From Promethearchaeota archaeon (GTDB lineage: Archaea; Asgardarchaeota; Lokiarchaeia; Sigyniarchaeales; SOKP01), in NCBI GenBank assembly GCA_016839555.1, contig JAEOUA010000005.1, positions 64,001 to 128,000 on the forward strand: a DNA stretch of 64,000 nt, in the 5' to 3' direction. Below are positions 1 through 64,000 of this stretch, piece after piece. The position numbers were made by a program, and so were the translations under genes. The first letter of the stretch is position 1; each line of letters opens with the position of its first letter. A model generated the notes under the pieces. That model did not search any database and had not been told where the DNA came from. It saw only the letters and a program-made list of their open reading frames with translations.

Positions 1-25
1 TAAGATAACAGAATTTTTTATATAA

Positions 26-754
26 ATGATTAATCATAAAAAATTAAATAAATTAAAGCTAATTTTAGTAATATCTTCGATCTCCTTTTCATTTATATTT
101 ATTATTCTCATTATTCTTTTAAAAGATATTCCCTTATTGCCAGCATTGATTAAAGAATATATCGAATCGGGAAAATCTTTTTTCATTCCTTCCATTCCTA
201 ATAATAACCTATTAGTCATTAGCGCTAAAAAATTTCCCAATGCGAATTTCACAGTTGGCCATTTGGTTGACCTAATAATCATGATGAATATAGTCGTTTA
301 TATTGAATCAAGCATCTATCATTATATAAAGAAAGTTTATTTTGCTAATACTAAATCTGGCTATTATGAATTCTCTGTTTTTTATCATAAAGGAATTTAT
401 TTACAAAATCATGATATTAACGATGAAATTTCTATAGATAAGCAATTTATACAAAAATTCTCCCATTCATCATTAGATAACACAGAAGAAAAAGGAATTT
501 TAAAACTTTATGGGATAACTCCCATACGATTTGATGGTTTGAGAAGGAAAAGAAAAAAATACAATAATAGTAATTACAAATCTAATTTTTTTCAAAAATC
601 CTTGGCATCAAAAAATTCTTATCTTTTTTATAAATTTTTTAATTTTTCTTCTCTTTCTAAGTCTTTATGGGATATTCATTACGAATATTCTTTCAAACCA
701 ATATTTTTTAATAAAAATTTTAATTATAATTTACTTTTAAAAAAGGTGGTATAA
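26..754 (+). CDS. Hypothetical protein with N-terminal membrane anchor
   Basis: 242-aa ORF with a hydrophobic N-terminal segment (LILVISSISFSFIFIILIILL); no recognisable motif; low-complexity K/N/F-rich C-terminus. Confidence 0.5.
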   Translation: MINHKKLNKLKLILVISSISFSFIFIILIILLKDIPLLPALIKEYIESGKSFFIPSIPNNNLLVISAKKFPNANFTVGHLVDLIIMMNIVVYIESSIYHYIKKVYFANTKSGYYEFSVFYHKGIYLQNHDINDEISIDKQFIQKFSHSSLDNTEEKGILKLYGITPIRFDGLRRKRKKYNNSNYKSNFFQKSLASKNSYLFYKFFNFSSLSKSLWDIHYEYSFKPIFFNKNFNYNLLLKKVV

Positions 755-870
755 TAAATTGAAAAATAATATTAATAAAATTAGATTTAATAATTTCTAT
801 AATTATCATTTAAAAGATAATTTAGTTTCTGATAAAATTAAAACAAATTATATTATAAAAATACTTAAAA

Positions 871-878
871 AGGAGGTG
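871..878 (+). promoter_or_regulatory. Shine-Dalgarno sequence AGGAGGTG
   Basis: Perfect SD in AT-rich DNA, 7 nt upstream of an in-frame ATT (886). Confidence 0.6.
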
Positions 879-912
879 TAAGAATATTATTGAAATAATT
901 TTATTTGAATTA

Positions 913-1836
913 GTGTTTCCATTCATTTTAATTGTTTTTCTAATAATTATTGTTATTAGTGGACTTTTTGGGAGAAAAAAAATGCGAACTCAAGCTCAAA
1001 ATCTTATGAGTTTAGATGAATTTTTAAAAGATTGGATAATAGATCATGGATCAGCTCATAAATTGGAAGAATATTTTTCACAAATGAAAAAAGATCCTTC
1101 TGGAGTGATATATATGCCCATAACTTATAATGGTGCTAAATTATTCATAAAAATGGGATTGACTCCAAATAAAGTGTCCTTAATAAATTTAATTCTTTCA
1201 ATGTTTATTTTTTGGGGCACTATTATGGCAGCTCAAGGTCATACTTTATCTGTTTTTACTCAGCAACCAATTTATGGATCATGGTTTTTCCTTTTAGGCT
1301 TTTTAGTTTTAATTACAGGAATTATTGATGGGATTGATGGGGGAATAGCAAGATTGTTGGATATTAAGTCTAAAAAGGGAGCATGGGTTGATAATGTGAT
1401 TGATAGAATAAGTGATATATTAATGTTAGTAGGATTAATTCCTACTCAGCTATTATATCTCTCAGATTATAATCTTGATTTTAACTGGTTAGTATGGACT
1501 AATATTTTCATTATTTTTATATATGAATATATGAGAGCCAGACATGAAGGGTTAGGTTTGCTAGAAGCGAAACCTTACGTTGGGGAACGAGTAACTCGCA
1601 TATTGATCCATTTTACTTTCTTTATTGCTTATGGGAGTTCAAGTCTGGCTGTCTTAATAACAAATTTGATTAGTCCAGGGGCGGCATCTTCAATTTGGTC
1701 ATTATCTCATCCTGGAACAATAAAATGGAGTATGCTTCTTTTTCAAATTAGTCTTTTAGCTGTCATGATACTCTCCTCGAGTCAGTTAGCAAGATATAGT
1801 TATAAAAATTTAAAAAAAATGGATAATAAAAATTAA
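913..1836 (+). CDS. CDP-alcohol phosphatidyltransferase/phosphotransferase family membrane protein (true start may be ATT at 886)
   Basis: Signature DGIDGGIARLLDIKSKKGAWVDNVIDRISD (DGxxAR-x8-GxxxDxxxD); TPN motif; multiple TM helices. Confidence 0.9.
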   Translation: MFPFILIVFLIIIVISGLFGRKKMRTQAQNLMSLDEFLKDWIIDHGSAHKLEEYFSQMKKDPSGVIYMPITYNGAKLFIKMGLTPNKVSLINLILSMFIFWGTIMAAQGHTLSVFTQQPIYGSWFFLLGFLVLITGIIDGIDGGIARLLDIKSKKGAWVDNVIDRISDILMLVGLIPTQLLYLSDYNLDFNWLVWTNIFIIFIYEYMRARHEGLGLLEAKPYVGERVTRILIHFTFFIAYGSSSLAVLITNLISPGAASSIWSLSHPGTIKWSMLLFQISLLAVMILSSSQLARYSYKNLKKMDNKN

Positions 1837-1874
1837 AAATTAAAAAAATTAAAAAAATAAAAAACTGAAAAAAA

Positions 1875-3236
1875 ATGAAATTATCAAGAATTTTGGCATA
1901 TGGAGTTATAGTCCTATTTTATTTTATACTAATGCATATCTTTTTTCCAATTGAATGGTCCTCTCCTGTAAAAGAAGCAATCGATACCTTTTTTATGAAT
2001 CCTTTGAAGTATTGGTGGTTCATATTTCCATTGATAGGTCTTATTTTTCTATTAGGACTTGATATTTTTTATGGAATCTATTTTCTTGCATCATTTGGTC
2101 GTGGTTATCGGACTAAAGAACCTTATTATCCTGATATAAGTATAATGATTCCTTCGAAAAACGAAAAAGTATTACTTAAAAAAACATTGGAATCTATATT
2201 GAATTCAAACTACCCTAAAGAACATATTCAGTTAATTCTAATTACCAGTGAATCTACCGATGGAACAACCGAATTTAGCAGAGAATTTGCCAAAAAATAT
2301 GGAAATATTATGGATATTAAGACTATATCAGAAAAACCCCTCAAACCGGGGAAACCTCCAAAATTAAACCTTGGATTAAAATTAGTGAAGAATGACATTG
2401 TTGTATTATATGATTGTGGATGCATATTACAACCTGACACTTTAAAACATTTAATCTCTCCATTTCAAAACAAGAAAAATAATGCTGTGATTGGACCAGT
2501 TTTAGTTGAAAACTGGAAAACAAATATTTTAACCAGAGGAATATTATTGGACTATTCTCTTATCTCTGGGGGTGGAATTACTTTCGAAGTTAAAAATAGA
2601 TTGGGATCATCAGCCTATTCTTATGGTCGCAATTTTGCTGTAAGAACCAAATATCTTAGAGAGTATGGGGGATTTAATGAGGATTCTATGACAGAAGATT
2701 TATACCTCTCGGTTCTTTTGAATTTAGATGGGGTGCAAATTCGTTACTCGCCAAAAGCAAAAATCTATGAATATGTACCAAGCACTTGGGAGATTTTAGT
2801 TAAGCAACGAACAAGATGGTTAGCAGGATATGTTTTTGATATGCCGGAATTAATGGCAATGAAAAAAGAAAATAGGAGTGGCCAACCAATAATTATCTCA
2901 AGGAATATGACTATGATGTTAATCGGTAATTTAGATACATGGATTCCTGTTGTAATAGCTATTTCATTAATATTTGGATTAATCGGTGAATATTATTTAT
3001 TAAGTTGGAGTTTATCCTGCTTAATTTTTCAATTTGGATATATATTTAACGCTATATGGAAGTATGCTGATAAACATTTTAGCCTGTTATTATTTTGGCC
3101 GATTAGTGCCTATATCCATCTTTATATGTTTCTAAGACAATTTAGACTGCCTGAAAATATGAGCTGGGAACTAACTCCAATGCTGTTTGAAAAAGAAGAG
3201 CAAGAAATAATAGCCATATCTAAAATAATCGAATAA
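1875..3236 (+). CDS. Membrane-bound GT2 glycosyltransferase (cellulose-synthase-like motifs)
   Basis: ISIMIPSKNE, STDGT, TED and QRTRW (QxxRW) motifs; TM helices at both ends; DxD position reads YDCG. Confidence 0.9.
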   Translation: MKLSRILAYGVIVLFYFILMHIFFPIEWSSPVKEAIDTFFMNPLKYWWFIFPLIGLIFLLGLDIFYGIYFLASFGRGYRTKEPYYPDISIMIPSKNEKVLLKKTLESILNSNYPKEHIQLILITSESTDGTTEFSREFAKKYGNIMDIKTISEKPLKPGKPPKLNLGLKLVKNDIVVLYDCGCILQPDTLKHLISPFQNKKNNAVIGPVLVENWKTNILTRGILLDYSLISGGGITFEVKNRLGSSAYSYGRNFAVRTKYLREYGGFNEDSMTEDLYLSVLLNLDGVQIRYSPKAKIYEYVPSTWEILVKQRTRWLAGYVFDMPELMAMKKENRSGQPIIISRNMTMMLIGNLDTWIPVVIAISLIFGLIGEYYLLSWSLSCLIFQFGYIFNAIWKYADKHFSLLLFWPISAYIHLYMFLRQFRLPENMSWELTPMLFEKEEQEIIAISKIIE

Positions 3237-3249
3237 ATAATGATCAAAA

Positions 3250-4017
3250 ATGGGGAACAAAGTCATAATATTAGCTGGGGGAAAGGGGAAAAGATTAGGT
3301 GAATTGACAGATCAGATCCCCAAACCATTGATGAAAATCGGGGAATATCCCATTATTTGGCATATAATGAAAATCTATGCCTCCTATGGGTTTAAAGAAT
3401 TCATATTATGCCTTGGATATAAAGCAGATCTTATTAAATCCTATTTTTTTCATTATAATTCACGTAAAAATGATTTTACCATAGATTTAGCAAATTCCAA
3501 TATTGAATTTCATAATAATGTAAGTGAGGATTGGAAAGTTAGCCTAATTGACACGGGACTGAATACTCCTAAAGGAGGGAGAGTTAAGAAAATTGAACCA
3601 TATTTAGATTCTGATATCAATATGTTAACTTATGCTGATGGATTGGCGGATATCAATATTAAAGAGTTATTGGAATTTCATAAGCGTCATGGAAAAACGA
3701 TTACAACTACTGGTGTGCCTCATTCATCAAATTTCGGGGAGATCGTAGAGAAAGAAGGGAAAGTTCTCTCTTTTAAAGAAAAACCGAATATTACCCTAAT
3801 TAATGGCGGGTTTATGGTTTTTAATAGCAATTTTTTACAAAGATTGGATAATAATTCTAAACTTGAAGAAATAATTCTTAGGGAATTATCGAAAGAGGGA
3901 GAAGTAATGGTATATAAACATCAAGGAAATTGGGCTTGTATGGATACATTTAAAGATTATTTATATCTCAATTCATTATGGGAAAACAATAATGCATTTT
4001 GGAAAAACTGGCAATAA
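3250..4017 (+). CDS. rfbF: Glucose-1-phosphate cytidylyltransferase (RfbF-like sugar-phosphate nucleotidyltransferase)
   Basis: ILAGGKGKRL, PKP, PIIWHIMKIY, CLGYK, DTGLNT-GGR, TYADGLAD, INGGFMV, WACMDT, LW...W C-terminus. Confidence 0.85.
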   Translation: MGNKVIILAGGKGKRLGELTDQIPKPLMKIGEYPIIWHIMKIYASYGFKEFILCLGYKADLIKSYFFHYNSRKNDFTIDLANSNIEFHNNVSEDWKVSLIDTGLNTPKGGRVKKIEPYLDSDINMLTYADGLADINIKELLEFHKRHGKTITTTGVPHSSNFGEIVEKEGKVLSFKEKPNITLINGGFMVFNSNFLQRLDNNSKLEEIILRELSKEGEVMVYKHQGNWACMDTFKDYLYLNSLWENNNAFWKNWQ

Positions 4018-4119
4018 TTAACTAAATACTATTTTTCATTTTTTTCTTAAAATTATTTTTAAATTATATAATTCAGTTTTCTATAACTGATTAGATCATC
4101 TAAATTTTCTAACTAAAAA

Positions 4120-4211
4120 GGGAGATAGAAGTGTCCTCTTATAGGGATAATCAAAAAAGTAATCCGACTATAAGAGGACTCCCCGTGTTTTTGTCGCCTC
4201 TTCATTCTCCC
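4120..4211 (-). ncRNA. Candidate ~92-nt structured small RNA of unknown class
   Basis: ~43% GC island in very AT-rich spacer; 12-bp perfect stem (4133-4144 / 4168-4179); ends pair (GGGAGA/TCTCCC); minus-strand TTTAAATA box ~25 nt upstream and U5 tract directly downstream. Confidence 0.5.
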
Positions 4212-4411
4212 AGATATATATATTGAATTATGTTATTTAAAAATAATTAACTTGCCATGCTTAACAGACTTAACTAAACTTATTTAAACTAAACTTTTAG
4301 AAAATAAACAAAATATTTAGATATTAAAAATAATACTGCTAATGAGAATATTTAGATTTTACAAAATAACTGTATATACCATATAAAATATAATTTAATG
4401 GGTGAATAAAT

Positions 4412-4576
4412 TTGGTTGGATGTCATGATCTAAGAAAAGGAGATGTTATTTATTGTCCAGATTGCGGAATAGAACTTACAATAACCGCTGTATGTGAAGA
4501 ATGCGAAGAAAACTCATGTGGGTGCGAACATGAATGTGTATTTGAATGCTGTGGAACGCCCCTCGTGCAAAAATAA
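4412..4576 (+). CDS. 54-aa Cys-rich desulforedoxin-like metal-binding miniprotein (not in ORF track)
   Basis: TTG start 6 nt after GGTGA SD; MVGCHDLRKGDVIYCPDCGIELTITAVCEECEENSCGCEHECVFECCGTPLVQK; CxxC...CCG frame; followed by T-rich tract. Confidence 0.8.
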   Translation: MVGCHDLRKGDVIYCPDCGIELTITAVCEECEENSCGCEHECVFECCGTPLVQK

Positions 4577-4681
4577 AAACTGAATCTTTTTTCTTATTAT
4601 TTCTATTTTTTATTATTATTTTTTAATCTCTTTTTTATTTTGAAAAATTTTATTAATTTCTTAAAATAAAAAAGCAATTTT

Positions 4682-5194
4682 TTAAGAACTAGGAGAACAA
4701 CTGTAGAGGCTGAATGGTCGTATTTTAATAAATTTTTCAAAATCTTTTAGTACAAAGAAATAGTTGTGTAATACCTGATCTAAGATAATTTTCATTGTTT
4801 TTATTCCCTCTTTAATACCTTCTAAATCTTTCGATAAAAGGACCATATATTCAGAATTAGTTTTTAAGTAGTAGCATCCCTTTTCAATTGAGAGATTTTC
4901 ATGTTGTGCAATAATAGTATTTGTTTCCTTTATTTTGTTCGGATCTGTAAAAATAATCATTAAAAAAGAGTTTGTATATGTTTTTTTTAGATAGGTATCT
5001 CTTATACCGGGAGCTTGTAGAGTTATTTTCATATAATCTTGGAATAGATATTGAAGTTGATTTAACTCTCTTCTAAATCTTAGTTTATTATGATAAAACT
5101 TGAATTCCTCATTTAAATTTAAAGTTTCTCCTTCCAAATAAGTTAGCTCTTTTGGAGGCGTTTCAAATGTAAATTCTTTAAGATAATCGGACAT
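4682..5194 (-). CDS. Stand-alone GH20 N-terminal (domain 2, zincin-like) domain protein
   Basis: TPPKELTYLEGETLNL and EKGCYYLKTNSEYMVLLSKDLEGIKEGIKTMKIIL resemble the hexosaminidase domain-2 consensus (EGYxL...GlxxGxxTLxQL); no catalytic barrel. Confidence 0.55.
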   Translation of the reverse strand: MSDYLKEFTFETPPKELTYLEGETLNLNEEFKFYHNKLRFRRELNQLQYLFQDYMKITLQAPGIRDTYLKKTYTNSFLMIIFTDPNKIKETNTIIAQHENLSIEKGCYYLKTNSEYMVLLSKDLEGIKEGIKTMKIILDQVLHNYFFVLKDFEKFIKIRPFSLYSCSPSS

Positions 5195-5311
5195 TTTTAA
5201 TCATCATTGAAAATATTTTATAATTTTTAACTGTTTTAATTAGTTTATTATTGTATTTTAAAAAAAGATTTAACTTATAATTTACAAAAAAATTTTTGTG
5301 AAAAAATAAAA

Positions 5312-6412
5312 CTAAATAGGGGGCAAATCTTTTATTTTTGCTAAACCTTCTCGACTCGCTTCAAGAACTCCAAACTCTGTTATTATTCCAGTTACGAATT
5401 CAGCGGGAGTCACATCAAAAGCAATATTTTTCGCATTTGCGTTTACTTGCGCGATTCTTATTTTTGTTCTTTCCTCTTTTTCATAATTCATTCCCGACAT
5501 ACATGTTACTTCTTCTTCGTCTCGTTCTTCTATTATGACATCCATCCCATTGTCCATCTCATAATCAATGGTCATTCTGGGTGCTACCACATAAAAGGGA
5601 ACATTATAATGATTACATGCTAATGCGATACCAAGAGTGCCAATCTTATTGCATACGTCTCCATTTGCAGCAATTCGATCGCTGCCTACAAACACGATAT
5701 CAACTTTTCCTCGCTGAATAAAATGACTATTTGCATTATCAACAATAATAGCATAATCAATACCTTCTTGTGCCATTTCCCACGCAGTTAATCTGGCCCC
5801 TTGGCATCGTGGACGAGTTTCATCAACAAAGACAAAAATTTTTTTTCCATGCTGCTGAGCCCAACGAATGGGACCGGTGGCGGTTCCCCACAATCCACTA
5901 AATGCAAGAGCTCCCGCATTACAATGAGTTAAAATTGACCATCCCTCCTTAATTAGTTTCCCGCCATATTCTGCCATTTTTGTGGCAGCTCTTTGATCTT
6001 CTTCAAAAATCTCATCTGCCTCGTCGACTACTGCCTTAATAATATTATCTGTGCCTCCTTCTTTCGCCGCTTCTTTTCCGCGATTTAAAGTGCGCTCGGT
6101 TGCATGCATTAAATTTACTGCGGTAGGTCTGGCAGTATCTAAATATTCTTTTGCTTCTTCTAATTTTTGGATTAGTTTTTTAGGCGACAGATTGGCATTT
6201 TGTAATGCTATTTGAGCCATTCCGAAACCTGCAGTCACTCCAATGGCACCTGCGCCTCGTGTATACATATCCTTGATTGAGTGCCACAACTCCTCAGTAT
6301 TATTTAAATCAACGATTTTTAATTCAAAAGGAAGGGGCCTTTGATCAATCATCTTTACAATAGAACCCTCGCGCCAAACTGTCATTACTTCAGAACCATT
6401 TTTTAACTTCAT
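5312..6412 (-). CDS. mtnA: S-methyl-5-thioribose-1-phosphate isomerase (eIF2B-alpha-like family)
   Basis: IDQRPLP, RGAGAIG, RPTAVNL, LTHCNAGALA, DETRPRCQGARLTAWE, GSDRIAANGDVCNKIGT, AFDVTP. Confidence 0.92.
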   Translation of the reverse strand: MKLKNGSEVMTVWREGSIVKMIDQRPLPFELKIVDLNNTEELWHSIKDMYTRGAGAIGVTAGFGMAQIALQNANLSPKKLIQKLEEAKEYLDTARPTAVNLMHATERTLNRGKEAAKEGGTDNIIKAVVDEADEIFEEDQRAATKMAEYGGKLIKEGWSILTHCNAGALAFSGLWGTATGPIRWAQQHGKKIFVFVDETRPRCQGARLTAWEMAQEGIDYAIIVDNANSHFIQRGKVDIVFVGSDRIAANGDVCNKIGTLGIALACNHYNVPFYVVAPRMTIDYEMDNGMDVIIEERDEEEVTCMSGMNYEKEERTKIRIAQVNANAKNIAFDVTPAEFVTGIITEFGVLEASREGLAKIKDLPPI

Positions 6413-6472
6413 TTCTTATCCTATTTATTTTAATTTCTTATAATTAATAGTTATAGAATTATAATAAAGATA

Positions 6473-6958
6473 TTAAATTTTTTTCCCTGAGTTATTAAAC
6501 CATTTTAATAGATTTTTACTTTTTTCTGGAAATAATTCTTTTAATACTTTTATTGCGGCATTTTTTACTTCTGAACTTTTATCAGAAATTACACATTCTT
6601 CAAGAATGGTAAAAATTGTATCATTTTTCAAATTTAATAGCTTTAACGCATGAATACAATTCACCTTATTTTCTATATTTTCATTATTTTCAAGAAAAAA
6701 TTTTAATAAGTCAATAGTTTTTTCTGCTGTGAATTCTTTTATCGTGAAATAATGATAAATATCAGCAACCGTTAAATCCTTCTCCATAAATTCGATGGTA
6801 TCTTCATATAAAAGATCCTCAAGGGAATCAGAAACTAACACAAAAGAGCAGGAATGATTTTCTGGTAATCGATGTTCGCTACAAAAGCTTTTCCCACAAT
6901 ATTTACAATGAAAACTTAAGGTTTCGATTCTCTTCTCGCAGAAGGTGCATTTTTTCAT
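6473..6958 (-). CDS. AN1-type zinc finger plus HEAT-like repeat protein
   Basis: CTFC...CKYCGKSFCSEHRLPENHSC; C-terminal helical repeat (SDKSSEVKNAAIKVL). Confidence 0.8.
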   Translation of the reverse strand: MKKCTFCEKRIETLSFHCKYCGKSFCSEHRLPENHSCSFVLVSDSLEDLLYEDTIEFMEKDLTVADIYHYFTIKEFTAEKTIDLLKFFLENNENIENKVNCIHALKLLNLKNDTIFTILEECVISDKSSEVKNAAIKVLKELFPEKSKNLLKWFNNSGKKI

Positions 6959-7109
6959 TTTTTATTTTCGATTGTAAAAATTAAAAATATTTTTTATTAC
7001 TTTATATATTAAACTATAAAATTAGTATAATAAATTTTAAGAGGAATTTCTAATAAAGAAAGATATTTCTAAGGAGTAATTCTTCTTTAATAAAGATATA
7101 GGAAAAAAC

Positions 7110-8000
7110 ATGCAAAATGACCACAAAAAGAAACCTCGCAAATATGAAATCATCTCTTGTTCAAGAAGGACTGATATCCCCGCATTTCTAATGGATTGGG
7201 TAATAGAAAAAATAAATCAAGGGTTTGTTGATGTTGCCAATCCTTTTAATAAAAAGCAAATTACGAGAGTTTCATTGAGACCAGGGCATGTAAAATGTTG
7301 GTGCTGGTGGAGTAAGGATTTTTCTGATTGGATAAACTATTATAAATCAAATAAATCCTTATTTCAGGAATATGAAGGACATTATTTTCAATTTACTATT
7401 AATTCTCCCTCCGAATTAGAAAATCAAATAAAATCATCTTTAGATGAAAGATTAGACCAATTAAACTGGTTGATTGAAGAATTTGGCACACTAGCTGTAA
7501 ATTATCGATTCGATCCCATTATTCTATATAAAAAAAAGGGCTCTAATCAGATAAAAAGTAATTTGAACAAATTTGAATATATAATTAACCATGTATCAAA
7601 ATTCGGATTAAAAGAACTAATTTTCTCCTTTGCTACAATTTATCCTAAAGTTAAAAAGCGTATGGAAGCAAGGGGCTATATTCCCATTGATCCTCCAATA
7701 AAGAAAAAAAAAGAAATTTTACTAAAATTATTAAAAATTTGTAAGCTGAATCATTTGGAAATGAAGGCTTGTTGTCAACCAGATTTGCTCAAACTCCAAC
7801 TTCCAGGAGTTTCACAAGCCCATTGTATAGATGCTTATAAGATCCAAAAAATTGTGGGCATATTTATATCTAAAGAAAAAGATACTGGTCAGAGGGATGC
7901 ATGTGGCTGTCATAAATCAAAGGATATAGGAGGGTACCATGGAATTTTTCAATGTAAACATAATTGTAGCTATTGCTATGCAAATCCGAGAAAAAGCTAA
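7110..8000 (+). CDS. DUF1848 family protein (radical-SAM-like Cys motif at C-terminus)
   Basis: IISCSRRTDIPAF, YRFDPI, KDTGQRDACGCHKSKDIG, CKHNCSYCYAN. Confidence 0.85.
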   Translation: MQNDHKKKPRKYEIISCSRRTDIPAFLMDWVIEKINQGFVDVANPFNKKQITRVSLRPGHVKCWCWWSKDFSDWINYYKSNKSLFQEYEGHYFQFTINSPSELENQIKSSLDERLDQLNWLIEEFGTLAVNYRFDPIILYKKKGSNQIKSNLNKFEYIINHVSKFGLKELIFSFATIYPKVKKRMEARGYIPIDPPIKKKKEILLKLLKICKLNHLEMKACCQPDLLKLQLPGVSQAHCIDAYKIQKIVGIFISKEKDTGQRDACGCHKSKDIGGYHGIFQCKHNCSYCYANPRKS

Positions 8001-8033
8001 GATCTATAAAAAAACCCTCTATAGATTGAATAG

Positions 8034-9161
8034 TTAAAATGGAAAATGATAATTATCTAAATGCAATTCTTTTTTGATTTGCTTAATATCTTTTTGAATA
8101 CTTTCATTAATGGGAATTCCCATATTTTTTCGTTTTACTTGGGTAATATATTCTTTTTCGCCAGCTGTATATATCCGTTTTTTACCTGGTAACTTTTTAG
8201 ATGATCTTAAAGTCCTCATTATTATACCTGAAATAGTTTTAAATCTCTCAAGTGGGATAAAGTTCTTTATATTTATTGCTAAGAAGAAATGTCCCACTAT
8301 AAGTTTTTTCTTCCCCTTCTCAATTATTCCTTCCGTATCTTTTAAAAACACTCCATCTTGTAATGCGGAAGAGAGAATCTCTACAAAAGTAGAATATCCA
8401 TAACCCTTATATCCAGAAGGATTCGCGCAATTACCCCCAATTGGTAATAATGCTGCTTTTTTTCGCTTTAAATCGTTTAGTATTTTTTCTGGGTTTGTTT
8501 CTGATTTTCCTTGTTCATTTAATACGACTCCCTTTGGAATACGCTTATTTTTTCTTTTATACAGTTCAATTTTTCCCTTCTGAATTATTGATGTGGCACA
8601 ATCAAGCAAAAACGGGAAACTTTCATCTGTGGGCACACCAGCTGTTAATGGATTTGTTCCCAACATTGGTTCAGCACCATTAGTAGGAGGAACTGCTGGA
8701 GTCGCATTCGTTGTGGTTATACCAATACAACCTTCTTGTATAGCCATTTGAGAATAATAACCAGCAATGCCAAAATGAGTAGAGTTTCTTACAGCAACGG
8801 CTCCCATTCCATATTTTTTTGCCTTTTGAATGGCTAATTTCATCGCCTTATATGCGATTACATGCCCCAATCCACAATTTCCATCAATAACTGCCGTAGT
8901 TGGTGAATCCTTAATAAGATCAATTTTGGTTCGTGGATTATATATCCCTTTTTTGATTCTTTCATAATACATTTTCAATCGTTGTATTCCATGAGTCTCT
9001 ATTCCTTTTAAATCTGCTGTAATTAACACATCAGCAATAATCTGCGCATCTTCTTCTGGTACATTAAGCTTTATAAAGACATCCTCTAAAAATCCTCTTA
9101 ATTGCTGCTCACTTATATAAACTTCCTTCTCTTCAGTTTCTATTATTTGCATAAAAATCAT
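8034..9161 (-). CDS. Ldh2/Mdh2-family (ComC/AllD-like) NAD(P)-dependent 2-hydroxyacid oxidoreductase, paralogue 1
   Basis: ADLKGIETHG, VRNSTHFGIAGYY, LGTNP, DCATS, YKGYG, IYTAGE. Confidence 0.9.
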   Translation of the reverse strand: MIFMQIIETEEKEVYISEQQLRGFLEDVFIKLNVPEEDAQIIADVLITADLKGIETHGIQRLKMYYERIKKGIYNPRTKIDLIKDSPTTAVIDGNCGLGHVIAYKAMKLAIQKAKKYGMGAVAVRNSTHFGIAGYYSQMAIQEGCIGITTTNATPAVPPTNGAEPMLGTNPLTAGVPTDESFPFLLDCATSIIQKGKIELYKRKNKRIPKGVVLNEQGKSETNPEKILNDLKRKKAALLPIGGNCANPSGYKGYGYSTFVEILSSALQDGVFLKDTEGIIEKGKKKLIVGHFFLAINIKNFIPLERFKTISGIIMRTLRSSKKLPGKKRIYTAGEKEYITQVKRKNMGIPINESIQKDIKQIKKELHLDNYHFPF

Positions 9162-9351
9162 TTATTTCATTATATTCGCCAACTATACTTTCTTTATAAT
9201 TTTATTAATTATTTAATAAAAATGATACTTTTAAGAAAATTTTCAGTAGTATTTTTTTGATTTTAATATTAAAATCAATTATTTTGTAAATTTCTAAAAA
9301 TCAAAATATTTCTTTTTTAGAAACAAAGAAGTAAACAATATCATATATAAA

Positions 9352-10923
9352 GTGAAAAATATTTTTATATTAATAATGGTTAAAGAAAAGGTTTTTTTAC
9401 CCGGAGCTAGTGGTTCGATGGGTTATGAAGCCTTCAAACAACTCTGGGAAAAAAGAGATAAGTATGATATTGTCTTACTTCAGCGCCCCTCCAAGAAAAA
9501 CAAAAAATTATTTAAGCCTTATGAAAAACAGTGTGGAATTAAATCAATTCCTGGAAGAGGTATTGTAGAAAAGAATGGATTTAAAATAGTTTGGGGAGAT
9601 GCTACTAATTATGAAGATATTGAAAATGCATGTGAGGGGATTGATTGGTGTTTATGTCCGATGGCATTCATATCCCCCGCAGCAGATCGCAATCCTAAAA
9701 TGGCAGAAGCAGTTAATACAACCGCAATTAAGTATATAATAAAAGCCATTGAAGCCCAACCAGGGGGAGCTAACCATATAAAATTTATTTATATAGGCAC
9801 TGTAGCAGAAACAGGAGATAGATTACCACCGATCCATCATGGAAGAATTGGTGACCCTTTGAAACCGAGTATATTTGATTTTTACGCTGTTACCAAGATT
9901 AAAGGGGAGAGGACAGTTTTGGAATCAAATTTAAGATATTGGGCATCCATACGTCAGACTTTTATTATGATTCCTGATGTATTATCACTCCAAGATCCTA
10001 TTATGTTTCATCAGCCTATTAATTCTTTTATGGAAAATAATACGTGGAGGGATGCTGGAAGAGGGTTAATAAATTGCTTAGACATTCCAGAAGATTCCAA
10101 TTTTTGGAGAAGGTGCTATAATATGGCTGGAGGCCCATCTTGTCGGATTACTTTCTATGATTATTTAAACAGAGTAATGGAAATAAATGGGCTGGGTAGT
10201 ATTACAGAAGTTGCAGAGAGAAAGTGGTTTGCTCTACGCAATTTTCATATGCAATATTATGAGGATAGCTATAAATTAAATGAATACATACATAATTGGG
10301 GGGATTCAATGGAAGATTTTTTCGAAATCATGAAGGAAAACCGACCATTCTCTTTAAAACTCATTTCATGGCTATGTAAAAAATCGAAACGCTTTCAAAA
10401 GATAGCAAAAAAGGCAACCTATAAACAACTGAAGGAATTAGCTATGGATAAAACGGGCACATTATATTGGTATAAAAAAAATTTAGATATGAGAATATCG
10501 GCATTTTATGGATCATATAAAAAATTTGAGTCAATTCCTGAGTGGGGGATTGATATGCCAACCATGCATCCAGAACCATCTTGGCATAAATTAAATCATG
10601 GATATGATGAAGATAAAGTAAGTCTAACTATTCAAGATTTAAAAAAGGCAGCAAAATTTAGAGGAGGAGAGTTAATAACAGAAGAATGGAATGGTAATAT
10701 GTATGAGAAAGTGAAATGGAAATGCGCATTTGGGCATGAATTTGAGTTTAAACCATATACAGTTCTTAAAGCAGGACATTGGTGTCCAGATTGCTTACCG
10801 CCACCATGGAATTACGATCAAGAAGCCAAAAAAAATCCTTTTTTCGCACAAGTATGGTATCCCAATCATAATAAGGATGAAGATAATTTCTATCCGGAAA
10901 ATTGCTATGAAGATATCCTCTAA
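9352..10923 (+). CDS. Extended SDR (NAD-dependent epimerase/3beta-HSD-like) with C-terminal Zn-ribbon; probable start ATG 9376
   Basis: PGASGSMG Rossmann motif, YAVTK (YxxxK), C-terminal WKCAFGH...HWCPDC. Confidence 0.8.
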   Translation: MKNIFILIMVKEKVFLPGASGSMGYEAFKQLWEKRDKYDIVLLQRPSKKNKKLFKPYEKQCGIKSIPGRGIVEKNGFKIVWGDATNYEDIENACEGIDWCLCPMAFISPAADRNPKMAEAVNTTAIKYIIKAIEAQPGGANHIKFIYIGTVAETGDRLPPIHHGRIGDPLKPSIFDFYAVTKIKGERTVLESNLRYWASIRQTFIMIPDVLSLQDPIMFHQPINSFMENNTWRDAGRGLINCLDIPEDSNFWRRCYNMAGGPSCRITFYDYLNRVMEINGLGSITEVAERKWFALRNFHMQYYEDSYKLNEYIHNWGDSMEDFFEIMKENRPFSLKLISWLCKKSKRFQKIAKKATYKQLKELAMDKTGTLYWYKKNLDMRISAFYGSYKKFESIPEWGIDMPTMHPEPSWHKLNHGYDEDKVSLTIQDLKKAAKFRGGELITEEWNGNMYEKVKWKCAFGHEFEFKPYTVLKAGHWCPDCLPPPWNYDQEAKKNPFFAQVWYPNHNKDEDNFYPENCYEDIL

Positions 10924-11099
10924 AAATTTTTTCTTTGATTAAAGCTATTTCAAAATTTCTCATTTAGTCAAATTTTTTAATATTTAAAAGAGAAATAAGC
11001 AATTAAATAGAATATATAACTAAGTAAAAAGTAAAGTATTTTAGGATAAAAAATCGAATTATAACTTAATTATTTAAATTAAAAATTGAGATTTTAAAA

Positions 11100-12671
11100 G
11101 TGACTGAATTAGTAGAAGAACAAAAAATTAAGAATAAATATGATGCCATAGTCATTGGTTCTGGGAATGGAGGTTTAGCAGCCACCGCAAAATTAGCAAA
11201 AGAAGGAGTTAAAGTCTTACTTTTGGAGCAACATAATTTACCAGGTGGATTTGCCACTAGTTTTGTACGGGGGCGATTTGAATTTGAAGCTTCCTTACAT
11301 GAACTCGCGGATTATGGACCAAAATCCAATAGAGGAGGCATAAGAAAATTATTCGAGGATCAATTTAATTTGGATGCTGAATTTGTTTGTGTTCCAGAAG
11401 CCTACAAATTAATCTTGACCGACCCAGAAGAACATTTGGAAATAGCTCTACCGTTTGGTTTAGATGAGTATATTGAAACTATTGAAAAAGAAGTTCCAGG
11501 AAGTAGAGAATCAGTTAGAAATTTTTTTAATTTAGCAAAAGAAATACGAGCTGCATTTGGATACATTGCTTCTACTCAAGGTAAGCCCGATCAAGGTGTT
11601 TTAATGAAAGAATATACAAATTTCTTAAAAACAGCAGCATATTCTGTAAAAGAAGTCCAAGATGCGTTAGGGATTCCTGAAAAAGCAAGAAAAATCTTAA
11701 ATGCCTATTGGTGCTATTTAGGGCTCCCAGAAAACAGAATTAATTTTACATTATTTGCTTCAATGGTTCTTGTCTATATTGATAAGGGAGGCTGGATTCC
11801 TGTAAATCGCTCTCATGGCTTTACTACAGCACTAGACGCAAGAATTAGGGAATTTGGGGGTGATATTAATTATAATACAAAAGTAGAAAAAATTTTAGTA
11901 AAGGAGAGACAAGTAGTTGGAGTAGAAACCTCATATGGTGATAGAATTGAAACATCTCATATTGTCTGTAATGCTTCTCCTACATTAGCATATAATCAAT
12001 TGATATACCCTAAATCAGAGGTACCTGAATTTGCATTTAAAGAAGTAAACGCAAGAATCCATGGTTTAAGTGCCTTCTGTGTATATTTAGGGTTAGATGC
12101 AACAGTTGAGGAATTAGGATTAAAAGAATACAGTTATTTCATCATGGACGATATGGATACTGAAGCTGTATATGATTCTTGGAAAAAATTAGAAGCGCCA
12201 CGGGCGCAAGCTACGGTGGTTATAAATAATGCAATCCCTGACTGTTCGCCACCAGGCACCACTATGATGTATATCACCACTTTATTTAAACCAGACGCTT
12301 GGAAGGATGTTAAACCTGAAGACTATGTAAAAACAAAAAATCAAATTGCTGAAAAATTGATTGATCATTTTGAAGAAGCTACTGGAGCGCCAATTAAGGA
12401 ACATATTGAAGAAATAGAAGTTGTCACTCCCGAAACTTATGCCAGATATACGGGTACTTATAAAGGAATCATATACGGATATGAACCAGAATCTTGGGAT
12501 TCTTTAGTGCCGAGATTAATGAGTATGGGCAAGGATCAATATATAAAAGGATTGCGGTTTTGCGGAGGATTTGGCAGAAGGGTTCACGGTTACTCCAGCA
12601 GTTTAAATGATGGTTTTACGGTAGCATTATTGACTTTGCAAGATATTAAAAAGGGAGGTGCGGCGGAATAA
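11100..12671 (+). CDS. Phytoene desaturase/retinol-saturase-like FAD-dependent oxidoreductase, copy 1
   Basis: DAIVIGSGNGG, LLEQHNLPGG, FEFEASLH, TPETYARYTG..GIIYG, GLRFCG. Confidence 0.88.
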   Translation: MTELVEEQKIKNKYDAIVIGSGNGGLAATAKLAKEGVKVLLLEQHNLPGGFATSFVRGRFEFEASLHELADYGPKSNRGGIRKLFEDQFNLDAEFVCVPEAYKLILTDPEEHLEIALPFGLDEYIETIEKEVPGSRESVRNFFNLAKEIRAAFGYIASTQGKPDQGVLMKEYTNFLKTAAYSVKEVQDALGIPEKARKILNAYWCYLGLPENRINFTLFASMVLVYIDKGGWIPVNRSHGFTTALDARIREFGGDINYNTKVEKILVKERQVVGVETSYGDRIETSHIVCNASPTLAYNQLIYPKSEVPEFAFKEVNARIHGLSAFCVYLGLDATVEELGLKEYSYFIMDDMDTEAVYDSWKKLEAPRAQATVVINNAIPDCSPPGTTMMYITTLFKPDAWKDVKPEDYVKTKNQIAEKLIDHFEEATGAPIKEHIEEIEVVTPETYARYTGTYKGIIYGYEPESWDSLVPRLMSMGKDQYIKGLRFCGGFGRRVHGYSSSLNDGFTVALLTLQDIKKGGAAE

Positions 12672-13918
12672 TGAATGACAAAGATTATGAAAAGATTGAT
12701 ATCACTATTAAAAGCAATACAAAGGATATTTTTGCGTTTACTAAATTGGTACCAGACAGAATAAAGCGAATTGAAAAGGCATCTAATGAACCTTTAACAG
12801 AGGATCCGATTAATGATCTTGCACAAAAACTCCATCCAATAAGGCAACATTTAAAAATTGATCAAATTATTGATAATACCAAATCTACAAAAACATTTAG
12901 GTTAATTTCAGATTTTGAGAGAGGAACAGAACAATTAGCCTATTTCCGTGCTGGACAATATTTAAGTTTAAAAGTAGAAATCAATGATGAATGGATTACC
13001 AGACCATATTCCATCTCTTCAAGTCCAAAGGAGTCGTTAGAGGGATTTTATGATATTACAATGAAAAAAGAAGAAGATGACGGCTTTTTAACCCCCTATA
13101 TATGGGAAAATTGGAAAGTTGGCACTAAAGTGATAAGCTCTGGTCCAGAAGGCTTTATGTATTATGAACCTTTAAGAGATAAAAAGCACATTTTAGGGTT
13201 GGCAGGGGGCTCAGGTATCACACCATTTAGATCCATAGCAAAAGCTATTGCTGAAGGTGAAATTGATGCCAAACTAACGCTTATGTATGGATGTAGCGAT
13301 GAAGATGATATAATCTTTTTCGATGAATTAAAACAATTAGAAAAAGAAAATCTAGATAAAATTAAAGTAGTAATAGTTCTAAGTTGTGAAGAAGTAACTT
13401 TAAAGGGCTGTGAAACGGGTTTTCTCACAGCGGAATTGATTGATAAATATGCTGATGTCTCTAACAGTTCACTCTTCATCTGCGGCCCCCAAATTATGTA
13501 TGAGTTCGTTGAAAAAGAATTGGAGAGATTTAATTTACCTCCCAAACAAATAAGGCGAGAAGCATTTGGAGAAATTAAAAATATTTCGGCATTTAGCGGA
13601 TTTCCTAAAGATAAAATTGATAAAAATTTCAAAATTACCGTTCATATTGGTGGAATGATAAAAGAAGTACCGGCAAAATCGACCGAATCCGTATTAGTGG
13701 CTCTAGAAAGGGCCAAATTAGCCCCACCCTCTAAATGCCGATCTGGTGAATGTGGATTCTGTCGATCCTTATTACTTGATGGTGATGCATATATATCTCC
13801 TATTTCTGATTGGAGAAGGGATGCAGATAAAAAATTTAATTATATTCATACTTGTAGCTCATATCCAATTAGCGATCTTGAATTAATAATTCCTAGAAAA
13901 CAACACAGAGATTTTTAA
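12671..13918 (+). CDS. FNR-like FAD/NAD(P)H reductase with C-terminal [2Fe-2S] ferredoxin, copy 1
   Basis: FRAGQY, RPYSISS, AGGSGITP, ICGP, EAF, CRSGECGFC...C; TAATG overlap with the upstream gene. Confidence 0.9.
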   Translation: MNDKDYEKIDITIKSNTKDIFAFTKLVPDRIKRIEKASNEPLTEDPINDLAQKLHPIRQHLKIDQIIDNTKSTKTFRLISDFERGTEQLAYFRAGQYLSLKVEINDEWITRPYSISSSPKESLEGFYDITMKKEEDDGFLTPYIWENWKVGTKVISSGPEGFMYYEPLRDKKHILGLAGGSGITPFRSIAKAIAEGEIDAKLTLMYGCSDEDDIIFFDELKQLEKENLDKIKVVIVLSCEEVTLKGCETGFLTAELIDKYADVSNSSLFICGPQIMYEFVEKELERFNLPPKQIRREAFGEIKNISAFSGFPKDKIDKNFKITVHIGGMIKEVPAKSTESVLVALERAKLAPPSKCRSGECGFCRSLLLDGDAYISPISDWRRDADKKFNYIHTCSSYPISDLELIIPRKQHRDF

Positions 13919-14002
13919 CAATCAGTTAGACTTTTTAATTCAATTAATTTTTAGTTTTTTTTCCTTTTAGTTATATAGTGAAAACTTTTAGTATGATTTT
14001 TT

Positions 14003-15445
14003 ATGAACGAGAAATTAAAATTTGGGATAATAGCCCTTGGAGTTATAATATTTCAATCTATTGTGAAAATTCTGGGAGTAATTATTACCCGCAGTCTTAG
14101 CTTTCTTTCGGAATCTGTGGATACTTTAGTAGATATTTTTTTTGTATCTTTAACTTTATATTCTATATATATAAGTCAAAAACCTGCAGATTTTGAGCAT
14201 ATGTATGGTCATCAAAAAATTGATTCTATTGGAGGGATGGTCCAAGGTATTATTTTAGTAAATATCTATATGATTTTAATTTATAATGCTATCCAAACAA
14301 TACTTATTCGAACTAGTATCGTAGAAAATCCCACATTGGGATTACAATTATTAATTGTATCCATAATTGTCAATCTGATAATTTCACAGATTCTAATCTG
14401 GCAAGGAAAAAAAAAGAAAAGCCTTTCTCTTAAAATGCAAGGATTGAATTTATTTCAAGATTCTCTCAGAGCAATCATTATAATTGTAAATTTTGTAATA
14501 ATTGTATTTTTTGATATTTCCTCCTTAGACCCCTATTTTAGCATAATAATATCAATAGTCATAATAATAAGTGCTTTCAAATTAATTAAAGAAGGAATTA
14601 ATAATGTAATTGATATAAATCCTGTGAGTGCTATAGTGCTAAAAGAACTTCAAGATCAAATTTTAACATTACATCACGTCAATGGTGTTGATAACATGAG
14701 GATACGATCCTCTGGGAATAAATTATTTTTAGAAATTAATCTTGCGGTGGAAGATCATATTTCTGTTGCTCATGCAGATGAAATTTCAAAAGCAATACGA
14801 CCAATGATTAATAATTATTTTCTTAACTATGATGTTGAAACTATAATAGAAATGAATCCTTTAAGTAGTGAAATGTCTTTAGGAGACAAAATTATTAATC
14901 TTATTTATTCATTGAAAGCTGAATATCCCGAGATTTTAGAAATTACAGATTTAAATGTATTTCAAATGGAAAGAAAATATTTTATCTCTTTAGTAATAAT
15001 TGTGAATAATGATCTTACTTTAACGAATGCCCATGAAAAAATCACTGAATTTGAACAAGATTTACAAAAACAAATACCCTTAATTTCAAGAATTATATCC
15101 CATATCGAAGCTAAAGATGTAAAATTAAAATCTTCTTCAGTAGATATGATATATGAAAAAATAAGTTCAGATCAATTAAAGAATTGGGAAAAAAAGGTTG
15201 AAAATATTCTTAAAACAAAATCTTATGTAAAAGGTTATCATGGATTTGAATTTTGGGATCTATCTGATATTTGCATAATTGAAATTCATGTATTTTTTGA
15301 TGGAGATATAAATATCTCAACAATTCATAATTACACCTCTGAATTGGAAGATTTAATTAAACAAACTATTAAAATTGACACCTTAAAACAAGTAATTATA
15401 CATGCTGAGCCGTTAAAAGGAAGAAGTGACGGAAAAATGTTTTGA
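14003..15445 (+). CDS. Cation diffusion facilitator with apparently three C-terminal dimerisation domains
   Basis: KPADFEHMYGHQK, six TM helices, then three repeats ending IIEMNP / ISHIEA / IIHAEP. Confidence 0.85.
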   Translation: MNEKLKFGIIALGVIIFQSIVKILGVIITRSLSFLSESVDTLVDIFFVSLTLYSIYISQKPADFEHMYGHQKIDSIGGMVQGIILVNIYMILIYNAIQTILIRTSIVENPTLGLQLLIVSIIVNLIISQILIWQGKKKKSLSLKMQGLNLFQDSLRAIIIIVNFVIIVFFDISSLDPYFSIIISIVIIISAFKLIKEGINNVIDINPVSAIVLKELQDQILTLHHVNGVDNMRIRSSGNKLFLEINLAVEDHISVAHADEISKAIRPMINNYFLNYDVETIIEMNPLSSEMSLGDKIINLIYSLKAEYPEILEITDLNVFQMERKYFISLVIIVNNDLTLTNAHEKITEFEQDLQKQIPLISRIISHIEAKDVKLKSSSVDMIYEKISSDQLKNWEKKVENILKTKSYVKGYHGFEFWDLSDICIIEIHVFFDGDINISTIHNYTSELEDLIKQTIKIDTLKQVIIHAEPLKGRSDGKMF

Positions 15446-15571
15446 ATTGTTTAGTAAATATGAATAATTAGTATTATTCAAATTTCTTAAGTTAAATATT
15501 TTTCAAAAATCTTAAATATATTTAATCTAAATGTGTTTTATAAGGAAATCTTGATGAAGGAATTATATTGC

Positions 15572-16051
15572 TCAAAACATTAAGATAACAAGAAATAATC
15601 CAAAAGAATTAAAAATAGTTCCAATAATAGCAAATGTGCTTCCCATTTTTCTCTCATTAGAAACACCTTCTATGCTTTCTGACTTGTTTTTATATATTAT
15701 TGATAGAATACCATGAGCTATACTAATAGAATAAATCGCTATAGGTAGATAAACCCTAAACGAGGTGAATATACTAAAAATAAATGCAATTATCGAGAGA
15801 ATTAAAGAGATCAATCCAAGTAGAAAGCATATATCTGAATATTTAATCGAACTAGTTAGATTTAGTGGTTCATGAGGTGTTGAATATTGTTGAGATTGTT
15901 CCTTCTGTGGTAATCTTGGATTTCTCGAATGGAGGTTTAATCGATTTTCTCGCAATTCATGACCTGAAAGTGATTCTTGAATATTTGCTCCACAATAGAT
16001 ACAGAATCTTAGGTTATTTTCTATTTCTTTACCACAATTAGGACAATACAT
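15572..16051 (-). CDS. Zinc-ribbon membrane protein
   Basis: MYCPNCG...FCIYCG plus three C-terminal TM helices. Confidence 0.75.
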   Translation of the reverse strand: MYCPNCGKEIENNLRFCIYCGANIQESLSGHELRENRLNLHSRNPRLPQKEQSQQYSTPHEPLNLTSSIKYSDICFLLGLISLILSIIAFIFSIFTSFRVYLPIAIYSISIAHGILSIIYKNKSESIEGVSNERKMGSTFAIIGTIFNSFGLFLVILMF

Positions 16052-16204
16052 AATGATTTTTTCGTATGATAAATATAAGTATCTAGGGAATTTTCTAAAA
16101 AGTAATATTGATGTGGTTTATAAAAATATTCAAAATGTTCGTTTTTAATCTTTAAATAAGACAAAAAATAATTATAATACTAAATATAATTAAAACGGTC
16201 ATCT

Positions 16205-17665
16205 ATGATGGAAAATTTAGAACATAGTTCTGCCAATATGGCCAGTTACGGCTTCGCAAAATTTCTCTCAGAATTTATCGAAATGGCATTTACAAGCTGG
16301 GCATTCTACTTTTATGAAAGAACCATTGGGCTCGCTTCAATATGGGTGGGTATTGGCTATATTATTTTTGGATTATGGAATGCGGTTAATGATCCTGTTA
16401 TGGGAATCCTTACTAATCGTCCTTTTAAATTTACACGAAAATTAGGAAGAAGATTTCCATGGATTATGATTGGGGGTATACCATATGTTTTAAGCTATAT
16501 TCTCATATTTACACCGCCAGCTATAGATCCAACCTCAGGGGCGTTGCTTCTTTTTATTTATTTGGTGTTCTCCACGTGTTTATTTGATACATTTAATAGT
16601 ATCTTCTTTATAAACTACGCTAGCCTTTTTCCCGATAAATTTCGATCAGGAAAGGAACGAAGAAAAGCAACTGGTATAGGCACACCCATTGGAATTTTAG
16701 GTGTGGCCGTCGGAAGCCTTGTGCCACCTCTATTAATCGACAAAACATCCCAATTCTCATATATCTTTCAAGCTATCATTATGGCTGTAATAGGCTTGGT
16801 TGTTTTAATGATTGCAATACCCGGATGTCGAGAGGATCGCATCACAATTGATCATTATTTAGATAAGTATGAGGAAATACAAAAATCAGAAGACAAGAAG
16901 GAGAAAGATTCTTTCTTTAAATTAATGATAAGAGCTCTAAAGCAAACCAGTTTTGTTGTATTTATTATAGGTTATGCTCTCTATCGTTGTCTAGTCATTT
17001 CTATGCAGGCATCCATTCCTTATGTTGTCGATTTTGTATTAATGAGACCAGAAGATTTTGTGACTTTACTCTCAGCTGGATTTTTAATTGGAGCTTTAAT
17101 ATCCTCTCCTTTATGGGCATTATTAGCACAAAAAACGAACAATAACAAAAAAGTGATGCTCATCAGCAGCGGATTAATGGTTGCGTTCACTCTTCCCTTG
17201 ACATTCATCACAAATTGGATAATTATGTTTATAGTGACATTCTTATGGGGAATAGGACTAGGAGGCTATTGGACGTTAATTAGTCCCGTATTAGCAGATA
17301 TTATTGATGAATCTGTTGTTAAAACAGAACGTCGGGAAGAAGGTGTATATAATGGCTTCTTACAGTTCTTTGGACGTTTGGGGATTATATTCCAGGCAGT
17401 AAGCTTTGCTGTAGTGCATATTCTCACAGGATTCCAAGTGGGTGTTGGTGGTGTAGCAATATATGAACTGTTTGGTATGGAATTCGATTTAACTTTTCTC
17501 ACAGGAACTCAGACTCCATTAGCTATATTCGGTATACAAATGCATTTCGCACTAATCCCATCTATTGCCATGCTGATTGGAACATTAATCTTCTGGAAAT
17601 TTTACAAACTTACTCCCGATAAAGTTGAAGCTCACCAAGCAAAAGTGAAAGAATTAAAATTATAA
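16205..17665 (+). CDS. MFS transporter, GPH (MelB-like) family
   Basis: WNAVNDPVMG, GRRFPW, LADIIDE...RREEGVY; ~12 TM. Confidence 0.9.
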   Translation: MMENLEHSSANMASYGFAKFLSEFIEMAFTSWAFYFYERTIGLASIWVGIGYIIFGLWNAVNDPVMGILTNRPFKFTRKLGRRFPWIMIGGIPYVLSYILIFTPPAIDPTSGALLLFIYLVFSTCLFDTFNSIFFINYASLFPDKFRSGKERRKATGIGTPIGILGVAVGSLVPPLLIDKTSQFSYIFQAIIMAVIGLVVLMIAIPGCREDRITIDHYLDKYEEIQKSEDKKEKDSFFKLMIRALKQTSFVVFIIGYALYRCLVISMQASIPYVVDFVLMRPEDFVTLLSAGFLIGALISSPLWALLAQKTNNNKKVMLISSGLMVAFTLPLTFITNWIIMFIVTFLWGIGLGGYWTLISPVLADIIDESVVKTERREEGVYNGFLQFFGRLGIIFQAVSFAVVHILTGFQVGVGGVAIYELFGMEFDLTFLTGTQTPLAIFGIQMHFALIPSIAMLIGTLIFWKFYKLTPDKVEAHQAKVKELKL

Positions 17666-17773
17666 ATCCTTCAAATTATCTCATTTTTTTATTATTTTTA
17701 TTAACATAACCTTTTTTAATTCTATAATGTTTTAATAAAAAGAAATTTCTATCTGAAATATCTCCTATGAATA

Positions 17774-19114
17774 ATGGCTAATATATTTCTACAAATCCTG
17801 GTAATCATTTGTTTTTTAGGGGTAGTAATCGTCCTCTTTTTCGAGGAAAAGGATTATATCTATTATACTTTTGTGTTTATCGTAATTGCAGGTGTTGCAA
17901 CTGCGATATTTATTCCAGAGGCGCGCTCTATAGAATTTTATATCTCTCAAATTGAATGGGATGTAATTTTCTTTCTCATAACTATGTTTATTATCGTTGA
18001 AATTTTAAAAGATAATAAAATTTTTGATGAAATTGCACGTCGTATAGTATTAAAATATGGAAGTAATCCAAGGATATTATTCTATGTCATTTGTATTGTT
18101 TCTACATTATTGGCGACTGTTATTGAGGATCTTTCAATTGCAATGATTTTTGCTCCGATAATTATTGTTGCTACCCGTAAATTGAATATGAGACCTGCAG
18201 CTTACTTGCTTGGAATGACTATATGTATCAATATAGCTGCTACTCTAACTCCCTTTGGTTCTGCACAAAATATTTTAATTACAGATGCCTTTAATTTAGA
18301 TCTTTTTTGGTTTATTCTTTATCTTGGACCATATTTTATTCTCTCATTTTTAACTACATTATTCTTATTAGATAAGCTTTCCCTTTCAAAGGATATCGAG
18401 TATTGTAAAAAACATGTGTGCGCTTTTGAGGAAGCACAAATTAATTTATTATTAGATTCTAATCAAGTCGAGAAGAAGCAATTTATAAAAAATTTAATCG
18501 GGCTCGTTATCTTTATAATTTTACTTGTTTTTATCCCGGTATTATACCTAGCTGGCCTAATTGCCGTATTAATATTTGTTTTAATTAATCCCGTAAAAAA
18601 AAAGAAAGAGGATAAGAAATCAATTTCATTATCCTATTATCTGTCAAGAGTAGATTATAAATTAATCTATTTCTTTATCTGTCTTTTTATTTTTGTAGGA
18701 TTAATGGATTTAAATGGTACTATTAAATTTTTAGAATCGTTGTTAGAAAGATTTTCCTCTGAAAATGAATTTGTTTTGGCGTTAATTATCCTAATTTCGA
18801 CCTCTATTTTAAGTGGATTTTTAGATAACACTCCCGTCACTATAATTTTTATTCCGATTATCCAAATTTTAATTGGCTTACCTGAATTTTATAGAGGCCC
18901 TCTTGTAATAGCGTTTATTCTTGGTATTAATTTAGGGGGAAATTTCCTACCTCAAGGAAGTGCTGCAGATATGATGACACTGGAAGTGAGCCGTGAAAAT
19001 AATGTTCAAGATCTCTCCTATAAAAGACTTTTTAAGGTGGGGGGATTGTTTGCTCTACTCCATGTTTTATTAGGAATAGGGTATCTTGCGTTAATTATTT
19101 TCTTACCTTTTTAG
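17774..19114 (+). CDS. ArsB/NhaD/SLC13-type ion-transporter superfamily permease
   Basis: TPFGSAQNILI, SGFLDNTP, NLGGNFLPQGSAA; highly hydrophobic. Confidence 0.85.
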   Translation: MANIFLQILVIICFLGVVIVLFFEEKDYIYYTFVFIVIAGVATAIFIPEARSIEFYISQIEWDVIFFLITMFIIVEILKDNKIFDEIARRIVLKYGSNPRILFYVICIVSTLLATVIEDLSIAMIFAPIIIVATRKLNMRPAAYLLGMTICINIAATLTPFGSAQNILITDAFNLDLFWFILYLGPYFILSFLTTLFLLDKLSLSKDIEYCKKHVCAFEEAQINLLLDSNQVEKKQFIKNLIGLVIFIILLVFIPVLYLAGLIAVLIFVLINPVKKKKEDKKSISLSYYLSRVDYKLIYFFICLFIFVGLMDLNGTIKFLESLLERFSSENEFVLALIILISTSILSGFLDNTPVTIIFIPIIQILIGLPEFYRGPLVIAFILGINLGGNFLPQGSAADMMTLEVSRENNVQDLSYKRLFKVGGLFALLHVLLGIGYLALIIFLPF

Positions 19115-19211
19115 AATAGTTATAGTAGCATATTTGAATTAGAAAAATAGCAATAAGAATAAAAACAATATAATAAATTGATCTTAAAAATTAAGAGTTG
19201 AAAAATAGAGG

Positions 19212-20321
19212 TTAGAAAGTAAATTCATATTGAGCGAGCCCTAATTCTTCCTGCATTATTTTTATATCTTGCTGAAGACTTTTATTAAGGGGAATCCCCT
19301 TTTCTTTTCGTTCTAGTTCTGCTTCATATTCTTTTTCACCAGCAGTATAAATACGTTCTGCGTATGGTTCTTTTTTAGCACTACGCAATGTTCTCATAAT
19401 ATCACCTGCAGTGTTTTTAAAAGTCTCAACTGGTAAAAAGCTTGCAATATTGATTGCCAGAAAAAAATGACCGACTTTTAATCGCTTTTGACCATTTTCA
19501 ATAATGCCAAGAGTATCTCTAAGAAAAATTCCATTGCATAGCGCTGCGGATAATAACTCACAGACAGTCGCATAGCCATATCCCTTATATCCTGATTTTT
19601 CCTCCCCTGCTCCTCCTAAAGGGAGTAAAGCAGCTTTTCTCTCAAGCATTTTTTCGAGTATTTTTGAGGGATCAGTCATTGAGTTTCCCTTTTCATCAAT
19701 TACCACTCCCTCTGGTAATTTTTTTTCCAAGCGCTCATATAACTCAACCTTCCCTCTCTGAATTATGGATGTTGCACAATCAAGACAGAATGGAAATTCC
19801 TCATCTGTGGGGGCGCCGACTGTTAATGGATTTGTACCTAACATAGGTTCTACTCCAAAAGTGGGAGGTATAGAAGGGCGTGCATTGGTGGTTGTTATTC
19901 CAATCATCCCCTCTTTGATCGCCATAAGTGAATAATATCCTGCGATTCCGAAATGAGTGGAGTTCCTTACAGCAACGGCTCCTAAACCATATTTTTTGGC
20001 TTTTTCAATAGCGCTTTTCATCGCTTTATATGCGATAAAATGTCCCATACCACAATTACCATCCCATAATGCTGTTGTGGGGCCATCTTTTATTATATCT
20101 ATTTTGGTATTAGCCTCATATATTCCCTCTTTGATTCGATCATAGTACATTTTACAGCGCTGGATACCATGGGTGTCAATGCCTCTTAAATCTGAAGCGA
20201 TTAAAATCTCTGCTATGATTTTTGCATCTTCTTCTGGAACACCCAATCCAATAAAAACGTCGCTCATGAAATTTTCAAGTTTCTTAGGATGTATATACAC
20301 TATTTTTTCTTCATTTGTCAT
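19212..20321 (-). CDS. Ldh2/Mdh2-family (ComC/AllD-like) oxidoreductase, paralogue 2
   Basis: SDLRGIDTHG, VRNSTHFGIAGYY, LGTNP, YKGYG; close paralogue of 8034-9161. Confidence 0.9.
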   Translation of the reverse strand: MTNEEKIVYIHPKKLENFMSDVFIGLGVPEEDAKIIAEILIASDLRGIDTHGIQRCKMYYDRIKEGIYEANTKIDIIKDGPTTALWDGNCGMGHFIAYKAMKSAIEKAKKYGLGAVAVRNSTHFGIAGYYSLMAIKEGMIGITTTNARPSIPPTFGVEPMLGTNPLTVGAPTDEEFPFCLDCATSIIQRGKVELYERLEKKLPEGVVIDEKGNSMTDPSKILEKMLERKAALLPLGGAGEEKSGYKGYGYATVCELLSAALCNGIFLRDTLGIIENGQKRLKVGHFFLAINIASFLPVETFKNTAGDIMRTLRSAKKEPYAERIYTAGEKEYEAELERKEKGIPLNKSLQQDIKIMQEELGLAQYEFTF

Positions 20322-20421
20322 TTAAAATCATCCTTTTACTACTATATGATGATAATTATTTTAGGAAATTAATATTTTTATCTTAATTCATAGGATTCTT
20401 CTTTAAAGCTTTTTTTAGCTT

Positions 20422-21480
20422 TTATTTTTTCCACAAACTATTAATAGGGAGTGGAAAGGGCATTTTTTCATTTAAAGTTTTTTCTGCCCATCCATTAACC
20501 AATAATTTATTTACTTCATTTGTTAAATACTGATTTGATTCAATACATCGTTCTAAAAATATATCTCCATCACTCTCAATACATTTTACTTTCCCTAAGC
20601 GCCATGATTCCTCAAGATGACTTAAAAGAAGGTAATAATCCCATGTTTGCGCACATATTTTATAATCTTCTGAATATTGCTCTCCCATTTCAGCAACGGG
20701 ATACACAAAGTCTCCAACATCTTTCAATTTAATGGGTTTATTAGATGGCAAGAGGTCAATTGCTTTTTTGGTTCGCTTATCAATTAAGTGTAAATATCTA
20801 TTTAATTCCTCTTTCTGATTTTTTAATGGGATAGGATTAATTCTATGAGAAGAGACGATATAATTTGCATTTTTATTTACTAATTCTCTAGCAGCAGACT
20901 TAAAAGATTGCACAGCTAGGCCCCGTTGAGGAACTCCGTACCATGGGACTGGGGTAAAATCATAATCGCAAGATAATATAATTTTAAGATTTCCATCTTT
21001 AATTTCATAATCAAGCATATGGAGGCAATGAGCATTCGTTTCATGAGCAAATAGTGAGACCTCATCATATATAATTGTGTCATTATCATGTAAAAGGACT
21101 TTTCTGTTTGAGGGATAAGAACGATCTTGAAAACCCAATGAACTGCCAAAAGCTTCGAAATGATGAATTTGGTCTTTTTGAATTCCAGCATATAATCCAA
21201 CACGAGCTTTTTTCTCACATCTCTTCAAAGTATCGGGATGCGCATGAATTTTAGCATTTGATTGTTCAAATATAGCTGCTAATCCACGTCCATGATCTAA
21301 ATGTGTATGAGAAAGAATAATATCAGTAATATCTGAAACCGATAAATCAAATTCAGCTCTTAAAAATCTAGAAATTCTTGATATTCCGGGATTGGTATCG
21401 ATCAAGATTTTTTCTTCATTTAAATTGATAAATAAAGCATTTCCGGAAGGAAATTTAGATTTATCTTCGCCTAAAATCAT
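20422..21480 (-). CDS. Metallo-beta-lactamase-fold hydrolase (start probably further upstream)
   Basis: LIDT, LSHTHLDH, downstream His, Asp and SSH ligands. Confidence 0.85.
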   Translation of the reverse strand: MILGEDKSKFPSGNALFINLNEEKILIDTNPGISRISRFLRAEFDLSVSDITDIILSHTHLDHGRGLAAIFEQSNAKIHAHPDTLKRCEKKARVGLYAGIQKDQIHHFEAFGSSLGFQDRSYPSNRKVLLHDNDTIIYDEVSLFAHETNAHCLHMLDYEIKDGNLKIILSCDYDFTPVPWYGVPQRGLAVQSFKSAARELVNKNANYIVSSHRINPIPLKNQKEELNRYLHLIDKRTKKAIDLLPSNKPIKLKDVGDFVYPVAEMGEQYSEDYKICAQTWDYYLLLSHLEESWRLGKVKCIESDGDIFLERCIESNQYLTNEVNKLLVNGWAEKTLNEKMPFPLPINSLWKK

Positions 21481-21651
21481 CCATATATTATTGCTTAACT
21501 TTTTATAATTATGAGTAGTGATAGTTAATATCTCCTATTTTATTATTAATAAATTCCAATCTAAATTCCATTAAGAATTAGTTTTTAAAAACTAAATCTC
21601 AAATAAATGAATAGTGAAATACTAATATATTTATAGATACAGAAATTAAAG

Positions 21652-22386
21652 CTATTTTGAAATTCTAATTGTAAATAGTATTACACCTTGTACAGTTAAA
21701 AACAATCCAACTGATTTAGAGATAAGAGATAATAAATACATAGGTATTCTAATAGTATTTCCAAATATCCCAATTACTAATATGATTACTGGTTCACTTT
21801 GAAGAAAAGCTCCAAAACCATAAAATATTATACCTAAAGCGAGACATATGCACGGAAACCGTTGAATTGATGGTTTCCATGCTAAATATAAAAAATATGA
21901 TGGTATAATAATTATAAGAATTAAAAATCTTAATTCAAATATGGATACAATTTGAAAGTCCTCAGAAGAATTGACAGGATAGAAAAATTGAATAATACCT
22001 AAAATTAAAAGTAAATAAGCTAATAATCCTTTGAATTTAAAGTCCATAATACTCCGATCAGTAATATATAAAAAGATTGTCGCTCCAAATGTAGTTATTA
22101 GCATGGCTATTTTCCAAACTAATATAGCTGGCATTTTATAAAATTCATTCGGATCTAATTTAGTTAAATAAAAATCAAAATAAAAAAATAATATTCGAGA
22201 TACCAGCATAGATATAACAAATATAAATATACCAAGTATAAACCCAGATGGAAATTGACCTGTCTCTTTTTTTCTCTCTAACATTTTCAATAAGATATAT
22301 AAAGCGAGAAATAATTTCACATTTATTAAAATAATTGTCAAAATAAAAGAAAAATTAAAATCAAAAGTAGTAAGTGGATTGCTCAT
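21652..22386 (-). CDS. Putative seven-transmembrane protein without an attached output domain
   Basis: About seven hydrophobic segments in 244 aa; short loops. Confidence 0.75.
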   Translation of the reverse strand: MSNPLTTFDFNFSFILTIILINVKLFLALYILLKMLERKKETGQFPSGFILGIFIFVISMLVSRILFFYFDFYLTKLDPNEFYKMPAILVWKIAMLITTFGATIFLYITDRSIMDFKFKGLLAYLLLILGIIQFFYPVNSSEDFQIVSIFELRFLILIIIIPSYFLYLAWKPSIQRFPCICLALGIIFYGFGAFLQSEPVIILVIGIFGNTIRIPMYLLSLISKSVGLFLTVQGVILFTIRISK

Positions 22387-22434
22387 AAAACATCAAGAAT
22401 TTATAGTTTTATTTCTATAAAAAATTTATTAAAT

Positions 22435-22848
22435 TTAGTACCAAAATCCTTGCTCAAGTTTTTTTATAGGGTCCTCTAATGATTCATGAAATATTTTCTC
22501 AAAGTCGGAAAATATATCGATTTCTCCTTTCCAGTCTTCTAATTCTTCTTCATAATTTTTAAAAAAAGCGTCTATAAGAATTTCTAGTTCTTTATGAACA
22601 TTTTTTTCTTTATATTTTTTATCTGAACTAACAATAAATAATAAATTATTTCTTTTAGCAAATGAATAGCGTTTTTTTTTTAAATTAAAACTGCTCAATC
22701 CTTCATTAACTAGTTCTTTAGCAAAATTATTTAAAGCAGTCATTAGTGCCCCAAATAATTGCGCATCTATTTTTTCTTCAAAAACTCTATTATATATAAC
22801 AATTCCAGAATTATTAATAATCCAAATGTCTTGTAAAATTTTTCCCAA
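22435..22848 (-). CDS. Small longin-like domain protein
   Basis: beta-beta-alpha-beta-beta-beta-alpha pattern: DIWIINNSGIVIY / LFGALMTALNNFAKE / LLFIVSS / F..NYEEELEDWKGEIDIF. Confidence 0.7.
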   Translation of the reverse strand: MGKILQDIWIINNSGIVIYNRVFEEKIDAQLFGALMTALNNFAKELVNEGLSSFNLKKKRYSFAKRNNLLFIVSSDKKYKEKNVHKELEILIDAFFKNYEEELEDWKGEIDIFSDFEKIFHESLEDPIKKLEQGFWY

Positions 22849-23001
22849 AAGGATTACCTTTTATTATTGCTTAAAATAATTTCCACTATGCGTAATTATA
22901 AGTAATTTATTTATTAAAATTTATATTAATTTTTTCTACATTTAGGCTACATTAAAGAAAGAGTTTAGGAAATTAAAGTTAGATTCTTTTTTTTTAAGAA
23001 T

Positions 23002-23757
23002 TTATTTTTTGAATAATTCAGAAGCTAATTCAAAAACCTCGTTATGAATTTTATATCTTATCTCCCTGGAAATATCATTTAAGATATCGTCTGGTATTAT
23101 TTCTAGATATTCTTTTAACTCTTTTTGAATGATTGGGTTTATTCTGCTAATGAAACTATTAATATACTCCGATTTTTTAAGGTATCCCAGTTTAAAATCT
23201 TGAATATATGTTTTATTTAATTTTTTTACCCAGTCGCATCCTCTTTTTTTTAGCTCTCTAATTATATTTCTAGAATTTTCCTTATTGAAATCCTCTAAAA
23301 AAAATCCATATTCTTCAATAATATCTTTAAAGTGATTTAAAATCTTTTTTTGAGTCTTTAATGACAAAATAGTATTCGAATTAAGAAAAATAATAATCAT
23401 GAATTTCTCAAATAAAAAGGAGATCTGGATCTTTAAATTACTTCCATGAATTTCAAGATAACTTAAATCTTTAATATTATTATTTTTAGCGAAAATCTTA
23501 AAACTACTAAAATACATGGATACCAAATCAATTTCTAATAAAGAATTTTTATCATCTGATAAATAGGATCTTATTGTTCCATAATTGCTATGTTCATCGT
23601 ATTCATAAGTCATTATGGCATTACCGAATAGATCTGCGAATAAAATGCCTACGATAGGAGGGATTTTATTAAAATTATTATCATTATAGATATATTGAAC
23701 TAAAGCTTTTTTCGGATATCTAATATCATTGATATAATTAATATTTTCACCAGTCAT
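23002..23757 (-). CDS. Longin/roadblock-like domain protein with helical C-terminal extension
   Basis: IVGILFADLFGNAIM / LVSMYFSSFKIFAK / YLEIHG / FMIIIFLN pattern. Confidence 0.55.
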   Translation of the reverse strand: MTGENINYINDIRYPKKALVQYIYNDNNFNKIPPIVGILFADLFGNAIMTYEYDEHSNYGTIRSYLSDDKNSLLEIDLVSMYFSSFKIFAKNNNIKDLSYLEIHGSNLKIQISFLFEKFMIIIFLNSNTILSLKTQKKILNHFKDIIEEYGFFLEDFNKENSRNIIRELKKRGCDWVKKLNKTYIQDFKLGYLKKSEYINSFISRINPIIQKELKEYLEIIPDDILNDISREIRYKIHNEVFELASELFKK

Positions 23758-24224
23758 CGTTATAACAGCTTCTTTTTCAACTCTAGTATTTTATCAATTA
23801 TTAAAATAGAGAGAGTGTTTAATTTTAATTTAAAAGAATTAGTTATTATTTGTAAAATATTGATTAAAGGTTATAGATTTTTTTTTAAATTATAATATCT
23901 AATAAATTATTTTACTTGAAAACTAGCTACTATTTCCTCTATTTTGTGCCTAAATATTTATATTATGCTAATAAATTGATTTTGTTCTAATTTTATTCCA
24001 ATATATAATTATAAACAAAAAAGACCAAATCTAGTTAATTAAACTAAGTTTAGGCATTTCATAAGCTGGTCTAATAGCCTTATAACAATAATTAAAAGCC
24101 CTTACATGCCCCAAAAACCCAGCCCCTGCTTCTGACCACTCTTCATACTATTTTATAAATTAGTAGTATTGATAAAGAATGATGCATATTTAAAAATATA
24201 AAAAAATAATGATGAAAAACCAAA

Positions 24225-24935
24225 ATGAATGAAATTCAAACTATAGAAGGAAACCCAGTACGCAAAGAAGTTGAAAAAATGATTAGCGAAAATGATTATG
24301 AAGGATTGATTTTTAAAGCAGCAGAATTACATGGTCATTTATGCAATTATTTAGCTTATGGAGTTATGGCAGGATGTATTGCTGTAAAAGAATTGGGTGT
24401 TAAAAGTACAGGCATGGAGGAAGTGATTGCGATTTGTGAAACAAATAATTGTTTTTCTGATGGTGTACAAATGGTTACAGGGTGTTCTTTTGGAAATAAT
24501 GCTTTAATATATAAAGATGTTGGAAAAACCGCCTTCACATTGACAAGACGAGACGGAAAAGGAATAAGAATTATCTTAGATGCAGAGTTTGAAGACTCTC
24601 GTGAAATGGAGTATCCTGAAGCTTATGAACTATGGAATAGATTAATTGTTAAAGGGGAACAAGGAAGTCCTGAAGAATATGGAAGAATGATGCAGCTATT
24701 CCATGAAATGTCTCTGAAAGAGTTATATAAACCAATAGATAAAATGTTTAAAATAGAAAAAATAAAGGTAGATTTACCCCCTCCATCTGTTATGGCACTC
24801 TCGGTGAAATGTGCCATTTGTGGAGAAAATATCATGGAAACTAAAGCAAGAGTGAAAAATGGACAAACAGTTTGTTTACCTTGTGCTAATCAAGAGAAAT
24901 ACATACTTGATAGTACTGGGATTTCAATAGATTAA
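24225..24935 (+). CDS. FmdE-family protein with C-terminal C4 zinc finger
   Basis: ELHGHLC, ETNNCFSDGVQMVTGCSFG, CAICGE...CLPC. Confidence 0.88.
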   Translation: MNEIQTIEGNPVRKEVEKMISENDYEGLIFKAAELHGHLCNYLAYGVMAGCIAVKELGVKSTGMEEVIAICETNNCFSDGVQMVTGCSFGNNALIYKDVGKTAFTLTRRDGKGIRIILDAEFEDSREMEYPEAYELWNRLIVKGEQGSPEEYGRMMQLFHEMSLKELYKPIDKMFKIEKIKVDLPPPSVMALSVKCAICGENIMETKARVKNGQTVCLPCANQEKYILDSTGISID

Positions 24936-25042
24936 ATGATATTAATATTCTATTAAATTATGAGATTTAACACCCTTCTTGTTAGCTAATCATTTGAAAT
25001 CAAATATCTCCACTTTTTTTCTTTTTTTATTAATCAGTTCAA

Positions 25043-25324
25043 TTGAAAATATTGCATAACATCTTCATATTATTTCATTTTATCAATTTTCTTAAAATTT
25101 CTTTAAATATGATAGTAAATGATTTAAATGATAAGATAAATATTAAAGGAAAAGGAAAGTTTTATAAAGAGATTACCGTTGATGATGATGGCGAGGGGAT
25201 TGCCTATGTGTTTCCCGATACCAAAGAATTTATTAATATATTGAAGCGGAAATTAATTCAAGAAAAATTTCTTTCCATTGTGGAAGAACAAGATGACCAT
25301 GAAATAGAAGCACAAGAAATTTAG
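25043..25324 (+). CDS. Small hypothetical protein or gene remnant (start uncertain)
   Basis: Protein-like C-terminal ~70 aa (KFYKEITVDDDGEGIAYVFPDT); N-terminus resembles intergenic DNA. Confidence 0.4.
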   Translation: MKILHNIFILFHFINFLKISLNMIVNDLNDKINIKGKGKFYKEITVDDDGEGIAYVFPDTKEFINILKRKLIQEKFLSIVEEQDDHEIEAQEI

Positions 25325-25447
25325 TAAGTTTTTATCTTTTATGCGATGAAACTCTAATTTAATTACTCGTAAATTTTGCATCGTCTAAAAACAAGTTTTT
25401 CTCTTATTATTATAAAAAAATATTTTTAGAAAAGAATTATTCACTAA

Positions 25448-26902
25448 TTGATGTTAGTGGATAAGAATAAAAGTGATATTGATCAAATTGAATCTCTTTT
25501 TTATCCAAAAGATATCGCTTTTATTGGAGCAACGGAAAGCAGCACCTTTGGATCCATGCTATATTTAAAGGATTTTAAAGATTCTGAATGGTCAGACAAT
25601 TTTTATCCCGTAAATCCTAAACATGATGAGATTTTAGGCTGGAAGTCTTATCCTTCAGTATTAGAAATTCCTAATCACGTGGATACCGCATATATTTCCG
25701 TGAAAACTAAAATAGTTCCAAAGGTATTACAAGAATGTGTAGATAAGGGAATAAAATGGGTAATTATTTTTTCCTCTGGTTTTTCAGAAACAGGCGAAAC
25801 AGAAAGGAAAAAAATAGAACAGCAATTATATGAAATAATTAAAAACTCTGATACAAGAGTTATCGGTCCTAATTGTCTTGGACCCTATAATGGAATCACT
25901 GGCATGAGTTTTTCATTTGCGGCACGACCAAAAAAAGGCACTACCTCTTTTATGTCGCAATCTGGAGGACATTTAAGTCAATTATTGGATATCGGAGTAA
26001 AAAGAGATTTAAGATTTCGATATGGTGTTTCTTTTGGTAATCAAGTGGATTTGAATTGTCTCGATTTTTTACGTTTTTTTAGAGAAGATTTGGGAACTAA
26101 AATTATTGCAGCGTATTTAGAATCATTTGGTTCTTCTACAGGGCATGAATTTTTTATGGAACTTAAGGAAACGACGAAAAAAAAGCCAGTCTTACTATGG
26201 AAAGGAGGATATACACAAGATGGTTCTCGTGCGGCATTTTCACATACTGGTGCCTTAGCTTCTGATTTTAAATTGTGGCAAACCATGGCAAAGCAAACAG
26301 GAGCAACTTTAATTAGAGATAATGAAGAATTTTGGAATACTATAAAGACCTTTGAGCTTTTATATCCTACCAGAATGCCTCAAGGCAGAAATGTGGGAAT
26401 AATTACGCCCGGAGGTGGATCATCTGTAAATATGACAGACTTATTTGCATCTCACAATTTAAAGGTTCCAGAATTAACTCTTGAATCTCAAGAAAAGCTC
26501 AGTAAAATCTTACCAAAAGAAAATGTAAATATTAAAAATCCAGTAGATCTTGGGGCTTCGGGATTCAACATTAACATATTTCTTGAATGTATTGATTATC
26601 TAACCCAAGATAATAAAATAGATATTATTATGATTCCATTATGGAAGCATCACGTTTTCCGCTATGTATTTAAACGGATGATTCAATTACTAAAGAAGAG
26701 GGCAAAACCCTTCGCATTTTGTCTGCCCAGCTTAGCAGATTCGGTAGAATTAGCAAAACGATTTAATATCGCTAAAAGGATCATACATAAAGAGAGAACA
26801 CTATATTATTTTTCCTTAAGAGATGCCGCAAATAGTGTTTCTAAACTTTGCGATTATCTGGATTATTTAAATGCTCATAATATAAAAATTCAAGAGAGTT
26901 AA
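25448..26902 (+). CDS. acdA: ADP-forming acyl/acetyl-CoA synthetase alpha subunit
   Basis: IAFIGAT CoA-binding domain, SGFSETG, IGPNCLG, SQSGG, SFGNQ, SHTGALA (phospho-His), NPVD. Confidence 0.85.
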   Translation: MMLVDKNKSDIDQIESLFYPKDIAFIGATESSTFGSMLYLKDFKDSEWSDNFYPVNPKHDEILGWKSYPSVLEIPNHVDTAYISVKTKIVPKVLQECVDKGIKWVIIFSSGFSETGETERKKIEQQLYEIIKNSDTRVIGPNCLGPYNGITGMSFSFAARPKKGTTSFMSQSGGHLSQLLDIGVKRDLRFRYGVSFGNQVDLNCLDFLRFFREDLGTKIIAAYLESFGSSTGHEFFMELKETTKKKPVLLWKGGYTQDGSRAAFSHTGALASDFKLWQTMAKQTGATLIRDNEEFWNTIKTFELLYPTRMPQGRNVGIITPGGGSSVNMTDLFASHNLKVPELTLESQEKLSKILPKENVNIKNPVDLGASGFNINIFLECIDYLTQDNKIDIIMIPLWKHHVFRYVFKRMIQLLKKRAKPFAFCLPSLADSVELAKRFNIAKRIIHKERTLYYFSLRDAANSVSKLCDYLDYLNAHNIKIQES

Positions 26903-27025
26903 ATAATAAACATTTCACTAATAAATTAATAATCCTGTAAAACTTCTGTTTTCTATTTTAATTCTCGTTTGATATAGCTATATTAACATAAAATAAAAAA
27001 AATAAAAAAGAAGATATTTGAATTT

Positions 27026-28504
27026 TTACTCCTCAGATTCTTTTTCTTTTGCTAATCGATCTATTTTACTATCAAGTTTTGATTCAACTTTTGGCATTTC
27101 TGGTAAATGTTTTAAGGTTTCTTTATAATTAATTCCAGACTTTTCCAAGCGTTTTCTTTGAATTAGATATAATAGTGCCCCGACAGCTGTATAGGGGAAA
27201 ACAATTAATGCAACCACAAGTCCCGCATCAGGATCTGTAAATACCAAAAACACGAATATAAATGAAGTAATTGCTCCCATTATACCCATTATTTTTAATG
27301 CTCTGCGAGAAGGTTTAAATCCTGATTTTTCATGCCATTCTGGAAATTTTTTAGGAAGTGTTATTGCGGCTAGTGACACTGGAATTTGCAAAATAAGAAC
27401 TACTACACCTACTACTGCGCTTAATAATACTGCTGAAGTATATACTCCGTAAAATGGAGACAAGATAGGGATAAATGTAAAAAGAAATATTATACCAACT
27501 ATCAGAAGAAGTGTTAGGGCGGGAATTGGGGTTTTTTGTTTTTTATGAATTTTACCTAGTTTTTTTGGAAATAATTGTTCTCTTGAAATCATATAAATAT
27601 CCCTGCTGAAAGCCATAAAACTCGGATGAATAGTAGATCCTATTGCAGTGATAATAAGGACAGCCATGATTCCAACTACAACTGGAGGCAATAATCCTTG
27701 TAGTGCAATTAATTCTGTGACAGTACCGACGGGCTCATCATACGGTTGAACGGCTGCAACCATAAATGCTTGAAGCGTGTAAATAGCGACCAAGAAGATT
27801 ATACTGATAAGCAAAGCTCTCGGAATATTTTTCCCGGGATTTTTTATTTCACCTGCAACTTCTAAGATCAAAGTGAATCCAACATAGGAGAAATAAAATG
27901 TTAAAGCAGTAAATAAGACGGGGGGAAATCCTTCTGGGAAAAGTGGCATGAAATTCCCCCATTTGATAGCGGGAATTGCTGCGACAATGAATATTATCAT
28001 TACAAATATATCTCCAAATATCGTTAAAATCAATTCAATTGCGCCAGAAAGTTGAATTTTAATCCAATTTAAAAAATAGAACACAATTAAAACGATCACC
28101 CCAATAATTACCGAAAACCATACCATCGCATCAGCAGGTATTCCAATCACTTGACCAATAAAAAATCCGAAAGACGCCCCTAAATAAGCTAATGTAGATC
28201 CTACAGCTAATATAATTAGCCAAACAGTCATAAATCCACCAAATCCTCCCATCAATCGACTTACTATAACGTAGGTGCCTCCTGCCACGGGAAAGGCTGA
28301 TCCTAAGTAAGCAGCGATATAAGCTATAAAAATTCCAGGTATAACAGCAATAAGATATGAAATGAAAATTGCTGGACCAGTTTCTGAGAGTTTTTCTGCA
28401 GGAGCAATCCAGATAGAAGCTCCAATTACCATACCTATAATTATAAAGATTGCCATAGGTAAATTTAAGCCGCGTTCTAATTTTTCTTCAGCCATTTTAT
28501 TCAC
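27026..28504 (-). CDS. APC-family amino acid permease
   Basis: GMVIGASIW, PVAGGTY, FSYVGF..AGEIKNPGKNIPRA; 12 TM. Confidence 0.9.
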   Translation of the reverse strand: MNKMAEEKLERGLNLPMAIFIIIGMVIGASIWIAPAEKLSETGPAIFISYLIAVIPGIFIAYIAAYLGSAFPVAGGTYVIVSRLMGGFGGFMTVWLIILAVGSTLAYLGASFGFFIGQVIGIPADAMVWFSVIIGVIVLIVFYFLNWIKIQLSGAIELILTIFGDIFVMIIFIVAAIPAIKWGNFMPLFPEGFPPVLFTALTFYFSYVGFTLILEVAGEIKNPGKNIPRALLISIIFLVAIYTLQAFMVAAVQPYDEPVGTVTELIALQGLLPPVVVGIMAVLIITAIGSTIHPSFMAFSRDIYMISREQLFPKKLGKIHKKQKTPIPALTLLLIVGIIFLFTFIPILSPFYGVYTSAVLLSAVVGVVVLILQIPVSLAAITLPKKFPEWHEKSGFKPSRRALKIMGIMGAITSFIFVFLVFTDPDAGLVVALIVFPYTAVGALLYLIQRKRLEKSGINYKETLKHLPEMPKVESKLDSKIDRLAKEKESEE

Positions 28505-28808
28505 ATCAATAATTTTTTAATTTTTTAATAAAATCTAAATTAATTTAGAAATATTGTAATTAATTTGTTATGTTTTTATTTATATTTTTAGCTTTATTTA
28601 TTTTCTTTTAAGAAAATTAGATTTATATAATTCCTTTCAAATTGAAATTAAAACTATAATATCTTTAAGGTCTATAAAATTAAAAAGATTTAAATAAACG
28701 TGAATCATTAATTCTCAATAATTAGTTATCATAGAAGGATTTTATATAATTTTAAATTTTAAAATCTTTTTAAGCAATTTTTAAAAAATATAAAGCAAAT
28801 TCAAATTT

Positions 28809-30452
28809 ATGATAAATATGGACATACTGGAACTAAAGTTATTTTGGCAATATGTTGATTATTGGGCTCATATCGATCCAAATTTTCCTTCTATCAGATA
28901 TGGGAAAAAAATTATCAATGCGAAGGAATTAGATGAACAATCTGATAAACTTGCTCAAGCCTTACTGCATATTGGTGTCGAAAAGGGAGATACTGTTGTA
29001 ACGGTACTTCCAACTATTCCCGAATTCATACTCACTTTTCTAGCAGCGAGTAAAATCGGAGGGATTACGATCCCCATGGATAAAGAATATAAAAAAGCGG
29101 ATTTTCAATCCCTAATTCCACATTCTGATCCTAAAGTTATCATTACAATTGATAAATGGGATAAAAACAAAATTGCAGATACGCTCGAGGAATTAAAAAA
29201 TGAATTCGGAGAAATTGAATATATAATGGTCGGCAAGCATCATTTAGGGACTAAATTTGAAGAAATTATGGAGCAAGAATATAATCTGGAAGATGATCTC
29301 CAAAAGGCTAAAGAGAATCAAGATGAAGAGGACACAATTTTAGTAATATGGACTGGTGGTACGACAGGAGCTCCCAAACCAGTTGAATTGACTCATAAAA
29401 ATATTATTCAAATGTGTTTAAGAGAATTTGACAGCATTTTTACCTCTTTGGCTTCAGCAGGATATTCTCCAGAAGATCATAGAATTCCATCTTTGGTGAA
29501 TTTACCTGTAAGTCATGTGGGAGGAGCTGTAGAATTATTGGGCACGGGTATCATTGCAGGATTACAAATGATTGTTCAAGCATCCTGGTCTCCCTGGGAT
29601 TCTTTAAAAGCGATGAGAAAATATCACATACACTTTATGGGGGGAGTTCCAACGATGTTTAAAATCTTTCTCTCTCTTCCCGATTTAGATAATTATCAAC
29701 CCAAGAAATATTTGAACTTAGTTGTTATGTCCGGAGAGAAGGTAAATATGGAACTATTAAAAGGAATTAAGGAAAGAATATGTGAACACATTTCTATTGG
29801 ATATGGAAGTACAGAAGCAGGATCAGAGACTACCTTTACAGAGCCTGGTATCAAATTCGAGAAATTGGCTAGAGGTTATGTAGGAAAAGCTCTCCCAGGA
29901 CAAGAAATCATTATTGTTGACGAGGATGGAAATGAATTACCGCATGGAGAGGAAGGACAAATTTATATAAGAGGTTCATTAATAGCTAAATCATATTATA
30001 AGATGCCTGAGAAAAATAAAGAAGAATTTAAAGAAGATGGTTTTTGTAAAACAGGAGATTTGGGTTATAAAGATGAAAAAGGAGGATTATACATTACAGG
30101 AAGAATAAAACAGATAATTAGAGTGGGTGCTTATACTGTATATCCTACTGAAATTGAAGAACTTGCTCTATCTCATCCGAAAGTTGCGATTGCCGCTGCA
30201 TTAGGTGCCCCAGATGAAATAAAGGGTGAAGTGGTATGGCTAGTAATAGGTCCAGAATTAGGAGTAAAATTCGATGATTCAGATAAAGAAGAACTTGAAA
30301 AAATGTTTCAAAAAAACTTAGCAAAATATGCTGTTCCAAAAAACATCATTGTGTACCCCTTAGATCCTAATGATTTACCTATCACGAGGATAGGAAAAGT
30401 TGATCGAGTAAGATTAAAAAAGGAATTAATCTCAAAACAGACTGAAAGCTAA
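28809..30452 (+). CDS. Acyl-CoA synthetase (ANL adenylate-forming family)
   Basis: WTGGTTGAPK, GYGSTE, TGDLG, GRIK, GKVDR. Confidence 0.9.
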   Translation: MINMDILELKLFWQYVDYWAHIDPNFPSIRYGKKIINAKELDEQSDKLAQALLHIGVEKGDTVVTVLPTIPEFILTFLAASKIGGITIPMDKEYKKADFQSLIPHSDPKVIITIDKWDKNKIADTLEELKNEFGEIEYIMVGKHHLGTKFEEIMEQEYNLEDDLQKAKENQDEEDTILVIWTGGTTGAPKPVELTHKNIIQMCLREFDSIFTSLASAGYSPEDHRIPSLVNLPVSHVGGAVELLGTGIIAGLQMIVQASWSPWDSLKAMRKYHIHFMGGVPTMFKIFLSLPDLDNYQPKKYLNLVVMSGEKVNMELLKGIKERICEHISIGYGSTEAGSETTFTEPGIKFEKLARGYVGKALPGQEIIIVDEDGNELPHGEEGQIYIRGSLIAKSYYKMPEKNKEEFKEDGFCKTGDLGYKDEKGGLYITGRIKQIIRVGAYTVYPTEIEELALSHPKVAIAAALGAPDEIKGEVVWLVIGPELGVKFDDSDKEELEKMFQKNLAKYAVPKNIIVYPLDPNDLPITRIGKVDRVRLKKELISKQTES

Positions 30453-30490
30453 AATAAGTTGAATAATTATATAAAAAAATAAAATGAGGA

Positions 30491-31270
30491 TTGAATAATA
30501 TGGAAAAGAATGTAATATATAAAAAGCAAGGAGATATTGGCAATGTCATTTTAAATAAACCGGATAAATATAACACATTAGATATTGATACTTTAAAAGA
30601 ATTGATTGCTGCTTTCCAAGAAAGTAAAGAAAAGGAAGATATTTGCGTAATATATTCTGCTAAAGGGAAACATTTTACAGTTGGAGCTGACCTAAAGTAT
30701 AGTTACAATCTATTAAATTCTCCAGAAAGAATACCAGAGGCTGTTGAATTTCTGGAAAGTTTTCAAGATCTCACCAGAGCTATGTTAGATCACCCAGGAA
30801 TCATAATAGCAGGTTTACATGGTTGGGTTATTGGAGGTGGATTTGAACAATTGCTTGGATGCGATATTAGAATTGCGGCAGAAGATACAAGAATCATGCT
30901 TCCTGAACTTGGTGCGGGATTATTCTTTTCAAACGCATCAACGAAATTACTCCCTCGAATAGTGGGGGAAGGAAATGCAAAATATTTGATGTTACTTGGT
31001 GATGAAATTAACGCGGAAGAGGCATTAAGAATTGGATTAGTTAGTAAAATCTGTAAAACCACGGCATTAAATAGAATATTAAAGAAAATGGCAAATAAAA
31101 TAACACAAAAAAGTCATTTAGCAATAAAATATACAAAAGACCATCTTAATTATAATCAAGATTTGGGAATTGAAGCAGTTTTAGCCCGCGAAACAATCGC
31201 AATGAGAAAAACTGGGCAATCAGATGAATTGAAAAAAAGATTGAAAATGTTTGTAGAAGAGAGACATTAA
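30491..31270 (+). CDS. Enoyl-CoA hydratase/isomerase
   Basis: FTVGADL, GGGFE, DIRIA, LPE (both catalytic Glu present). Confidence 0.9.
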   Translation: MNNMEKNVIYKKQGDIGNVILNKPDKYNTLDIDTLKELIAAFQESKEKEDICVIYSAKGKHFTVGADLKYSYNLLNSPERIPEAVEFLESFQDLTRAMLDHPGIIIAGLHGWVIGGGFEQLLGCDIRIAAEDTRIMLPELGAGLFFSNASTKLLPRIVGEGNAKYLMLLGDEINAEEALRIGLVSKICKTTALNRILKKMANKITQKSHLAIKYTKDHLNYNQDLGIEAVLARETIAMRKTGQSDELKKRLKMFVEERH

Positions 31271-31286
31271 GCTTTTGCTCTCACTT

Positions 31287-32486
31287 TTAATATCTCTCAT
31301 TTAATTTTTGTAGTAATTTCTTATTTCTTTTCATTTTCTTTTTAAGTTCACCTAACGCATCTTTAACAGCAAAATCATAGGATGTCATGCCACTTTCATT
31401 TGCACCTTGAATAATTTCAAATGTCTTATCACTAATTTTCGCTTTAATGAATTCAAAGATTTCTTCTGCATTTTTTGCTACCTTATTTACCCAAATAGCT
31501 AAAATTTCACCAGCATTGGCTATAAAATCAGGAAAAGCAATTATTTCCCTTTCCTTGAGCTTATACTGAATTCCTTTTTCATAAGGTATATTGGCCGCTG
31601 GAACAATTGCAATTGCATCCATTTTCTCGACATTTTTATTATTAATCGCATCTGGTCTGGCACCTGGGATGATAAAATCCGTTTGATATTCTGAGGATAA
31701 TTCAAAAAGTTTTTCTTTTTCCACTTTAACTAAATCTGTGCTTTCATAATGATTAACTAACTCATCTCCATATTTTTTTTTAAGATTTAACAGCAGTTCT
31801 ATATCAAGTCCATTTTCATCAAAAATAGCGCCTTTAATTGTTGAAAGTCCAGTTAAATTGAAACCCAATTCATGGAGGCTCATTCCTACCGCGGTTCCCA
31901 CTTTTCCAAAGCCTTCCAAAATAACAGAAGGTTTCTTACTGGTATCTCGCTTCTTATCGGTTAATTTCTCCAAATTATTGTATATTACTTCTAAACAGTA
32001 AACAACTCCATATCCCGTAAATAACTCTTCGACTGGAACATCGAGCTTGAATAATCCTATCTTATTCGGTGCCAAATTGGGTGCTCCAATAACCTTGAAT
32101 ATTTTTAATAAATCATCATCATCCGTTCCCATATCTGGTCCTGGATAATAAAAATCATTCTTTATGAATGTTTCAATTTGTTTCGCGAAGGCTGTTAATA
32201 ATATATTTTTCTGTTCTTTATTACTATAATCCCCCCAAATACCTACCTTGGCTCCTCCTACTTTCATTTTATAAGAACAAAATTTTAGCGTCATTGCTCT
32301 TGCTAATCTGATAACTTCATCTAATTCGATATCTGGAAGCAATCTAACCCCTCCTGCAGGAATTCCATAGACGGAATTATCAATTACGAGCACAGCATTT
32401 AAGCCTATAGAAGGATTCCTAATATTAATTATTTTTTCTGGACCATATTCATCTAATAAAGAATAGTCTTCTATATTAAAACTCAA
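31287..32486 (-). CDS. Glu/Leu/Phe/Val dehydrogenase family protein
   Basis: GGVR, LARAMTLK, GGAK, GPDMGT, TGYGV, EGFGKVG, PDFIANAG. Confidence 0.88.
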   Translation of the reverse strand: MSFNIEDYSLLDEYGPEKIINIRNPSIGLNAVLVIDNSVYGIPAGGVRLLPDIELDEVIRLARAMTLKFCSYKMKVGGAKVGIWGDYSNKEQKNILLTAFAKQIETFIKNDFYYPGPDMGTDDDDLLKIFKVIGAPNLAPNKIGLFKLDVPVEELFTGYGVVYCLEVIYNNLEKLTDKKRDTSKKPSVILEGFGKVGTAVGMSLHELGFNLTGLSTIKGAIFDENGLDIELLLNLKKKYGDELVNHYESTDLVKVEKEKLFELSSEYQTDFIIPGARPDAINNKNVEKMDAIAIVPAANIPYEKGIQYKLKEREIIAFPDFIANAGEILAIWVNKVAKNAEEIFEFIKAKISDKTFEIIQGANESGMTSYDFAVKDALGELKKKMKRNKKLLQKLNERY

Positions 32487-32633
32487 ATTTTTAGCAACTC
32501 CTCTTTAAATGCTTATATAATAATTAATTTCAAGCATATAATTATTTAACCTTTCAAGGATTTTTATAAAACTTATAATATAATTAGGAGTTGGTAACCA
32601 AAAACCATAATTCTAAAAAGAGGATGATAAAAA

Positions 32634-32935
32634 TCCGACTCTCGATCCCAATATCTGCTGATAGTGACCGCATTATAACCCTCCACACCCAGTTCTAGAA
32701 GCGTGAGCAACTCAACTTACGACTGCTCCATCCCTGGCCTGATCGGGTTTGTTATTATGAGCTAATATTTTCTCTACAGAAAATACCGCCCAGCCACCCA
32801 CCATCTAGGTGAATGCTTCGACAGGTTATAACATTGTATATCAGCAACTCATGGGACCTGAAGTCGGACATTTCCGCTTTTGAGCATTTTGCGGTCCACC
32901 GAGTATAACGGCTTCAGGCAAGCCCAAGTTGCCCA
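32634..32935 (-). ncRNA. ffs: Signal recognition particle (7S) RNA
   Basis: Minus strand: helix-8 motif CGAUCAGGCCA-GGGA-UGGAGCAGUCG, helix-6 UAUUUUCU-GUAG-AGAAAAUA (GNAR loop), helix-5 closing UCCGACU/AGUCGGA, ~300 nt, TATA-like box upstream and U-tract downstream; ends approximate. Confidence 0.9.
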
Positions 32936-33047
32936 TTAGCATTAATGAATACAAATTTAAAAACTTATTGGAAAAAGAGAAGGCGCAAAATAGCAGTAAC
33001 TTATTTTAAGCACCTAATTTATATAATTCTTATTTAAAACTAAAATC

Positions 33048-33689
33048 ATGCTTCGACGTAATATGAAATCAGCACATACATCAAAACAAAAAAAAATAAT
33101 ACGTATTCTTTTCATAAGTTTATTATTAGCAATATTGCTGCCGGTTTTCCCTAATTTGATTGAAAGCATTTTTGGGCGATTAAGAGTGAGAAGTATTTAC
33201 CAAGATATCATCTTTAGTTCAATCATACAAGGTAGTGGTATTTTAATAATAGGAATTGTATTTTATCGAATAAGTAATAATCCATGGCTATTACAACAGC
33301 AAGAGGTATATCTTCTTATCGTTTATTCCCATGATGGATTGGAGTTATATTCTAAATCATTTAGTAAAACTATATCTTCTGAGAGTCTAATATTACTTGC
33401 TGGGGGTTTCTATGCTATAAGTAGTATGTTTCAAGAAATTACTGACGCCGAAGGGATTATTAAAGCTATATTATTAGAAGATAAAGAATTACGGATTATA
33501 AAAAAAGAGCATTTCATCTCTGCATTATTGGTAGATTATTCCACAGAAGCAACAGAGGAAGCTCATAAAAGCTTTGCTGATGAATGTGAAAAGAAATTTC
33601 AAGAAGAATTAAAGCAATTTGCAGGGGAAGTTTCCGTATTTAAAAAAGCAGATGAGATTGTAAAACAATATTTTTATGCAATTTCTTAA
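33048..33689 (+). CDS. Two TM helices fused to a C-terminal longin-like domain (possibly 5'-truncated 7TM-longin fusion)
   Basis: Two hydrophobic segments, then YLLIVYSHDGLELY / LAGGFYAISSMFQE / KFQEELKQFAGEVSVF, matching the pattern of 22435-22848. Confidence 0.7.
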   Translation: MLRRNMKSAHTSKQKKIIRILFISLLLAILLPVFPNLIESIFGRLRVRSIYQDIIFSSIIQGSGILIIGIVFYRISNNPWLLQQQEVYLLIVYSHDGLELYSKSFSKTISSESLILLAGGFYAISSMFQEITDAEGIIKAILLEDKELRIIKKEHFISALLVDYSTEATEEAHKSFADECEKKFQEELKQFAGEVSVFKKADEIVKQYFYAIS

Positions 33690-33770
33690 TTTTTTTATAT
33701 ATTCTAAATTATCTTTTCAATTTTTAACAGGGTTAGTATTTATCATCTAAAAATTGAATTGAAATTTATA

Positions 33771-34856
33771 TTATGGTAATTTTGAAATTGATTCATATAG
33801 TTCTTCTGAGTTGTTAGGAATTGAGGGGATTTTTTCTTTCTTTATGAGAGTTATAGCTTTGTTTGGACATGAAATTACGCAATTTCCACATCCAATACAT
33901 CTTTTTAAATTAATGTGAGCAATTTCTTGTTTAAAAGTAATTGCATCTACTTGACAACGTTCCAGACAGGTTCTGCATCCCTCACAGATTTCTGGATCCA
34001 CTTGTGCTTGATAACTACTCGTCCAATACTCTGCAGGATTGGGAATCATTTTCTGAAGAGATAAAATACCGCAGCAACACCCACAACAGGAGCATAAAAA
34101 CTCAGGATTTTTTGAGTTGGATGGTTGTAAAACTAATCCATCCCTCTGGTTTTTTTTCAAAACTTCTAAGGCTTCCTGCTTATTAATTTTCTTGCCAAAA
34201 CCCCTTTTTAACCATCTTAATGCGACTTCATTAAAAACTAAGCACGTATCTAATCTCGAAGTTTGTTTACACTCTCTTCCATCGATTCTAGCGGTTTTTT
34301 TGCAAATACAATCTAGTAATACAATAGGGCCTTCAATATTTTCAATTATCTTTCTCATATCATTATAAGTACTAACATGATGTTGTGGTTCGATACTTTT
34401 TTCTATGGGTATAGTTCTCAATTGCGGTATTTTTGAAGTTATTAACCGAAGTGCAAATTGAGATTCAATCATATATTTTCTTAGTAGATTTAAGTATTCT
34501 GGAGTTCGATTATAATTTTGAGACTCATCTAAACCCACCACCAAGGGGAGGATCTTGTAATATCTCCCATCCTTCATATTCTTCCACCCAATCAATCCTT
34601 TACTAATGAGCTTCTCTAATATTTCTTTTACTTGATTAGAAGAAAAATTTTTGCGTTCTAGAGAATCCTTTATTTTTTTTAGAGATTTATATTGATGGGT
34701 CAATTCCAACAATACTGGAATCTCATCATAATCAAAAAAGTATTTTAACAATTGGATGTCGGATCCAGAATCAGTAGCTGGAAAACCTACGGGCATCTTA
34801 TCAAGATGTTGCTGTAATTCTCTGTATAAGTGTTCTTTTGAATTAATTTCGCTCAT
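33771..34856 (-). CDS. 4Fe-4S dicluster protein with N-terminal wHTH-like domain
   Basis: CEGCRTCLERC and CIGCGNCVISCP ferredoxin motifs; CIC...C...C and CSCCGCCC cluster. Confidence 0.85.
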   Translation of the reverse strand: MSEINSKEHLYRELQQHLDKMPVGFPATDSGSDIQLLKYFFDYDEIPVLLELTHQYKSLKKIKDSLERKNFSSNQVKEILEKLISKGLIGWKNMKDGRYYKILPLVVGLDESQNYNRTPEYLNLLRKYMIESQFALRLITSKIPQLRTIPIEKSIEPQHHVSTYNDMRKIIENIEGPIVLLDCICKKTARIDGRECKQTSRLDTCLVFNEVALRWLKRGFGKKINKQEALEVLKKNQRDGLVLQPSNSKNPEFLCSCCGCCCGILSLQKMIPNPAEYWTSSYQAQVDPEICEGCRTCLERCQVDAITFKQEIAHINLKRCIGCGNCVISCPNKAITLIKKEKIPSIPNNSEELYESISKLP

Positions 34857-34955
34857 CTTAAAATAAATAGTTCTGTATGTTTTATATTTTATTCATGCGA
34901 AAATATAACTTTTTAATAATTAAAAATGTAAAATCTAATTCTATTAAAAATTAAC

Positions 34956-36380
34956 TTATTCTACTAAAGAACTGATCTTTTCATTTAACAATTCGATATG
35001 ATAGTTATCATTTAATTGTTCATAGATTTCCTTAGCTTTTCTAAAATTTGATATTGCGAGATCATGAATATTTTTGCTTAAATATATATCCCCTAGTTGA
35101 GCATGAATCTTAGCAATTTCCTTAAAATAATGAGATGATTCATAAATATGCAGAGCTTTTTCATAAAATTCAATCGCTTTTAAAGTATCATGTTGGTAAT
35201 TTAAATAAATTTCAGCAATAATAGTATTTAATTCTGCTACTTTAAATTGTTCCCCAAATTTATCATAAATTTTAATTGCTAGAATATAATATTCAATCGC
35301 TGTTTTTGATTCCTTATTTAACTCATATAACCTTGCTATCTCTTCTAAAACAGTAGCTTCTTTTAAACTCTCATCTTCTACTTCAAGGATACGTACACAT
35401 TCCATGCTTTTTAATAAATAATTTTCAGCATTTTGAAAATTATTCCATAAAAGTTCGATTTTTCCCAGGAATAAATAAATTTCCCATTCTAATCTTGATT
35501 TGAGATATATAGAGATTTTATCTTCAATCCTTTTAATCAATTCTAATGCTTTTGATAAATAATCAAAAGCTTTATCATAATAATTACCTTCCAAATAGAA
35601 ATATAATTTTCCATATTTTAGATTGGTTATTATTCTTCCATAGAAATTGTCATTTTTTTTGAAAAACACGATGTTTCTTTGTAAGATTTTTTTTATACGT
35701 TCGTAATTTTTTAATATGAATAATACCTCGACTAAATTGCTCGAAGACTTAACTTCCTCATAGATTAAATTCTCTTTTTCCGCTAAATTTATGGCTTTTT
35801 GATAATAATTATAGGCATTTTCGATATCTTTGATTTGCAGATACACATTTCCAATATTATTATACATTAATACAATTTTTTTTGTTTCGTTTAACTCATT
35901 CAAGATTTCAATGGTTGAATCAAAATGATAAAGGGCATCTTCAAAATATCCTAATAATTCTTTTATTAATCCAATCTCATTATGAGTTATTGCGAGTTTT
36001 AAATCATTTCTATCATCCGTGTAAACTTTCAACGCATTTTCAAGTTCGCTTAAAGCCTTTGAAAATTCTCTTTTTTTATAATAAAGTCCTGCTTTCTCTA
36101 AGAATAAGTCTCCAATAGGTCTCCCTTTTGTATATTGAATATCAATTTTTTTTTCTATTTCTCTAATTTTTTCATCTAAAGGGCCATCAACTACTTTATT
36201 GATATCAAAAGGTTTTTCTGTCTCTATCTCATAAGGCGAAGTCGAATCTAGATTTTCATAAAAATATGCTTCTTGGTTTTCTTGGGCATCGTCAAGATCT
36301 ACAAGGAGTGGTTTCTTGCAGTGAGGACAAATATATGAAGGATTTTTAATTACCATTCCGCAGTAAGGGCAAATGATCAT
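34956..36380 (-). CDS. Zinc-ribbon plus TPR repeat protein
   Basis: CPYCG...CPHC; repeated A..Y.NIG.VY...A..YY.KA pattern. Confidence 0.85.
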   Translation of the reverse strand: MIICPYCGMVIKNPSYICPHCKKPLLVDLDDAQENQEAYFYENLDSTSPYEIETEKPFDINKVVDGPLDEKIREIEKKIDIQYTKGRPIGDLFLEKAGLYYKKREFSKALSELENALKVYTDDRNDLKLAITHNEIGLIKELLGYFEDALYHFDSTIEILNELNETKKIVLMYNNIGNVYLQIKDIENAYNYYQKAINLAEKENLIYEEVKSSSNLVEVLFILKNYERIKKILQRNIVFFKKNDNFYGRIITNLKYGKLYFYLEGNYYDKAFDYLSKALELIKRIEDKISIYLKSRLEWEIYLFLGKIELLWNNFQNAENYLLKSMECVRILEVEDESLKEATVLEEIARLYELNKESKTAIEYYILAIKIYDKFGEQFKVAELNTIIAEIYLNYQHDTLKAIEFYEKALHIYESSHYFKEIAKIHAQLGDIYLSKNIHDLAISNFRKAKEIYEQLNDNYHIELLNEKISSLVE

Positions 36381-36474
36381 TTCTAATAGTTTCTTTTTCT
36401 AAATTATTATTTATAAACTTTTAAAAAATTCTATTCTATTAAAAACATATAATACGTGTTTAAGTATTTTTATA

Positions 36475-37392
36475 TTAATTTTCTTCTTGATATTTTCTTA
36501 ATTCTTCTTTAATTTTTTGATCGCTTAGACCAAAAGATTTGAGAAGTATCGATATTTGTCTTATTGCATTGTTTGCCCCGATTTTTTGTGCTAAATCCAA
36601 TGCTTTGATAAATTCATCTTTTGCTTGCTTTATTTTTCCTAAATAAAATAAAGATTCTCCAACGTAGGATAATCCTTTTAAGATAAATTCGCTATAATTG
36701 GAATCTATTGCTACATTAGTGCCTTTTTTAAAAAAGGTTAAGGCATTTTGATATTTTTGATTCCTTTTATTAAGAATTCCTAAATTAAAATATGAAGTAA
36801 TCATACCTTTCTTATCATTAATTTTCTCAAATGCTAATAAAGCTTTCTGATAGAGCTCTCTTAGAATCTCCCAATCTTCTTTTATTTCATAAATCTGGAT
36901 TAATTGACCAATACAATCCAAAAAGCTATAAATGTCCTTATTTTCAGAGCAAATTTCACAGCATTTGAATAAAACTTCGGATGCCTTATCCAGCTTATTT
37001 AATTTTAGATAGGAATTCCCAATTCCCTTTAGACACATGATTTTTTCATTCTGCTCTCTTAATTCATCATAAATCGTGAATGCTTCTTCATAATAATCTA
37101 TTGCTTTTTTATATTCTCCCTTTTTAACATACAAAACTCCAAATATTCCCAGAGCGGATGCTTTCCCGAGCCTATCTTTCTGCTTTTCAAAATATTTTAA
37201 ACAAGTCAAAAAATTTTGTTCTGCAAGGGTATATTCTTCAATCTGAAGTTGAAGCAACCCAATATCACTTAATTCTTTAAAATAATCAGCACCTTTTTCA
37301 AGGTCTGCAATATTTTCTTTTTTTTTATTTATTATTTCTTGAATTTCTTCTTTTAAAAGTTCATTTTCTTCAGAATTTATGGTATAATACAC
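36475..37392 (-). CDS. TPR repeat protein
   Basis: ~40-aa TPR-like repeats (GVLYVKKGEYKKAIDYYEEA). Confidence 0.85.
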   Translation of the reverse strand: MYYTINSEENELLKEEIQEIINKKKENIADLEKGADYFKELSDIGLLQLQIEEYTLAEQNFLTCLKYFEKQKDRLGKASALGIFGVLYVKKGEYKKAIDYYEEAFTIYDELREQNEKIMCLKGIGNSYLKLNKLDKASEVLFKCCEICSENKDIYSFLDCIGQLIQIYEIKEDWEILRELYQKALLAFEKINDKKGMITSYFNLGILNKRNQKYQNALTFFKKGTNVAIDSNYSEFILKGLSYVGESLFYLGKIKQAKDEFIKALDLAQKIGANNAIRQISILLKSFGLSDQKIKEELRKYQEEN

Positions 37393-37521
37393 TTCCAGGG
37401 TTGAATTAATTGATATAAATTATTTCAAACTAATATTATATATCCATAATAATTAAAATAAAACGCAAGTTTTTTATTATATAAATAAGGAAATGCAATT
37501 AATTTAAAATATATTAAGAGG

Positions 37522-38643
37522 TTGTTTTATATGAAAAAAGAAGCAAGACTCTGGGATATATTGGGTGATAATAAAGTAAAATGTCATGTCTGCGCTAATG
37601 AATGTATAATACTTCCAGATAAGGTTGGTATATGTAGAACAAGAAAAAATATTAATGGAGTATTATATACTCTAATCTATGGATCTATGATCTCTCGTGG
37701 GAGTTTAGATCCAATTGAAAAAAAACCGCTATATAATTATTGGCCAGGACATACGGCATATTCAATAGCCTCAGTGGGGTGTTCTTTTAGATGTCTTAAT
37801 TGTCAGAATTGGTCTATTTCTCAAGCAACACCAAGTGACAATGGTGATGAAGGATATATTGATTTTGAAGATTATAGAGACAGAAAAATGTCCTTAGTAG
37901 AAATGACACCAGAAGAGCTTGTAAAGAGAGTAGTCAAGAGTGGGGCAAAAACTTTAGCATACACCTATAATGAGCCTCTAATCTGGCATGAATGGATATT
38001 AGATACCGCCCGCCTTCTTCATAAAGAAGATATTAAAACTATATTGGTCACAAATGGATTTTCTACTCCAGAAGCTTCGAAAGAATTAATAGATATTGGT
38101 ATTGGAGCGGCTAATATTGACATAAAAGGGATGACAGATGAGTTCTATAAAAAAATATGTGGCGCTCCCTCTGTCCAACCAGTTTTAGACACAGCTAAAC
38201 GTTTCAAAAGTAATGGTATTCATGTGGAAATTACTAATTTGATCATCCCTGATATAAATGACGATGAAAAAGATATTAAAAAATTATGCGATTGGGTTTA
38301 TGATAATTTAGGCGAGAACACACCCCTACACTTTAGTGCTTACCATCCCGATTATAAACGACCCTCAGAAAAAAGGACTTCGTTCGGAATTTTGGATAAA
38401 GCGTATAATATAGCTAAGGAAACAGGTCTATTTTTTCCCTATGTCGGGAATATAAAACATGAGAAAGGGAGTAATACCTATTGCCCTAATTGTGGAGAAA
38501 TCCTCATTTCAAGAATGGGATTTAGTCTTTCAAAAATCAATATTACTGATGATAATAAATGTAAGAATTGCTCCTATGACTTAAATAAGGATATAATTGG
38601 GGAGATTAACAAAAGTGCTTCTTCTCGATTTTCTTTTTTCTAA
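37522..38643 (+). CDS. amrS: AmmeMemoRadiSam system radical SAM enzyme
   Basis: CHVCANEC..G.C..R N-terminus, DPIEKKPL, GCSFRCLNCQNWSISQ, YTYNEP, TPLHF, NTYCPNC. Confidence 0.92.
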   Translation: MFYMKKEARLWDILGDNKVKCHVCANECIILPDKVGICRTRKNINGVLYTLIYGSMISRGSLDPIEKKPLYNYWPGHTAYSIASVGCSFRCLNCQNWSISQATPSDNGDEGYIDFEDYRDRKMSLVEMTPEELVKRVVKSGAKTLAYTYNEPLIWHEWILDTARLLHKEDIKTILVTNGFSTPEASKELIDIGIGAANIDIKGMTDEFYKKICGAPSVQPVLDTAKRFKSNGIHVEITNLIIPDINDDEKDIKKLCDWVYDNLGENTPLHFSAYHPDYKRPSEKRTSFGILDKAYNIAKETGLFFPYVGNIKHEKGSNTYCPNCGEILISRMGFSLSKINITDDNKCKNCSYDLNKDIIGEINKSASSRFSFF

Positions 38644-38675
38644 AAATAAAAAATGAGGAAAAAATAAAATTATAT

Positions 38676-39404
38676 TTAGATTGGCAGACCTAAGGATTTA
38701 AAAAAGGATTCTAAAGATTTAAATAAGGATTCTAAAAGAGTCTCTTGAGGGCCTATTGGAATAAGGGTTGCCTTTAATACCAATAAGAAAAATGCTTGAA
38801 CAAAGCAGAAAATAGCAAAAATAATAGCGATAGGAGGCCAAGAAAGTGCTTTACTAATGATTATAAATACATCAATCGCCATTTTCGCAATCACAGCCAC
38901 TATAATGAATACAATAATGAATATTATAATCAATAACCATTTGGGATCTATATAATTTCCAAGAAATTCTACTACATCCGGAGGTATCAATAACGCAATA
39001 AGTATCACAACCGATGAAGCTGCGATAAGTGCTATGATTGAACCGATTGGAATATCATTAATTGGTTTAAAGAAGGTTGCGACACCAAATACAATTAATA
39101 AAATTGCGGTAAAAATATCAGAATCTCCATATACCGAAAGTGGTTCTTTAAGGATCAGTTCAGCTACCCCAGAGATAATACAGATGGCACCCACAACAAA
39201 GGATAAATATGTTAAGACTTTTAAAAATGTGGTTATCTTACGGTCCCACTCCTCCATTTCACGTTTGCGAAAACTTCCTCGGGCTTTCCATTCATATGCC
39301 GCGTTTATTATCCAAATAACGCCAAGGAGGAGCAAGAAAAACGCTCCCCAAGCGGCGAATGGCCTGAATAAATTTTCTGTATAATCAAATTGTTGTACTA
39401 ACAT
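38676..39404 (-). CDS. Hypothetical multi-pass membrane protein
   Basis: About six hydrophobic segments; no recognisable motif. Confidence 0.75.
   Translation of the reverse strand: MLVQQFDYTENLFRPFAAWGAFFLLLLGVIWIINAAYEWKARGSFRKREMEEWDRKITTFLKVLTYLSFVVGAICIISGVAELILKEPLSVYGDSDIFTAILLIVFGVATFFKPINDIPIGSIIALIAASSVVILIALLIPPDVVEFLGNYIDPKWLLIIIFIIVFIIVAVIAKMAIDVFIIISKALSWPPIAIIFAIFCFVQAFFLLVLKATLIPIGPQETLLESLFKSLESFFKSLGLPI
38695..38736. repeat. 21-bp tandem duplication inside the membrane-protein C-terminus
   Basis: gatttaaaaaaggattctaaa / gatttaaataaggattctaaa (1 mismatch); encodes LESLFKS-LESFFKS. Confidence 0.8.
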
Positions 39405-39611
39405 TCTTTGAATTCTTTATTTTTATAATTTTTATATATACTTATAATTAAAATATAAATGTTATTTTTAAACCTTTTTGGAGTCCGATTTTAATAAAAA
39501 TAAGAAAAAATGAAATCCGCAATTCTTTTATTTAGAGACTTATAAAAGATCAATTTAAAATTAGCATAAAAAAATAGAATTTTTACTGAGAACAATTAAT
39601 GGAATTAAAAT

Positions 39612-41288
39612 TTATACAAAGGCAATAGTATTTTTTATGTAATCGATATATTTTGAAATTTCTTTTTCTTTTATTTCTGGGCTCCAGTTATATTCCTCTG
39701 CCATTATTTCAGCCACGACTTTTACCGCATCTAATTGCCTTTTATGGTCGATGAATAGACTCATTTCAGTCCTTCGGCAAAATACATCAATTAAATGAGG
39801 GGTAAGTTCATATCTAAGTAAGTATACAATTTCCGCCTTAATAAAGTCATTCTCATCAAGTATCCGCTCTTTTAAAGATTCATTTTCTTTTATAAGCTCT
39901 AATATCTTAATTGCTCCACGTTCATATTGCTGATAAAGATGAAGAGCAATATCTTCCTCAATCTTAATATTTGAATTTTTTAATTCCCTCTCCCACTCTT
40001 CTTCCTCCATCTTGATTTTAAACTTTTGCTTTGAGAAGCTTTCTTCTCGAGAAATATCAGGGAAAATATTCTTTTCTGCAACCTTTTCAAATAAATCTTC
40101 TGCCATTTTTCTCCATGTCGTCAATTTTCCTCCAGATATCGTTAATAATCCATTTTTATTAAAGAATATGATATGTTTACGGGAAACATCGCTTTCGGAT
40201 TTTCCTTTTTCCCTCACGAGAGGTCTAATGCCAGCATAAGTAGCTAAAAGATTTTCATAATTTAACTCTGCTGTGGGGAAATAATATTTGACCGATTCAA
40301 TTAAATAATCGGCATCTTCCCTATTACAGTAAGGATTGGCTAAATCACCCTTATAATCTGTATCTGTTGTGCCAATTATTGTGAAATCTCCTCGAGGTAA
40401 TACAAAAAATGCGCGATTATCTGTGATTGAGGTTATTATTGTTGCCATTTTATTCTTTACATCTTTCCGCCTATAGACAAGGTGAACTCCCTTAGTGGGT
40501 CTAATTAAAGGCTTTGGTACATCTTCTGGATAATCATTTAATAAATCATCTGTCCAAATCCCTGTAGCATTTACAATTAATGTTCCTTTTACTATAAATT
40601 CTTTATAATTTTCAAGATCTTTACATTTTACCCCTATTATTTTACCATCTTCCATTACATACTCTAAGACTTCACAATAATTAACTACATCTGCCCCTCT
40701 AATAACCGCTTCCTTTAAGGTTTCTATTGTTAAACGTGCATCATCCACATTATTGTCATAATAAATAACTCCTCCATTATTTCCTTCTTTTCTTATCTCT
40801 GGTTCCGCTTCAATTACTTCTTCAGTAGAAATTAATTGACGCTGTTTATAATTCTTATATTTTTCATTTTTATCACTTAAAAAGTCATAAATTTTAGTAG
40901 CACCTTTAATATCTCGCATTTTATATTTTCCTCCTTCCCATGCGACAAATAAAAAGGGAATCGGTCGGAGGGTGGTACAATGCTGACGCATCCAATTCCT
41001 TTCAGTTGTTGCTTCCTTAACTAAATCCATTTCTCCATGCCCCAAATATCTGATACCTCCGTGAGCTAGTTTTGAGCTTCTTGATGAAGTCCCAGCAGCA
41101 AAATCTTGCATTTCAATTAAGCTAACCTTTAGCCCGCGCATCACTCCCTCTCTTGCAACTCCCGCACCAGTAATCCCTCCTCCAATAACTATTACATCAT
41201 ACTCGTTTTTTTTTAACCTATCGATAATTTTATCTCTATGCTCAAGATTCCAAGTTTTTTCAAATAATTTCTCAACTAAATCGTTCAT
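39612..41288 (-). CDS. glpA: FAD-dependent glycerol-3-phosphate dehydrogenase/oxidase (GlpA/GlpD family)
   Basis: IGGGITGAG, DFAAGTSSRSSKLAHGGIRYL, DDARL, KGVH, IGTTD, AGIRPL, GGKLTT. Confidence 0.92.
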   Translation of the reverse strand: MNDLVEKLFEKTWNLEHRDKIIDRLKKNEYDVIVIGGGITGAGVAREGVMRGLKVSLIEMQDFAAGTSSRSSKLAHGGIRYLGHGEMDLVKEATTERNWMRQHCTTLRPIPFLFVAWEGGKYKMRDIKGATKIYDFLSDKNEKYKNYKQRQLISTEEVIEAEPEIRKEGNNGGVIYYDNNVDDARLTIETLKEAVIRGADVVNYCEVLEYVMEDGKIIGVKCKDLENYKEFIVKGTLIVNATGIWTDDLLNDYPEDVPKPLIRPTKGVHLVYRRKDVKNKMATIITSITDNRAFFVLPRGDFTIIGTTDTDYKGDLANPYCNREDADYLIESVKYYFPTAELNYENLLATYAGIRPLVREKGKSESDVSRKHIIFFNKNGLLTISGGKLTTWRKMAEDLFEKVAEKNIFPDISREESFSKQKFKIKMEEEEWERELKNSNIKIEEDIALHLYQQYERGAIKILELIKENESLKERILDENDFIKAEIVYLLRYELTPHLIDVFCRRTEMSLFIDHKRQLDAVKVVAEIMAEEYNWSPEIKEKEISKYIDYIKNTIAFV

Positions 41289-41414
41289 AACTAATCAACC
41301 TTTTAAAATGATCTTTCTTTTTTAATTTTATTTCTAATTTTAATAAAATTAAAATTTTTCATTTAGCTTTTCTTTCTAAGAAAAAAATATCCTTTTTACC
41401 AATAAAGTACTATT

Positions 41415-41444
41415 TAAATCCAAGTTCCCATCATCTTGGATTTA
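41415..41444. promoter_or_regulatory. Perfect 10-bp inverted repeat (operator or terminator candidate)
   Basis: TAAATCCAAG-N10-CTTGGATTTA, ~130 bp upstream of the glycerol-3-P dehydrogenase gene. Confidence 0.4.
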
Positions 41445-41542
41445 TATCTCTATTTTTTACATATGAAAAAATACTAAAATAAGGAAAAAAAATAAAAAAA
41501 TTTAAGAAATAAATTCTAAATTAAATCCCATCCAATCTAATA

Positions 41543-41845
41543 CTATATGAAGCCGAGCATTTTCATAGCTTTTTTCGAATCCAAGATTGGTTCTATCTTA
41601 TATTCATACCCTTCAATAAGCGAATATCGATAAAAACGTTTAGTTAAAGCATTAATACCTTCTACTAATTTCTCGTCATCGCATTCATAAATCCCATAAT
41701 TTTTATAATATCCATCTTGTACAACGAAATGATGGACCGTATGGAGGAATGGTGGATAATCGGGAGCATTTCCCGAAGTATATACATCAATAAGTTCTGG
41801 TAATTTCCAGGGAGGATACGTTGCTATTACCATGAGGAAAGCCAT
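41543..41845 (-). CDS. Small hypothetical protein
   Basis: 100-aa ORF with GGTGA SD upstream; alpha/beta pattern. Confidence 0.75.
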   Translation of the reverse strand: MAFLMVIATYPPWKLPELIDVYTSGNAPDYPPFLHTVHHFVVQDGYYKNYGIYECDDEKLVEGINALTKRFYRYSLIEGYEYKIEPILDSKKAMKMLGFI

Positions 41846-41987
41846 TTAAAAATTTCACCTTCTTTTTTAATTTATTAATATATTATTGGAGTTTAAACAA
41901 ATAATAAGTTATTGGGAATCTTTATAAGTGTTTGCGTTAAAATTTGTTAAATATTCTCCTTAAAAACTTTGTCTAATATAAAATGCA

Positions 41988-43190
41988 CTAAGGGAACTGT
42001 GGATTATCGTGATCTATATATTCCAAATATCGCTTTATAAATTGTCTTAATTGTCCAAAATTAGGAGATCTTCCCGTTCTCACAAAGATGGCAGATAATG
42101 CATTTCCCATTAGAATTGCTTTAGGAGGATTTAGATCCCCTAATAATGCCGCGATTACTCCAGAATTGAAATGATCACCTGCAGATACTGTATAAGAAGG
42201 GTTTGAAGTATAGGCTTCTGTTATCCAATAATGTTGCATATTATTTTTTACAGTTATTGTAGCAAAATGCGGGGAATGAATTATAAGATAGGATAATCCC
42301 AAGTCTTTGTTTATATTTTTACCCCCAGTAATAAAATCTTTAAAATTTGCTTTATTAGGGGTGATCTCAACGACAGTGTCTAAAGCTTTTGAGATATCTA
42401 TAGCTTCTTGATCATTTAGACTCAGCAATACGGGAATCTGATCCTCCATTTTTTGTAAGACATTTAGCATTTCAATAATTTCTGGTTTCGATCTCTTTTT
42501 AATATCCGCTAAATCCACAAAAAAAAGTTTCTTATTTATATCTTTAATAGAGGGGAATATTTCTTCCATTAATTTTTGCCAGATATTAGTTAATTGTGGA
42601 AAAATCGACCAATATCCAAATCCTATAACGTTAGATTCTTCCATCCTTTTAATAAGGTGTTCTCTTGGAATTCTCTGTAGTAATGTTTCCCACTTAATTT
42701 CAAGAAGTCCTTTAATATCAGAAAGCATAACTTTTCCATCATTAAATTCCAATCCAATCGTTTTTCCTGGATTGGTGATTGAAATTGCATTGATATTTTC
42801 GTTTTGAATTAATTCATCATAAAGTGAGTTAATTTTAGGATAGCCTAAGGAAGCTAATAAAAATACATTTATGCCTAATGCGCTCAGAGCTTTGCTATTA
42901 TTTGGGGCGAATCCTCCAGAAGTTTTTTTCTTTAAAAATATTTCAATATTTCCCGAACTCCCCGAAATTTGTTTTAATCTTTGTGAGAATTCGATGATAG
43001 TAGCAAATTGCTTCCATTTTTCCAAATTATATCGTTTTTGAACTAGAGAATAAAGAAAATCGATAAATCCATCAATACCTAAAAATACCTTTTTTTTTGT
43101 TAAATTTACCTCAAATTCTTTATCTAATTCTTCTTGAATTGATTTAAAAGTTGGTAGTGTATTATCATAGGGATTTAATTTTTCATACAT
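41988..43190 (-). CDS. PfkB/ribokinase-fold carbohydrate kinase-like protein
   Basis: SGGFAPN, FVDLAD, LNDQEA, TVSAGDHFNSG anion-hole motif. Confidence 0.8.
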   Translation of the reverse strand: MYEKLNPYDNTLPTFKSIQEELDKEFEVNLTKKKVFLGIDGFIDFLYSLVQKRYNLEKWKQFATIIEFSQRLKQISGSSGNIEIFLKKKTSGGFAPNNSKALSALGINVFLLASLGYPKINSLYDELIQNENINAISITNPGKTIGLEFNDGKVMLSDIKGLLEIKWETLLQRIPREHLIKRMEESNVIGFGYWSIFPQLTNIWQKLMEEIFPSIKDINKKLFFVDLADIKKRSKPEIIEMLNVLQKMEDQIPVLLSLNDQEAIDISKALDTVVEITPNKANFKDFITGGKNINKDLGLSYLIIHSPHFATITVKNNMQHYWITEAYTSNPSYTVSAGDHFNSGVIAALLGDLNPPKAILMGNALSAIFVRTGRSPNFGQLRQFIKRYLEYIDHDNPQFP

Positions 43191-43237
43191 AAATATTCCA
43201 TAATCTTTTATTGGTTCCTATAAATAAAAGCAAATTG

Positions 43238-44221
43238 TTATTCTAATAATTTGCTAAAAATTAAAGGCAAAGATATAAGATCATAATAATTATGGTCAAT
43301 ACATTCTTTAATTAATCCAATATATCTGTGTGGGTCTTTTAAATATTTTTTATAACATAAGCCCACTAAATTACTTGGTAATTCATTATTTCTTTTCCAA
43401 TTTAAAAGATTCTGCTCAATGGTGGTTAATTGATAGTTCTTAAATTGTCCCTTATATTGTCTAACAACATTATGATATAAATCTATATGTCCATATTTAG
43501 TATTAATGTCTTTATATGGAGTATTTTCTTCAGAAATCATTGGATTCTCATCAAAATAATATAAAAATCGATTTGCTAAATAAGGAATATCAAAACTTTT
43601 TCCATTATAGCTTATAAAACATTTAAATTTGGGAAATATATTTTTCCGTAATTGTTCGCAGATAGCTATTTCTTCTTCTAATCCTCTGGCAAAATATTGG
43701 ATAATCCTATATTTTTTATTATGATAAAATCCAATACCTACAATTATAATAGGACTATCATATATCCCTAATGTTTCTATATCAATAAAAAGAAAATCAT
43801 TAATCAAAAAACAAAATGAAGTGTCTATATCATACAAATATTTATTTTGAGAAAGTGCTCGAAAATCCTTTTTCTTTACCTGATTAATTATTTTTTTGGC
43901 AAATTTGCTATATTTTAAATGCGTTAATAAATCATAAAGAGAAGAAATTCCTCTATTATATAAATAATTTTCTTTATAATGCCCGATATAATATACCGTT
44001 TTTAGATTAGTTAATACATTCCTTTTAGTCTTTTTTAAATTAAAGTTACAAGAAGTAGTATCACATTTCCATGAAATTTCTAATAATTCTCCTAACCCAT
44101 TAGAAATGATTCTTTGATTTTCAAAAAGTTCTTCTAATTTTTTACCTTTATAATCCTCTATTATATCAGTTATATTAAAGCTATTAAAGTTTTGAAAGAA
44201 TTCCAATTTATCAAAGGGCAT
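43238..44221 (-). CDS. YprB-like RNase H-fold (DEDD) exonuclease with N-terminal HhH-like segment
   Basis: FIDIETLG, SYNGKSFDIPYL, HIDL, HNYYDL. Confidence 0.85.
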   Translation of the reverse strand: MPFDKLEFFQNFNSFNITDIIEDYKGKKLEELFENQRIISNGLGELLEISWKCDTTSCNFNLKKTKRNVLTNLKTVYYIGHYKENYLYNRGISSLYDLLTHLKYSKFAKKIINQVKKKDFRALSQNKYLYDIDTSFCFLINDFLFIDIETLGIYDSPIIIVGIGFYHNKKYRIIQYFARGLEEEIAICEQLRKNIFPKFKCFISYNGKSFDIPYLANRFLYYFDENPMISEENTPYKDINTKYGHIDLYHNVVRQYKGQFKNYQLTTIEQNLLNWKRNNELPSNLVGLCYKKYLKDPHRYIGLIKECIDHNYYDLISLPLIFSKLLE

Positions 44222-44297
44222 TATTATAATTATATAAATCGTATTCTTTAATAAGTGCTTCTGTGTGGAGATTTATTATGAAATTAAAAAAAGAAGA

Positions 44298-45642
44298 TTA
44301 TTCAAAAAAGAGATCAATTCTCGGGATCGCATCTTGTTTTTTATTAGAAGGTTTTGTTTTAAAAAGTCTCCGAGATTCACTATCTTCTAACACATAGTTA
44401 GAACCTCCACCATGAATCATACAATATGGATCTAATAAGCCTATTTGGTTAGAATATTGGCGTATAAATCCCCGCCCACCTAAGGTTCTAAAACAATGAA
44501 TAGAACTTTCAAATGCTAATTCTGTTGTTTGGATTTTTAAACCCATTGTATTTGCAGCCATTACTTTAGAAGCTCCAAGTTCAGGACGATCATCTAATTC
44601 CCGCGCATATTGAATTAATGCAGCAATTAGTAAATTAAGTTGTCGAATATTTTCCGAAATAGGAAATCTAATTACTTGATATTTATGTAATCTCCTGTCA
44701 AATTGCTCTCTATTTATGGCCCATGTATGAGAAAATAAGAGTTTTTTCATGGTATCTCCAAGAGCTTCCGCACTTATTATAAGTCTCTCTTCCGTTAATT
44801 GATGAAACATTATATCTAGACCATTTCCTTGAAGTAAATTTGCTTTTGGAACTTTCACCCGATCGAAAATTAATCGACTTACAAATGCATCTCTCATACC
44901 ATAAGTATAAACTCTAGCAGCCCGAAAATTATTTAAGTGTTGATTTTTTGTATCTATAATTACCGCACCTAGTTGTCCATTATTTAATCTGCCATACACT
45001 ATTATATAATTCGCAATCATTCCATTAGTAATAAAAACTTTTTTGCCCTTTATTACCACTTCATCATCTTCTTCGATAAGCCGGTTTTCCATACTAAAAA
45101 TATCACTTCCTGCATTGAATTCAGTCATAGCGGATGCAGCTATTTTTCCATCAACAGCGACAGGTTTTAAAAACTGTTCTCTCTGATATTGATTGGCTTT
45201 ATAATCTACGGGATTGCAATATAAGGTACCCCCGGCAAGACGACCCATTTCTATGCTCCAATTTCCCGCGATGTATCGTTCTGAATACTCTGACCATCGA
45301 CCACCACATAACGCATAAGCTATTAGTGCATTTCTCATTATTCGACCGATTTCATAATCATCATCTTCTTGCATAATCGTAGAATAATAGCCATGATCAG
45401 AAAGTTTTTTCATGATCTTTATAACCAGCTGTTTTTTTTTTCTCTTCTATTGGCTCTTCCAGTAAGTAATTTAATTCTTCTAATGCTCTTAAATCCTCAT
45501 CTAATTCTTCTTCCAAGAATTCATAAAAAGCAGCTAGAAATTCTTTTTCATTTGATTTAAGTAAGGGATTATTCAATAAATCCAATTCGGGAACATAGCG
45601 CTGTATTCGGATTGGTCTAAACTCGGTGAGTCTGCTGTCCAT
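44298..45642 (-). pseudogene. Acyl-CoA dehydrogenase split by one extra A in an A10 run (ORFs 45397-45642 and 44298-45413)
   Basis: AMTEFNAGSD, KGKKVFITNG, REQFDR, LGGRGF; removing one A at 45432-45441 gives a continuous 447-aa frame (...EEKKK-QLVIKI-MKKLSDHG...). Confidence 0.8.
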
Positions 45643-45804
45643 TTTTATTAATATACCTTTTCCTTTTTAATAGTATTTCTAATCTACACTATAATAAAAA
45701 TAGATAAAAGCAATTATTTATTTCTATTTTTTTTTTAAAACCATTAGAATTTTCTCTTTGAGAATAATTCTCTTATTGAAATTTTGTTAAATTAAAAAAA
45801 AAAA

Positions 45805-46404
45805 TTAGAAAGTAAAACCCGCAGGTAATTCTGACTCTTTTGTACCCTCAGTTACAAATCTAAGATCTGTTATAGTATAAGTAGGATTTTTTGTATTAAA
45901 TATTGGGATTATATGCTTACCAATTTCAGGATCCCCAACTGCTAATACACTCATAAGAATTGTTACCACACCTTCGAATTCTACATTGATAAATTTTATG
46001 GGGAGTGGTAACGTATTAAAAGCACCTGAGCGATGAGTAATAATAAATGAGTGAATCTTAGCAGTTTTTTTAGCAATATCTGTTAAATCTATCACTGTCG
46101 TTTTTCTCAAACAATCGGGGCAATAAATTCTAAATGGTTCAAAAATAGATCCTTTTGCACCACACTTTTCATTATCACATCGGGTTGCCATTAATTTCCC
46201 TTTTGAAAGTGATTCAAAAAAGATTGCTTCACCACCATAAGAATGTATATAAGTCATATCTCTTGGATTAGTTACACCAGCTAGTTTTCCCGTATCCTTA
46301 TTAAAAATGGGTTGATTCTTTTCAATAATATGAAACTTTCCTCTAGGTTTATAATTACCATTGATAATCTCAACAAATCCTTTTTCATTTTCAGTTTTTG
46401 GCAT
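45805..46404 (-). CDS. DUF35-type Zn-ribbon/OB-fold thiolase partner
   Basis: FFESLSKGKLMATRC..C...CPDC then OB-fold; 2 nt downstream of the thiolase-like gene. Confidence 0.85.
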   Translation of the reverse strand: MPKTENEKGFVEIINGNYKPRGKFHIIEKNQPIFNKDTGKLAGVTNPRDMTYIHSYGGEAIFFESLSKGKLMATRCDNEKCGAKGSIFEPFRIYCPDCLRKTTVIDLTDIAKKTAKIHSFIITHRSGAFNTLPLPIKFINVEFEGVVTILMSVLAVGDPEIGKHIIPIFNTKNPTYTITDLRFVTEGTKESELPAGFTF

Positions 46405-46406
46405 CT

Positions 46407-47828
46407 TTAATCCTCCTTTATTAAATTATTTGGGTTCATTAATATTGTGCATGTAACATGAGAGCCGACACCAGCATGACTTATCGCAAGACCACGTTTG
46501 GCTCCTTTCACTTGTAAGCTTGTCCAATCTTTTGGCTTTTCTCTTCCAAAATCATCCCATTTCTCTTTTGGTTCATGTATTTCATCCCACCTATTCCAAA
46601 TATGGTAACCTATTTCAGCAATCTGCATTAAGCCTGTTGCTCCAACTGCATGCATACATCCGATTAATCCACCAGAAGGATTGCTTGGTAATGCACCTGG
46701 TTTATTTGTATTTGGATTAATGACATAAGCATCTCCAGATTCTATATAGTCTCGCCCTTCACCATAGGGTCTAATTCCAATGTCTTCATAAGTCTGAATA
46801 TCGCTAATAGTAAAGGCATCATGTAACTCAACCACATCAAGATCTTCTGTTGGATCGACAACACCAGCCATATGGTAAGCATAATAAGCGGCAATTCTTG
46901 CAGCGAGAAAGCTGGTGAATCCCGGGTATCTATCTCCACCAGGGAATCTTTTGCCTAAGTCATCATATTGACCTGGTTTTTCATTTGGAAGTAGTGGAAT
47001 ACTCATATCTCTTCTGTCTGCTACTCTTAATGTATGGCTGCCAGCACCAATAAAAATTCTTAATGGTTTATCGGTAATCTCATAAGCTGTTTTTTCATCA
47101 CATACAATACCACAAGCGGCACCCACACTCATTAAACAACAATCTAAAACACGAAGAGGATGAGCAACAATTGGAGAGTTTAATACATCTTCTACCGTAA
47201 TTTTCATTGGACCATGGGCATGAGGATTCATTCTCGCATATCCTCTGTTTTTTACTGCAACTTCCGCCATGGTGTTTCGGAATGAAGGTTCCTCTTTTCC
47301 GAATATTTTCCAATATCTTTGAGCCATTACTGCATAATAACCCGTATAAATATGACCTAATGGGGTTTCCCAATCTTTGTCTGCTGCTGACGCTATGAGA
47401 TGATTACCCTCATCAGTCGGCACTTCATCCATTCTTTCCCATCCTAACGCCAGAGCACAGTCACTATATCCTGAAGCTATAGCTTTTACAGCTTCCCACA
47501 TAGCAGACCCTCCTGTTGCACCACCCGTTTTTACGCCTATATTTCCTAAAGGATCTAGACCAAGTCTATCATGAATTAATGCTTCTCCAAGCAATTGATC
47601 ACCGAAATGATCGGCAAAGTGCCCATAGTAACATGTATGTATATATTGTTTCAACTCCGCCGGAGTCATGTTAACAAAATCAGCTGCAGCAGTGAAAGCT
47701 TGAATACATAACTCCTCTGTTCTTGTCTCTGGAAATGCTCTATCAAATTTGGACATACCAGCGGTTACTAAATAGACCGGTCGCATTAATTTTGGAATTT
47801 TTAATTGTTTATCTGAAAATTTAATCAT
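46407..47828 (-). CDS. SCP2-thiolase-like protein lacking the canonical nucleophilic Cys
   Basis: GWERM, VAVKN...NP.A, DCC..S.GA, VELHDAF, NPSGGL, HAVGATG; TGGATGG at the usual xCAS/TG site. Confidence 0.85.
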   Translation of the reverse strand: MIKFSDKQLKIPKLMRPVYLVTAGMSKFDRAFPETRTEELCIQAFTAAADFVNMTPAELKQYIHTCYYGHFADHFGDQLLGEALIHDRLGLDPLGNIGVKTGGATGGSAMWEAVKAIASGYSDCALALGWERMDEVPTDEGNHLIASAADKDWETPLGHIYTGYYAVMAQRYWKIFGKEEPSFRNTMAEVAVKNRGYARMNPHAHGPMKITVEDVLNSPIVAHPLRVLDCCLMSVGAACGIVCDEKTAYEITDKPLRIFIGAGSHTLRVADRRDMSIPLLPNEKPGQYDDLGKRFPGGDRYPGFTSFLAARIAAYYAYHMAGVVDPTEDLDVVELHDAFTISDIQTYEDIGIRPYGEGRDYIESGDAYVINPNTNKPGALPSNPSGGLIGCMHAVGATGLMQIAEIGYHIWNRWDEIHEPKEKWDDFGREKPKDWTSLQVKGAKRGLAISHAGVGSHVTCTILMNPNNLIKED

Positions 47829-48012
47829 TTTTTATCACAGTATATTTTTAATTATATTTTTATTAAATATTTAAAATTTAAAAATTTATAAATTAGATAT
47901 TTAAGATTAAAATAATCAAAGATTCTAATGCTTTAAAGAATTATTTATCTGGAGAAATAAGGAAGGGAATAAAGTTTAAGAATTTATAACATATGATTAA
48001 AATTTATTATAA

Positions 48013-48213
48013 ATCGGAATAGGTTTCAGAAGTTTCCGAACAGAATTGGGTTTAAGTCCCTGCGTCCGGAATAATTTGGCTCTATTGGGTTTTATCAATT
48101 CCAAGAATATAGAAAAAGATTATACGAGTTTAAGAGTGAGAGCAGTATTTAGACCCATGGATCAACGTGAAGGTACCTTAAAGGATATTATACACTGGGA
48201 AATAATATCCTAA
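48013..48213 (+). pseudogene. C-terminal remnant of a second DUF35/OB-fold gene
   Basis: Open frame ...LALLGFINSKNIEKDYTSLRVRAVFRPMDQREGTLKDIIHWEIIS* resembles DUF35 C-termini; Zn-ribbon half absent. Confidence 0.5.
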
Positions 48214-48461
48214 ATAATAATTTAAACTAATTTTTTATTTTTTTCTATAATTTTTGTATGGATTTCTATTAGTAAAACCATTCGATTAATCTAAAAAAGA
48301 ATATATTTGTCTATTTTATGGTGGATTAATGATTTTGCATGAAAAACCTTTCTCTTTTTATTTAATTTCAACTTTTTTTGAAAAATACTGCAACCTTTAA
48401 AAATAAGTATAACATAGTTATTAATTAAAACAATAAATTGAATTTATAAAAGTGATAATTT

Positions 48462-50165
48462 ATGAGTCAAGAGAGATTTTGGACGAAGTCTTATGATTCT
48501 CATGTTCCTAAGACCCTCGATTATCCAAAGGATGATTTAGGTACCATTTTAAGTAGATCTATGAAAAAATTTGGTGATAGAGTTGGTTTTTACTTCATGG
48601 ATTATGAAATTCTTTTTAAAGATGTACTTAAAAACTCTCAAATATTTGCCACCTTTTTGCAAAAACATGGCTTGAAGAAGGGGGATGTCGTTGCTATCAA
48701 TATTCCTAATACTCCGCAATATCTATTTGCTCTGTATGGCACGCTCATTGCAGGGGGAACATCCACGGGATTATCTCCTCTTTTAAGTCCTGTAGAAATG
48801 GCCTATCAATTAAATGATTGTAAGGCAAAATTTGTGGTGACGATGGATATTCTCTATGAAAAGGTTTTTTCAAAGTTTTTAGATAAAGTGCCTAGTCTAA
48901 AAGTCATAGTTCCCACAAACATATCGGAATACATGGGATTCTCAGGCTTTAAAGTTTTTATGGGAAAGTTAATCGGGAAAATTCCTAAGGGAAAAATGGG
49001 ACCGTGGCCCGGCAAAACGGTGGTGCCCTTTTTAGAGGCAATGGAAACTCCTATCGATGTAAAGAAGGTAAAAATCGATGCTGAAAAAGATTTAGCTCTT
49101 ATCCAATATACGGGCGGAACTACTGGAAGACCTAAAGGCACAGAAATTACCCATTTTAATTTAGCCGCAAATATGCACCAGTTTTATGCATGGCTTGATA
49201 GGGTAGATGGAACCGATATTACACTCAGTGCCTTTCCGTATTTTCATATAGCAGGGCTATTTATTGCGTTATATTTAACCTTTATTGGCTCAACTCATGT
49301 AATAATTGCCAATCCCAGAGATACAGATCACATCATTAAGGAGATAGTCGACAAAAAAATCACGGTGTTTGGAAATGTGCCCACGCTATTTTTAATGGTT
49401 CAGAGAAATCCTAAATCAAAAGATATTCCCGATGAAACCCTAAATAACATCACATTATGGGTTAGTGGGGCGGCGCCATTCCCGGCAGAAGCAGTAAGAG
49501 ACTTTGAAAAGGAGTTCCATACGGAGAATAAGTTCGTAGAGGTTTATGGAATGACTGAATCGGCTGTCCTCGCGACAGTTAATCCTGCTAAGGGTGAGAA
49601 AAAGATTGGCAAAGTCGGTTTACCTCTGCCTGATACAGATGTGAAGATTGTAGATGTAGAAACCGGAGAAGAACTCCCAATTGGGCAACCAGGAGAAATA
49701 TTATTAAAAGGACCTCAAGTGACCAAACGCTATTATAACAAACCAGAAGCAACTGCTAAGACTTATATAGAAGGCTGGCTTCATACGGGAGATGTGGGTG
49801 TTTTTGATGAGGACGGCTATTTAACCATTGTAGATAGAACTAAGGATATGCTCAGCGTGAGTGGATTCAAAGTTTACTCTGTCCATGTTGAGGATGTATT
49901 AACTAAACATCCCGATATTCAACTTTGTGCCATAATTGGAGTTCCAAATCCTGATCGACCTGGAGCAGAAATCGTGAAAGCTATTATACAATTAAAAGAA
50001 GCAATTGAGCCTGATGATAAGACAAAAGCCTCTATTGAAAAATATGCTGAAGAAAATTTAGCAAAATATGAGATTCCAAAAATCTGGCAATTCTCAGAAG
50101 AGTTGCCAACTACCATGATCGGCAAAGTTTTAAAAAGAGCACTGCGAGAAGAAGAGAAGAAATAG
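48462..50165 (+). CDS. Long-chain-fatty-acid--CoA ligase
   Basis: QYTGGTTGRPKG, PYFH, YGMTE, WLHTGD, DRTKDM, GKVLKR. Confidence 0.92.
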   Translation: MSQERFWTKSYDSHVPKTLDYPKDDLGTILSRSMKKFGDRVGFYFMDYEILFKDVLKNSQIFATFLQKHGLKKGDVVAINIPNTPQYLFALYGTLIAGGTSTGLSPLLSPVEMAYQLNDCKAKFVVTMDILYEKVFSKFLDKVPSLKVIVPTNISEYMGFSGFKVFMGKLIGKIPKGKMGPWPGKTVVPFLEAMETPIDVKKVKIDAEKDLALIQYTGGTTGRPKGTEITHFNLAANMHQFYAWLDRVDGTDITLSAFPYFHIAGLFIALYLTFIGSTHVIIANPRDTDHIIKEIVDKKITVFGNVPTLFLMVQRNPKSKDIPDETLNNITLWVSGAAPFPAEAVRDFEKEFHTENKFVEVYGMTESAVLATVNPAKGEKKIGKVGLPLPDTDVKIVDVETGEELPIGQPGEILLKGPQVTKRYYNKPEATAKTYIEGWLHTGDVGVFDEDGYLTIVDRTKDMLSVSGFKVYSVHVEDVLTKHPDIQLCAIIGVPNPDRPGAEIVKAIIQLKEAIEPDDKTKASIEKYAEENLAKYEIPKIWQFSEELPTTMIGKVLKRALREEEKK

Positions 50166-50305
50166 TTTAAAAATCAATTTTTTTTAGTTTTCTTTTTATA
50201 AATTTCATTAAGATTTCAAATATTAATACTTAAAAAAAAACCTTATTTAGTTACTTTAAATATAAGCCTTATTAAGATTAACTTATAACCAAAAATTCTT
50301 TTAAT

Positions 50306-50467
50306 TTATTTATATATTTTTGTAGAAATCTGAACTCCTCGATTTTCTAATATTTTAATTGGTTGGAGATACTCCATAATTTTATTATAACTTAAATTAA
50401 TTTCTTCAAAAGAAATTATCTTGTTATAATTTTGGGAAACACTTCTAGAAGATTCATCATTGCTTCT
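50306..50467 (-). pseudogene. C-terminal remnant of a leucine-rich-repeat gene
   Basis: Frame with no start for its LRR part: ...FEEINLSYNKIMEYLQPIKILENRGVQISTKIYK* (LxxLxLxxN unit plus LExRGVxI cap). Confidence 0.5.
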
Positions 50468-50643
50468 TTATAAATAAGTAATTAATTCTAATTGAATGAT
50501 TTAACTTAATATTAATACTAATTAAATGATAAAATAATATTTATATTCTAAAAGGGATAAATGGATAGAAATTGACTGGTGTTTGATGATAAAACTCCAT
50601 GATATAATTAAAGTCGAATGATATATCTATTAGAAAAAACAAT

Positions 50644-52596
50644 TTAACAATTCCTAATAAGTGTAATTATTTTTTCTAATTTAGTAAGCCATTCCATATG
50701 GTTTTTTTCACTTATCTTTAGTTCTTGGGCAGTGGATTGTTTAAGAGTATTGAGTTTTGGCATGAATCTATCTAATAATTCATCAACCGTTTCAGTCTCA
50801 TTCTTACTAAAAAGTATTCTACCAAGATCTTCTAATAATTCGATTGAAGCTGTATAAATCGGATTATGCTTTTTATTTTCGGACATGAGTGAATTATCAA
50901 TAAAGTCACCTAAGAAACATATGCATAGTTTAAGATTTGTAATCTTTATATTTGGATCGCTAAGTTTATAAAACTCTCTTCCTTTTAAATTCACCTTTCC
51001 GATAATATTATATGGTTCTAAAAAATTAATTAATCCTTTTTGAACCTTTGTCATGTAATCATACACCAAAGGATTATCAGAATATTCATACATATCTGCA
51101 ACCGGTAAATTTAGAATCTCATAATAATAAAGAGCAAGATCCAGCACTTCATTATCTCCATAAATATAATATCCAATCGCATTAAAAAGGTGCCAATAAA
51201 GTTCCATAAATCTTTTGAATTTCTCATTTTCATCCTTTTTATTATTAAGAATAGTTACAAGAGTGCATAAATTCAATATAAATTCTTCTCCCACTTTAAA
51301 CAATAATAATTCTTTTTTTTGTTTAGCTTTAGAAGATCTAAATTCTGGTTTAAGTAATTTTTCATCTATCATGACATATGGCGAATATAATTTCATTTTT
51401 AAAAAGATATGATCGAGGAATTCTTTTATGCCAGTAAGATCAGATTCATTTATATTTAATTCATCAGCGCTCTTCTCTTTTAAATCAGAATACTTATATG
51501 CTAATGGCTGAATTTCTGGAGTAGTAATATTGGATAGAGTTTTAGTCTTATGCTTTGTATATAACCCTTTTCCAAGGAGATCAACAATTTCCATCATGAC
51601 TTGATATAAAGGATTTGTTTTTGAGACTTCCATGTTTTTAATCATTGCTCCTAATGAGTGCATTATTTCTTTTAACTCTTGTTTTGGAGTAGATAGTTCT
51701 TTAAAATCTATTGTTTTCTCCAAGGATTCCTTAACATCTCCTAAAGAATTAAATTCTTTTAGAAGATCATATAATTCCAGACATTTATTATTAATATAAT
51801 TCATTGAGGGGAGATATAAAACAGCTTCATCATTCTGTAATGTTATTTTAAATTTAATGTAATAGGGAAAAATATTCTTAATATTCTTATCACCTTCATC
51901 CCCATATATATAGAATCCAAGAGAATCTTTAAGATTATTAGCTAATTGCTCCAAATTATCAAGATTTTTCTGAATTTTTGCTCCTGGAAATCTTTCGTAC
52001 TCAAAATGAATTTGATAGATGAAATCGCAAACATTAAGGAATTGTTCTTTAAATCTTTCTATTTTACTCTCATCGTTAAAATCCTTGAGATCTTCAAATT
52101 TTTCTAACTGTGTTAATACACTTTTTTTATTTATTTGGGCAACTTGATTGGTTGGATCTTCTTTTAGAGCTTTATTGAAGCTATTAAGAGCTTCATTGAA
52201 CTTTTTTTCATTCATTAAAAGAACTCCTTCTAAAGTTAGGGCACCCACATGTTTTGGATCAATATTCAAACATTTCTTTACTATTTGTTTTGCCTCATCA
52301 AATTTAAATAGCTTTTTGAACATGAGAGCTTTATTATATAAGCTATTAATCTCTTCTGGTTTTAATTTCAATGCTTTTTCGATCCATTCGAGGGCCTCTT
52401 CATATTTTCCTTGCATGCCTTTTATTGAACCTATTATTGAATAAGGATTAAAATAATTAGGATCCAAATCTATTGATTTTTTCATTTCTATGAGGGCAGA
52501 GTCATGATTACCTGAAACTAAAAATTGCATTCCCTTTTTATAATGAATATCTGGAGGTTCATCTCCCTTATAATTATTAGATATTGAATTATTCAT
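50644..52596 (-). CDS. TPR protein with a tandemly duplicated ~248-aa unknown domain
   Basis: Four N-terminal TPRs; motifs GFYIYGD and GYYIYGD lie 744 nt apart with further matching blocks. Confidence 0.85.
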   Translation of the reverse strand: MNNSISNNYKGDEPPDIHYKKGMQFLVSGNHDSALIEMKKSIDLDPNYFNPYSIIGSIKGMQGKYEEALEWIEKALKLKPEEINSLYNKALMFKKLFKFDEAKQIVKKCLNIDPKHVGALTLEGVLLMNEKKFNEALNSFNKALKEDPTNQVAQINKKSVLTQLEKFEDLKDFNDESKIERFKEQFLNVCDFIYQIHFEYERFPGAKIQKNLDNLEQLANNLKDSLGFYIYGDEGDKNIKNIFPYYIKFKITLQNDEAVLYLPSMNYINNKCLELYDLLKEFNSLGDVKESLEKTIDFKELSTPKQELKEIMHSLGAMIKNMEVSKTNPLYQVMMEIVDLLGKGLYTKHKTKTLSNITTPEIQPLAYKYSDLKEKSADELNINESDLTGIKEFLDHIFLKMKLYSPYVMIDEKLLKPEFRSSKAKQKKELLLFKVGEEFILNLCTLVTILNNKKDENEKFKRFMELYWHLFNAIGYYIYGDNEVLDLALYYYEILNLPVADMYEYSDNPLVYDYMTKVQKGLINFLEPYNIIGKVNLKGREFYKLSDPNIKITNLKLCICFLGDFIDNSLMSENKKHNPIYTASIELLEDLGRILFSKNETETVDELLDRFMPKLNTLKQSTAQELKISEKNHMEWLTKLEKIITLIRNC

Positions 52597-53199
52597 TTTC
52601 TATGAATTATTTACTTTTTTATATTTATGATGATGACTTTTTATAGTCTGATTTCACATTAATACTTTTGGGATATCAAATTCATGCTCCGGTAATAAGA
52701 CAAGGTATAATAAACTGGGTTACACAATATATATATATAAATAAATAAGTTTTTTATAACGTTTTGTGCTTAATATAGAGAGATTTAAAGCATATTTGAG
52801 ACTAATGTCTTGTTTTGGTTTGCCAGGTTTAGAATATTGTGCATTTTATTAATCTTATACTGTCAGATTAACCTTCTAGGTAACCCATCGTATGTCTGTG
52901 GCTTATTTTCATTGAATATTATATATATCTCCACAATATATACTAGTAAATTAAAAAATATCATTTTTCTAGTATTTTAGCGTAAATTAAAGGTAGAGAT
53001 ACAAGATTCTCATAATTATGATCGATAAACTTTTTTATTAACCGATATATCTATAAGGGTTAAATATTTCCTATAACGAGTTCTTCATGAAGAAGAGCAA
53101 AAATAATAGAAAACCTATACTTTTTTATTTTTCTTATATTATTTATTTTAATTTGTAATCAAATCATTCTTATTCTTAAAAATTAGTGAAAATAATAAA

Positions 53200-54015
53200 A
53201 TGAGTATTGAAGACTTTGAAGATATCATTTATGAAAAGGAAGAGAATGGCATTTGCACAGCGATTATCTCTAAACCAGAAGCAAGAAACGCCGTGACCTA
53301 TATCAGTTTTATAGAAATCTATAAAGTATTAGAAGATATGGAAGCAGATAAGAACGCGAAAGTTCTCATCATTACTGGTGATCCTAAAGGAAATGCGTTT
53401 ACTTCTGGGGGTTATTTCAAGCCAGAAATGTTTAAAAAAATGAGGAAATATCCTGAAATTGATCTTATGGATATAGCTCAAAAAAAGTTAACGCTTAAGT
53501 TTTGGGATTTCGAAAAACCGGTCATCATGGCAATTAATGGGATGGCAATTGGTGGTGGACTTACTATGCCTTTATCATGTGGCGATTTAATCTATATGTC
53601 TGAGGATGCGTGGTTTGGTCCATATTTTGTTAAAAGGGGGATCATTCCAGAATTTTCAAGTTGTTTTCTATTACCATTCTATCTCGGGTTTCAAAAAGCG
53701 AAAGAAATCGTGTATTTTGGAAATAAAATAACAGCGCAAGAAGCATATGAGCTTGGATTAGTTAATAAAGTGCTTCCATCAGATGAATTGATTCCATTTG
53801 CAAGAGAACAAGCCTTAAACCTTATTCCCCCTAAAGCACCTTCTTTATCCATAAAACTAATGAAGAAAACCATGCATAGTTATTTTAGAGAAATCTTATC
53901 AAAAACACTCGATTTAGAAAATAGAGCACTAAGGAAAACCTTCGCGTCAAAAGACTTCAAGGAATCAATGCAGGCCCTCAAGGAAAAGAGAGATCCGTTC
54001 TTTATGGGGAAATAA
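53200..54015 (+). CDS. Crotonase-family protein, likely ECI2-type enoyl-CoA isomerase
   Basis: MAINGMAIGGG, F..RGIIPEFSS, ITAQEAYELGLVNKV; hydratase glutamates absent. Confidence 0.85.
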   Translation: MSIEDFEDIIYEKEENGICTAIISKPEARNAVTYISFIEIYKVLEDMEADKNAKVLIITGDPKGNAFTSGGYFKPEMFKKMRKYPEIDLMDIAQKKLTLKFWDFEKPVIMAINGMAIGGGLTMPLSCGDLIYMSEDAWFGPYFVKRGIIPEFSSCFLLPFYLGFQKAKEIVYFGNKITAQEAYELGLVNKVLPSDELIPFAREQALNLIPPKAPSLSIKLMKKTMHSYFREILSKTLDLENRALRKTFASKDFKESMQALKEKRDPFFMGK

Positions 54016-54244
54016 ATATATATTATGTATGTTCTAAATTGTTTATGTTTTTCTGCCAATTAGAAATAAAAAACTTGTTATTAATTAATAAATTTTCTGA
54101 TACTTACACTCAACAGGGTATAAATATTAAGGATCTCAGTATTCCTCAAAAAAATAAAACAAAAAATATTCTAAGAAAAGAAATTTTTAAATAAAAGATG
54201 ATAATTTTATTAATTAATCCAATTATGATTTTGAGGTTCTATCA

Positions 54245-55141
54245 GTGATTAGTAAAGGTATGAAAAGGGTTATAAAAATGTTAAGTAAGATGCAAAAAGA
54301 AGATATAAACAAAAGAATTGGAGAATCACGCGAAAGGTTAGAAAAATTAAGAGAATTAGTGAAATTACCTGATGACGTTAATATTGAAAATATCAATATA
54401 GAGGATATCCCCGCAGTGTGGCTAAGCCTCCCAAATTCTAATCGTGAAAATGTTATTCTGTATTTTCATGGAGGCGGTTATATTTCAGGCTCACTTAGAA
54501 CACATGATGACTTAGTTATGCGAATTTGTCGTGCATCTAAAGCCCGAGCATTAATTATTAATTATCGGCTAGCTCCTGAACATCCATATCCTGCAGCGCT
54601 AGAAGACTCTGTTAAAGCTTATAAATGGTTAATAGAAACGGAAAAAATTGCTCCTCAGAAAATAATAATCGCAGGAGATTCAAATGGAGGAGGGCTTACC
54701 ATATCAACTTTAATGAAAATAAGAGATTTAGGTATTAAACTTCCCGCAGCGGGCGTTTGTCTCTGTCCTCTGACGGACTCGGCTCTTACTGGAGAATCGA
54801 TGAAAACTAAAGCTCAAGTTGATGTGTTTTTTACCTTTTATGATTATGCATTAAGTGTGGAGTCATATGTAGGTGAAGATGATCCCAAAAATCCTTATAT
54901 ATCTCCATTATACGGGGATCTAAGCGGTTTACCCCCTCTATTAATACAAGTGGCAACTGCCGATCGGATAATGGATGATGGTATTAGAATCGCAAAAAAG
55001 GCGGAAAAAGCAGGCGTAGAAGTTTCACTTCAGGTTTGGGATGATATGATACATGTTTTTCAAGCATTTGCAGTGTGGGCACCAGAATCACAAGAAGCAA
55101 TAGAAGCTATCGGAGAATATATGTCTAAAAAATTTCTTTAA
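54245..55141 (+). CDS. HSL-family alpha/beta hydrolase (esterase/lipase)
   Basis: HGGGY, YRLAPEHPYPA, GDSNGG, SPL, MIHVF. Confidence 0.92.
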   Translation: MISKGMKRVIKMLSKMQKEDINKRIGESRERLEKLRELVKLPDDVNIENINIEDIPAVWLSLPNSNRENVILYFHGGGYISGSLRTHDDLVMRICRASKARALIINYRLAPEHPYPAALEDSVKAYKWLIETEKIAPQKIIIAGDSNGGGLTISTLMKIRDLGIKLPAAGVCLCPLTDSALTGESMKTKAQVDVFFTFYDYALSVESYVGEDDPKNPYISPLYGDLSGLPPLLIQVATADRIMDDGIRIAKKAEKAGVEVSLQVWDDMIHVFQAFAVWAPESQEAIEAIGEYMSKKFL

Positions 55142-55175
55142 AGAATAGAATCATTGCTTCTAATTTTTCTTTAAT

Positions 55176-55205
55176 ACATCCATCTTTTTAGATGGTGGGA
55201 GTAGG
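55176..55205. mobile_element. Possible decayed IS200/IS605-type end hairpin
   Basis: CCATCT-TTTT-AGATGG followed by TGGGAG; no tnpA/tnpB present. Confidence 0.25.
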
Positions 55206-55462
55206 AATTTGATCTTATGTTTTATACAAGGTATTAAAACAACACTAAAGTAATATACACAAATAAAAAACTAAGAAAATTTTAACAAGAATAAACAAAA
55301 ATATCATTTTTAGGCTAAAATCGAAACTTTTTTTTTGGATAAGGTAAGCCCGCCCCCCCCGTTAATTAATTAATATTAACAAAATCGTAATTTTAGACGA
55401 ATATATCTATTTTTATAGTCTGCTGATTATATATGATTAAAAAATAACAAGATAAGTATAAA

Positions 55463-55651
55463 TTGAAAGAATTTAAAATAAACAAATTTCTCTCTTTAAG
55501 ACGAAAAGATGATGAGACGCATATTTACGTCGCTGGGAAATGGTTTATGCAGTGCTCATTCGTGCCTCTTAATATCGAGAAACCAAATTTGGAACGATAT
55601 GCGGATGCGGAAAGCATCGATGAGATTATAGATAGATACAGCAGAACATGA
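55463..55651 (+). pseudogene. Truncated N-terminal domain of an Asgard-expanded LRR-associated family
   Basis: MKEFKINKFLSL...THIYV.G..F.QC...LNI......ESIDE pattern; stops after 62 aa. Confidence 0.6.
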
Positions 55652-56478
55652 AAAAAGCAAAGATATTCCCTTATTGTCTTTCGGGGAAATATACTTCTCT
55701 ACTTCTTTTGTGAACTCTTGCAATTCTTTAGGACCATTCAATTTTTTTTAATCTCTTTTTATGTTATTTACTATAAATTAGGATATATAAAGGAAAAATT
55801 AAATTGTAATATAAATGATATGATAAGTTACTTTTTCTTTAAATATATTGGTATAGATATATGTTTAATAGACTAGGTGATGTATAATAGGTTCCCAATA
55901 AAAGGGAAAGTTTTATATAGCATCATGTCTATTTGTTTAAAAGACAAATCAATTTTTATCGAAATAAGAAAAATAAATTTTTATCTAAACTAAAAAAATT
56001 ATTATAAAAACTATGAACTCATCTCATGAATCGAAGTTTGTTAAAAAATAGAATCCTTACTTAAATCCTTGGATTTTTGTCTTTTGGTGTTCTACGATAC
56101 GTATGTAGCGTAGAAATCTTCTTTAGTTCTCTTTGTAGTGTTTGGTTTTAAGTGGGGACCCCTATTTTTTTGCTTCTTCTTCCCATTTTTAATTATAAGA
56201 TTTCAAATTAAACCTATATATCTTTTTCTTTAAATAGAAAGATTAGTAATGCCCTATTTAAGATTTTCTTTCTAATTGAAAGAGGAATTCATTTTATTTG
56301 AATACATGTAAATTTGTCTTGAATAATGAAATGTATATAAAGTAATAAAGAATACTCTCTTAAAGATGGATTATGTTGAAACATCTATAAAATAACTATT
56401 TTAAATATTAAAAATATATCTCAGAATCTTAGATATTCTTTATATTATTATTTAGACGATATATGGGGTGATGATGAT

Positions 56479-56805
56479 TTGAACTATAAAGATCATTCAG
56501 TCTATCAATACGCAGATATAAATACTGCACTAGATGGATGTGGATATCGTAATGTGATATATGTGAAAGGTGAACATAATGGAAGTGTCTGGCAGGATTA
56601 TAGCGTATCTGCGTCATCAAGCAGCCCTGGTCGAAGCTCCTATAAAAATCCCGTAACTAATGACGAATATATTGTCTTTGTTTCTTTTCCCATTGGATCA
56701 TCTACATTTCAACAAAATCTAGCTCTCCCCTTCCTCGAAACCAATCTTCGCGATTTATCCAATTTCCTTGACCACCGGGTCTTACATAGATCTGCTTTCC
56801 TCTAA
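56479..56805 (+). CDS. Hypothetical protein or fragment
   Basis: GGTGA SD upstream; first ~73 aa protein-like; last third overlaps the convergent gene. Confidence 0.35.
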   Translation: MNYKDHSVYQYADINTALDGCGYRNVIYVKGEHNGSVWQDYSVSASSSSPGRSSYKNPVTNDEYIVFVSFPIGSSTFQQNLALPFLETNLRDLSNFLDHRVLHRSAFL

Positions 56806-57256
56806 ATTTAATATACTTAAAAGGACTATTTGGGTTTTCTCTTGCCACTATTTTTATTATTTTGGTGACAATTCCTATTAAAATTACGGAAAATACTATA
56901 GAGGCAATCACAATAGGAATCGGTGATTCAGTATATCTTGTAATTAATAAAGCCCCAATACCCAAGACCAAACCACAAATAACATTAAACACGATAGAGC
57001 CATCAGAAAATGTTAATGTAGAATGTTTTTTAGTCCAATTCTTAAATTCTCTCTCGCACTCTGCACATACAGGAACATTTACTGATTTTTTTGTAATTTT
57101 GTAACCAGAAGCCCAAAACCACCAAAATAGAATAATCAAAATAAAATAAAAACTCCATTCTGATTCGATATGTTGGAAATAGGTTGAGGAAAGTCGACCA
57201 CATTTTAGACATATAGGCGGTACAAAATCTTCTTGTTTAAAATTATAAAAACTCAT
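56702..57256 (-). CDS. Membrane protein with split Zn-ribbon
   Basis: CLKC ... PVCAEC and three hydrophobic segments. Confidence 0.75.
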   Translation of the reverse strand: MSFYNFKQEDFVPPICLKCGRLSSTYFQHIESEWSFYFILIILFWWFWASGYKITKKSVNVPVCAECEREFKNWTKKHSTLTFSDGSIVFNVICGLVLGIGALLITRYTESPIPIVIASIVFSVILIGIVTKIIKIVARENPNSPFKYIKFRGKQIYVRPGGQGNWINREDWFRGRGELDFVEM

Positions 57257-57307
57257 CTTTTTTATTCCTGTCTTATTTATAATGATATTATAAAATATAA
57301 TGTTATT

Positions 57308-57637
57308 TTATTTAAATATACCTTTTTTTCTGTGCCCTCCAGAGCCAGTAAAAATTACAATTCTTAAATGATCCACGTCTGCATTTGGATCGGGAAAGGT
57401 TTTTAATGGCCACGATGAGCATAAGGGAATGGGTCCAGCATGAAGTAATAATTGATAAGTAGTATTTGCTGTTAAATTCTGTGCATCAAAGCGCCAAAAA
57501 TATCCCCTAGTATCCATCTTTTCTCCATCGATTTCTTTCCCATCTATTCTTAATTGTGGATTAACTACGGGAATATCAAAGGAAGTCTTTATTATGAAGC
57601 GATTATGACTCGCAGAAGGGAGAATATGGGTCAGGAA
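57308..57637 (-). pseudogene. Internal fragment of an FN3-like/metallophosphoesterase-type protein
   Basis: Frame extends 40 codons upstream of the ATG at 57517 (LTHILPSASHNRFIIKTSF...) to an in-frame stop with no ATG/GTG/TTG start; NLTANTTYQL and KTFP...LRIVIFTGSGGH, then abrupt end. Confidence 0.55.
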
Positions 57638-57761
57638 TTATGAGATGCTGGTAAAATACGGCGAGGCGCTTACGGATGATAAAGTCATCCAATTGATACA
57701 GCAGTTAGAAAAGATTAATCCCCCTCCCGAAAAAAACCAGGTGAAAACCTTACGAATGTAA
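57636..57761 (+). pseudogene. Short C-terminal-like gene fragment
   Basis: NYEMLVKYGEALTDDKVIQLIQQLEKINPPPEKNQVKTLRM*; GC-richer than flanks; abuts the minus-strand fragment back-to-back with no promoter space. Confidence 0.4.
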
Positions 57762-57907
57762 GCGTGTTTTGCCAGAATAAATCTTCTCTCCTTTTTTCTT
57801 TTTTATACCTTTTTATTTAAATAACACCCTCTAATATATTAGTATAGAATAGAAAAATAAAGGTAAAAATAAAATTAATTAATCCTACAAACAAATTATT
57901 TTTTATA

Positions 57908-58351
57908 ATGTCGATAAAAGATCTTTTTGATGATATCAAAAGAGAGATGGATAGTTTAAAAATTTTACACGAGCTTTCTAAAGGAGATCCCATACCTTGG
58001 TTAGAATTATTAAACTACTCTAACTTGACTCCTCAAGAATTAAATGAATATTTGATGAAATGGAAAAAAGGAGGATTTATTTCAGAGCCAACAGAACATT
58101 CCATCCAAAAAACTTCTACATTTCACATTTTACACGAAAAAAAGCTAAGATCATTCCGCAGATTGCTTTGGGAAGCGCCAGAATTTTTTGGGCTGAACGA
58201 TACCAAGCGAAAATTTCTTAAACAAATATCGGAAAAATTACATTCAACCTCTTCAAATCTCCCACCGGATGTTATCCATAAAATTATGAGCAAAATTGAA
58301 GATATACTAGAGGATTCTTTTATATTCGAAAAAAAGGATGAGCCTGAATAA
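57908..58351 (+). CDS. Hypothetical protein with winged-helix-like N-terminal domain
   Basis: ILHEL...WLELLNYSNLTPQELNEYLMKWKKGGFI pattern. Confidence 0.6.
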   Translation: MSIKDLFDDIKREMDSLKILHELSKGDPIPWLELLNYSNLTPQELNEYLMKWKKGGFISEPTEHSIQKTSTFHILHEKKLRSFRRLLWEAPEFFGLNDTKRKFLKQISEKLHSTSSNLPPDVIHKIMSKIEDILEDSFIFEKKDEPE

Positions 58352-58602
58352 TTTCCTATAAAAACGAAATTTTTGGAGTATTCGTTCTCCTAACAAATCG
58401 CAAATCTTGTTCTGTTAATAGAATTGGTTTATCTTTATCTTTCAGACACCGACAATTATCAAGAATTACTAAAGTTTTGTAAGACTTCTAAAAAATTCTA
58501 TTATTAGTTCAATTTATTTTTTTTCTTTTACTTCTTAATTAATTTGAGAATATCTAAGAACATATCTTATAGCGATAAAATAAGATTAACTTTATATATT
58601 AT

Positions 58603-60162
58603 TTGATAGATTTATTTTCTATGGAAAAGAATAATAATGTAATTGCTTCTTATCCCGTTATAGTAGTTGGATCTGGTCTTGGAGGAATTGGCGCAGCATG
58701 TCAATTAGTATTGCGAGGAGAGGAAGTATTATTACTTGAAAAACATAATGTTCCAGGAGGATTTGCTACTTCTTTTGTCAGAGGTCGATTTGAATTTGAA
58801 GGTGCTCTTCATGAACTTAGTGATGTTGGAACGGAAGATAATAAAGGCAGCCTTTATCGTTTTCTAGAAAGATTAGGTATATTACCAGATAAATTGAAGT
58901 TTAAGCATGTACCCGAATTTTATCGAAGTGTGTTTCTTGATGGATATGATGTTACTATGCCTTTAGGTGTAGAAGAATATACTGAAAAATTAATAGAACT
59001 CTTTCCTGCAGAAAAGAAAGGAATAGAAGACTTTATGGAAATGTGTAAGGCTGTGCTTGAAGGGATAGAATATATTGCCTCAAAAGGAGGAAGATTTAAG
59101 CCTCAAGAAGTTCTAAAAGAGCATCCGTGGCTGCCACGTGTTTCTGGTATAACCTTATCAGAGCTCTATGAAAAATTTTTTACTGATAAAAAACTGATTG
59201 CATTAATTTCCCAACTCTGGGGATATATTGGGCTGCCTCCAGACAGAATAAATGCCTATGCATTTGTTGCTATGTTAATCTTTTATTTAAAGTGGGGTGC
59301 AGCATTTCCTATAGGGAGATCTCATGCATTAGTAAATGCCATGGTGGAGGCTTTTAAAAAATTCGGAGGAGAAATTCGTTATAATGCTTTAGTAAATAGA
59401 ATACTCGTGGAAAATGGTAGAGTATATGGAGTAGAATTGCTTAATGGAGATATTTATAAATGTAAGGCGGTGATTTCTAATGTCAATCCAATATGTACTG
59501 CTATGAAGATGTTACCACCAGAAGTTGTTCCAGATGAATATAAGAAAAAAATCTATGCTCCTGAGATTGGACCTTCAGGATTTTCGGTGTATATTGGCTT
59601 AAACGCATCGTATCAAGATTTAGGGTTAAATGCTCATGAAACCTTTATAAATAATAATTATGATATGAATGCCGCTTTTGAAAACTTTCATAAGTTAGAG
59701 GCACCAAAATATATAGTTGCTGCATGTTATAATCACATTTATGAAGACATCAGTCCACTTGGAACCACTGAACTGGTCTTAACCACTCTTCAAATGGGAA
59801 AACTCTGGCAAGATGTAGCTCCTGATCAATATTTTTATATTAAAGATAAAATTTCGGACAGTATGGTGTCTTTAGTGGAAAATACAATCTGTCCGGATGT
59901 CAGAGATTATATAGAAGTTGCTTTTGCTGCAACTCCATTAACCTATTATCGATATTCTAAAAATATTGAAGGTGCTATTTATGGAACCACCCAAGATGTA
60001 ACTAATGGACCAATGCTTCGATTAAAAAGTCGAGGACCCTTACCCGGACTATATCAAGTAGGAGCCTGGACAAACTTCGGTGGGGGTTTCTCTACCACAA
60101 TATTAGGGGGAAGAATCGCCTCAGGTATGTATTTGAAAGACAAAATAGAGGGGAGATGGTAG
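58603..60162 (+). CDS. Phytoene desaturase/retinol-saturase-like FAD-dependent oxidoreductase, copy 2
   Basis: IVVGSGLGG, LLEKHNVPGGFATSFVRGRFEFEGALHEL, ATPLTYYRYS...GAIYG, GLYQVGAW. Confidence 0.9.
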   Translation: MIDLFSMEKNNNVIASYPVIVVGSGLGGIGAACQLVLRGEEVLLLEKHNVPGGFATSFVRGRFEFEGALHELSDVGTEDNKGSLYRFLERLGILPDKLKFKHVPEFYRSVFLDGYDVTMPLGVEEYTEKLIELFPAEKKGIEDFMEMCKAVLEGIEYIASKGGRFKPQEVLKEHPWLPRVSGITLSELYEKFFTDKKLIALISQLWGYIGLPPDRINAYAFVAMLIFYLKWGAAFPIGRSHALVNAMVEAFKKFGGEIRYNALVNRILVENGRVYGVELLNGDIYKCKAVISNVNPICTAMKMLPPEVVPDEYKKKIYAPEIGPSGFSVYIGLNASYQDLGLNAHETFINNNYDMNAAFENFHKLEAPKYIVAACYNHIYEDISPLGTTELVLTTLQMGKLWQDVAPDQYFYIKDKISDSMVSLVENTICPDVRDYIEVAFAATPLTYYRYSKNIEGAIYGTTQDVTNGPMLRLKSRGPLPGLYQVGAWTNFGGGFSTTILGGRIASGMYLKDKIEGRW

Positions 60163-61352
60163 CTATGATGGAAGATTTAAAAAAGTATCAAAAAGCTGAA
60201 AAATTAAAAAAACAACGTGAAGAAGCACAACAAATACCATGGTATTATGATGGGTTAGAGAGATTATGTGATCGAATTCACCCGGGAAAACAACTGGTTA
60301 AAATAACCGATATTAAAGATCTCTCCTATGACACCAAATTATTTCGGTTTGTTTCCGTTAACCCAAATAAACCCCTCGCACCATTTCGTGCAGGGCAATA
60401 TATAGGATTGACTGTAGAAATTAATGGAGTACGAACTTCACGCCCTTATTCCTTAGTATCCTCACCTAATCAGCTCGCTTATTATGAATTAGGTATTAGA
60501 AAAAAGCAAGATGGATTTGTGACTCCATATTTCCTAGAAAATGCTAAAGTTGGAGACATTTTTGAAGTCACAGAACCTTTAGGAGATTTATATTATAGTC
60601 CCCTATTTCATGGAAAAAATTTAGTATTTATTGCTGGGGGATGTGGGATAACACCATTTATATCAATGTTGCGAGATATTTCCGAAAAAGCCTTATTTTT
60701 GAATGTATCCTTAATTTTTGGTTGCGTGAAAGAAAAAGATATCATCTTTAGAGATGAATTAGAAAATATAGCAGACAGAAGGTCAAATATTTCTGTAAAA
60801 TATATTCTATCTGAACCAGATCCTGACTGGAAAGGGGAATGTGGGTTTATTACAGGGGATAAGATTCTAAATGAAATTGGATTAATCAAAGATAAATACT
60901 TCTATGTAGTTGGAAATCGTCCTATGTATCAATTCATGAAAGAAGAAATGCATAAATTAGGCGTACCTCAACATAAAGTGTATTATGAGGCGTTTGGTGT
61001 CCCAGACGATATCACTCAAGTAATGGGTTGGCCAGAAGAAATTGATAAATCCAAAAAAATCAAGATTTCAGTCAAATATAGGAAATTTGGGAAGCCAGAA
61101 ACAATCGAATTTGACGCATTATGCATTGAACCACTTCTAAATAGCATAGAACGTACCAAAGAATTAGCTTTATCGATAGATAATGGATGCCGCTCGGGAC
61201 AATGTGCATTATGTAGGACAAAAATAATATCTGGAAAAGTTTTTGTCCCGCCCGAAGTCACCATCCGAGAAACAGATAGAGATTATGGATTTATCCATCC
61301 GTGCGTCTCTTACCCTTTAACTGATATCGAATTGGATTTAACTTTAACATAA
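60156..61352 (+). CDS. FNR-like reductase with C-terminal [2Fe-2S] ferredoxin, copy 2
   Basis: FRAGQY, RPYSLVSS, AGGCGITP, EAFG, CRSGQCALC...C; overlaps or abuts the upstream gene. Confidence 0.9.
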   Translation: MVAMMEDLKKYQKAEKLKKQREEAQQIPWYYDGLERLCDRIHPGKQLVKITDIKDLSYDTKLFRFVSVNPNKPLAPFRAGQYIGLTVEINGVRTSRPYSLVSSPNQLAYYELGIRKKQDGFVTPYFLENAKVGDIFEVTEPLGDLYYSPLFHGKNLVFIAGGCGITPFISMLRDISEKALFLNVSLIFGCVKEKDIIFRDELENIADRRSNISVKYILSEPDPDWKGECGFITGDKILNEIGLIKDKYFYVVGNRPMYQFMKEEMHKLGVPQHKVYYEAFGVPDDITQVMGWPEEIDKSKKIKISVKYRKFGKPETIEFDALCIEPLLNSIERTKELALSIDNGCRSGQCALCRTKIISGKVFVPPEVTIRETDRDYGFIHPCVSYPLTDIELDLTLT

Positions 61353-61430
61353 TTTTTTTAATAAAGACTTAAAAATATCAAACACTTATAAATTAAAGGA
61401 AATAATTAAATTATTTTGAAAGTGATTTAA

Positions 61431-61832
61431 ATGAAAATATTAACAAAAGAGTGGTTGGAAGCGTTTGGAAAGGCGATAAATGATAATCCTGCATATCGCG
61501 AATCCGCTGCTATGTGGGAAGGTGATATGCTATGTGTGATTGAACCTAGTGGGCCATTAGATCATGAAGTTCGATTCTTTATAGGATTATATCATGGAGA
61601 ATGTACCGGTGTTAAATTACTGAAAGAAGGTGAAGAAGTAGATACCGAATTTACACTTGCTGGGCCGTATGATAATTGGATAAAAGTTGTTAATAAAGAA
61701 TTGGACACGATCCAAGCTGTAATGTCAGGAAAGTTAAGGCTCACAGGGAATATGGCTAAATTGATGAGAGCTACAAGAGCCGCTCAAGAGATTGTAAATA
61801 GTCTCCAAAATGTTGAAACAGAATTTCTGTAA
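61431..61832 (+). CDS. SCP2 (sterol carrier protein 2-like) lipid-binding domain protein
   Basis: EWLEAF...IN, W.....ELD..QAVMSGKLRLTGNMAKLMR. Confidence 0.88.
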   Translation: MKILTKEWLEAFGKAINDNPAYRESAAMWEGDMLCVIEPSGPLDHEVRFFIGLYHGECTGVKLLKEGEEVDTEFTLAGPYDNWIKVVNKELDTIQAVMSGKLRLTGNMAKLMRATRAAQEIVNSLQNVETEFL

Positions 61833-61908
61833 TTTTATTTTTTATATAATATATTTTCTTTTTAATTTATTCAACTTAGAAAAATAATTATTTTAAAGTG
61901 ATATACAA

Positions 61909-63108
61909 ATGATGTATTTTAATAGTCCGAATATTGTATATGGAGAGGAAGCTTTAGATTTCCTCGACCAAATCGCAGGAAATAAATGTTTTATCGTCAC
62001 TGATAAAAATATTCAAGATTTAGGATATTTAAAGATTTTGACTGATAAATTAGAGAAATCGGGAAAATCATACAAAATATTCAATGAAGTCAAGCCTGAT
62101 CCAAAAGAAGAGATCGTCTTAAAATCTAAAGAGTCATGTCTATCTTATGAGCCAGATTTAATTATAGCGTTAGGAGGAGGCTCTGTAATAGATACTGCAA
62201 AAGGGACTTGGGCTATGTATGAATTTCCAGAATTTGGAATAGATGATTTACATATTTTTAACAATAAACTCTATGAATTAGGCAGAAAAGCTAAACTAAT
62301 TGTAATTCCCACTACCTCTGGAACGGGAGCGGATGCTACTTATGCCGCCATCATTTCAAGAGATAATAATGGAGTATGGCAAAAATTAATTCAAGCTCAT
62401 AGAGGATTAGTACCTGTATTCTCTATATTAGATCCTATTTTTCCTTCAGGGATGCCTGCAAATTTAACCGTGAATACTGGCTTGGATGCTTTATGCCATG
62501 CCATGGAATGCTTGATTGCTAATGGAAGAAATGAATTCAGTAATACTTTAGCTACCAAAGCAATCCAATTAGTGTTTAAATATTTACCAATTGCATATAA
62601 AGATGGAAAGAATATGGAAGCGAGAAATTATCTCCATCAAGCAGCCACTATGGCAGGATTAGCATTCGGCAATGCCAATGTGCACATTGGACATACTACT
62701 GGACACTGCTTGGGTGCCGTTTTTGAAAAGACCCACGGGAGGACAGTGGCCGTGATGCTGAAGTATGTCACACAATTTTGCTTGAATAATCCTGATAAAG
62801 ATGATCCAACAACTAGAATTTATGCCAACCTCGCAAAACAACTCGGCTGGGCGAAATGGGAGGATAATGATAAAAAAGCTGCCGATATTGTTATCAATAA
62901 ATTAGAGGAATTGTATAAAATAGTAGGTTTTTCAGATACAATTCAAGATTTGGGCATTTCAAAAGAAGACTTAGAAAAAAACCTCAATACTTTAGTTACG
63001 TTATGTTTTCAAGATGCCAGTGGTTCAATGAGTCCCAGATTACCTTCCAAAGCAGATTTTGAAAATATCTATAGATATGCCTATGAAGGTAAAGATATCG
63101 ACTTTTAA
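61909..63108 (+). CDS. Iron-containing alcohol dehydrogenase
   Basis: ALGGGSVIDTAK, IPTTSGTG, GLDALCHAME, AGLAFGN, His ligands, HG. Confidence 0.92.
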   Translation: MMYFNSPNIVYGEEALDFLDQIAGNKCFIVTDKNIQDLGYLKILTDKLEKSGKSYKIFNEVKPDPKEEIVLKSKESCLSYEPDLIIALGGGSVIDTAKGTWAMYEFPEFGIDDLHIFNNKLYELGRKAKLIVIPTTSGTGADATYAAIISRDNNGVWQKLIQAHRGLVPVFSILDPIFPSGMPANLTVNTGLDALCHAMECLIANGRNEFSNTLATKAIQLVFKYLPIAYKDGKNMEARNYLHQAATMAGLAFGNANVHIGHTTGHCLGAVFEKTHGRTVAVMLKYVTQFCLNNPDKDDPTTRIYANLAKQLGWAKWEDNDKKAADIVINKLEELYKIVGFSDTIQDLGISKEDLEKNLNTLVTLCFQDASGSMSPRLPSKADFENIYRYAYEGKDIDF

Positions 63109-63182
63109 TCATATATATTGTCTTTATTTAGAGAATTAGAAAAAGAAAATTAAAGAAATAATTATTTTTAAGCTTTAAGCTT

Positions 63183-64000
63183 TTATTTCCATTTCCATTT
63201 TGGTTTACTTTTTGTTAATCGCGCGAGAGCACCATTAATCGCATCTTTAGTTTGAAGCAATTGAGAACTGACAAGGGTCTCAAGTTCTAATCCAAGAGGA
63301 ATATCTTTTCCGTAACAATCATCAATTAATTTTTTAGCAAGTCCTATTGCAAGAGGTCCTGACTCAATTAGTTCATCTGTATACATTTTAATAATTGAAT
63401 CTAATTCTACATGAGTTTTCGCAACTCTATTAACAACCCCCAATCTATATGCTTCATTTCCATTAAACTTACGTCCAGTTAATATTATATCTTTGGCGTT
63501 TTGAATCCCACAGATTCTCACAGTGCGAATGGTACCACCCACATCAGGATTAAGTCCTAATTTAGTTTCTAACATATAGAATTGAGCTGATTCTGTACAA
63601 AATCGAAAATCACAAGCTAAAGCCAGTTCAAAACCCATCCCGAAACAATATCCATTAATTTTAGCGATTACAGGCTTTTCCATCTTTTCAATTTGTGAAA
63701 ATAATGGTTGTACTGTGGTATTCATATAGTATCGGAAGTTTCGAGGGATTCGTAAATCGGGAATTTTCCCTTCAGGATCTTTTTCTTGTCCTGTTAAAAA
63801 ATTTAAATCTATTCCAGAACTAAAAAGCTCATCTCCTCCCGTAATAATCACAACTCTCGTATTTGTGCGTTCGACTTTATTTATCGCATTTTGAAGTGCT
63901 ATCATTAAATCGTAATTTATTGCGTTTTTCTTTTCAGGCCGATTTAATTTAATAGTTGTAATGGTTTTATCTTCATTTTCTTCGATTAAAATAAGATCTT
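63183..64000 (-). CDS. Enoyl-CoA hydratase/isomerase; 5' end lies beyond the window edge
   Basis: Frame open upstream of 63905 (TIKLNRPEKKNAINYDL) to the edge; FSSGIDL, KPVIAKING, GFELALACDFR, LETKLGLNPD. Confidence 0.9.
   Translation of the reverse strand, partial: DLILIEENEDKTITTIKLNRPEKKNAINYDLMIALQNAINKVERTNTRVVIITGGDELFSSGIDLNFLTGQEKDPEGKIPDLRIPRNFRYYMNTTVQPLFSQIEKMEKPVIAKINGYCFGMGFELALACDFRFCTESAQFYMLETKLGLNPDVGGTIRTVRICGIQNAKDIILTGRKFNGNEAYRLGVVNRVAKTHVELDSIIKMYTDELIESGPLAIGLAKKLIDDCYGKDIPLGLELETLVSSQLLQTKDAINGALARLTKSKPKWKWK

Follow-up and report, generated by a model that had tools for sequence, protein, structure and literature searches.

The window analysed here is a 64,000-nt stretch from a Promethearchaeota archaeon (Asgard; GCA_016839555.1 JAEOUA010000005.1:64001-128000). 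As the initial annotation had described, it carries three co-oriented genes on the plus strand: an SDR-like gene encoding P0003 (9352-10923, an ORF call whose product ends in a C-terminal zinc-finger-like region), a gene for a flavoprotein of 523 aa (P0001, 11100-12671; Pfam, NCBIfam, AF2 and alignment), the presumed catalytic subunit, and a gene for a reductase of 415 aa (P0002, 12671-13918; Pfam, NCBIfam, alignment and complex model), the presumed electron-donor subunit. The TAATG overlap reported at 12671 is seen on reading the junction (12660-12675, GGAGGTGCGGCGGAATAATG), where one base is common to the TAA stop and the ATG start; together with a Shine-Dalgarno-like GGAGGTG upstream of the P0002 ATG, it forms a putative translational-coupling junction at 12657-12673. 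The SDR-like gene is separated from the pair by an AT-rich spacer of about 176 bp (10924-11099), with a T-run behind the stop codon of the SDR-like gene and, 25-90 nt ahead of the GTG at which P0001 begins, TATA-like AT boxes. The spacer likely comprises a terminator for the SDR-like gene and a promoter belonging to the pair. The second copy implied by the annotation's "copy 1" lies in the same window and on the same strand: a catalytic subunit (P0004, 58603-60162, 33% identity to copy 1) and a reductase (P0005, 60156-61352, 35% identity), whose genes overlap by 7 nt, accompanied by an SCP2 lipid-carrier protein (61431-61832) and an Fe-ADH (61909-63108), both as annotated in the window. Copy 1 is surrounded by Ldh_2, cation-efflux and MFS genes, a context that carries no information on its substrate, and acyl-CoA genes are abundant across the window.

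P0001 belongs to the PF01593 superfamily: it scores 52.6 bits against the Amino_oxidase model (cut-off 19.8), also matches NAD_binding_8, and shows the GxGxxG motif and acidic residue of the dinucleotide-binding region as well as the two-domain CrtI-like fold. In an alignment of 45 sequences, the glycine motif (G20-x-G22-x-G24-G25, residues 20-25) and E43 are conserved, and FVRGRFEF at residues 55-62 is invariant. The AF2 model (pLDDT 91.3) finds its best PDB match in 4rep (TM 0.78/0.83, Foldseek E 6.6e-31), followed by 3ka7 and 4dgk. Neither copy reaches the cut-off of a curated NCBIfam family, i.e., 238.1 bits for crtI_fam (TIGR02734; P0001 95.0, P0004 137.5) and 586.9 for CrtISO (TIGR02730; P0001 119.7, P0004 135.4), while the genome's own CrtI (474.1 bits) and CrtD (335.0 bits), which serve as an internal control, both exceed the crtI_fam cut-off. 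The best curated family is TIGR02730 for P0001 and crtI_fam for P0004, with TIGR02730 close behind. RetSat is placed in the CrtISO branch. P0001 is therefore described as an FAD flavoprotein of the CrtI/amine-oxidase fold in a probable CrtISO/RetSat-like branch, with a resemblance to RetSat presumed by way of CrtISO.

The description of P0002 as a reductase with FAD/NAD domains and a C-terminal [2Fe-2S] domain holds: FAD_binding_6, NAD_binding_1 and C-terminal Fer2 all score above their Pfam cut-offs. From the N-terminus onwards, a conserved, family-specific extension (about residues 1-60) is followed by FAD (FNR-type) and NAD(P)H domains, and the protein ends in a plant-type [2Fe-2S] domain. 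Among 40 homologues, the cluster ligands C356, C361, C364 and C395 and the FNR motifs R111-P-Y-S, G179-G-S-G-I-T-P and C271-G-P are invariant or nearly so, which gives the set of features of PDR-type FNR-[2Fe-2S] reductases (the domains, RxYS, GGxGxxP, CGP and C-x4-C-x2-C-x(about 30)-C). Neither of two equivalog models is reached (PaaE, TIGR02160, 135.7 bits against a cut-off of 420.8; Hcr, NF007964, 119.4 against 383). An oxygenase or Hcp had been said to be lacking from the window, and this extends to the whole genome (92% complete), in which no Rieske match and no Hcp/Prismane match was found.

The coupling of the two proteins was followed in 80 species-level loci from other species, drawn from Asgard archaea, Bacillota, Spirochaetota, Syntrophaceae, Chloroflexota, Thermotogota and others. 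Of 86 flavoprotein genes, 77 lie within 250 bp of a reductase gene, 2 are fused to one and 7 are cut by contig ends; among the 79 that can be assessed, none is without a reductase. Fusions occur in both orders, reductase-flavoprotein (L054, L063, P0126) and flavoprotein-reductase (P0216, P0252, P0254, P0261, P0262, P0264, P0267, P0273). As a rule, a locus contains a single flavoprotein gene per reductase, and a few contain two or three (L051, L062, L064, L084). Across 151 Asgard genomes, the reductase is present in 29 and the flavoprotein in 30, in the same genomes, and 44 of 49 reductase genes adjoin a flavoprotein gene. Only two reductases of this kind are encoded in the host genome, and next to each stands one of the two closest flavoprotein paralogues; copy-1-type flavoproteins always pair with copy-1-type reductases, as copy-2-type do with copy-2-type. 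A lone reductase was observed in one closed Asgard genome, 130 kb away from the flavoprotein gene.

The predicted P0001-P0002 complex reaches an ipSAE of 0.93, against 0.00 for the best control; on calibration, 58 of 80 solved complexes and 2 of 110 mismatched pairs came up to the mark applied. At least 91% of contacts are shared between separate runs, and the partner pLDDT is at least 87. The modelled interface on the reductase comprises residues 5-55 and 353-391, and the N-terminal extension and the cluster-cysteine loop contact the conserved FVRGRF and RSH segments of the flavoprotein. Since no similar complex is known to us, the prediction is unlikely to reproduce a structure already seen by the predictor. 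Conserved adjacency, fusion in both orders, co-occurrence, the predicted complex and a genome lacking oxygenase and Hcp matches strongly support the FNR-[2Fe-2S] protein as a dedicated partner of the CrtI-like flavoprotein, as the initial annotation had proposed; a co-occurrence of the reductase with an oxygenase or Hcp was also looked for and did not emerge. No paper characterising the pair was found, nor were biochemical data for any of its members found in the literature; on sequence comparison, it is an uncharacterised two-gene module common to an Asgard archaeon and many anaerobic bacteria.

The same neighbourhoods speak against the upstream gene as a third member. That P0003 is an extended SDR can be maintained only tentatively: GASGSMG and YxxxK (YAVTK) motifs are visible in its translation and some homologues have precomputed PF01073 or PF01370 matches, but its own Pfam matches lie below cut-off (NAD_binding_10, 20.7 vs 27.2; 3Beta_HSD, 19.1 vs 22). 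Given that its homologues span 98% of the query, translation probably begins 8 codons further on, at the ATG at 9376. The SDR had been expected to act on the same molecule as the pair, and a single three-enzyme pathway would accord with three adjacent genes on one strand. However, no SDR homologue stands beside the pair in any of the 80 other loci, a search of five near relatives with the pair failed to find the gene in four, among them a 98% complete genome of the same genus, homologues in three other genomes lie in unrelated contexts with no pair nearby, and the T-run and spacer intervene. A three-enzyme pathway is therefore given next to no credence; P0003 was rejected as a member of the system, and its gene is regarded as an unrelated neighbour.

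Copy 2 (58603-61352) is read as an ancient duplicate that has co-diversified with its own reductase. Among 12 loci of the host's taxonomic family, ECH is linked to copy-2 pairs in 9, Fe-ADH in 7 and SCP2 in 6; SCP2, Fe-ADH and the pair stay linked in relatives while gene orders are shuffled. Bacterial neighbours include FadR-type regulators (5 loci), DegV/FakB with FakA (3 spirochaete loci), acyl-CoA synthetases, acyl-CoA dehydrogenases, enoyl-CoA hydratases and an FabK-like NMO protein, yet only about one in five of the immediate bacterial neighbours is lipid-related and the contexts are heterogeneous. The sole isoprenoid-lipid neighbour is PcrB, which adjoins the pair in one Syntrophomonadaceae locus (L047). 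Carotenoid genes are lacking within the window, as had been noted, but a full cluster (CrtB, CrtI, cyclase, CrtD and CruF-like, with no reductase) exists on another contig of the genome (L103), and the pair was never seen beside such a cluster. PcrB and the host cluster leave room for an isoprenoid substrate.

Altogether, we give about an even chance to a model in which the two proteins are subunits of one O2-independent, NAD(P)H-driven flavoenzyme complex that saturates C=C bonds of a hydrophobic, lipid-like substrate. NAD(P)H would reduce the FAD of the FNR module, single electrons would travel through the [2Fe-2S] cluster at the reductase C-terminus and on to the catalytic FAD in the CrtI-fold subunit, and the reduced flavin would hydrogenate the double bond in a chemistry analogous to that of retinol saturase, the substrate most probably being a fatty-acyl or other lipid-like carboxylate or CoA ester. 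Conservation, fusion, co-occurrence and the predicted interface show the coupling itself; which way the electrons flow, whether the chemistry is that of a saturase and what class of substrate is used are inferred. Saturation is the favoured direction because the relatives of the reductase architecture met in family scans (BenC, PDR, PaaE, Hcr and MmoC) all, to our knowledge where characterised, pass electrons from NAD(P)H to a partner, and because established redox potentials let electrons run downhill from NAD(P)H (about -320 mV) to a C=C/C-C couple (near 0 mV), the reverse being strongly uphill. An acyl or lipid substrate is favoured from the beta-oxidation, Fak/DegV, ECH and SCP2 neighbours. 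Against a saturase, it is difficult chemistry for a flavin to pass hydride to an isolated alkene that is not activated, and the substrate of RetSat is a conjugated polyene; furthermore, the nearest characterised CrtI-like system with a ferredoxin and ferredoxin reductase, CtmABEF, catalyses an oxidation.

An unlikely yet serious alternative is a redox-neutral enzyme, similar to CrtISO or Has, that isomerises (cis/trans or positionally) or hydrates a C=C bond and for which the reductase only generates or maintains reduced flavin. CrtISO requires reduced FAD with no net redox change, and TIGR02730 is the best family for copy 1 (with copy 2 only marginally nearer crtI_fam); still, to keep a stoichiometric NAD(P)H reductase, tightly docked to the enzyme and in many cases fused to it, would be a heavy investment for occasional activation, the hosts are strict anaerobes in which reduced flavin is not lost to O2, and we know of no isomerase or hydratase of the CrtI family with a dedicated reductase. 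The precedent of Has, a phytoene-desaturase-family enzyme that hydrates archaeol double bonds (preprint 10.1101/2025.10.20.683597), and the enoyl-CoA hydratase/isomerase genes accompanying copy 2 weigh on its side.

The same two-component reductive mechanism might instead act on an isoprenoid, i.e., a carotenoid, polyprenol, quinone side chain or archaeal lipid precursor, a reading to which we assign a lower probability again. The CrtI fold and the family's known substrates, the carotenoids made by the host, the PcrB locus and the many lipids bound by SCP2 are all consistent with it, but the Asgard enzymes are 45-57% identical to their counterparts in Clostridia, syntrophs and spirochaetes, which points to a substrate found in both domains; genes for acyl-CoA and fatty-acid metabolism, rather than for isoprenoids, recur as neighbours, and the pair never adjoins a carotenoid cluster. 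Improbable, too, is a Ctm-like oxidative enzyme that would dehydrogenate or, with water, hydroxylate an allylic position, or desaturate a C-C bond, while the [2Fe-2S]/FNR protein carries the electrons off. Although CtmAB and the delta-24 steroid desaturase, both COG1233-type and O2-independent, provide precedents, established potentials make the reduction of NAD(P)+ by a C-C/C=C or allylic couple strongly endergonic, and both precedents differ from the pair in flavin attachment and subunit make-up, as described below.

Returning to the reductive acyl or lipid saturase, a bolder and clearly less probable extension is that the pair constitutes the missing O2-independent hydrogenase for unactivated lipid double bonds, a self-contained, NAD(P)H-driven fatty-acid/lipid saturase that Loki-type Asgard archaea would have acquired from bacteria and duplicated for bacterial-type acyl lipids. 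If true, the pair would account for how gut Clostridia and syntrophic fatty-acid oxidisers saturate unsaturated long-chain fatty acids.

Several known systems share parts of this architecture. Like P0002, the PDR-type reductases (phthalate dioxygenase reductase, BenC, PaaE, Hcr and MmoC) combine FNR flavin and NAD(P)H domains with a plant-type [2Fe-2S] domain, with cofactor motifs intact, and serve as dedicated NAD(P)H-to-partner electron donors; however, their partner is a Rieske/di-iron oxygenase or Hcp, whereas that of P0002 is a flavoprotein, and P0002 has the extra conserved extension of about 60 residues, which is predicted to clamp the partner. P0001 shares its overall fold and N-terminal dinucleotide-binding motif with CrtI/CrtD structures (PDB 4dgk, 4rep) at 14-16% identity. 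CrtI/CrtD desaturases pass electrons to quinones or O2, and the host's true CrtI and CrtD lie in a carotenoid cluster without a reductase, while the flavoproteins of the pair fall short of crtI_fam and have a reductase adjacent. RetSat and CrtISO are likewise FAD-dependent enzymes of the CrtI fold in which reduced flavin acts on C=C, with net saturation in the case of RetSat, for whose vertebrate form the defining reaction is an NAD(P)H-independent saturation at C13-C14 of retinol, but the TIGR02730 scores of the pair are far below the cut-off, we know of no dedicated FNR-[2Fe-2S] partner of either enzyme, and the hosts of the pair are strict anaerobes, most of them without carotenoids or retinoids.

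Also comparable are COG1233 flavoenzymes that, as is proposed for the pair, work independently of O2. In Castellaniella defragrans, the limonene dehydrogenase CtmAB clusters with the NADH:ferredoxin oxidoreductase CtmF and with a 2Fe-2S ferredoxin, CtmE, which the organism needs in order to grow on limonene (PMC4109377). Sterolibacterium denitrificans has a related enzyme, the delta-24 steroid desaturase, and both carry the covalent-flavin motif G-F-[LR]-x-[NS]-[TL]-H-A (PMC11061730). The reactions of these enzymes are oxidative (hydroxylation, desaturation). They are alpha/beta heteromers with flavin bound covalently to the conserved histidine, whereas the pair mostly has a single flavoprotein gene per reductase and the corresponding segment reads G-F-A-T-S-F-V-R, with V56, nearly invariant in 45 sequences, in place of the histidine. 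Finally, the ferredoxin and reductase of the Ctm system are separate proteins of another lineage, while the pair unites both functions in one FNR-Fer2 polypeptide.

Three co-oriented open reading frames occupy exactly the positions that the initial annotation had claimed: an SDR-like protein (P0003, 9352-10923), a CrtI-like flavoprotein of 523 aa (P0001, 11100-12671) with the Pfam domains Amino_oxidase and NAD_binding_8, and a reductase of 415 aa (P0002, 12671-13918) with FAD_binding_6, NAD_binding_1 and, at its C-terminus, Fer2; each of these domain matches exceeds its cut-off. The proposed TAATG overlap between P0001 and P0002 is also present, the junction reading GGAGGTG-N10-TAATG, with one base common to the stop and start codons. 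A second copy of the flavoprotein-reductase pair (58603-60162 and 60156-61352; 33% and 35% identity to copy 1, respectively) is followed on its 3′ side by an SCP2 gene and then an Fe-ADH gene. The window comes from a Loki-type Asgard archaeon, has a low GC content (~31%) and lies on contig C3 of a 3.74 Mb assembly that is 92% complete, and homologues of its proteins are labelled Promethearchaeota or Lokiarchaeota. An acyl-CoA metabolism island is spread over 25448-31270, 45805-50165, 53200-55141 and 63183-63905. The acyl-CoA genes of the window comprise three enoyl-CoA hydratases as well as two AMP-forming and one ADP-forming acyl-CoA synthetases/ligases, and a thiolase-like protein with a small partner ORF upstream and an Abhydrolase_3 esterase are also encoded.

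The flavoprotein and the reductase belong together. Conservation of the pair was assessed at 80 loci, on contigs chosen as one genome per species and covering both Asgard lineages and anaerobic members of the Bacillota (including Christensenellaceae, Oscillospiraceae, Syntrophomonadaceae and the cultured Natronincola peptidivorans), Spirochaetota, Syntrophaceae/Smithellaceae, Chloroflexota and Thermotogota. A reductase gene lies within 250 bp of 77 of the 86 flavoprotein genes at these loci, two more are fused to it, and the remaining seven are truncated by contig ends, so that none of the 86 demonstrably lacks a reductase; the pairing that the initial annotation described is conserved in both groups. 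Single-chain fusions are known in both domain orders, FNR-Fer2-flavoprotein in L054 (997 aa), L063 (916 aa) and P0126, and flavoprotein-FNR-Fer2 in eight more cluster representatives. In 151 sampled Asgard genomes, 29 encode the reductase and 30 the flavoprotein, these being the same genomes, and carriers cluster in the taxonomic family of the window (21/25) and one other family. Of 49 Asgard reductase genes, 44 stand immediately next to a flavoprotein gene, and another three or four are at contig ends; the sole exception is a lone copy-2-type reductase in a closed genome (L083, G038:C1:337000-349000). Its neighbours within 4037-8113 of this locus are two flavodoxin genes and a form-III-like gene for the RuBisCO large subunit, and the nearest flavoprotein gene, which itself carries an in-frame TAA, is 130 kb away.

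The window's genome encodes exactly two reductases of the pair type, each adjoining one of the two closest flavoprotein paralogues. Neither Hcp (Prismane) nor a Rieske protein was found in this 92% complete genome, which extends to the whole genome the initial annotation's remark that the window holds neither an oxygenase nor a hybrid-cluster protein. Copy-1-type flavoproteins occur with copy-1-type reductases only, and copy-2-type with copy-2-type only; therefore, the partners diversified together after an old duplication. At L084 (G028:C149, 1917-7757), three tandem copy-2-type flavoprotein genes precede a single reductase gene, a gene order which suggests that one reductase may serve several catalytic subunits; a similar flavoprotein-reductase-flavoprotein order is seen at L051, L062 and L064. 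One Asgard family carries four to six flavoprotein paralogues per genome, many with one or two in-frame stops (TGA, TAA or TAG; G047:C172:8594-10093, G070:C97:22070-23566, G088:C74:9033-10532 and G064:C221:58905-60401, among others), which could be pseudogenes, assembly errors or recoding.

Structure prediction, which the initial annotation had put forward as a check, points to a confident interface, as a model and not a measurement. The full-length P0001-P0002 complex reached an ipSAE of 0.93, versus 0.00 for the best of three controls; in the calibration of the method, 58 of the 80 solved complexes reached this mark, as did 2 of the 110 mismatched pairs. Contact agreement between runs was at least 91%, the partner pLDDT at least 87, and ~230 interface contacts were confident. 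In the model, an N-terminal extension specific to the reductase family (residues 5-55) would wrap around flavoprotein residues 314-318, 401-410 and 444-456, while the cluster-cysteine loop of the reductase (353-391) is predicted to contact the conserved FVRGRF (54-59) and RSH (236-247) segments of the flavoprotein. No solved complex of this type that the prediction could have reproduced is known to us.

The SDR-like gene, which had been proposed as part of the same system, does not belong to it. No P0003 homologue stands beside the pair at any of the 80 loci, and among five close relatives with the pair, four yielded no P0003, one of them a 98% complete genome of the same genus; conversely, three other genomes with P0003-family genes have no pair nearby. 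A T-run directly 3′ of the P0003 stop codon, followed by a 176-bp AT-rich spacer before the pair, suggests that the SDR gene and the pair are transcribed separately. P0003 represents a separate, remarkably conserved and uncharacterised family of ~520 aa with a zinc-finger tail, about 60-76% identical across Asgard, Bathyarchaeota, Dehalococcoidia and Mycobacterium riyadhense. On one Asgard contig (L085, 4328-8340), two tandem members of this family precede a Steroid_dh gene (PF02544, the 5-alpha-reductase/polyprenol-reductase family). Other neighbours were also set aside as partners. Conservation of the cation-efflux and Ldh_2 genes is limited to close Asgard relatives and was treated as inherited synteny. 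Next to copy-1-type pairs at six Asgard loci (including L008, 1488-4451), a divergently oriented gene encodes a 988-aa glycyl radical enzyme with an SCP2 domain and an N-terminal extension, which was considered as a conserved partner; its 73%-identical orthologue in the window's genome is on another contig (G000:C1:224492-227455), and thus is not part of this locus.

As for the identity of the two subunits, the reductase keeps the cofactor motifs RPYS, GGSGITP and CGP and the cluster ligands C356-x4-C361-x2-C364-x30-C395 in 40 homologues. Among characterised proteins, it is closest to reductases of the BenC, PDR, PaaE, Hcr and MmoC types, and it reaches none of the equivalog cut-offs among curated reductase families. 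An AlphaFold model of P0001 built from 45 homologues (mean pLDDT 91.3) best matches the CrtD-like gamma-carotenoid desaturase 4rep (TM 0.78/0.83), then 3ka7, an oxidoreductase of Methanosarcina mazei, and CrtI 4dgk. Among curated models, the carotenoid isomerase TIGR02730 scores highest for copy 1 (119.7 bits, and 135.4 for copy 2, against a cut-off of 586.9), and both flavoproteins miss the crtI_fam cut-off of 238.1 (95.0 and 137.5 bits). On these scores, the flavoprotein is no more than a distant superfamily member. Among 1.84 billion cluster representatives, 470 clusters at 50% identity match it at E values up to 1e-30. The ESM Atlas offers only the automatic names 'prolycopene isomerase' and 'phytoene desaturase family'. 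The same genome encodes, on contig C5 and without a reductase, a carotenoid cluster composed of a CrtB-like synthase, CrtI (474 bits to crtI_fam), a lycopene-cyclase-domain protein, CrtD (335 bits) and a CruF-like hydratase. Because these CrtI and CrtD enzymes, which act as an internal control, pass crtI_fam and the reductase-coupled enzymes do not, the latter form a separate subfamily and are not carotenoid desaturases. The cluster (L103, G000:C5:63000-76000; ORFs 2083-4983 and 7854-10195; CrtI/CrtID 642 bits) is interleaved with GlpA and bacterial-type mevalonate genes, namely class II HMG-CoA reductase, diphosphomevalonate decarboxylase and HMG-CoA synthase. Such a complete-looking set is unexpected in a presumed dark anaerobe.

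To our knowledge, every characterised relative of the FNR-Fer2 architecture hands NAD(P)H electrons to a partner. Going by established redox potentials, NAD(P)H can reduce a C=C/C-C couple in a downhill step, the reverse being steeply uphill. On both grounds, the favoured reading, by analogy, is that the catalytic subunit would perform a reductive, RetSat-like saturation. It is possible that the flavoprotein is instead a redox-neutral isomerase or hydratase that is reductively activated, since CrtISO and Has are precedents. An oxidative, Ctm-like role is less likely: CtmABEF is a precedent for a COG1233 enzyme that relies on a [2Fe-2S] ferredoxin together with a ferredoxin reductase (PMC4109377), but the subunit architecture of the pair differs and electron flow to NAD(P)+ would be uphill. 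Moreover, the histidine which, according to PMC11061730, carries the covalent flavin of CtmAB and delta-24 steroid desaturase is replaced in the flavoproteins described here by a near-invariant valine.

For the favoured saturase, gene context is suggestive, yet not decisive, of an acyl or lipid substrate. Bacterial pairs have FadR-type regulators as neighbours at five loci, DegV/FakB and FakA directly downstream at three spirochaete loci and, in Syntrophaceae, a complete series comprising an acyl-CoA synthetase, an enoyl-CoA hydratase, an acyl-CoA dehydrogenase and a FabK-like NMO protein. Among 12 loci of the window's taxonomic family, the genes linked to copy-2 pairs are those for enoyl-CoA hydratase (9), Fe-ADH (7) and SCP2 (6), in several arrangements. 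The acyl-CoA genes of the window point the same way. However, lipid-related genes make up only ~1/5 of the immediate bacterial neighbours, and the surroundings of copy 1 in the window are uninformative on the substrate. The sole isoprenoid-lipid neighbour seen beside the pair is a PcrB-family (GGGP/heptaprenylglyceryl-phosphate synthase) gene, directly upstream of it in an uncultured Syntrophomonadaceae bacterium (L047, 4801-5601).

The Asgard copy-1 flavoproteins group into a single supported clade (35 rows, SH-aLRT 96) of a 92-sequence maximum-likelihood tree. With the copy-2 clade taken as root, this group falls inside bacterial diversity, and one Asgard flavoprotein groups with Syntrophaceae. 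With this assumed root, the placement, the patchy Asgard distribution and the 45-57% identity between Asgard and bacterial enzymes would fit an acquisition from bacteria. Given this interdomain identity, Natronincola peptidivorans DSM 18979 and other cultured bacteria can stand in directly for the Asgard enzyme in experiments. The family is large, spanning human- and animal-gut Clostridia, syntrophic fatty-acid degraders, spirochaetes and Asgard archaea. If the enzyme is a saturase, a gene would be assigned to the anaerobic hydrogenation of lipid double bonds, the CrtI superfamily would gain a new mode of electron delivery, and, among the archaea related to eukaryotes, the pair would be a marker of lipid metabolism of the bacterial type. 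A full-text literature search found no published characterisation of the flavoprotein-reductase pair, and its biochemical interest is substantial but unproven. The pair is related to the CrtI-superfamily flavoenzymes and to the two-component systems that receive electrons from FNR-[2Fe-2S] reductases.

Follow-up and report, generated by a model that had tools for sequence, protein, structure and literature searches.

A conserved pair of a CrtI-like flavoprotein and an FNR-[2Fe-2S] reductase in a Promethearchaeota genome: a candidate reductive two-component enzyme

The window, i.e. the whole stretch of 64,000 nucleotides analysed here from a Promethearchaeota archaeon, carries close to its end four genes on the plus strand. 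The first ORF (58603..60162, 519 aa) encodes a FAD flavoprotein of the CrtI/CRTISO superfamily (Pfam Amino_oxidase/NAD_binding_8), and the second (60156..61352, 398 aa) a reductase of the FNR-[2Fe-2S] type (FAD_binding_6, NAD_binding_1 and Fer2). They are followed by a gene for a stand-alone SCP2 lipid-carrier domain protein (61431..61832, 133 aa; Pfam SCP2 37 bits, above the cut-off), whose ATG is preceded by the SD-like sequence AAGTGAT, and by a gene for an iron-containing alcohol dehydrogenase, Fe-ADH (61909..63108, 399 aa; Pfam Fe-ADH and ADH_Fe_C). The gaps in front of the latter two genes are 78 and 76 nt, respectively, in agreement with the spacing of less than 80 bp noted originally. 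A convergent gene for a crotonase-fold enoyl-CoA hydratase/isomerase (63183..64000, minus strand; Pfam ECH_1) runs off the window and specifies 274 aa in full.

Judged from sequence signals, the true start of the flavoprotein gene is most likely the ATG at 58621 rather than position 58603. A TATA-box-like archaeal motif, TTTATATA (58591..58598, plus strand), which is a consensus match only in a genome of 30% GC, is located 23 nt upstream of this ATG, or about 26 nt if measured from the centre of the box; a start in this position behind the box would probably be of the leaderless type. The reductase gene most likely starts with the ATG at 60165, 9 nt past the SD sequence GAGGGGAG and 2 nt past the TAG stop of the CrtI-like gene. 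The apparent overlap of 7 nt is therefore probably a gap of 2 nt with the SD sequence inside the upstream gene.

The same two genes are present in the same order at 11100-13918, 47.5 kb from the pair described above (copy 2), as had been noticed before. The flavoprotein gene of this copy 1 (11100..12671, plus strand; Pfam/NCBIfam) overlaps the reductase gene (12671..13918, plus strand; SD AAGGGAGGTG) in the sequence TAATG, so that the overlap noted for both pairs holds for copy 1 and probably not for copy 2. In BLASTP comparisons, the flavoproteins showed 33% identity (E 4e-101) and the reductases 35% (E 2e-73), and the blocks PGGFATSFVRGRFEFE[GA][AS]LHEL, FRAGQY and CRSG.C..C were recovered in both copies. 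By these comparisons the two copies are paralogues, old and diverged.

Searches in other genomes revealed a strikingly stable association. A CrtI-like gene is directly followed by an FNR gene in about 70 of 80 loci, spanning at least eight phyla, with hosts among the Asgard archaea, Chloroflexota, Myxococcota, Actinomycetota, Bacillota (including gut Clostridia), Mycoplasmatota, and Thermodesulfobacteriota. Since the present genome contains only two FNR-Fer2 genes, both directly behind a CrtI-like gene, the pairing is far beyond chance. Among the best 150 representatives, 14 (about 9%) have a length of 851-971 aa, and all ten of those scanned are fusions. Seven show the order CrtI-like, FNR, Fer2 (P0123, P0129, P0132, P0135, P0137, P0144, P0181), P0133 shows FNR domains but no Fer2 match, the domain order is reversed in P0142 from Syntrophales, and P0233 carries a non-homologous module, Pyr_redox_2 with a BFD-[2Fe-2S] domain, in place of the FNR reductase. 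In some other relatives the reductase is replaced by a tetrahaem cytochrome. The trees of the two partners are congruent (patristic r = 0.965, a value that none of 1000 permutations reached), 25 of 27 strong splits of the FNR tree being recovered in the CrtI tree, and partner swapping was not seen. Adjacency, fusions in both orders and congruent trees bear out the obligate partnership that had been proposed, and by comparison the two genes appear to specify one two-component enzyme, physically and functionally linked.

With respect to the flavoprotein of copy 2, whose orthologues in Promethearchaeota MAGs are 85-91% identical, comparison revealed the cofactor motif GxGxxG and the CrtI fold. 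The AF2 model (pLDDT 96.3) matched 4rep best in Foldseek (TM 0.81/0.85), along with 4dgk, and the scores with the NCBIfam models crtI_fam and carot_isom, 137 and 135 bits, stayed below their cut-offs. Such family-level similarity, including partial matches to CrtD and HpnE, is all that speaks for an ordinary desaturase of carotenoid or squalene pathways (CrtI/CrtD/HpnE type). This assignment is very improbable, since every curated cut-off was missed, the only SQS_PSY gene lies on a different contig, C5, beside three other CrtI paralogues without FNR partner, and the conserved neighbours of the pair are acyl-CoA enzymes.

The reductase of copy 2 contains RPYS in FAD_binding_6, GGCGITP in NAD_binding_1, and a C-terminal plant-type [2Fe-2S] signature, C-x4-C-x2-C-x29-C; RxYS, GxGxxP and the four cluster cysteines are conserved across all clades. 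Its PDB relatives are b5 reductase/BenC/MMOR, and all named NCBIfam relatives (PaaE, Hcr, BenC, MmoC, GbcB) are electron donors. Domain order and motifs are shared with reductases of the PaaE/Hcr/phthalate dioxygenase type, but the pair lacks an oxygenase or hybrid-cluster protein as partner, and an N-terminal segment of about 45 aa is extra. A further difference affects the whole Asgard copy-2 clade: in 28 of 28 reductases VGN replaces the CGP whose cysteine lies near the nicotinamide site of FNR-family enzymes and which is retained in copy 1. NAD(P)H may thus not be the donor of these enzymes, or may react poorly.

Comparison of loci also uncovered a conserved setting of copy 2, consisting of a FadD-like ligase, a crotonase, the pair, another crotonase, genes for thiolase-like proteins without cysteine and DUF35 proteins, and BKACE. 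In the window, the long-chain acyl-CoA ligase (48462..50165, plus strand; Pfam AMP-binding) reaches about 390 bits with NCBIfam long-chain-fatty-acid--CoA ligase models, and 16 of 21 Asgard loci as well as seven bacterial ones carry such a gene upstream of the pair. An ECH gene immediately upstream is equally frequent (16/21). Here, the corresponding crotonase gene (53200..54015, plus strand; ECH_1) is parted from the pair by an insert of 4.6 kb, in which no remnants of the genes seen in relatives were detected. A minus-strand ECH gene within 5 kb downstream is present in 12 of 15 orthologous loci, and a thiolase-like gene near the pair in 20 of 25. The one in the window (46407..47828, minus strand; Thiolase_C_1/Thiolase_N) adjoins a gene for 199 aa (45805..46404, minus strand) without a Pfam family at E 1e-4; thiolase-like and DUF35 genes occupy the equivalent position in the loci L004-L008. 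The same neighbour set recurs in bacteria: in Dehalococcoidales (L040) the order is crotonase, fusion, SCP2, Fe-ADH, AOR, ligase, and an actinomycetotal locus (L074) also contains the set. Acyl-CoA dehydrogenases, NMO/FabK-like enzymes and a CoA-transferase are further bacterial neighbours, and one relative, P0264, is fused to a 4HBT thioesterase.

SCP2 and Fe-ADH genes appear to be accessory rather than core: they stand behind the pair in 8 of 22 orthologous Asgard loci, move as a cassette of their own, which lies upstream of the pair in L016, and the genome harbors 12 SCP2 genes. The closest PDB entry to the SCP2 protein is 2cx7, an SCP2 from Thermus (E 7.5e-17). The Fe-ADH (NCBIfam AdhE, 305 bits; PDB 3zdr, E 8e-71) is nearest to the ADH domain of AdhE, i.e. 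to short-chain enzymes, which was counted against the reading preferred below. The lipid context suggested originally is upheld by the acyl-CoA setting of copy 2, its SCP2 and Fe-ADH part being optional. An alcohol/ketone oxidoreductase beside both copies, SDR in one case and Fe-ADH in the other, was not confirmed. The 523-aa gene before copy 1 gave only sub-threshold NAD_binding_10/3beta-HSD matches and no NCBIfam match, and it is not retained beside copy-1 orthologues.

Taken together, we assign a probability of roughly one half to the copy-2 pair being a saturase of C=C bonds in an acyl or isoprenoid chain, with electrons passing from NAD(P)H via FAD and [2Fe-2S] to a second FAD; direction of flow, reaction type and substrate are what we infer here. 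The FAD of the FNR-type partner would be reduced by a hydride from NAD(P)H, and electrons would leave one at a time, by way of the [2Fe-2S] cluster at the C-terminus of this protein, for the FAD of the CrtI-like subunit. The latter would use them to saturate a double bond of a hydrophobic chain without oxygen, in a RetSat-like or FadH-like manner. Alkene/alkane and alcohol/hydrocarbon couples have potentials far above NAD(P)+, and flow from NAD(P)H to the substrate is therefore the downhill direction. That the hosts are strict anaerobes was also counted in its favour. FNR-like FAD/[2Fe-2S] modules can, on the other hand, run backwards for low-potential substrates, as PyrK does in dihydroorotate dehydrogenase B.

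RetSat (all-trans-retinol 13,14-reductase) and CRTISO, which form the saturase/isomerase branch of the CrtI superfamily, resemble the flavoprotein in fold and superfamily, carot_isom being among its best profile matches, and their isoprenoid C=C chemistry needs reduced flavin or net reduction, as proposed here; the allylic alcohol used by RetSat would suit the ADH neighbour. They differ in that the pair scores far below the curated cut-offs, occurs in prokaryotic anaerobes, has a dedicated partner for electron delivery and is embedded in acyl-CoA metabolism. CRTISO-type enzymes require reduced FAD as catalyst only, for a non-redox reaction, and the same wiring would consequently also fit an isomerase. 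The FNR-[2Fe-2S] protein would then merely keep the catalytic FAD reduced during a cis/trans or positional shift of a double bond in an unsaturated acyl or isoprenoid chain, and the isomerised enoyl-CoA would be taken over by the crotonases, two of which flank the pair. Among the NCBIfam models, carot_isom (TIGR02730) ranks first or shares first place with each of the two copies (E 2.5e-39 and 1.5e-34), and relatives bear the JGI label 'prolycopene isomerase'. We consider this reading rather unlikely, because 135 bits contrast with a cut-off of 587 bits and a stoichiometric, often fused reductase or tetrahaem cytochrome exceeds the need for occasional re-reduction in strict anaerobes.

Oxygen-independent oxidation was also weighed and, like isomerisation, considered less likely than saturation. 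Limonene dehydrogenase CtmAB of Castellaniella defragrans, a COG1233/phytoene-dehydrogenase-like enzyme, has as genetic partners a 2Fe-2S ferredoxin (CtmE) and an NADH:ferredoxin oxidoreductase (CtmF), and genes for alcohol and aldehyde dehydrogenases, CoA ligase and beta-oxidation-type enzymes come next, resembling copy 2 in both respects (PMC4109377). This system and the delta-24 steroid desaturase of Sterolibacterium (PMC11061730) share with the proposed pair independence of O2 and isoprenoid-like substrates. A corresponding hydroxylase or desaturase would attack a terpenoid or an alkene at an allylic position, followed by oxidation of the alcohol by Fe-ADH and of the aldehyde by AOR, ligation of the acid and beta-oxidation; the L040 gene order from fusion to ligase equals this reaction order, and the P0233 module is of the Ctm type. 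Nevertheless, the odds are poor. The covalent-flavin motif G-F-[LR]-x-[NS]-[TL]-H-A with its histidine, common to CtmA, CtmB and both delta-24 desaturase subunits (PMC11061730), is missing from the window proteins, which have GGFATSFVRG, and from all 277 relatives. There is a single CrtI-like gene per module instead of an alpha/beta pair, and with NAD(P)+ as acceptor, electron transfer out of such an oxidation would run strongly uphill. Finally, CoA ligase and crotonases, the most conserved neighbours, suggest that the substrate is a carboxylate from the outset. The pair further differs from the Ctm system in that the reductase is of the FNR type, fused to its ferredoxin and often to the flavoenzyme, and in its likely reductive direction.

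Saturation might also serve reversed beta-oxidation in chain elongation or lipid synthesis, with thiolase/DUF35 proteins condensing, a crotonase dehydrating, the pair reducing enoyl-CoA, and AOR and Fe-ADH converting acids to alcohols as an electron sink. All these genes, the thiolase-like/DUF35 ones being putative, are in the block, enoyl reduction by NAD(P)H is exergonic, and archaeal thiolase/DUF35 complexes are known to condense, 6esq/6et9 being among the nearest PDB entries. There is only a slim chance for this route, because the conserved block lacks a 3-hydroxyacyl-CoA dehydrogenase and no cysteine is present in the nucleophile loop of the thiolase-like proteins in the alignments shown. 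The ATP-spending ligase, as the most conserved neighbour, and the acyl-CoA dehydrogenases beside several relatives fit breakdown better. The combination near the pair of thiolase-like proteins without nucleophile cysteine, putative DUF35 proteins, crotonases, CoA ligase and aldehyde-handling enzymes resembles aldolytic side-chain cleavage of steroids and bile acids, in which a thiolase-like aldolase works with a DUF35 protein (e.g. Ltp2-ChsH2; PDB 6ok1). In contrast to these systems, the aldolase is putative here, the nearest solved relative of the thiolase-like protein is archaeal (4yzo), and steroid-ring genes were not seen.

For the preferred saturase, the logic is that of E. coli FadH, the 2,4-dienoyl-CoA reductase (NADPH, FAD, [4Fe-4S], FMN), an auxiliary beta-oxidation enzyme reducing acyl-CoA double bonds via flavin, Fe-S and flavin, although the folds are unrelated (OYE and Pyr_redox versus CrtI and FNR/Fer2). 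The genome also encodes an OYE-type FadH candidate of 673 aa. A literature search yielded no paper and no biochemical data on any member of the CrtI-like/FNR family, and the reductase-coupled two-protein enzyme is uncharacterised in the literature searched.

The family as a whole does not appear to be restricted to lipids. The copy-1 flavoprotein belongs to a separate deep clade with relatives from Syntrophaceae, Bacillota, and Mycoplasmatota; its orthologues keep a CDF transporter and Ldh_2 as neighbours, and pairs of this type in gut Clostridia are surrounded by glycoside hydrolases and sugar transporters, i.e. they occur in sugar and transport contexts. For copy 2, the substrate would most likely be an unsaturated long-chain or isoprenoid acid as CoA thioester, or the corresponding alcohol or aldehyde. 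The enzyme would provide an auxiliary step in an oxygen-free route of the beta-oxidation type, composed of the FadD-like ligase, two crotonases, the thiolase-like/DUF35 proteins and BKACE, in which SCP2 as carrier, Fe-ADH and AOR may optionally handle aldehyde or alcohol intermediates.

At copy 2, ORF calls and Pfam matches define genes for a CrtI-superfamily flavoprotein (58603-60162), an FAD/NAD reductase of the FNR type bearing a plant-type [2Fe-2S] domain at its C terminus (60156-61352), an SCP2 protein (61431-61832), and an iron alcohol dehydrogenase (Fe-ADH, 61909-63108). The paralogous pair, copy 1, is located at 11100-12671 and 12671-13918. The four-gene layout, the second copy, and the sequence blocks quoted in the original prediction were all recovered. 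Identity between the copies is 33% for the flavoproteins (E 4e-101) and 35% for the reductases (E 2e-73); the proteins studied have their closest relatives, at 85-91% identity, in Promethearchaeota/Lokiarchaeota MAGs, which marks the host as a Loki-type Asgard archaeon.

In this genome of 3.7 Mb and 30% GC, ATG 58621 of the copy 2 flavoprotein gene is positioned 23 nt past a TTTATATA box, about 26 nt from the box centre. The copy 2 reductase most likely starts, judging from the sequence, at ATG 60165, which is preceded by the SD sequence GAGGGGAG and lies 2 nt past the TAG of the flavoprotein gene. The junction of copy 1 is a TAATG overlap with AAGGGAGGTG in front. Upstream of the SCP2 and Fe-ADH starts, as in their orthologues, SD-like AAGTGAT or GGTG motifs are present at 5-10 nt, an arrangement that would be compatible with internal operon genes. 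The AT-rich spacers before both genes also contain T-runs and TATA-like words, and a sigma-70 promoter/terminator scan, a model ill-suited to archaea, performed no better than on shuffled sequences. Further upstream, a 4.6-kb lineage-specific insert (54016-58602) separates the conserved crotonase gene from the copy 2 pair. It carries an esterase of the GESAG-type hormone-sensitive lipase family (54245-55141) and ORFs or ORFans without a family match (56702-57256 on the minus strand and 57908-58351), and no remnant of genes from the orthologous loci was detected in it. The region from 55.1 to 58.6 kb was considered as a decayed second pair; this was rejected because tblastn with all ORFs of the orthologous loci matched nothing there.

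The original prediction regarded the CrtI-like protein and the reductase as an obligate pair, and this is strongly supported. Four independent lines of evidence, adjacency, fusions, co-phylogeny, and copy number, show that the partnership is real. One genome per species was scanned with a motif-anchored search, which detected at least 593 loci; of these, 80 were kept and annotated by our own ORF calling and phmmer/Pfam searches. The FNR gene directly follows the CrtI-like gene in about 70 of these 80, in Asgard archaea, Chloroflexota, Myxococcota, other 'Deltaproteobacteria', Actinomycetota, gut and rumen Clostridia, Mycoplasmatota, and Syntrophaceae. Three loci (L020, L022, L025) contain two diverged pairs in mirror arrangement, tail to tail, each pair closing a run that includes a crotonase gene. 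An exhaustive HMMER search yielded 9590 relatives; among the 150 best representatives, 14 are 851-971 aa long, and all ten of these that were scanned are fusions. The domain order is CrtI-like, FNR, Fer2 in seven of the ten; P0133 has the FNR domains and no Fer2 match, P0142 from Syntrophales shows the reversed order, and in P0233 a non-homologous Pyr_redox_2 plus BFD-[2Fe-2S] module takes the place of the FNR module. The pTM of 0.91 for a predicted fusion model hints only faintly that the domains are held in a fixed arrangement. In two genomes of an Asgard family (G028 and G047, family f19), reductase matches were located inside open frames of 875-888 aa, several of the matches showing in-frame stops, and fused forms therefore probably exist within Asgard archaea too. 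Added domains also occur in more distant relatives (P0243, P0248, P0258, P0264, P0266, P0268): some have a lipoprotein signal and four CxxCH haem motifs N-terminal to the CrtI-like domain, resembling flavocytochromes, one has a C-terminal cytochrome c3 domain, and another a C-terminal 4HBT thioesterase domain.

The co-phylogeny check proposed with the original prediction was performed on maximum-likelihood trees of 76 CrtI/FNR pairs, which proved congruent. The trees have 39 of 73 splits in common; 26 of 36 strongly supported CrtI splits are found in the FNR tree, 25 of 27 in the reverse direction, and the sole strong conflict concerns the local position of one locus, L072. Patristic distances are correlated with r = 0.965, a value matched by none of 1000 label permutations, and with r = 0.88-0.98 within each of three clades. 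Since linked genes are expected to be inherited together, the congruence mainly shows that partners were not swapped; it also means that the deep split between copies 1 and 2 is mirrored in both genes. Copy number agrees as well: the genome contains five CrtI-family genes and two FNR-Fer2 genes, both of the latter being the partners of copies 1 and 2.

The flavoprotein of copy 2 has the N-terminal, FAD-binding GxGxxG Rossmann motif in the form VVGSGLGG and matches Pfam NAD_binding_8/Amino_oxidase. Its AF2 model is confident (pLDDT 96.3), and the best Foldseek matches are CrtI-type structures (4rep, TM 0.81/0.85; 4dgk, E 3.7e-26), so that the model places the fold of the CrtI/phytoene desaturase superfamily (PF01593) across the whole length. 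Scores are below every curated NCBIfam cut-off, for instance 137.5 versus 238.1 bits for crtI_fam (TIGR02734). The carot_isom model was best or co-best, yet its 135.4 bits are far below the cut-off of 586.9, and other models scored lower. A CRTISO-like isomerase, kept in the reduced state by its reductase partner, is on balance an unlikely identity for the enzyme. The family has its own signature, PGG-x-A-[TS]-SF-x-RGR[FY]EF...LH, in which F58, R60, F65, and H70 are 90-100% conserved in a motif-independent alignment of 97 representatives. The ESM Atlas offered generic names only, and no paper specific to this CrtI-like/FNR family was found in the literature searched. The enzyme represents a CrtI-type variant, as yet uncharacterised, that has an electron feed of its own.

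The reductase sequence combines FAD_binding_6, NAD_binding_1, and plant-type Fer2 domains, as expected of the PaaE/Hcr/PDR class. Its motifs read RPYS, GGCGITP, and CRSGQCALC...HPC (C-x4-C-x2-C-x29-C), and RxYS, GxGxxP, and the four-Cys cluster motif are kept in all three clades. All 28 Asgard copy 2 reductases lack the CGP motif of the NAD(P)H domain, which is replaced by VGN[RL] in 26 and VGS in two; copy 1 and the bacterial sister clade retain CGP. The position corresponds to window 60906-60914 (FNR2 residues 251-253) and to the orthologues in L004-L028; its replacement may reflect altered use of pyridine nucleotides. No Rieske, di-iron, or hybrid-cluster partner was detected by Pfam among the scanned ORFs within about 15 kb on each side, that is, ORFs of at least 110 aa other than the 157-aa ORF at 56479-56952, with L001, a locus of the same genome, covered up to 13.8 kb. 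The SCP2 protein (PF02036) scored 37 bits against a cut-off of 21.3 and matched 2cx7 over residues 1-125 (E 7.5e-17). Twelve SCP2-domain genes are present in the 3.7-Mb genome, one of which (C1:301175-301474) is about 4 kb from the fifth CrtI-like gene (C1:296160-297662), itself adjoining a crotonase gene. Both domain matches of the Fe-ADH (PF00465) are above cut-off (127.8 and 135.6 bits); the nearest structure is the ADH domain of AdhE (3zdr, E 8e-71), and the protein scored under all NCBIfam equivalog cut-offs.

The nearest described wiring is that of CtmAB/CtmE/CtmF of Castellaniella (PMC4109377), to which the delta-24 steroid desaturase (PMC11061730) is related. For CtmAB/delta-24-SD enzymes, a covalent-flavin motif G-F-[LR]-x-[NS]-[TL]-H-A near the N terminus is described (PMC11061730). 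The window flavoproteins read G-F-A-T-S-F-V-R at this site, with Val in place of His, and the motif was found in none of 277 collected relatives, CtmA and CtmB being compared through the published motif only. CtmAB and delta-24-SD have two diverged CrtI-like subunits (alpha/beta) encoded together, whereas one CrtI-like gene per module is present here in more than 70 loci. The only CrtI-like genes seen in tandem and lacking FNR are those of Jordarchaeia (L041:9932-13011), with no FNR gene within the 13.9-kb locus, a layout reminiscent of two-subunit CtmAB. CrtI-like homologues for which no reductase partner was found occur in Jord- and Freyarchaeia (L041, L043, L044, L047), the search in L043 and L044 covering about 1 kb 3' of the CrtI-like gene. 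In proposed chemistry, RetSat and FadH are nearest. The pair falls outside the family definitions of CtmAB/CtmE/CtmF, delta-24-SD, and FadH. With respect to the RetSat/CRTISO clade, carot_isom ranked best or co-best at a score far below its cut-off. IsrA isoprene reductase was rejected as a relative, being GltD/NfnB-like (PF07992 plus [4Fe-4S]) and not CrtI-like.

All named NCBIfam relatives of the reductase are electron donors. Couples for hydrocarbon desaturation or hydroxylation lie about 300 mV above NAD(P)+, and from this established redox chemistry we infer that net C=C reduction is the thermodynamically sensible direction. An allylic hydroxylase or desaturase working like Ctm would share the wiring but lack the covalent-flavin His motif, possess a single CrtI-like subunit, and run against unfavourable energetics, which makes it a very unlikely explanation. 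Pigment or squalene synthesis was considered as well. No phytoene/squalene synthase gene or further carotenoid gene is linked to copy 2, whose neighbours encode acyl-CoA enzymes. The sole SQS_PSY gene of the genome (C5:72409-73149) is on another contig beside CrtI paralogues that have no reductase; such a role is therefore rejected for this pair. In that region (C5:63382-73195; L003:5382-15195), SQS_PSY immediately adjoins one of three additional CrtI-family genes (544, 525, and 502 aa), all of which lack a reductase partner; the region is possibly a carotenoid or squalene-type cluster of a Loki archaeon.

Copies 1 and 2 are ancient paralogues found in different gene contexts. Copy 2 falls in an Asgard clade that adjoins a bacterial one, made up of Chloroflexota, Myxococcota, and Actinomycetota, and copy 1 in a separate clade with members from Syntrophaceae, Bacillota, and Mycoplasmatota. 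In a sample of 201 genomes of the phylum, the reductase is present in 41, of which 30 are among the 40 sampled from the window's own family; most of the other families searched yielded no match. This patchy distribution fits exchange with bacteria. Orthologues of copy 1 keep genes for a CDF transporter and Ldh_2. A pair of the copy 1 type in a gut Clostridia MAG (Acutalibacteraceae, L068:3900-18100) is surrounded by GH92, alpha-galactosidase (melibiase), BNR/sialidase-like, DUF1349, FAD_oxidored, and MFS sugar-transporter genes, a context hinting that this branch in gut Clostridia may act on a non-lipid substrate. Two deep paralogues in different contexts of one genome suggest that the module was retargeted to different predicted substrates. 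An alcohol/ketone oxidoreductase had been proposed as neighbour of both copies; this is not supported, since the 523-aa 'SDR' before copy 1 gave sub-threshold matches and is not conserved there. For copy 2, the proposed lipid pathway draws support solely from conserved gene context.

Among copy 2 orthologues, a FadD-like ligase and a crotonase gene are each found upstream in 16 of 21 loci, a convergent crotonase gene downstream in 12 of 15, and thiolase-like genes nearby in 20 of 25. SCP2 and Fe-ADH genes follow the pair in eight of 22 loci and precede it in L016; a Dehalococcoidales locus shows the order crotonase, fusion, SCP2, Fe-ADH, AOR, ligase. Beyond the window end come two thiolase-like genes (L001:1159-4434, corresponding to G000:C3:128158-131433), then two genes for DUF35, one for BKACE, and two for AOR, with one more ligase gene and a second Fe-ADH gene after them. 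Aligned to 4yzo, which lacks it as well, the thiolase-like proteins show no nucleophile-loop cysteine; the solved structures closest to them are 4yzo, archaeal thiolase/DUF35 complexes, BbsB, and Ltp2.

These conserved neighbours point to a carboxylate or CoA thioester as the probable substrate. The copy 2 pair is best read, with a probability of about one half, as an auxiliary C=C reductase for a beta-oxidation-type, possibly aldolytic, route. Electrons from NAD(P)H would enter at the FNR flavin, pass the [2Fe-2S] cluster, and reach the FAD of the CrtI-like protein, and the pair would clear a double bond ahead of beta-oxidation-type breakdown. SCP2 would carry the greasy intermediate, and AOR and Fe-ADH would deal with aldehydes. 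The same neighbours could serve a reversed beta-oxidation with the pair as its enoyl reductase, which is judged highly improbable. A larger scheme built on the auxiliary C=C reductase is speculative and quite doubtful: an undescribed O2-independent route would allow Loki-type Asgard archaea, and with them several anaerobic phyla of bacteria sharing the gene block, to consume unsaturated isoprenoid or polyene lipids (phytol, carotenoid, archaeal-lipid debris). The acid would be activated to its CoA ester, the CrtI-type NAD(P)H-driven saturase would remove double bonds blocking beta-oxidation, crotonases would hydrate the enoyl-CoA, and Cys-less thiolase-like/DUF35 aldolases would cut methyl-branched 3-hydroxyacyl-CoAs. 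The resulting keto-acid and aldehyde fragments would be removed by BKACE, AOR, and Fe-ADH, and SCP2 would serve as carrier.

If the proposed function is correct, strict anaerobes would possess a widespread means of reducing or rearranging unactivated C=C bonds of lipids; the family counts at least 593 loci among species-level genomes, in addition to thousands of relatives from metagenomes. The carotenoid-desaturase fold would have been reused with its NAD(P)H/Fe-S electron supply built in. This reading would offer a first model of a physiological electron donor for enzymes of the RetSat/CRTISO type and an extra auxiliary step in anaerobic beta-oxidation. It would also bear on the diet of Lokiarchaeia in sediments, which would then include lipid necromass and not amino acids alone.
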